A stretch of DNA of 60,171 bases, the filler included, from Dugesia japonica (Eukaryota): the NCBI GenBank assembly GCA_001938525.1. It is 6 parts of 6 records of this genome, joined end to end, with 100 filler letters (N's around TTAATTAATTAA, not from the genome) between each part and the next. Parts side by side here need not be neighbours in the genome. Positions count along the whole stretch, not along the records: positions 17,808 to 27,126 come from MQRL01612956.1; 5 more parts are not named here. One strand, 5' to 3'. Positions within the stretch are counted from its first letter, which is position 1, and each line of letters opens with the position of its first letter. The notes beneath the pieces are model-generated. The model was not told the origin of the DNA, searched no databases, and saw only the letters and a program-made list of their open reading frames with translations. Below are positions 1 through 60,171 of the stretch, piece after piece. Position numbers and translations under genes: made by a program.

Positions 1-12499: not shown

Positions 12500-13495
12500 A
12501 TTTTTTAAAGAAACTCTGAAACGCCATTAAATATATATTTTCGTATTACTTGTTTCGACAGAATGTCTGCTATCTTCAGATATAATAAATTTAGTTTTTT
12601 TTTAAAAATTCTTTATTAAAACAATATTTATTTTCTTTTTATTTAAAGAAAATGCGTATATATTAAAAGTTCTGATTATGTAAGGAATTATGTAATCTCT
12701 ACAATAAATCAAATTTATAAAAAACATTCAATAAAGATTTAGAAAGACCCGTTTGAACATTGATTTTTTTGATCAATTGACATAATAGCTTGTGAGAATA
12801 TTATTAATTGTGAAAGAATTATCACAGACCTAGTAAAATATAGATAAGTTCAGCTACGTATTAGAAATTCCGTATTTGGAAGGATTTCAATAATTTAAGA
12901 CTGGGTTTTTAAAGTATAGAAATGAATCTGAATTTTAAAATTGTTTCGAAATAATATAAAATCATAAATATGTAAATCACCAATTCGATTGTGTTCTGAT
13001 TTTTTCTATAAATAGGAAAACAACGTGTGTAATGCCATATACATTGGAGAGACTTCCCGTCATTTCTGTACAAGAACATCATCGAGTTGGTAGTGGAAGT
13101 AATATTGCTGAACATAACATTAATTGCAAATCAGTTATCAGTATAAATAATTTTAAAATTTTGTGCAGAAACTTTAAAGATTATTGGGAGAGAGTCATGT
13201 GTGAAGCATTGATGATTATATCAATTGATCTAAAAATCAATGTTCATACTAGTCTTTCTAAATCTTTATTGAATTTTTAAAATTAATTTGATTCTTTTGA
13301 GAGATTGCATGATTCCTTACATAATCAGAACTTTTAATATATAAGCATTTTTTTAAATGAAAAGGAAATAAATATTGTTTTATTAAAGAATTTTAAAATA
13401 AGAATTAAATTTATTGTATGTGAAAATGACAGATATTCTGCCGAAACATGTTATACAACAATATATATTTAAATGGCGTTTCAGAGTTTTTATTT
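12500..13495 (+). mobile_element. Penelope-like retroelement remnant: GIY-YIG C-terminus flanked by inverted repeats
   Basis: CNAIYIGETSRHFCTR...EH...FKIL...EALMI at about 13025-13250. Inverted repeats at about 12500-12592 and 13405-13495. Confidence 0.75.
12552..12579 (-). ncRNA. Minimal hammerhead ribozyme core (Penelope-associated)
   Basis: CTGAAGA-TAGCAGACATTCTGTC-GAAAC; a degenerate inverted copy lies at 13420-13447. Confidence 0.55.
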
Positions 13496-13518
13496 TAAAT
13501 ATTATAAAAATTGATGTT

Positions 13519-14676
13519 TTAGTCGAATTTTATTTTACCTTTTACTATCATTTGAGAATATGTGATTTGTGTATGGGAATTTTTTTCATGTTTTTCTGTT
13601 TGATTTATATCATGTTTAATATTAATTCTTAATCCCTGCCGAACGTTTTGCTTTGGTTGGAATATTATTATGAAAACCTTTGGTCCGAATAAACAAGATA
13701 ATGCTACTAAAGCTGAAACATTGATAGAAACACAAAGAGTTGCTACACGTAAATGTACCATAATAGCAGTAGCCAAATAACAAGGAATAAATCCCAACCA
13801 AACCACACAAGTGCTATACATAGTAAATCCAATATGCTTACTTTCATTAAACGCTTCCGGAATATTTCTGGTGAGAAATGCATAAATCGTACAAATCAAT
13901 ATTAAAAGCATTGGATGCAACACAATAACAACCAAAGAATTCCCAAGAATATAATCACAAATCAAATAGTGTTCTGTTCGATTAGGAAAATGTGGAATTG
14001 GATTAGAATTTACAAAATATAACCAAAATCCCAAAATAATTATTTGAATTGATACGATAATTCCACAAATAAATATTTGAGATTGTTGTGAAATCAATCG
14101 TAATTTCTTCACATGTTTACGACCTGTTCTAAAAATTCTTTCGATTCGATTCAATTTTACTAATAATGCAGAATAACAAAGTGAAAATGAGAATCCGATT
14201 CCAAATTTCTGTAGAGCACATGTAAATTTTGTTGGTATTGTACAAAGAAATAAAGAACAACTGAAACATAATATTATTCCGATTAAAACAATGAAACTCA
14301 ATTCTCGACTTGATGCTTTAACTATAGGTGTATTGGAATAGAAAACAAATATTATAAAACATATCAGTGCAATTACTAAACAGATTCCGGAAAATATCAT
14401 CAAACCTATTGCTAAAGGATGTTTGTGGTTTAAATAAATTTGTTTTACGTTCAGGCATTGAGTTCGATTTTTGTTAGGATATTGTCCTAAAGGACAAGGT
14501 GAGCATTTTGTTCTTGATTCCTCAAAAATTTCATATTCCTGGCATTTTATACAAATCCAACATATACAGACTCCTGGATGAAGTTTTTTACGTTGATCCT
14601 GTGAACATTTTGGAGTACACGAAGAAATCGGAATGACAGATGAATTTCCACGAAATTTTAATTTTGTATAATCAAT
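13519..14676 (-). CDS. GRM: Metabotropic glutamate receptor (class C GPCR): exon encoding the cysteine-rich domain and 7TM
   Basis: Acceptor tttacttag|ATT at 14678/14677. IDYTKLKF...SSCTPKC...CICWICIKC...CSPCPLGQYP, then TPIVKASSRELS, ALLVKLNRIERIF, TRNIPEAFNESKHIGFTMYSTCVVWLGF and LFGPKVFII. Uninterrupted 386-codon frame. Confidence 0.93.
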   Translation of the reverse strand: MDYTKLKFRGNSSVIPISSCTPKCSQDQRKKLHPGVCICWICIKCQEYEIFEESRTKCSPCPLGQYPNKNRTQCLNVKQIYLNHKHPLAIGLMIFSGICLVIALICFIIFVFYSNTPIVKASSRELSFIVLIGIILCFSCSLFLCTIPTKFTCALQKFGIGFSFSLCYSALLVKLNRIERIFRTGRKHVKKLRLISQQSQIFICGIIVSIQIIILGFWLYFVNSNPIPHFPNRTEHYLICDYILGNSLVVIVLHPMLLILICTIYAFLTRNIPEAFNESKHIGFTMYSTCVVWLGFIPCYLATAIMVHLRVATLCVSINVSALVALSCLFGPKVFIIIFQPKQNVRQGLRINIKHDINQTEKHEKNSHTQITYSQMIVKGKIKFD

Positions 14677-17450
14677 CTAAGTAAAGTGCATGAAATTAAT
14701 TTATTTAAATTATCAAGATAACAATACTACATATTTTTAAAAATATTTTTAAAAAAATACATGCAAATTCGTGTAAATTCATTTTTATGATATAACAGAT
14801 ATTTAAAAAAGTACGATTTTATTACTATTTAGGGTTTGTGTTTTTCTTTGGTGAATTATTTTAGTTATTGTTCTGAAAGTTAATGTTAGTCAACATTGAT
14901 GTTATCGTTCAAATAATTGAAAACAACTTCAGCTTCCAGAACAAGAATTAAAATTATTAAAACTAAAAAATATATAAAATTTGAACTAAAATCATGGTTT
15001 GTTGAATAATAATTTTGGAAATTTTTTTAATGGTTATTTCTTACTACAAAATTATTTTTATTAAAGACTCTAAAGATCTTTATCACGTTTTTAAAAATAT
15101 TTACTCTACTTGTTTTTAAATTGACAATAAATAAATAGTAGCGGAATGCACCAACCCCTTTCGTCAACAGATACCAAATGGTGCTGAAATTTATATTTGT
15201 TTTCTTGATAAAAGAATTTTTAAAATTTTTTTCTGGGAAAATTTTTAAAATCGGATCGATAATTTTTTAAAAACATGGTGCAATTTTTCTAATCGGAACA
15301 AATTTAACATCTTTGCACGCAGAATGTAAACCTGAACATTTTGCTGCTAATTTTATTTAAGTGTACCAAATGTGCTAATCGATATTCTCAAAAAACACTT
15401 TTAGTATTCAACAACACTCTTACTTTCTTGATTTTCACTTTTTGAAATCGAAATCGTTGGTAATGAGATTGAGCAAAAATTCTATGTCTACATTATCTAA
15501 ACGACTAGCAACGAAAAGTGCTTCGTTCTCGATATAAAGGGTAGTAGCTCACTGAACCACCTTATCAGTTATCGAGAATTAGTTAAAAAGTGTTCCAATT
15601 CCTTTATTTATAATGCAATTAGATCAAACTTAATTAAAAAGAAACTTTTCTCAAGAAAGAAACAATTACTAGTACTTTAGATAATGCATACAGTTTTTAA
15701 TTCTCTTTTCAATGGTATCATAAGACTTGTAGTTTTAATGAAAATTTTTCTCTGTACATGTTGTTATATCGCTGTTAATATTAATTAATCGATTTTACAA
15801 ATATTATAGAAATATCCGTCATTGTATTACGGTTCTATCAACACACTAAATGACTCAATCGGATCAGAATTGCAAACACTAGAACACTTTTCCATAAAAT
15901 GTATAATACATGTAATAATTAAAGCAAATATATATAAAATATATGTAAAATAGGTAAAAATATGATAAAAATAGAAAACGTAATATTATGAAATAAAAAC
16001 CAAATAAATTGATAGTTAGTTTTTATTTTTTTTCAATTACAAATTTTGATACCTTGAACTCTGTAATGGAAACATTTCATGTAGACCTTTTTCAAAACAT
16101 CTTTTAAACAGTTTTATCAAATATTGTTTTGAGTATTGATTTTTTGACTTTGAAAATATTACAGCAACGTGTGTCATTCCATTACGCATTCCATTACCAA
16201 GTTTGATTTGTCTTTTAATTAACCTGTTTGCATTGTGATGATAAAGACTTGAAAGCAAAGTTTAATGTCTAGCTTCTGTGTAAATTCTCTCATAACTCTG
16301 GATTCAAAGGGTTTTCCACAATCTAGTCTTATCTCTCTTGAGCATCCAAATCTCAATACCCACTTTTTGTCTTGTCTAGGCAATGCTATAAGAACCAGAT
16401 TTTTATTCCAAGAATGTATTTTTGCCACTTGTTTCCCAACTTCGCCGAGAAATATATGTTAATATGACTTAGAACAAATCAGCAGCTTCTAATCTTTTTG
16501 TCTTCTCTTTAGTCGATATCATCATTACTTTAGTCTACTGACAAATTTAGCAGCTACGAACTATCTTCTGTATTTGGCTCGACAAATTGATCATAACGTA
16601 TTTGTCTCTCATATTTTCGTACACCTTTTCAACTATTTCATGACATAATAATTTGTATATTTCTTCTATTGTATCATGTATTTTGTCATCTAGAATTTTT
16701 ATTTTCTTGATTAAATCTGTTTCCTCAGAAATGTTTGATTACTCTTCTTTTTGTTTTTCAATTGTGTTTGTACTCTTGTTTAAATCTTCCCTTTCTTGGC
16801 ATCTTCATGTGATATTTGACATTGTACACACATTTCACTTCTTGTTCTAAATAACATCTGCATTGTCATATTTAATTGCTTTTCTATATTCTAATGCCAT
16901 GTCTAACTTACCAAGGTAATCGATACATATCTGAAATTGTGACGTCATTGGTTTTTTTCGTCGCTATCCTGAAAGTAAGAGCTAAAAGTTATCGAACAAA
17001 ATAGAGCATATTTACTTTAGTTTTTTTGTTTTAAATATAATAAATATTTGTCTTAATTTTGACTTCAAAATGCCCATTATGTTTTTGACTACTCAATATA
17101 AAAAAACTTTTCATTGTTTACTGAATACATTATTGTAAAATTTGTTTTATTGTGCTTTTTCATTACATTTAAAAAAGCCTTATATCATAGAAATTCAAAG
17201 GAAATATAGTTATAATTATTATTATCTTTAGATTCTTATCTTGATAATTTATGTTTATATTGTAGACGTTTGGTTGGTACATCAAATACTCGAATTTGTT
17301 TTTAATTAAAAAAATTCGATTAAATTAAAATAATATCGATTAATAAAATCAATACTAGACTTATTAAATTTGAAATGTTAATTTAAAAATTCTTTGTAAA
17401 AAACATTTTTTTAATAGCTAAATTTAGAATAAATATAAAAAAATATGAAC

Positions 17451-17590
17451 TTTTAAAACTTCATTTGTATAGTTTCCGATTTCATTCCAAGAATAAATCC
17501 CTTGTTTCGATTTAATAAAATTAAGAATTCGATATCGGGGTGGACCGTCAGACGAATTTGGAGTGAATTTTATTTCTAAACCGGACAAAC
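17451..17590 (-). CDS. GRM: Upstream mGluR exon (end of the Venus flytrap domain)
   Basis: aattttag|GT TTG... gives GLSGLEIKFTPNSSDGPPRYRILNF...YSWNEIGNYTNEVLK. A phase-0 GT joins in frame to the 14676 exon; the exact donor is uncertain by 9 nt. Confidence 0.75.
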
Positions 17591-17625
17591 CTAAAATTAT
17601 TTACAAATATATTTTATTTAGTAGC

Positions 17626-17628
<3 letters not shown>

Positions 17629-17672
<44 letters not shown>

Positions 17673-17707
17673 GTATTATTTTTATTATTATTAAAAATAA
17701 TAATAAT
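17629..17707. repeat. (ATT)n microsatellite
   Basis: Visible tandem att run at the scaffold end. Confidence 0.9.
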
Positions 17708-17807
17708 NNNNNNNNNNNNNNNNNNNNNNNNNNNNNNNNNNNNNNNNNNNNTTAATTAATTAANNNNNNNNNNNNNNNNNNNNNNNNNNNNNNNNNNNNN
17801 NNNNNNN
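17708..17807. other. Artificial scaffold spacer
   Basis: 44 N + TTAATTAATTAA + 44 N. Confidence 0.95.
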
Positions 17808-18773
17808 TCGATTCTATATATAGTAGGAGGTGGAATGACTTGTAGTTCTTGCTCATAAAATTTTTCTTGTATGATATTATTCTCCTTATCTTTAATTACA
17901 TACATGACTGGATTTTGTTTAATATTGATTTTCGATATTTGAAACACTTCATCGCTCCAATTACTATCAAAGTTTTTAATGAANGTAGATGCGCTTATTT
18001 TTGAGATTCTAACATGTTCATCGACTTTATATTTTGGTTTCTTATTTGCTTTGCTTGATCGCACGATAACCATAATTTTAGTTCATTGTTTGAACTTACA
18101 ACAACAGGTCTTGCTCCATTTAAACCTTTATGGCTATCATGATTATAACTATGAATTAATTTTGAAAACACATTTATCCAGGTTTCATTGCCAGTATGCA
18201 CAAAGTATTTTTTTAAAGCATCTCTTAATGTACGATTAAATCGCTCTANNNNNNNNNNNNNNNNNNNNNNNNNNNNNNNNNNNNNNNNNNNNNNNNNNNN
18301 NNNNNNNNNNNNNNNNNNNNNNNNNNNNNNNNNNNNNNNNNNNNNNNNNNNNNNNNNNNNNNNNNNNNNNNNNNNNNNNNNNNNNNNNNNNNNNNNNNNN
18401 NNNNNNNNNNNNNNNAGCTCTTGCAAATCGACTGATTACATCAATACATGTCAAAATATACTTGTATCCTTTATTTATTTTTGAATATGAATCATCTTCA
18501 TTAAATCCATTTGCCATAAATCATCAATTCTAAACGTTTTATATGCTCTAGTTGGAAATCTTTTCAACATTGGTTTGTTCAAACTGTACGCCAGTTGATC
18601 CGATAACCACCTTTTTGTCTTTGTTTTTGTTTTTTGTGCTGCTTTCATCAATTTGTCTACGCAACGAAAACCTGCGGGATTTTTGCGTCCGTCCATATCG
18701 TCTTCAGCTTGCCCATTACAACAATTAGATGAAAACCTTAAATCAAAATTAGGTAATGATTGTAAACCACATA
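17808..18773 (-). pseudogene. Polinton-type retroviral-like (rve) integrase
   Basis: NPAGF...LWQMDL...YKYILTCIDVISRFA...ERFNRTL...YN...H...KYKVDEHVRISK...F.K...NWSDEVF...FYEQEL; frameshifts and an assembly gap. Confidence 0.88.
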
Positions 18774-18826
18774 TTGTTTATTTAGAAGGATTTTATAATA
18801 CGATTTTCTATAAAACCAACAATTGT

Positions 18827-19150
18827 TTATTTGAAATGAGTTAATCCTAGTGCTGCTAATGCAATTGGTAGTAATGTTGCTATAAAGCCATCTGTTAGAT
18901 TATCTCGTAATACTAGCCTCATCAATTTCTTAATTTTTGTATTTGCAAGTGTCAATAGTGTTCTTTTATGTTTTTTGAATACTTCCTTTCTTGCATTGCT
19001 CACATTTACATTTCCGCGAACAATATTTATAATAATTTCAATTAAATCATCTATAACAAACGTTGGAAATGATTTCAAAATTTGCATTCTCACCGATTTT
19101 GAAGATTGAATTATTGATGTAAAAAATGGAATATTTCGTTTTAATTTCAT
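18827..19150 (-). CDS. Conserved small Polinton virion protein with hydrophobic C-terminal GF..LLP segment
   Basis: IEIIINIVRGNV...KKHK...GFIATLLPIALAALG; homolog at 53154-53465; sits directly upstream of the integrase. Confidence 0.7.
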   Translation of the reverse strand: MKLKRNIPFFTSIIQSSKSVRMQILKSFPTFVIDDLIEIIINIVRGNVNVSNARKEVFKKHKRTLLTLANTKIKKLMRLVLRDNLTDGFIATLLPIALAALGLTHFK

Positions 19151-19184
19151 TTTAATAATAATAATATAAATTACCCGTATTTGT

Positions 19185-19385
19185 TTATAATGCTTTCCAT
19201 TTTCTGTTTATGTTCTTCATTTTCTTAATATACATTTTTGATAGTTTCTTAAAAATGTTCAACTGTTTACTTTGTTTCCTCTTTCCACCCTTTTTCTTTT
19301 TTACAATACGCTTTATTGTTCGTTGACCACGTTTCATTTTTGGAAAACTTTTTAGAAAAACTACAATTTTTTTAAATTTCGTCAT
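19185..19385 (-). CDS. Small Lys/Arg-rich protein (putative DNA-condensing)
   Basis: Very basic; positional and sequence homolog at 53501-53845. Confidence 0.55.
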   Translation of the reverse strand: MTKFKKIVVFLKSFPKMKRGQRTIKRIVKKKKGGKRKQSKQLNIFKKLSKMYIKKMKNINRKWKAL

Positions 19386-19402
19386 TTTTTTAAGTATAAT
19401 AT

Positions 19403-19976
19403 TTATTTAGTTTGTTTATACACAGTAACACCTTCAGGATTGAAAATATCAGTTCTCACCCTCAGTTCATCTGGACATTGTTGTGTAAAGTCGAGAAAAA
19501 TATAATCATGTGGATTAACTGTTGCATCTTGAAATGATTCAATAAGAAATTGTCTATTATTAGGTTACGCCTGTCTTGCTAGAAAATCGACAANNNNNNN
19601 NNNNNNNNNNNNNNNNNNNNNNNNNNNNNNNNNNNNNNNNNNNNNNNNNNNNNNNNNNNNNNNNNNNNNNNNNNNNNNNNNNNNNNNNNNNNNNNNNNNN
19701 NNNNNNNNNNNNNNNNNNNNNNNNNNNNNNNNNNNNNNNNNNNNNNNNNNNNNNNNNNNNNNNNNNNNTCCTGATACAGATCATCTACTACAATAACATC
19801 GCCCGGTTTCAATCTCTTGTTCCAATTTTTATCAAATCCATTAATAATTTTCCTTTTAATGTTGCAAAATTCTGATTGTGTTAACCCATGGTCTTCATCT
19901 GGACCTCTGTGCCAATATATTTTGTTAAATTTTGATTTAAATAAATTTGATTTTAGTAACTTGCATACAAACAAGG
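19403..19976 (-). pseudogene. A32/FtsK-like DNA packaging ATPase (gapped, one stop)
   Basis: Walker B VIVVDDL; C-terminal FLARQ...DAT..PH.Y.FLDF.Q..PDELRVRTDIF. Confidence 0.85.
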
Positions 19977-20253
19977 NNNNNNNNNNNNNNNNNNNNNNNN
20001 NNNNNNNNNNNNNNNNNNNNNNNNNNNNNNNNNNNNNNNNNNNNNNNNNNNNNNNNNNNNNNNNNNNNNNNNNNNNNNNNNNNNNNNNNNNNNNNNNNNN
20101 NNNNNNNNNNNNNNNNNNNNNNNNNNNNNNNNNNNNNNNNNNNNNNNNNNNNNNNNNNNNNNNNNNNNNNNNNNNNNNNNNNNNNNNNNNNNNNNNNNNN
20201 NNNNNNNNNNNNNNNNNNNNNNNNNNNNNNNNNNNNNNNNNNNNNNNNNNNNN

Positions 20254-20586
20254 AAACCTTGTCAATTTGTTGACAAAAGCGGGAAATATACGTTAATATT
20301 CTTTAAATCAGGAAATTGTCGAATAATAGGATGAAAAAAACCATTGGAAATGGAGAAATTACAGTATGATATTAAGGATATTCGTTTGCAATCATTAATA
20401 ATTGTAATAAATTTGGGACAAGTTATTAATTTGTATAAATTAGCAAAAGTGATAAAATGTTGGTTTGAACCAGAATTGTTCCCTGCTTTACGTCTTACTA
20501 AGTATGATCCTGTATGTGTTAACGTTTTTTCATCTGGAAAAATTGTAATACTTGGTATAAAAAATTTACACTATCAAGGATATGTA
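20254..20586 (+). pseudogene. TATA-binding-protein-like gene, copy A (one in-frame TGA; ends lie in gaps)
   Basis: YTLIFFKSGNCRIIG*...LQSL...NLG...INLYKLA...FEPELFPALRL...PVCVNVFSSGKIVILG fits the two TBP core repeats. Confidence 0.8.
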
Positions 20587-20795
20587 NNNNNNNNNNNNNN
20601 NNNNNNNNNNNNNNNNNNNNNNNNNNNNNNNNNNNNCACCCAATTTTGACACAACTGAAAAATATGTTTACATGTGAAATATTACATTTTACATTTTACA
20701 CCCAATTTTGGCACAACTGTGGCCGAATTTAAGGTCTTTTCTCACTACTGACATTACGTTTTTCATTTTATTCAGTTATTATTTTTTTTAAAAAA

Positions 20796-21087
20796 ATGTA
20801 TCCAATCCAATATGAAACTATAAGAAAAACTTGTATGGAATCCGCTGATTCTGATGGACAGGAGGATTTTATTCACNAAAAGGGTATTATTTTATTTTTT
20901 AATTATTCATAATTATAATTTATTTTTAGATATTATTGTAATAATCTTGTTGCGAAGAAAAATGTCGCTGACGAAAAATGAATATGAAACAATCCTTATA
21001 AATTACTACAAAGAGATATATCTACGAGCCCATTGTGAATGTTACAGATGCCGATTCACACTTTTGGAACATTTAATAAATCAATAA
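20796..21087 (+). CDS. Small hypothetical Polinton accessory gene with a possible 46-nt intron (20884-20929)
   Basis: ATG at 20796; an AT-rich GT..AG intron restores the frame into the HCECYRC-containing ORF; AATAAA at the stop. One n makes the frame uncertain. Confidence 0.4.
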
Positions 21088-21297
21088 ATTTTTGTTGTTA
21101 AAATTTGTTTTTTTATATAAATAGTTATTTTGTTAGTCATTTATCATTTAATTGAGTTTTTAAGTTTTAAAGTTTTTCTTTATTTATTAGTCGTTAAGTT
21201 TTTATTTATTTTAGTAGTTATTTAATTTGATAGATATTTTCTNNNNNNNNNNNNNNNNNNNNNNNNNNNNNNNNNNNNNTTATTATAAATGACTCAA

Positions 21298-21755
21298 TTA
21301 ATAAATCTCTCGAATTTTCCAAATTGGAGACACAATTTTTCTGTTTATTGATGATATATTGCTTCCATTTTTCTTAACTCCTTGTATTTCTACTTGGATC
21401 ATATATTCTTCAGATTTTTCGAATACGGTTCCTTTCGAATCGTTGTAATTGATGTAAACCATATCCTTTATTGTAATTGATGGTTCAATTCTTTGAAATA
21501 ATAAATTCAAAATTTTCATGTCACTGGAATTAATATTAGTTAACAACAAACTATATGTAGATCTGTGTATCTTTACAGGTTCCTAAATGAAAATATTAAT
21601 TATTAATAAAATAAATAAAAACTTATTACTTGAAACGAATAAATTATTGGTCTCTTAAAGAATTTCATTTGTATTCCATGAAATTCAGTAGGTTTTCTAT
21701 AATCTACTATAATAGATATAACATTGTCTTTTGTTAAAGTAACAACCGATTGCAT
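21298..21755 (-). CDS. Two-exon hypothetical Polinton protein (about 136 aa), 47-nt intron at 21583-21629
   Basis: Exon 1 has 42 codons ending TTT CAA|gtaat; tttag|GAA continues in frame to ...VSPIWKIREIY*. Same structure in the paralog at 25006-25435. Confidence 0.7.
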
Positions 21756-22070
21756 ATTAGAATAATGAAATTTATTAAATGTTTTAGCTTTTATACTAAG
21801 TGTTGTCAATTAAAGTTTCTATGTATTTATTTTATTGGTTGAAAATGTGTTACTTTGATTATTAATATATTTTGATTGGTAATTCCTTGTTAAATCAATT
21901 TAAGTGCAACATAAATGCAAAACTATAGCAAGTTAAACAAAGCATTTGTTACAAAAAGGTAACAACTAATAGAAACTAACAAATAACGTGTATGTATGTA
22001 TCTTAGCAAGTATAAAAGCGATAGTTTTCGTAAAATAAATCTTACTTTATAATTCAAAATTATTCTCAAC

Positions 22071-22319
22071 ATGAATTATTTGAAAAAAGTAATTTAGAAA
22101 TTGACAGATTCAATTAACTGCGGATTCGTTGATAAAATTCAAATCCTAACCAAGCTTGATAATGGTCCAATGAGTAAACATGACTATGTTGAACTTATTG
22201 TCCGATCAGTATTCATGAAGAAAATTAAGGATAAATCGGAAACACGAAAAAGAATTAAATATGCTGCTATGACTCTATTGACATCAGTCGTGTTGTTTTA
22301 TTTGTTTAAAAGAAATTAA
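22071..22319 (+). pseudogene. Small protein with C-terminal hydrophobic anchor (one early in-frame TAG)
   Basis: TATAAAAG at 22011, ATG at 22071, C-terminus YAAMTLLTSVVLFYLFKRN, AATAAA at 22335. Confidence 0.45.
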
Positions 22320-22412
22320 TGTAATTATGTTATTAATAAATGTTAATTTAAACAGACTTTTGTTTCTCTTTATTTGTTTAATAAAAAAAAATTTTAAAAA
22401 AAATTTTTAAAA

Positions 22413-22642
22413 ATCGATGAGTCATGATCTAGAAAATCGATGACTCATTGTCTTAGTTCTGGTCAGTGATGAGTCATCATTATGAGTTATCGCCTTTGTT
22501 TTAAATCATCGATGTGTCATCCCGATGAGTCATTGCCTTTGTCCTAGTCATCGTTGACTTATCGCGATGAGTCATTTTCTTTGTTTTAGTCATCGATGAG
22601 TCATATCTATGACTCATCGTCTTTGTTGTAAAAGTTCTTTGT
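22413..22642. promoter_or_regulatory. Subterminal ~42-bp tandem repeat carrying AP-1-type TGA(G/C)TCA and CTTTGT motifs
   Basis: Exact TGASTCA at 22418, 22441, 22470, 22526, 22568, 22597 and 22610; CTTTGT at 22494, 22537, 22579 and 22621. Confidence 0.65.
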
Positions 22643-22646
22643 CTAG

Positions 22647-22678
22647 GGGGTGAACTAGTGAGCTACTATCTACCTACT
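22647..22678. repeat. Polinton terminus (TIR end; reads 5'-AGTAGGTAGATAGTAG on the minus strand)
   Basis: Polinton TIRs begin with AG-rich short repeats; near-identical ends at 25937, 47251 and 55121. Confidence 0.7.
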
Positions 22679-23639
22679 CATTGCAAGCCCCAATTATCGA
22701 TTCCCTAGTATAGCTGATTGATCGACCATCTCTCCAAGCTAAGTATATGGTTGTTTAAAAAGTTGTAGTTAAAAGTTTAATTCACTATCTGTCTTGCTGT
22801 TGGGGCGCAGCCGACCAACTCAAGCGTGCTTGGACATTTGACAGATGGTCGCAAAACGGTTATCACTATGAATAGGAATAGTATCATAATATCAGTAAAA
22901 TAGTAATTATACAATTTTGCAAACCTCTAATTCATTTACACTGGATTTTGAAAACATTATTGACTACTGTGCAATTTCATAAAATAATTTGTGACTTCTG
23001 AATAAATTATTAATTATTGTGAATAAAATTATAATTTATTGTGAATAAATTATTAAAGTCCTTTTCCTTATTAGCTCGCACCTTTGACGTCTTTGTTGTG
23101 TTATGTTAGTAAACGAAAACAAATATTTTGACAAAAATTGAAAACCCCTTATTCATATATTTCTGGCTATGCCACCGGTGAGTATTGTATTTGTTAAGAC
23201 TTAATGGTAGTGATTATTGTGTTGATATAGCTATTGGTAACGAGTATTGTGTATGTTTAGATATTTTCCTCGATAATATTAACAATTGAAATTTTTACTA
23301 AGTAATTATATGAATGAATTGGTAGGTCATGAAACTTGATAGTATTAGAACCATTATTTTCCAAATATTTCTTTACTTGAATAATGCTAGATTGCCGCGT
23401 GAATGGTATTCATATTGCAGTAATCTTGCACTTGTACTGTACTCATACTGCACATATAATAGACTCAAATCATGTATGTAATACACCATATTGTTTATTC
23501 ATCCTGCATACTTTTATACAATTTCATAAAATAATTTGTGACTACTGTGCAATTTCAAAAAAATAATTTGTTACTACAGTGCAATTTGATAAAATATTTA
23601 TCGACTTCCAGTCACTTTTAGATTAAAGTCCCTATTCAT

Positions 23640-23971
23640 TTACACTGGATTTTGAAAACATTATTGACTACTGTGCAATTTTATAAAATAATTTGTGACT
23701 TCTGAATAAATTATTAATTATTGTGAATAAAATTATAATTTATTGTGAATAAATTATTAAAGTCCTTTTCCTTATTAGCTTCTTGATATAGATCATCAAC
23801 AACGATCAAATCACCATGCTCCTCATCTGCACCTCTATGCCAATATATTTTATTGAATTTCGATTTGAATAAGTTTGATTTCAATAATTTACACACAAAC
23901 AAGGTTTTTCCACTACCACTTGGTCCAAAAACTTGATGTACAGAATCATTTTTTAATTCACTTATATTTAT
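23640..23971 (-). pseudogene. Packaging ATPase N-terminal part, internally deleted and rearranged
   Basis: Walker A GPSGSGKT at 23926-23903, Walker B LIVVDDL; a ~150-bp piece is duplicated at 22930-23078. Confidence 0.85.
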
Positions 23972-24051
23972 GCTTGTTTAAACGTATCAATTGAATTAAC
24001 ATTGTTTATACAGGTATAAATACCACTTTGAAAATGAATTATTCATAAATA
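23972..24051. promoter_or_regulatory. Bidirectional promoter with back-to-back TATA boxes (ATPase / TBP-like)
   Basis: TATAAAC on minus (24010-24004) and TATAAATA on plus (24015-24022), each 30-40 nt from a divergent start. Confidence 0.55.
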
Positions 24052-24422
24052 ATGATTGCAAATATTAACTACAGAGGAAAATTTGATCATAAAGTGACCA
24101 AAACATGAGATTTCCATATGAAAACCTGCTCAAGTAGTAGAGAAAACAGACAAGTACACCCTTGTTTTCTTTCAATCAGGAAGTTGTAAAATCATGGGTT
24201 GTAAGAAACCAAAAATACCAAATGATTTAACGTATAATATCCAGAATACTCGATTACAATCACTTACAGTTGTCCATGATTTGAGAACTATGATTAATTT
24301 ATATGAATTATCCAAAGTAATCAAATGCGTATATAAACCAGAAATATTCCCAGGATTAAGAATTTCAAAATATGATCCAATATGTGTTAATTTATTTTCA
24401 AGTGGAAAGATTGTACTAGTTG
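24052..24422 (+). pseudogene. TATA-binding-protein-like gene, copy B (early frameshift; 3' end in a gap)
   Basis: MIANINYRGKF...YTLVFFQSGSCKIMG...LQSLTVVHDL...INLYELS...YKPEIFPGLRI...PICVNLFSSGKIVLV. Confidence 0.8.
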
Positions 24423-25005
24423 NNNNNNNNNNNNNNNNNNNNNNNNNNNNNNNNNNNNNNNNNNNNNNNNNNNNNNNNNNNNNNNNNNNNNNNNNNNNNN
24501 NNNNNNNNNNNNNNNNNNNNNNNNNNNNNNNNNNNNNNNNNNNNNNNNNNNNNNNNNNNNNNNNNNNNNNNNNNNNNNNAATGTTGAAAGAAATAGAACT
24601 ATTTAATCAATATGTTGTTATCGAAGATTATGATGATGAATACATGATATCTTTAATAAAATGGCATGGAAGAACTGTTATTCCAAAAATTATTTCAGAA
24701 ACTAAAGGTTGTTTATCATTAAATTATGAAGATTATCTTAACAAAGTAAAGTTGATGTTGCCAATAATCTCGTAAATATATTCCTTCTTGATCCATTTAT
24801 CGATGCAAATAATCTATTTTAATATTATAATTTCAGTTGCCAAATGTTAAACAGAACAATCAATGGAACATCGAGTATTATGGGATTGAAGTAAATAAAA
24901 TTTACTGTTTTAAACTTGTTTTGATTTATAAAAGTAATAAAATTAACAAATCGGAAATTAATAAGATAAGTCGTTTATTTATACTAATATTTATTCAATA
25001 AATTT

Positions 25006-25435
25006 TCATTCAATCTTTTGAGTTGATTTAACTTTCCATATTGGTTTTACTATTTCTTCCAATTTCTTGTATCTAATAAATTCAACTGAAATCTTTGATT
25101 TACTTTGTTGAACATTATTTTCTTTAGATTTAATGAATGTTGCATCTTCAATTTTTATGCGTTCATTGATTCTTACGAATAGTTATTTAAGAGTCTTTTG
25201 ATCCTTGTCACTGATTTCATAAATGTATAAATCGTAAACACAAGGTTTCACTTTAACATGATCCTAAATAAAAATGTATTAATAAAGTAACTATCAAATG
25301 AAATATTACTTGAAAAGTATAATTGATTGTTCTCTTAAAGAAAACAATCTCATATTTGAAGTAATTTCTTGGTTTTTCACACTCGAATACTAGTGTAGAA
25401 AAATTTTCCTTGGTAAGAGTGTCAATCATCTTCAT
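25006..25435 (-). pseudogene. Two-exon hypothetical protein, paralog of 21298-21755; 46-nt intron at 25264-25309; one internal TAA
   Basis: 42-codon exon 1 ending TTT CAA|gtaat; tttag|GAT; ends ...IVKPIWKVKSTQKIE*. Confidence 0.68.
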
Positions 25436-26679
25436 TTTGAAATAATGAATAATGAATTAAAGATTCACTTTATATAGATTTTAGAACAGGCGTGTATTAA
25501 TTAAATACATTGATAAGTTTAAGCAATTGATTTTAGAACATTCTTATTGAAATTATTTAAAAATTTAAATTATTTAAATTAAATTATTTTTGAATTATAA
25601 TAGATAAAGTACTCGTTGTTCTCTTTAACTTTTTATGTATAAGTTTTACTGATTTATAACTATGTTATTTGTACTCACCTTAACATTTCCAGTCGAATAG
25701 TATATATTTTGATATATTTTGAGATACTTTTGATAATTTCGAAAAATGTCACCGAATTCAACATTACTTACGTAATAATGTCGCGACGAAAATAATTGCA
25801 TTATGTAATGCACACAAATGTGTGCCGCCGCCTATTTACATTAGAAAAATATAGCCCTACTTATGTAATAATCCGATTATGTCAACGGGGGGGGCTACTG
25901 AATGTGTGCATAGGCTGACAGCTACTATCAACCTACTTGAATAATTTTAGTAAATTTCGATATGATTTAAGTAAATATTTATGAATTATTATATAATTTT
26001 CTGTAAATATTTGTAATTGCATGCGTAAATCTCTAGTATAAATAGAGAGTTCAATTTCATATTTTTCACCTTAATTTAAATCTTTTAAAAGGTCTAAAAC
26101 TTCTAGAGTTGCAGACTAGAAAATAAAAATATTAACTCGAATTAAAATAAGAAACTTTGTAAATCGTTTATTGAATCTTAATAAAATTTAAAAAGTAAAT
26201 CTCTTATTCAATTACATAAGGAATACTATATAACGTATTTATACGATATTATTCTACCTATATTAACCGTAATTAAGAAAAGACGTATATAAAATATTAT
26301 TTGGATTTCATATTTAATTTTACAAAACTAAACTCACGAACTTGTTGATATGCATTTGCGAAATACCAAAGACATCTCAAAAAAATTATTTTTTATGTCT
26401 TAATTTTAAATTAGATTTTGTAATGATAATTAAAATTAAGGTAAATCTAATGAAATGTTCGATTATTATATGGTTTATTATGATGAAAGGTTCTATATTT
26501 AAATTGTCTATGATGCCTAAAATTTCCATAACAAGATTCTGTGTAAAATACTGGGAAAATACAGGGGAAATACTGCACCCTTTAATTTCATTTCGTAATA
26601 TTACCTAAAATGACATCATTTTTTCAATTACCAACTAAATACAGAGGGATTAAGTTTTGTTACATCACTAATATTGGCA

Positions 26680-26724
26680 GGGTACTGAATGTGTGCTTGC
26701 TCAGTGCACTACTATCTATCTTCT
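26680..26724. repeat. Additional degenerate Polinton-type terminus
   Basis: gggtactgaatgtgtgc...ctactatctatcttct parallels 25893-25937. Confidence 0.5.
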
Positions 26725-27126
26725 TACTAAATATGATGTTAATTAAGCAAAACAAGATAATATCTTCAATCAAATTGTTTTGATCGAAGTCATTATTTTA
26801 ATGAAATATTAAATGCGATCAATGGATAAGTCCAACAATTATTATCGCACTAATTGTAATTATAGAAAATAGTTTGATCATATTTATTTTATTCCAATGA
26901 ACAAATATAATTTAATTAACATTTAAGTTTCTACGGTTTAATTGAGATTTCCCTCATCAGACAAATTGTGTTTATACCGTATTTGAAAAATTGAAACTCA
27001 TATTTCGGTGTATTTTTATTAAATTAAATATTAGTTAATTAAAAATTAATAAAAAATATTAACGAATTATTATTTTAAACTTTCAAATAATATAAAATAA
27101 TTTTTGGATTTAAATTTTCAAAAAAA

Positions 27127-27226
27127 NNNNNNNNNNNNNNNNNNNNNNNNNNNNNNNNNNNNNNNNNNNNTTAATTAATTAANNNNNNNNNNNNNNNNNN
27201 NNNNNNNNNNNNNNNNNNNNNNNNNN
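27127..27226. other. Artificial scaffold spacer
   Basis: 44 N + TTAATTAATTAA + 44 N. Confidence 0.95.
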
Positions 27227-28968
27227 TATGCACAAGCCGGTTTCATGCATTATTAAGAAAATACCCTTGAGCAATAGTACAGTTCAAAGAAGAGTTTATG
27301 AGATGGCTCAGGATGTTGATTTTTCTCTAATATAAGCATTTACAAAGATCTATCTTTTCTTTACAATTAGATGAATCAACACTACCTGGTAATGATGTAT
27401 TACTTTAGGCATATGTTCAATACATAAAAGATGAAATAAGGTCAGGAATTGCTTTTTGCCAAAAATTTGGAAACTGACAATAAAGGCGAATCTTTATTTC
27501 TTGTATTAAAGGAATTTTTTGATAAGAAAGGAATCCCGTTAAATATTATTTTAACAGTCGCTACAGACGAAGCTCTGACGATGATAGGTCGTCATAAATG
27601 GTTTATAGCTTATCTCAGAAATTTTCTTCAAAACATCATAGCTATACATTGTGTCATTCACCGCTAACATCTTGTTGCTAAAAACTTAAGTATGCGAATA
27701 CATAAATCACTGGGTTGTATCATAAAAGCTATAAATAAAAAAAGGTAACTCACTTAATTCAAAATTGCCCAGTCAACTTTGTATCGAAAACGATGAAGAA
27801 TTAAATCGTTTATTGCTACATACTGAAGTTCTTTGGCTCTCAAAAGGTTATTGACTTGATAGGTTTTATTGTCTTTATAATTTCTTGAAAGAAAAATTAT
27901 CAGTTACAACTGAAATTGATTGAATCAAGAACTGATATTGCGTACTTAACTGATTTATTTGGTAAGTTTAACAATATTAATCTGAAACTTTAAGGTGGTG
28001 ATTTCAACTTGATACAAGCCAAATCAGTTATGTATGGATTTGTTGAAAAGATTTTACTTTATAAACAGAATCTAGGAAGAGATGAAATAAGCCAATTTTC
28101 AAATTTAGCTGCCACAAGTCCAAATGAAGATGACATTCTTGTCTATTGAAATCACCTTGATCTTTTATATTCTGATTTTAATCATCGATTTGCGGATATT
28201 TTTAAAATGAAAATACCTGATTGGGTTTTAGACCCAATCGAAGGTGTAATTACTGACGAATCTTTTAAAATATAAGAAGAATTAATAGACATACGGACCA
28301 ATTTCGAGTTGAAATTTAAATTCAAAAATGGATATCAACAATTCTGGTTACGAGAAGAAATTTCAAATACCTATCCAAATTATGAAGCATAGTCAAAAAT
28401 ATTTTAATTTCATTTCCTTCATTGTATTTAGTTGAAAGAAGTTTTTGTGCAGTTACGAACCATTTAGGAAACAAAAGAAATAGACTTCAACTATCCGATC
28501 GTGTAGATTTAAGACTTTTACTGACAAAAATCAAACCTAGAATTGAAAAATTGGTAGAGTCTCATCAGATACATCCATCACATTGAATTTTTAATGCTAT
28601 ATTATAAAATTCACGATTTTATAAATTTAGTTTTTTAACAAGTTTGTTTCCGTTTTTTGCAAGTAAAATTAAGATTATTATATCCTGCTTTGAAACCAAA
28701 TTAAGCATTATTGATGTTATATTTTTATATTATTAAAAAAATATGAGTCATCAACTTAAACTTACCATACATAAATGCTTTTTTATTTAACAACATATAC
28801 AATAACGAAAATAGAAAACTTAAACATTTAATTTTTAATTAATTAAGATTTTTAGTTGTATTATATATGTATCTTTGGTTGATAAAAATTCAAATATAAT
28901 ATGGGGTTCGTGACCATTTCAAATCGTCAACAAGGGGTACGTAGTCCAAAAAGGTTTGAGAAACACTG
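27227..28968 (+). mobile_element. hAT (Buster/Charlie, ZBED8/SCAND3-like) transposon with decayed transposase and 3' TIR
   Basis: PLSNSTVQRR, LQLDEST, ATDEA, HCVIHR, LLLHTEV.WLSKG, AYLTDLF and IHPSH* (about 28586). TIR gtttgagaaacactg ends at 28968, followed by an 8-mer with central TA (atctaatt). Confidence 0.9.
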
Positions 28969-30400
28969 ATCTAATTAATCCATGAAATAACATGAATTAT
29001 GCTCTCAATTTTATGAAACATGTTAGTATGATGAACAGTGACACAAATTATTTGAATAATGCCGGAATTTTATGGAATAATAATGAAAAATGATCACGAT
29101 TTCATGAAACAAGCTCAAATAATATAAATTATGCTCAGATTTTATAAATTGTTTGACAAATATAATGCAATAAATTTGTCGATTATATTTCATTTTCCCC
29201 TTTTGTTTTAATTTTTAATAATACTGTCTAGTTCTCACTTTATTTAAGTTGCAAAATTTGAATTTAATTGACTTAAATTATGAATTTATTGCCTCACTTA
29301 GAATTAAATTACCAACTTTTACTTAATGATGAATTAAATTTAATATGATTAATTTGATAACTACAGTTAATTTATTACAATTTTAATATTTTGAATTTAA
29401 ATTTCATATGATGACTTATAATTTTATGTGTTGACTTTGCATTTGTATGTTCTTCAGGGAGCGACTTATATTAATTGTTTGTTTTTTAAAGTTATTTCAA
29501 GAGAGATTAGGTATGACAATTTTTAACCAAATTATTCTAACTCGTTTTTAAAGTTCAAATTTGAGTTACTTATTAATAAGTACATGTTTTTAAGTTTCTA
29601 CATTTTTATCTATAAGGTTAAGTGATTTAAGGTTTACATATTCTTACTGTAAAATTATCTATCGAATGTTATCAATAGTAGTCTTAGAACGGAATGCACC
29701 ACCCCATTTACTTCACCGGAGTTTTTTCATTTTTTCGCCGCCCCCAAAATGATCACTTTTTAGGGTTTTCCGCTCTTCAAAACTAATAAAAGAGTTCAAA
29801 TAAAATTAAGAAAATTCAATAAATTACTATTTTAAATTAAACAATAATAATAATTATAAAAACTTTGTAATTTTTAAAAAATTTGAAATTAATTGAAAAA
29901 TTTTGTTTTGTTTTAAAAATCTAAAATAATTTATTTGGAATGAATTTCAGTTATTGATTATTTTATAAATGGTAACAAATTTATGTTTTTAATAGAATAA
30001 ACTTTTAGCTAATTGCAATTTTCAATTCAATAAAAATTTGGCATAAAACATCTGGTTTATTTTTTATTTAAAACACATGTATTATTGTTGTTGTTAATTG
30101 AGTTTTTTTTATTTTTTTATTAATTTTTTGTAGATCATTGAATTAAAAAATTTTTAATGTAAATTTTTTTGAATTAATTTTAGGAACCGAGCTGTCTCAT
30201 CGTACGATTTAAACTTGAAAAATTAATTTTATTAAAACTTAGCTCCGTTTTATTAATAAAATTTAACAATAATAAAATTTTACAAAAAATAAAATCTATA
30301 AAAAGAAAATTACGGCGCGCCCTACATTTACTAAATATAGAATGACGACACAATCTAAAAAGAAATAAATACTTTGAAAAATAATAAATATTATAATAAA

Positions 30401-31564
30401 ATGGCTACATCCTAACAAAAATCAAAACTATACTTAAACTATAATACGGAGTTTAAGCATGACATTAAGAACAACGATATATTAATAATTTCTACAGCAT
30501 CTGGTTCTATTTCTAATTTAAATGAATCAGGAGACTTTGTTTTTCAATCATTACAGCCATCAAATTCTTTAGATATTTGTAACGCTCGATTATATTATAA
30601 AATTGAAATCGAACTTACTAAAGATACTGATGATATAACTCTAGAAAATAATTTCTTTCCTAGCTTATTTAGTAATATAAGATTGAAATTAGGTTCAACG
30701 GAAGTAGAATCTATTTTAAATCAAGTAGTATATTTATCTATGTTAAACTTTATTTTAACTGACTCTGATTATAAAAAGGAATACCGAGAAATGACTGTTT
30801 GGTTACCCGATAATAACTAATGATGTTGCAGGATGTTAAATAATGTATTTATCGAATTAATATGCAATAGACAAGTAGAAGATAAAATTACTTTTATTGA
30901 GCAGCTGCATTAACGGCTAAATTAAAGCTAAGAACAAAAGAATTACATATACCTGAGTGGACGCTAAATCCAAGATCAGAAGTAAGCTTATTAGATAGAT
31001 TAAATTATAATAAATCAGTTTATGCAAATTATTTAAATAGAATTTGTTCTGTTATGGATATGCGTGATGGATCAACTTAATCAGTAAAATTAGCTAATTT
31101 AGCTTATACACCTAGATACATTTTAATTGGTTTTAAAGATACAAATATTTCTTATCTAAAGAATAATAATTTATTTATAATTAAAGATGGAACTAATAGT
31201 TTAAAATCAATATAAATACATTTAAATAATACATATTATCCAGTTAGAAGAATGGAATTTAATGTAGCAAATAACAAAATGTTATTTCCTTTTAGTTCAT
31301 TTGTAAATTGTTGTAAAGATTTAAAAGTTAAACCACAACTTAGTTTACAAGATTTCAAAAATATATATATCCAATATTTTGTATTGTTACGTTAGCACGA
31401 GACGATAAATTGCGATTAATGATGCTGATGTAACTTTGAATTGTACAAAAGATACAGGTTTTAAAGCTTAATTATACTTTCTAATTTTTGAAGAACAGAA
31501 AATTGAAATGAGATTAAGTGGAGGTAAAATAGGTTTAATAGAAAACGTTAGAGGAGACGCATAA
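30401..31564 (+). pseudogene. Double jelly-roll major capsid protein (group-2 Polinton type)
   Basis: SNLNESG...ITLENNFFPSLFSNIRLKLGSTEVESI...W.PD; later PRYILIGF and LNNTYYP; multiple stops. Confidence 0.7.
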
Positions 31565-31783
31565 TTTTTATAAATAAATAAATAAAAATGATCCATCTAA
31601 ATTGGTATTGTAATGCATGTAATTCTTCTAGTTTACGTAAACATAAAGCTAGACATGAAAAAACAGATAAACCTATTAGAAATCTTAATTTAGCTGTCGG
31701 AAACATAATTAAAAACAATCAAATAAACCAATAGATAAACCAGTAAATAATAATTTAACTAATAAATTTCCGTGGGAAAAANC

Positions 31784-32200
31784 GGTGGAGATATTCAATC
31801 TTCTAAAGCTACTTCATTATTATTAAAACCATTTACTTTTGAAAAATATCTTGGTGAAAGACATTTATTGGACCAAATACAAGATTAGATATTAGATTAG
31901 ATAAAAATAATAATCCTTTACCAGAAGAAGAACCCATAAATAAATTTAACGCTGCAACATTAAAAAATGATATTGCATACATATCAAAAGATTTAAAAGA
32001 TCGGCATATCGCTGATGTAAATTTAATTCATTATTTAAATAATATAGAACATCATTCCTTTAAAGAAAAGATTCAAAGAGCTCTAGTTAAATTAGCTATG
32101 AAAGGTATAATATTAGTTGTAGGAGAGTTAAATAGAGTTGTTAAAAATATAGCAAATCAAAGCGCAAGAACGCATAGAAAAAGATTAAGATAATAATACT
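31784..32200 (+). pseudogene. Parvovirus VP1u-like phospholipase A2 domain protein
   Basis: GPNTRLDIRL...PINKFNAATLKNDIAY...DRHIADVNL, degenerate versus the PIN.LD.A...HDI.Y...RH.AD motif. Confidence 0.7.
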
Positions 32201-32430
32201 AAAATTATTGAACCTCAAGAAAATCAAATAAATTACGTATCTGAATTACATCACGAATATAGAAAAACTAGAAGATTTTTAAAAGAACATCCTTATTAAT
32301 ATAATAAAGATCATACATGGGGATTTGATATTGCTGATATGGTTAAAAAATTTACTGACCCAGAAAAGTTTCGTTATATTTTAGTTTTTATTGCCTTTTG
32401 ATATGCATTTTGTATTCCAATGAAAAATGT
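32200..32430 (+). pseudogene. rve integrase N-terminal fragment
   Basis: ELHHEYRK...KDHTWGFDIADM...FRYILV...YAFCIPMKN. Confidence 0.65.
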
Positions 32431-32454
32431 AAAATATTTAGAATTATTTCTAAT

Positions 32455-33074
32455 AAATTTTTTATCTAAGGCATAAGTTTGAGAGANATAAATAACATTA
32501 AAATTATTATGTCTTCCTCTAGTAAAATATAATCTCTAAATATCCTGATTTTTAATATTTATTACAGTCATCTAATATAACTATATTTATTTTATTTTTA
32601 GGTAGATTATCACAATATATAATATCTTAAGGTTTATTAGAAAACGTAACTTAAATTTTATTTTCCTCATCTATATATTCATTTTTATTTTTTATATCAG
32701 AATTATTTATNNNNNNNNNNNNNNNNNNNNNNNNNNNNNNNNNNNNNNNNNNNNNNNNNNNNNNNNNNNNNNNNNNNNNNNNNNNNNNNNNNNNNNNNNN
32801 NNNNNNNNNNNNNNNNNNNNNNNNNNNNNNNNNNNNNNNNNNNNNNNNNNNNNNNNNNNNNNNNNNNNNNNNNNNNNNNNNNNNNNNNNNNNNNNNNNNA
32901 TCAGTTAATAACATTTTTATTAATAATACATTCTTTCGACAACCAGAAGAACCAAATAGTTAATAATCTAAAATTATTTGTTAAAACTTTATTATTAAAT
33001 AATGTTTTATTTTTGTTCCAAATTGATTAATCTTTAGGCACTTCATTCCTCACCATCGACGATAAGGTACTCAT
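32455..33074 (-). pseudogene. Packaging ATPase of the group-2 element (gapped)
   Basis: FRLLTIGSSGCRK (degenerate Walker A), IVILDD (Walker B), YFTRGRHNN (A32 motif). Confidence 0.75.
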
Positions 33075-33090
33075 TTTATAATTTTAAAAA

Positions 33091-33618
33091 ATGACTAATA
33101 TAACTGAAACTGAATTAAAAGAATTAATAGATTCTAATAAATCAAAATCTGTTTTAATAGATAATAAAAANNNNNNNNNTGGTAAGAAAATTAAAGAAGC
33201 AATTAAAAATGAAGAGATTAAGAAAGGAGGAATATTATCATTACTAACATCAATTCCTACAATAATCACTTGATTATCTGGTGCTGCTGGTACAGCTGGA
33301 GGAGAAGAAACAGCTGTTTCTAAAGAAAGAGAAGCTTAAAAATTAGGTGTTGAAAGACAAAATTTTGAAGAAGAATTAAGACAATTAAAAGAAGTAGGAA
33401 AAAATACTCAGTCAGTTCAATCATTTAAAGGTAAAGGAATTTATTTAAATCCTTATCAAAGTGTATATGATTTTATAAATAATTTAATTAATCAATCAAG
33501 CTTACCTGATTCGGTAAAATCAGTAATATATGAAACAGGAAAAAAATTAAAATTAGATGGTATTGTAAAAATAAAAGAATCAAAGCATGGTTTAGATATA
33601 TACATGAGACCTTATTAA
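33091..33618 (+). pseudogene. Polinton core-like protein with putative protease cleavage sites
   Basis: KGGILSLL...AGTAGG...AV...GKGIYLNPY...IYMRPY*. Confidence 0.6.
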
Positions 33619-33632
33619 ATATTTAAAAATGT

Positions 33633-34470
33633 ATGAAGATAAAATTACTTTATTAAAACAATTAATTAAAGAACAAGAAAAATAATAAAGAATTATCTGA
33701 AAAAACAGAATCAACAATTCTAAATGATGTTTTGACTCAACAACAATCACCTACATTAAAAGCATTGGAAAGAATAGATAAAACATTATTAAACCTTCAA
33801 TTGAAAATATTAAAATTAAACCAGCTATTAAAAATAAAAAGGATAATCAACAAGAAAAACTATTAATGATTTTTATAATTTTGAACCGTTTGATATAAAA
33901 AAACTTTGATATTACTAATTCAATAACAAAAACAATTAATCCTACATTTACTGTTGAAACTATAAATAATGTTAATTATAGAATTATAACTATTAAGAAG
34001 CATCACTTTTTAGCTTTTAAAAGAAATGACACACGATATTTATAATCAAAAATTGATAAAATTGAATTTACTGATGATTTAGAGAATTTAATCATGGGTA
34101 GAAATTCAAGTAATAAAGATGAAACTAAAAAAATATTTAAATTTATTATCTTTGTGTAAATCGTCATCAATAAATAATTATATTAAAGGTTTAAAACAAT
34201 ATGCTTTCTCTAACGAAGGACCAATTATTAAAGAAGTAGAAGAAAGAGGGCTTACCTCTGTCTTAGGGCGAAGCCCATGAAGTCATCATCATGCATCTAA
34301 TGACGACGATAATCCAAGTAGTTTATTTACAGATTTATGTAAATTATTTGCAACACAAAAGGCTAGTCGTAAAAATGTAGCTGAACAAATTAAAAATATT
34401 CTTAGTAAATTAAGAAGTAATGATTTGATTTCCACAGATAACTATAATTATCTTTTAAAGAAAATTAAAT
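33633..34470 (+). pseudogene. Conserved group-2 Polinton hypothetical protein
   Basis: C-terminal DNPSSLFTDLCKLFATQKASRKNVAEQIKNILSKLRSNDLI motif. Confidence 0.55.
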
Positions 34471-34483
34471 AAAATGAAAAATG

Positions 34484-35120
34484 AAATGGAAAAGCTAATT
34501 AATTTAATGAGCTCTAAATTCTCAACAACTATATCAGCACGATCAAAGACATCTGAATTTAAAAATGTTTTCCGAACTCCTAAAGAATTAAATAAATACT
34601 TTAATTACGAATAAAGTTTATTGTGGTTTAGTTGTTATAATACTGTTTTTAATATTAATAATTCGAATAATAAATTTCAATATAATTATAAAGTAATTCC
34701 GATTAATCCAGGCACTTACGAAATTAAAGAATTAAATGTAAAGCTCAAACTATATGAATAAACAATTAAAGTTAATTTATCTACAGTTAAATGTGAATTA
34801 ACTATTCCAAAAAATCAAGTATTACTCATTGAAAATACATATTTCTTTCATACATTTCTAGGAATTAATTCAGGTGTTTATAATAAAGAAGAAAAATATA
34901 TTAGTACTAATAAGATTCAAATATTAATATATATTTCTAAAAAAAATATTACCTGTGATTTAATTAAAGGTATTTATGTACATGGTAAAAAAGAAAATGT
35001 TTTATATTCATATTCTATAAACACTGTGCCTTTTGGATATAAATTTGTTGAAAGCATGTTTACTCCTATTTATATTCCTGTAACTAAAACGTTAATTGGT
35101 ACAATAAAAGTTTCAAATAA
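34484..35120 (+). pseudogene. Minor capsid (penton-like) protein
   Basis: F..P.EL..YE...YNTVFNINNSNNKF...INPGTYEIKELN...CDLIKG.YV.G...P.GYKFVE...IYIPV. Confidence 0.7.
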
Positions 35121-35121
35121 A

Positions 35122-35658
35122 TGTGACCTTGAAGTTTTGTTTGTATATTAAAATGTAAATAATAAATATATTTTCAAAATTAAGATGTCGGTTATTTCTG
35201 ATTTAACTGGCGACCACTGCCATGTCAACTCAATAACAAGAAATCAAGCAGCAGAAGTAAAAAGAATTTACGAAGCTTTACCAAAGGAATAGCGAGAACT
35301 GTTATTTCCAAGAATAACAAAACTCTCTAGAAATTATTATGAAGATCCAATTGCGTGGTTGAAAGGAATTGAAACGTTCACAGCCACAAATAACTTCAAC
35401 CTCATATCAACTTTCGATTTCTTATTAGATGGCGACGCTAAGGATTTATTTGCTAGCTTGCAAAGCACGAATCAAAATGGACNATAAATCAACAAGAGAT
35501 TGGTTCAAATTAAAATTCGTCAAAGATAAATCTTTTTTACGAATGATTGAAGATTTCAGTATAATCAGTCAAAAGACTGATGATAGATATGAAAATTTTG
35601 AATTGCGAGTTACAAGAGCTCTGAAGGAAATATTCGAATCCGAATTATCAATGGAAGA
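35122..35658 (+). mobile_element. Ty3/gypsy LTR retrotransposon 5' part: PBS-like site and gag start
   Basis: TGGCGACC at about 35208, ATG at 35222; EDPIAWL..IE...FLLDGDAK is gag-like. Confidence 0.6.
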
Positions 35659-35758
35659 NNNNNNNNNNNNNNNNNNNNNNNNNNNNNNNNNNNNNNNNNN
35701 NNTTAATTAATTAANNNNNNNNNNNNNNNNNNNNNNNNNNNNNNNNNNNNNNNNNNNN
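35659..35758. other. Artificial scaffold spacer
   Basis: 44 N + TTAATTAATTAA + 44 N. Confidence 0.95.
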
Positions 35759-35798
<40 letters not shown>

Positions 35799-50579: not shown

Positions 50580-50998
50580 TTTTCAAATACTGTTTCATGA
50601 CCTCTCATTCGTTTGTTTATATGTGAACCATGAGATGTCTTACGTTTTCTACTATTTTGTGGTGTTTGTACTTGATTTGATAGCATATTAGTTATTTTAG
50701 ATGGTATTTTATTAGTTATACTTTGAGGTAATATGTTTGCTACTTTTAGAATCATACTGGTTACTCCGTTAGGTAATGATGACATAACATTTCCAAGCTC
50801 AGCGAATGCATTTGATTTCAATGTGGTTAATATTTTTCCATCATTACCTAGTACATCCTTAGGGGTTTTCATACCAAAATAACTAATACGTTTAAGAGTA
50901 GACAAAGCAAATCTCCCTATTGTTCGTAACCAACCAGATCCATATTGTTTTCCAAAAAAGTAAGGTAATTCTCCACCTGCTTGACTAGTACTATACAT
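50576..50998 (-). CDS. Polinton core-like protein (QAGG / QYGSG putative cleavage motifs)
   Basis: SQAGGELPYF.GKQYGSGWLRTIGRFAL; typical position between penton and major capsid. Confidence 0.7.
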   Translation of the reverse strand: MYSTSQAGGELPYFFGKQYGSGWLRTIGRFALSTLKRISYFGMKTPKDVLGNDGKILTTLKSNAFAELGNVMSSLPNGVTSMILKVANILPQSITNKIPSKITNMLSNQVQTPQNSRKRKTSHGSHINKRMRGHETVFEK

Positions 50999-52024
50999 TG
51001 AAATAATATAAGTTTAGTTTTATAAAATGTAAAGTTAAATGAGTTTTTGAAGGTTTTGGAAAGTTGATTAATTTTCCGTTATCATTTCGTATATTAATTT
51101 CTAAATTGTTTATACATGATGTTGCAATAGGTAAATACATTAGATTCTCGACTATTATTTGCACTACCTCATCAGTTTCATGCTTTTCTATCCATATTGC
51201 TTTCAATAAAAGTACACTAACATCTCCAACAATTATAGGTTCAAAAAGACTATTGTAGATGAATACTTGCTGATGTAATTTCATTACATCATTTACACAT
51301 TTTTGACTTGGTAATAGCTTTGAACTGACCTCCCTTCATATCTTCAGGAGAATAATGTTGTTTGTCTAATCCCAATGTTTTTGTCAAGACATTATCAAAT
51401 ATAACGTCATCTTGTAGCTCGAATTCAAAATATTTATCCGCATTTATAAGACATTTCTTAAATAGTTGAGTACAATTTTAGGTCAAATATTTACTTAATT
51501 GTTCCAATTCTGATATGTATATATCATCTTTAAACTGAAAATTATGATAATTCACCATTGTATAAGCTACTTTAATTTTTACTTTTTGTACTGTGTCATC
51601 TTTTGTAAAGTTTGTATAGATATGACCAAATTTGTTTGATAATTTTTTAGATTTAAATCCTAATCTAAATGAGTGTGCGATATGTGCATCTTCAAATATG
51701 ACAACATATGGAAAATCACAATGAGATTATTTTCAAATATTTCAAAATGTTTTTTTAATCAACACTAAGGGTTTTTTCCTTGTTATTTATTGTTACAGTT
51801 ATTTCATTCAATATATTTTTTGCAGTCATATATTGAATTTTTGACTTGCCATATACCGGACATGGTGAATATAGAATGGTGAAGTCCATCATTGCAACTT
51901 CCCAACTACCATCCATATAAATTGGATTTTGTAGCTCGACAATGAAATTACTAGCATTATTCTCAGGATGAATAAGTAGACAGCTATTACTAGGTAAAAG
52001 TGTATATAAATTACTCGATTTCAT
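50991..52024 (-). pseudogene. Minor capsid (penton) protein
   Basis: YTLLPSNS...PENNASNF.V.L..PI..DGSWEVA; C-terminal FIY...P.IVGD...LL...YLPI...EINIRND.G...F...LTLHF. Confidence 0.85.
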
Positions 52025-53118
52025 CTAAACTTTCTTCCTGATTGACTATTTGTGATGCTAATATCCAACTTGGTTTTACGTATCCATACCACTTGACATA
52101 GTATTGTTTATTTTTTCCAGTTCTTTTTGATTTGATTATTGTTTTTATTCTATAAATCTCTAGTGGTGGAATGATTTGGAATTCTTGTTCATAGAAATTT
52201 CCTTGAACAATATTATCTTCTTAATCTTTAATAACATACACGACCGGATTTTGTTTCATGTTGATTTTTGTAATTTGAAAAACTTCATCACTTCAATAAC
52301 CATTGAAATTCTTGATAAATGGTGAAGATGATATCTTTGAGATTCTCACATGATACTTTATACTTTGGTTTTTTATTTACTTTTGAATGTTTTCGCGATA
52401 ACCATAACTTTAATTGATTGTTTGTACTTACATCAACAGGTCTTGCTTCATTTAATCTCTTATGGCCAGAATTATTATAATTATGAATAAGTTTCGGTAA
52501 AACATTTATCCAAGTCTTATTACCAACGTGTACAAAGTACTTTTTTAATGCACCTCTCAATGTGCGATTAAATCTCTCTATATGTGCAGCTTTATACTGA
52601 GAGAATATACTATAGTGGTTTATTTTTAGATGGTTTATAAATTGCTTGACATTGGAATTGTAAATTTCCTTACCCAGACCTCTTTGTAAATTATCTGAAT
52701 GTCCATTTTTAAACATTCACTTGATTGCTAGTTCCATATCATTAGCAGATTTTGATTTAACAGGAACAGCTCTTGCAAATCTACTGAATAAATCAATACA
52801 TGTCAAAATATATTTGTATCCTTTACAAAAATTTGAATATGGAATCATCCCTATTAGATCCATTTGTCATAAATCATCAATACCATATGTTTTATATGCT
52901 CTTGTTAGAAATCTTTTCAGCATCGGCTGTACGCTAGTTGTCCTGATAACCACTTTTTTGTCTTTCTTTTCGTTTTTTGAGATGCTTTCATCAACTTGTC
53001 TACGCCTCGAAAACCTGTTGGGGTTTTTGGATCCGTCCATATTGTCTTTAGTTTCCCCATTGCAACAATTCGATGCAAATTTAAAGTCAAAAATAGTTAA
53101 TAATTGCAATGCGTCCAT
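52011..53118 (-). pseudogene. rve integrase with C-terminal chromodomain
   Basis: YILTCIDLFSRFA, NLQ...GKEIYN, KAAHIERFNRTL, FYEQE, QYYVKWYGY..PSW. Confidence 0.9.
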
Positions 53119-53153
53119 TGTTTATTGATATATTGATCAAAAGCTTCAATTGT

Positions 53154-53465
53154 TTATTTGAAATGAGTTAAGCCTAATGCTGCTAATGCAATTGGTAGTA
53201 ATGCTGCTATAAATCCAACACCTTGATTATTTCGTATTACTTTCCTCATCAATTTCCTATTTTTAGTATTTAGATTTTTTTAATGTTTTTTTAATGTTTC
53301 CTTTTTAGCTTCGCTCAAATTCACATTACCACGAACAATATTTACAATAATCTCAAGTAAATCATCCATAACATATGGTGGAAATGATTCCAAAATTATC
53401 ATTCTCATTGATTTCGATGATGTAATCAAAGCAGTATAAAATGGAATACTTCTTTCTAATTTCAT
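53154..53465 (-). pseudogene. Conserved small Polinton virion protein (homolog of 18827-19150)
   Basis: LLEIIVNIVRGNV...KKH, then a frameshift to GFIAALLPIALAALG. Confidence 0.7.
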
Positions 53466-53500
53466 TATATTTCAATAACAGAGACATACCAGTTAATTGT

Positions 53501-53845
53501 TTATAATGTTATCCATTTTCCATTCATAAATTCCAGTTTCTTTCCAGTATTTTTTGCAAGTTTTTTAAACTTATTCAATTCATTATTCTTATTTGCATAT
53601 GGTTTCTTATTAGATCTCCATCTTCCATTCAACATTTTCAGTTTCTTTCCACTACTTTTTGAAAGTCTTTTAAACTTATTCAATTGATTTTTCATATTTG
53701 TGTTCGTTTTCTTATGAGATTGTTTCTTGTGAGATATTTTTATATAAGATTGATTTGTTTTTTTCTTCAAAACCAACCTTTTCCTTTGTTTAACAAGATC
53801 ACCATCAGTAACTGAATCAACTAAAATTTTCTTAAACTTTGCCAT
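53501..53845 (-). CDS. Basic protein with a duplicated ~24-aa module
   Basis: NQLNKFKRLSKSSGKKLKMLNGRW and NELNKFKKLAKNTGKKLEFMNGKW. Confidence 0.6.
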   Translation of the reverse strand: MAKFKKILVDSVTDGDLVKQRKRLVLKKKTNQSYIKISHKKQSHKKTNTNMKNQLNKFKRLSKSSGKKLKMLNGRWRSNKKPYANKNNELNKFKKLAKNTGKKLEFMNGKWITL

Positions 53846-53864
53846 TTTATATAATTATATAAAA

Positions 53865-54091
53865 AGTACCTATTTTGTTTATATACCATTAAGGTTGAAT
53901 AAATCTGTTCTCACAATAATCATCTGTAAATTGTTGTGTAAAGTCAAGAAATAGATCTCCATGTGGTGTTTCTGTTGCATCTTTAAATGATTCAATAAGA
54001 AATTGTCTGTTATTTGGATATGCTTGTCTTGCTAGAAAATCAACAACAGTTTGATCTCTAGGATTTTTGAATAGAACCAAATACTAAACGT
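53865..54091 (-). pseudogene. Packaging ATPase C-terminal fragment
   Basis: LVLFKNPRD...FLARQAYP...DAT..PHG.LFLDFTQ; the N-terminus is missing. Confidence 0.85.
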
Positions 54092-54294
54092 TTAAATTGC
54101 AACGTTTAAAATGCAACTCAGTTGCAACACACAAACACTGAAAATCACGCGCTTATGAATTTTAGACTCCCTCATACCTCTCCCTCCCTCGTAGACTCTC
54201 TCGTCCCTTGCAAAATATCTCTTACATAAATAAATAAATTTAATTAAATTTAATTTAATTATAATAAAAAGATTTATCCCCATTCCAATGAAAA

Positions 54295-54384
54295 TTTTCC
54301 AACCAAAATATTATTTTGAATTTCCCACCAAAAATATTTTTTTGAATTTCCCGCCAAAAATATTTTTTTTGAATTTCCCGCCAA
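54295..54384. promoter_or_regulatory. 26-27-bp tandem repeat with E2F-type TTTCCCGCC sites
   Basis: TTTCCCGCC at 54347 and 54374, variants at 54321 and 54295; the array runs into an assembly gap. Confidence 0.55.
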
Positions 54385-55121
54385 NNNNNNNNNNNNNNNN
54401 NNNNNNNNNNNNNNNNNNNNNNNNNNNNNNNNNNNNNNNNNNNNNNNNNNNNNNNNNNNNNNNNNNNNNNNNNNNNNNCGAAAAAATAACCAAAAATACA
54501 TCAAATACTCAAAAATAACATTACTTTCATTAAATTCATCAAATTAAGCAATTTACAGCATTTTTAACCAAATTAAATATTTCAAAAAATCATGACGTCA
54601 TAACCAACCGACAGAAAAATTTCAAATAAATCTTATAAAATCCGATAATTAATTCTCTTTCCACACATATCAACCTCAACCTCACGAAAAAAAATTTAAC
54701 ACACTTATACTACTTACAAAATAAACCAATCAAAATCGCATTACCTCTCTAACAACACATCAACCAACAAATTCCATTAACAACATACAAACCCTGTAGG
54801 ACGAACCATCCATCCAAACTCATAAGTTCTTAAGACACTATATAGACCAAATTTTTGTCCAACAACTAACAAATCTTCAAAACAACAAAAAAAATGATCT
54901 CCATGATCTCCAACTCCTCCTCTTCGTTTTTCCCAGTCTTTTACACACACCCACAAACATAAGTTGACCTACTTTTTTAAAACCACCTTAGCAACCCAAA
55001 CACATACAAAATTTAAAATTTAAAAATACACACACACACTTTCAGGATAAAAAAAATCTTAGAAAAATAAACGAGCACAAAAATCATGTCTTAAAAAAAC
55101 GTGTGCCACTATCTACCTACT

Positions 55122-56018
55122 TACTTTCTCATATCCATCGTTTGTATTGACTTTTTTTTATCTGCAATTGCATAAATTCGATAATATCGGTTTCTTGGCC
55201 CTCCATTATTCACAAATTTCTCGGTAGTTCTTTTCATTTTCAAATTTGTTTAACACTCTTCTGTCTTATGTTCACCATTTCCACATCTTTTACTTTTCAC
55301 CTCTTGACATAAGCTTCTAACATGGCCCACCTTTCCACAACCAATCTTATTATTATTTCATTATGACCAATCTTATGTCGTAACTAACATTCAATATTTA
55401 TTTTTTTGTTTCTTTATTCTAAATGTATACTTACTGTATAATTTACAGGTTTCTCATAATTTCGACTTGTAACACTCGCGTAACTTCTAACCATATCAAC
55501 CTGGTCTCTGTTTTTCTCTACTCGATCAACTAACGTCATTGTTTCTTCAATTTCTTCTATATTCTGTCGTTTCCGCAAAGTCACTTCTTCAAATGTTTTG
55601 TTACCTGAACAATAAACTTGCATCTTTGCTACCATTTTTTCCTTTTTAAAATCTTAATTTGTAAATAATATTCCCACTAAATCTTTTACATTTTTAAAAT
55701 AAACTTGAATCTCTTCATTTCNNNGTCTGTAGTTAATCAAATTTTGAAGGTCTTTGATAAAATCTTTCTCTTTTTCAAATGCTGAACGCACAAAAGCCTG
55801 AAAACCTTCAACTTTGTTAACTTCTTTGAATATTCTTCCAACAAATCATCATCTAACAAACAAGGAACTAATCTCTCCTGTTGTTTCATGTTGGTAATTT
55901 TCATCTTTCAAGATATAATTCACACTACTTGATGAATTTTTCAATATCATCTCTTCTGCAGAACACATTCAGCAATAACCTATTTGTAATAGAATCGGTA
56001 TTTACCGCTGCTACCATG
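55122..56018 (-). mobile_element. Ty3/gypsy gag relic with zinc knuckles
   Basis: F.RRDDIEKFI..CE.Y; CGKVGHVRSLC; CGNGEHKTEEC; begins immediately after the Polinton terminus. Confidence 0.65.
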
Positions 56019-56437
56019 TTAGGTAAATCTTCAATTGATAATTTATTTTCGAAGTCACAACTATTTTACACATAATTTATTTCAATTTACACAACTTTTT
56101 CAATTATATAATTATATGAGAATAGAATTATAAAAAAATTTACCTGCAATTTAATTATTATCGTTATTATAATAATTAATTATCACTTTTATTAGGATTA
56201 TTGCTGTTCTGGTGTTAATATGATTATTACCATCATCGTTGTTTTATCCAATATTACTGTTATGGTTTCTACCTTTAAGAGTCTGCAGAACGTTATACTA
56301 GAACGAAGCCCCTCATTTTTAATCTAACACTCGTACTATTCGCATCAACGCTATAATTTCTCCTCACTCTTTGGATTAAGAATCTATCCGTAAAGTCTCA
56401 TACGTTCTTGATAAGTGTTTAATAATTTTATCTTCAG

Positions 56438-56614
56438 TAAATGATGTTCCGGATTATCCGCCACGAGAGAGAATTGGTGCGGTTATACCAATAATTAAGC
56501 CAACTTCTCCACCCCAACGCCGTCGAGTATCCAGACAAGACTGATCTGGCATGTTTCGCAGAAATTTTTCTGCTGGAAATCTCAGTATCTACTGATTTGT
56601 ATTTAGATGCATAG
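56438..56614 (+). pseudogene. Unknown cassette ORF B, copy 3
   Basis: tcttcag|TAA ATG. MMFRIIRHERELVRLYQ*LSQLLHPNAVEYPDKTDLACFAEIF...*; AATAAA at about 56636. Confidence 0.7.
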
Positions 56615-56695
56615 TGCGTTTTTTTTATAACACAAAATAAATTTTATCTATAGAATACTAATTTTATTAACTTATCGTATTCTTTTTTTTGTTAG

Positions 56696-56867
56696 TATGA
56701 ATCAACACTGGGTGCTTTATGATTTACTTGATGGTTCTATGGTCTTCCGAGGAGTGCCAAACACCCTACAACTGTGATGGGAAAATTCTTTGTGATAGGC
56801 AAAATATGCTCCTGTAAAACAAGACTAATCATCATTCAAATGATGCGGCTGAACGCTGGCTCTTCTA
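56696..56867 (+). pseudogene. Unknown cassette ORF C, copy 3, 5' part (interrupted by hAT; possible remainder at 58817-58940)
   Basis: ttgttag|T ATG. MNQHWVLYDLLDGSMVFR, PYNCDGKILCDRQN, DAAERWLFY. Confidence 0.6.
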
Positions 56868-58816
56868 CTATGGTTCTCATGAGGGGCCACAAAAAGATTT
56901 TGGTGCGGCCACCAACAGTTTCTTAGTAAATATTGATATTTAAAAAATGTGTTTTACAAATGAATTTGTAAAATTATTATTATTTTAAAATTGATTGAAT
57001 GCACCTGATTTATCCAGCATTTAGTTGAGTTACTCACTCCAAGTGACTCACAAAGCAATTTATGTATATGTGTTTGTTTGTGACCGAATATGGAAACAAT
57101 TGATGTCAGGATTTATTTAATACTTATCGTAATAGAAAGAAAGAGAGGGGAACAATTTTATGTAGTTGTTTTTGCGACAGATATTGGTATTTGTTTTTTC
57201 TAACTCGTTAGTAATCTGGAATTAGTCACAAACTGCAGTGCAGTGCAGTTATTCAGTCAGTCATCACGTGCACTTTTAATTTTGTAATCGCATCATTTTA
57301 TTAACGAGGGATTCTTCAAAGACATTCAAATATTAAGAAAGTGTATAAGGTTTTGACTGTTTTTTCTATATTTGGAAGAATCTGGAAATTATTGTATTTT
57401 GTATTTTTCTAATTTTAAAGGGAAATTGATACAACACTGTTAAAATGGATATAAAATTTATTTTATGAAAAAATGTTCAAAAGGATGAAAGTGGAGCAGG
57501 ATCCAGCAAAGATGTTAACAACAGTAGTGAAAATGCTTCGAAAATACTAGTTCCAACTAAGCGATGTCATACCTTTCTGGATGAGAAGAGAAAGTTTTAT
57601 AAAGAATGGGAAGAAATATATTTAATTGTGCACAATGAGAATGTACAAGACAATATAATTGCCGTGTGCGTGATTTGTAAAATTGAAATAAATCAAATTA
57701 AATCCTATGCTATGGAACGGCAATATAAAACACATAAAGATTAAGTACTAAAAAAATGGTCAACCCCAAACTTGAGCCAAAATTTAGTGGAAAATTTTAA
57801 AACTGAACTTTCTTCACAAAAAAAAGTAATGAGTACATTTCTATCATAAAATGATGATTTAATTCTGGGATCTCTCAAAGTTAGTTAATTATTTAGAAAA
57901 CATCGAAAACCATTCACAGAAGATGAATTTATAAAATCTGTAGTTTGGGAGTTGATCCTTAAAATAAACTATTTTGCAATAACAATAATAGAAACCGTGT
58001 TCATCATAGATAAATTAAAATACATCGCGAAAAGCTTGGCGACAGAAGTTGAAAATGATAATTTTTCGATTCTATTTTCTCTTAGCGATTTCCTTTATAA
58101 CTTGGCAGGCACTACTTCTAAATTAAAATTAAAGCATAAAATAATACAGTGTCTTCAATCCTTAAATCATGAACTTCATAAAAGGTTTGAAGACTTAAAT
58201 TTTTTAAAACTGTTTCTTTTATATCTTCCTCTTTTCAGATGATAAAAAATGAAAATTTTATAGCACTACAAAGAAGATTAATGTCATTTTCAGTATTAAA
58301 ATTAGTTAACTGAGCTAATGTGCTAGGCCAAATATGCATTATTAGAAATCAGTCATGATCAAGTACTTAAGGACCGTTTTAATATTATTACTGTTTAAAA
58401 TTTTTGGTCGAATTTATACCTTGATCTTGAATTAAGTTAATATTAAGAATTAGCAAAAATTGCTTTATTAATTTGTCGATTTTTCCTACAACTGTATACT
58501 GTGTAAGATCATTCAGTTTAATGCATTTTATAAAAAATTAATATCAAAACCAACTGACAGATTCAAACTTAGAAGCAACGATGCTGCTTGCATTGGAAGA
58601 GAGAACTGTTGAACGATTTCCATTTTTATCGGTTTTAAACAAATAAATACCAATATGTTCAAATAATGTATTTTATTTAATATAAACTTATAAGTTAATC
58701 AATTTTTTAGGAAATTCAACTGCTATTTTTTCACATTTGGTGTGGCCACGAGATATTTCTAAAAGACCGCTGATGTTTAAAATGCGGCCACAGTGAAATT
58801 TCACGTGAAAACACAG
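56868..58816 (+). mobile_element. hAT transposon (GTF2IRD2/EPM2AIP1-like), internally deleted
   Basis: FYKEWEEIY...CVICK...KSYAMERQYKTH, KPFTEDEFIK, SFSLM.FIK...LTDSNLE; imperfect TIRs and TGCGGCC subterminal motifs at both ends. Confidence 0.75.
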
Positions 58817-59046
58817 CACTACCACCATTGGCCCTCCAGTATTGCCGCACCAATAATGCATTTATCTGCTTTGGTGTCTTTCACTCTGCCGTTAACGGAA
58901 GACTTCAAAAACAATCCCTGACCGTCTTCGTGTTTAGTTAGTTGCAGAGCCTCATTTAAATTTTGTTTAATTTCAAGTCATATTCTCAGTTGATTTTTTG
59001 TTCAACTTTAAACTATATTATCAGGTATTGTTCGTTTATATTAAAG

Positions 59047-59389
59047 TGAGCAACTCTCGTGCAAAATCCTCGACATTCATCAGAGAGTTACAAGAGCATA
59101 AAGATGAACAAAAAATGTCTTGGAAGCTGTGCCATCTAGTAAAACGCCATATGAAAGCCTGAGTGGCTACAAAAAACGCTGCTTGAATTTCCGAGTGGAA
59201 ATGGCACATTCNTATGATNAAGAGCGATTGTTAAAAGCCCAGNTAGATACTTTTGTGGAACTATTAAGGCAGTTACATGATCATGAAATTTGTCTGGTTC
59301 AAGACTTGCTCAAATTACGAGCATGGTTACTATTTGAAACAGTATTAATTAATATCGGCAACCAAACTCACCTAAGAACTATAAACTGA
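59047..59389 (+). pseudogene. Unknown cassette ORF A, copy 3
   Basis: ttaaag|TG. MSWKLCHLVKR, then YKKRCLNFRVE...ER...DTFVELLRQLHDHEICLVQDLLKLR...IGNQTH aligns with copy 2. Confidence 0.7.
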
Positions 59390-59444
59390 TTAAGTTTTGT
59401 ACAATTATGATCTTATCTTTGTTTTTTGATTGAAAATTTCTAAG

Positions 59445-59800
59445 CGCACCAACTAACTACCATCATTTAACACTAGATGTCATCGTTTATTGCGAGACTT
59501 GCGGCTAGAACGCTAATACTATAAATCGATGTGAGAAAATGCTACTCAGACACATAAAACGCAAGAATATTTCATTTACCAGTTAGAGGCCACTTGCAAA
59601 TGTTAACTATTTACCGCACCACCTAATTTGTGACAGGCCAGTGTAATTTTCTGAATAAAGTTTTTATCTCTTAAAATCGTTTTATTCATTGAATCAGATA
59701 GTGCACTAGACGGATAATATTGAAACCGAATCAGAGGAACACGAGCACGCACTCGACTTATGTGTTAATTGACACCAGATCTGTTCTGAGGATCTAGTAT
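59445..59800 (+). pseudogene. Unknown cassette ORF D, copy 3 (decayed; end approximate)
   Basis: ttctaag| acceptor; RCHRLLRDLRLER and EKMLLRHIKRKN match 5469-5851. Confidence 0.55.
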
Positions 59801-60171
59801 ATGAACACAAAATTAAATTCTTAACAGGTTTCTACAAGGCGACTACACACCCAGTCGTAAAATAAAACATTTAGCCTAGGTGGAATCCTAACAGTATTAA
59901 TATTTTCATCATTTCTATCTTTTCCTCATTGACCTTACAGTTTAACTAACTTTATTTATTGTTTTTATATTGCAACATGCTAAATTCACTATTTAATTTA
60001 CTTCTTTTTTATACCGATTTAGATAGAGTGATTTTTTGATTTTTTTATTTTATATAATTATACCTTACTTAACTTATTTACTGCCTTTGTTTTATGCTCA
60101 AATAATTATTATATAGAATTTGATGGGTTTAGACTCATTTTTCTGATTATACTGTGGCTTATATTAATTTC

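Follow-up and report, generated by a model that had tools for sequence, protein, structure and literature searches.

A compact TATA-binding protein family carried by Polintons and its candidate late promoter box, represented by decayed copies in Dugesia japonica

Viral TATA-binding proteins (TBPs) are already known, and for midsize dsDNA viruses too there is some record of a TBP. Passages of PMC7221094 describe giant-virus TBPs that mostly lose the TFIIB-binding glutamates and pair with a viral TFIIB, and assign to the residues of helix H2 the surface for TFIIA, TAF1, Brf1/2 and Mot1. In sections of PMC12529657, KSHV ORF24, a TBP mimic of the beta/gamma-herpesvirus type, acts on a variant TATA with host Pol II at late genes. 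Closer to Polintons, the entry 'TBP' appears in the map legend of a MELD virus, a midsize dsDNA virus related to adintoviruses and Polintons, in the parts of the work of Starrett et al. that we consulted (PMC8502044, bioRxiv 697771). It has long been asked how Polinton capsid and packaging genes are activated, and whether in animals Polintons act as real viruses.

The window analysed here is a stretch of 60,171 nucleotides, filler included, from the Dugesia japonica assembly GCA_001938525.1, in which a sequence-only reading had placed two clearly diverged TBP-like ORFs, each divergent from a packaging ATPase and inside the terminus of a Polinton. Both ORFs are present with the motifs quoted for them, and PF00352 (Pfam) matches copy A (E 7.6e-13, 48.6 bits) and copy B (E 5.7e-11, 42.6 bits) well above the curated cut-off of 22.9, with one repeat matched in each. 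They are 59% identical in amino acids and 69% in nucleotides (dN 0.31, dS 0.98), and are thus as diverged as had been claimed. The features of elements A and B are the following.

17810-18690, minus strand: integrase/chromodomain remnant of element A; relatives match rve and Chromo.
19182-19189, minus strand: TATAAACA box upstream of a putative core-protein ORF (18845-19150) of element A; same box at 53498 in element D.
19406-19974, minus strand: A32-type packaging ATPase remnant of element A, in two visible pieces, 68-78% to relatives.
19413-19420, minus strand: TATAAACA box upstream of a small basic-protein ORF of element A; the related element D has it too, at 53876.
20254-20586, plus strand: compact TBP gene, copy A, visible part only, identified by profile match and relatives.
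21307-21582, minus strand: remnant of cluster C3, a frequent TBP neighbour with a predicted phage-type ssDNA-binding OB fold.
22438-22627, no strand assigned: 42-bp subterminal tandem array rich in TGA(C/G)TCA.
22662-22678, plus strand: end-like motif that likely marks the right end of element A.
23744-23971, minus strand: 5' part of the packaging ATPase of element B, internally deleted and without an intact start codon; Pox_A32 E 0.012.
24003-24010, minus strand: TATAAACA, a candidate late promoter box directed towards the ATPase of element B.
24015-24022, plus strand: canonical TATA (TATAAATA) of element B, 37 nt upstream of the TBP ATG.
24052-24422, plus strand: compact TBP gene, copy B, ATG at 24052, identified by profile match and relatives.
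25921-25937, plus strand: end-like motif that likely marks the right end of element B.

The ATPase remnants at 19406-19974 and 23744-23971 lie on the minus strand, which confirms the divergent arrangement in the window; the ATPase-TBP junction of copy A is masked by N, so that only orientation is visible there. The terminal position also holds, as the TBP copies sit 1.5-2.1 kb inside the end-like motif GCTACTATCWACCTACT, which occurs four times in the window against 0 expected. All four occurrences are on the same strand, no inverted partner within 2 mismatches and no left end were found in the window, and what is left of element B is about 2.2 kb from its right end. A double jelly-roll capsid and an adenoviral-type protease are absent from fragments A and B, and no pPolB remnant was found in the window fragments. 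Seven of the 15 window matches to TGA(C/G)TCA, which we take to be AP-1-like sites, fall within 22418-22616.

Both window copies are dead remnants in fragmentary Polintons, and no full protein is made from them. Copy A is interrupted by an in-frame stop at 20332-20334 and its start is masked by a run of N, while the frame of copy B is broken near 24106-24122 and its 3' end runs into N; copy B also has a Lys at the first stirrup glutamate position. RNA support is minimal, with eight reads among 10.5 million records of one raw RNA run, a number that does not suffice to map transcription starts; seven of the reads are 90-95% alike and therefore derive from other copies, and none of the sequencing runs listed as containing the stretch is recorded as RNA. 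The locus is a decayed example, whose value rests with its family.

Both copies being broken, one might take them for processed host TBP pseudogenes or for a gene captured recently by chance. This reading is refuted: the window copies have an identity of 23-30% to cellular TBPs, against up to 79-88% to relatives borne by elements, copy A being 79% identical to the intact relative P0005 and copy B 88% to the relative P0004. These relatives have Polinton gene neighbours, and dN/dS in the family has a median of 0.17 and a maximum of 0.42 in the 39 pairs retained at an identity of at least 70% and a dS of 0.05-1.5, which is not near 1. In the tree, which contained no archaeal or giant-virus TBP, the window copies are nested within the family and 15 cellular TBPs lie opposite with a support of 100/100 (20 rows had been chosen, 5 of which were dropped at core trimming). 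The compact TBP gene is carried under purifying selection by a broad group of Polintons, and the earlier proposal of a stably inherited, element-borne TBP as opposed to a one-off capture is upheld by neighbours, dN/dS and tree alike.

The family was matched by 68 of 97 candidates, mostly of 144-170 amino acids, and 80 metagenome loci were retained out of 151 confirmed, a family size that is a lower bound; the loci are mutually related and come from few sampling sites, so that the counts given here are not independent events. Linkage to Polintons is direct in half of the loci (40/80 with hallmark genes); 29 others have accessory genes in common with the hallmark-bearing loci, and the remaining 11, which are short, are unlinked to Polinton genes. 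An ATPase-first search added one TBP-bearing element (L081), while a viral contig collection searched with TBP, ATPase and capsid queries gave no relative and a phage collection no ATPase match. Among the neighbours, the rve integrase is recognized in relatives with E 2e-15 and 1e-12, Pox_A32 in 9 of 20 family ATPases (best E 1.5e-7) and Peptidase_C5 with E 1e-5. A PolB cluster is found in 8 of the 80 TBP loci, one member matching DNA_pol_B_2 (E 3e-23) and two others having no such Pfam match, and a capsid cluster in 11 loci, with an atlas score of 0.98 to a DJR cluster and no PDB sequence match. Clusters C2 and C3 have no PDB sequence or Pfam match; the C3 fold model gives middling scores (Z 6.5-7.2) to Enc34 SSB, T7 gp2.5 and ASFV CP312R. 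One part of the earlier description does not extend to the family: TBP and ATPase have the same orientation in 24 of the 26 loci having both, and the two opposite cases are not directly adjacent, so the head-to-head arrangement is not a family trait.

The evidence for the protein fold comes from the intact relative P0005 and not from the window copies. Its model (pLDDT 94) is a TBP saddle that aligns with yeast TBP over 148 residues (Z 13.1, rmsd 2.6 A), which together with the PF00352 matches of both copies bears out the TBP fold. The model lacks the N-lobe helix H2 and has no long helix in the linker, which from strand 5 of repeat 1 to repeat 2 mostly measures 19-20 residues versus 32 in cellular TBP; in the PLA2-bearing clade it is longer, up to about 28-34 residues. 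In the residue counts, taken from 216 family sequences, three of the intercalating Phe are kept (208/208, 212/213 and 213/214) and the fourth, in the repeat-1 stirrup, is missing in the alignment; with the absence of H2, this agrees with the claim that repeat 1 is degenerate. The stirrup glutamates that bind TFIIB are found in 208/213 (E96) and 213/213 (E98) sequences. The saddle also carries family-specific residues that are near-invariant, R47 (206/208), M49 (211/212), S71 (206/215), N114 (214/214) and N6 (194/200); since the MAFFT register of the first strand differs from that of the structural alignment, the equivalences of N4 and N6 rest on the latter.

The family loci contain 149 occurrences of TATAAACA versus about 33 expected. 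Scored from -55 to -20 before the start in non-redundant loci, with a background of 1.3% per interval, the (T/C)ATAAAC box is found upstream of the ATPase in 17 of 19 cases, of core-protein genes in 16/17, of C2 in 16/24, of PLA2 in 6/9 and of the putative penton in 9/14; it precedes only 4 of 11 major capsid genes, 3 of 18 putative SSB genes (expected to be early) and none of 5 protease genes. Upstream of the TBP gene it is never found (0/47), and a canonical TATA is present there in only 16/47. The box peaks 34-38 nt before the ATG, its reverse orientation is not found in the four main gene classes, and it occurs across clades whose ATPases are 35-40% identical. GTAAACA, a good forkhead site, is not enriched (67 versus 62 expected). 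In the four partial Polintons without a compact TBP that served as controls, three of them GC-richer (51-56%), no box precedes the ATPase: L082, L083 and L084 show no compact TBP in the DNA at hand, L083 breaking off shortly beyond the protease, a position at which the TBP gene is located in some relatives, and L085/L093 carries its own TFIIB together with another kind of TBP, which lacks the stirrup glutamates.

Protein and box are linked by correlation. The family box stands upstream of packaging and virion genes and not upstream of the TBP gene, and the compact TBP is therefore likely to act as the element's own late-gene switch. In intact elements the compact TBP is probably a late-gene factor that reads the (T/C)ATAAAC box, a candidate for its binding site, and recruits host TFIIB and Pol II. 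The sequence-only reading had suggested an alternative promoter factor; the family adds a candidate target to this idea, by co-occurrence, and binding is predicted. The TBP gene would be transcribed early by the host machinery, as suggested by its never having the box and often having a canonical TATA. The mini-TBP is predicted to bind (T/C)ATAAAC(A/G) via its remodelled saddle; its two conserved stirrup glutamates would recruit host TFIIB, and thereby Pol II, and a protein without H2 would escape control by TAF1, TFIIA, Brf1 and Mot1/BTAF1. The outcome would be a two-step programme that switches on packaging and virion genes. In element B the TATAAACA box and the canonical TATA of the TBP gene are back-to-back with 4 bp between them, an arrangement in which occupancy at one might block the other and so allow a built-in autoregulation. 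More tentatively, as a possibility and not as our expectation, Polintons of animal type might run their own early-to-late switch made of a mini-TBP that has shed its regulator surface, a private (T/C)ATAAAC box and host TFIIB/Pol II, with back-to-back autoregulation in the lineage of the window.

A host factor could also read the box, either a forkhead protein or host TBP, if the latter accepts a C at position 7; the mini-TBP would then act otherwise, for example by blocking or modulating promoters. According to the PDB 1QN3 entry, plant TBP was solved on the adenovirus TATA box with C(-25), a variant that host TBP can bind; FoxM1 prefers TAAACA, which the box contains, in the relevant part of PMC2910063. 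We nevertheless consider this reading unlikely, because the box is strand-specific and positioned as a core-promoter element and is missing in the four elements without a compact TBP, and the lack of GTAAACA enrichment weakens the forkhead-only version in particular. Retention of the TFIIB glutamates with loss of the coactivator surface would make non-productive complexes possible, and the mini-TBP might then be a decoy or repressor that sequesters host TFIIB or occupies host TATA boxes to dampen host genes. This is quite improbable: a decoy leaves unexplained the non-canonical box of virion and packaging genes, absent before all 47 TBP genes, and fits worse with a remodelled DNA-binding face that is nearly invariant.

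Virophages and some PLVs rely on giant viruses for transcription (parts of PMC11464507 and 10.1101/2022.07.28.501842), and the box might likewise be a late promoter belonging to a helper giant virus whose machinery the mini-TBP joins. We regard this as very improbable, given that the same box is shared by clades so distant in their ATPases and that the glutamates kept are of the eukaryote type, which giant-virus TBPs mostly lose. The preferred reading, a late-gene factor acting with host TFIIB, can be tested directly, as only a single small protein and a site of 7 bp are needed.

We found no literature on a compact Polinton TBP family or on the (T/C)ATAAAC box in a search that lay outside subscription papers and Repbase. 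The MELD 'TBP' is a legend entry in a section on non-animal datasets, the text portions consulted describing no family, structure or box, and one PMC supplement contains neither 'TBP' nor 'TATA'. A comparable Polinton system is L087, which likewise carries a TBP with no RNA polymerase gene seen; its TBP differs by its length (189 amino acids), its weak relationship to the family profile (E 0.036), the lack of stirrup glutamates and an adjacent TFIIB gene, and no box precedes the L087 ATPase or capsid genes. A viral TFIIB gene was not found beside the compact TBP in the family loci, either by tblastn with the L087 TFIIB in 81 loci, most of them partial, and the window, or among 29 and 62 neighbour ORFs scanned with Pfam. 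The nucleocytoviricot TBPs, as portrayed in sections of PMC7221094, resemble the compact family in being virus-borne, in keeping the DNA-binding Phe and in having lost the N-lobe regulator surface; their TFIIB glutamates are mostly lost (about 40% conserved) and a viral TFIIB is present, whereas the compact family keeps the glutamates. Viral structural matches are mostly of 186-550 amino acids, and those with an E of 0.001 or lower do not exceed 20% identity; the compact TBP is the smallest two-repeat TBP among these searches.

With cellular TBPs, eukaryotic and archaeal (PF00352), the family shares the two-repeat saddle, three of the four intercalating Phe, the first central Asn and both TFIIB glutamates; it differs by its size (about 150 amino acids versus about 180 for the core), by the loss of H2 and of the repeat-1 stirrup Phe, and by the replacement of saddle residues by the near-invariant polar R47, S71, N114 and N6, at 23-30% identity. 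If the preferred reading is true, the protein would be a natural altered-specificity TBP in which TFIIB recruitment is kept and the regulator surface lost, which bears on what a minimal initiation factor is. The late-gene TBP mimics of herpesviruses, which in the sections consulted are viral TBP-fold proteins that have the key Phe and a polar face towards DNA, may offer a model of how the compact TBP would work. A herpesvirus-type late pre-initiation complex, in which a large TBP mimic belongs to a set of several viral activator proteins, is not what we found, and the likeness is at most one of action, since, in contrast to these mimics, the Polinton protein, at about 150 amino acids, consists of a bare saddle that keeps its TFIIB site.

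The window DNA is eukaryotic and AT-rich, and several decayed Polinton remnants are present within it, as listed below; the terms "core protein" and "penton" are assigned here by inference from size and gene order.

Polinton remnants and end-like motifs of the window
~17810-22678, element A: integrase remnant, two small basic-protein ORFs, ATPase (-), TBP-like gene (+), further ORFs, end-like motif
~23744-25937, element B, right-end fragment: part of ATPase, TBP-like gene, end motif
~30400-35150, element C, a different (third) Polinton group: capsid-like, PLA2, ATPase and penton-like remnants
~49300-55121, element D: 77% identity to element A, cut inside ATPase, no TBP seen
47235-47251 and 55105-55121: further copies of the end-like motif

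The motif at 55105-55121 probably closes element D, in which the ATPase 5' half and the TBP region are missing. Element A has a 42-bp subterminal tandem array (22418-22627) containing 7 of the 15 TGA(C/G)TCA sites of the window; these sites are AP-1-like, and the array could render the element stress- or wound-responsive. A 147-nt AT-rich segment is duplicated with 99% identity (22930-23076 and 23634-23780), its second copy abutting the truncated ATPase of element B. The window also holds a GIY-YIG/Penelope-like fragment (40173-41096; Pfam E 0.008) within long inverted repeats (39766-40093 and 41501-41796), and a host family-3 GPCR exon (13519-14676; 7tm_3 E 3e-65) with inverted repeats on one side (12511-13489). 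This exon indicates that the host is an animal.

The sequence-only reading had proposed two diverged TBP-like ORFs, and both are borne out: copies A (20254-20586) and B (24052-24422) match PF00352 (E 7.6e-13 and 5.7e-11) and are 59% identical to each other, and copy B matches solved TBP structures (best E 2e-7). Both are oriented away from the ATPase, runs of N conceal one end of each, and both are broken, copy A by a stop at 20332-20334 and copy B by a frameshift near 24106-24122. The host family is large: in a single DNA sequencing run, 2,934 contigs align to the 643-nt ATPase-TBP stretch at identity of at least 85%. This run is not independent and may be the source of the window itself. The feature is real; the window copies are fossils.

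A two-sequence profile search gave 68 relatives among 97 candidates, mostly of 144-170 aa, and a search with a 60-sequence profile recovered 151 stretches from metagenomes, 80 of them retained. At least one Polinton hallmark gene is present in 40 of these 80 loci (ATPase 26, integrase 16, PLA2 16, capsid 11, PolB 8, protease 6; an atlas score of 0.98 to a double jelly-roll cluster backs the capsid label); another 29 have accessory genes in common with hallmark-bearing loci and 11 short loci are unlinked. Median dN/dS is 0.17 over 39 family pairs, and a 50-row tree places the window copies within 33 family rows, with 15 cellular TBPs across a 100/100 branch. Hallmark linkage, selection and nesting uphold the proposal of a stably inherited TBP rather than a one-off capture, and the position of the TBP gene differs between clades, which fits long retention. 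The head-to-head arrangement with the ATPase does not generalize: it is lineage-specific, because both genes have the same orientation in 24 of 26 loci.

The model of P0005, an intact relative (pLDDT 94), agrees with TBP from end to end (Z 13.1, rmsd 2.6 Å). Repeat 2 is complete and repeat 1 retains its sheet; repeat 1 is without the stirrup Phe and helix H2 (linker mostly 19-20 residues vs 32). The TFIIB-binding stirrup glutamates (E96, E98) are retained in 208/213 and 213/213 family sequences, and no TFIIB gene was found in the mini-TBP loci, most of them partial. Three Phe are retained on the DNA face, where cellular Val, Thr, Asn and Leu positions have become near-invariant Arg47, Met49, Ser71 and Asn114, positions that we take to touch the minor groove. 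In TBP it is repeat 1 that sits on the 3' half of the box, and the replaced residues would match a box departing from TATA mainly at position 7.

Such a candidate box exists. Across the 80 loci TATAAACA was counted 149 times, with about 33 expected; the window as a whole shows no enrichment of the 8-mer (14 vs 10.8). After merging of sequences at 85% identity, (T/C)ATAAAC lies on the sense strand 20-55 nt before the ATG, with a peak at 34-38 nt, in ATPase (17/19), core (16/17), C2 (16/24), PLA2 (6/9), putative penton (9/14) and LRR (5/5) genes, the background rate being 1.3%. It is less regular before capsid genes (4/11) and was not found before protease genes (0/5); both may be on transcripts shared with upstream genes. 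At this distance it precedes none of 47 TBP genes, 16 of which have a canonical TATA. The window elements retain it at 19182, 19413, 24003, 53498 and 53876; element C showed neither a TBP match nor the box upstream of its genes. Three loci without mini-TBP (L082, L083, L084) carry other TATA-like words, e.g. TATAAGAC, at similar distance upstream of core and ATPase genes, perhaps a clade-specific box. Box and TBP-gene TATA stand back-to-back in element B, with 4 bp between them, and L003, L004 and L050 have comparable pairs, spaced 15-20 bp, flanking the TBP promoter; in these few cases the divergent layout may form a switch.

From the family and its selection, the fold model, the residue pattern and the box distribution we infer, as the probable reading, that the mini-TBP gene would be expressed early by host factors, and that its product would bind the box and recruit host TFIIB and Pol II, activating packaging and virion genes out of reach of TBP regulators. 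That a host factor reads the box instead is unlikely; the ATPase box is missing in four partial elements without mini-TBP, a small and imperfect control. A decoy role is more doubtful, and a helper-virus promoter more doubtful still. A pseudogene would suit the broken window copies and, beside the family's dN/dS, is scarcely credible.

Among neighbours of the TBP gene, cluster C3 is the commonest (22/80 loci; window remnant 21307-21582). Its confident model (pLDDT 94) resembles phage and ASFV ssDNA-binding proteins (Z 6.5-7.2), and it may be an SSB of Polintons; by visual comparison alone, an ORF at 25009-25182 looks similar. Cluster C2 (24/80 loci, e.g. L012:9591-10052) is a conserved protein of ~155 aa, usually downstream of the box; it has a C-H-C cluster and an N-terminal motif that looks exonuclease-like by eye, and gave no Pfam or PDB match. 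The Polinton contigs L081-L085, placed within bacterial metagenome-assembled genomes, are in all likelihood eukaryotic or viral DNA that was misbinned.

A different Polinton (L087:770-2037, minus strand; G003 contig C86) shows the opposite of the mini-TBP loci: a 189-aa TBP without stirrup glutamates has immediately behind it a 252-aa TFIIB-like gene (Pfam matches to TFIIB at E 4e-6 and to a zinc ribbon at E 3e-5), which suggests that initiation factors were acquired a second time, separately. Nucleocytoviricots are known to have TBPs, and according to PMC7221094 it is chiefly H2 that contacts TFIIA, TAF1, Brf and Mot1; the giant-virus TBPs it covers are mostly without the TFIIB-binding glutamates and come with their own TFIIB, whereas the present family retains these glutamates. 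In the accessible part of Starrett et al., 'TBP' is named in legends of MELD virus maps; literature searches, including keyword checks of further papers, found no description of the compact Polinton family or its box. Herpesvirus TBP-type late activators are described in PMC12529657, and by analogy the mini-TBP would be a works-like counterpart of these late mimics with a minimal TBP as its basis.
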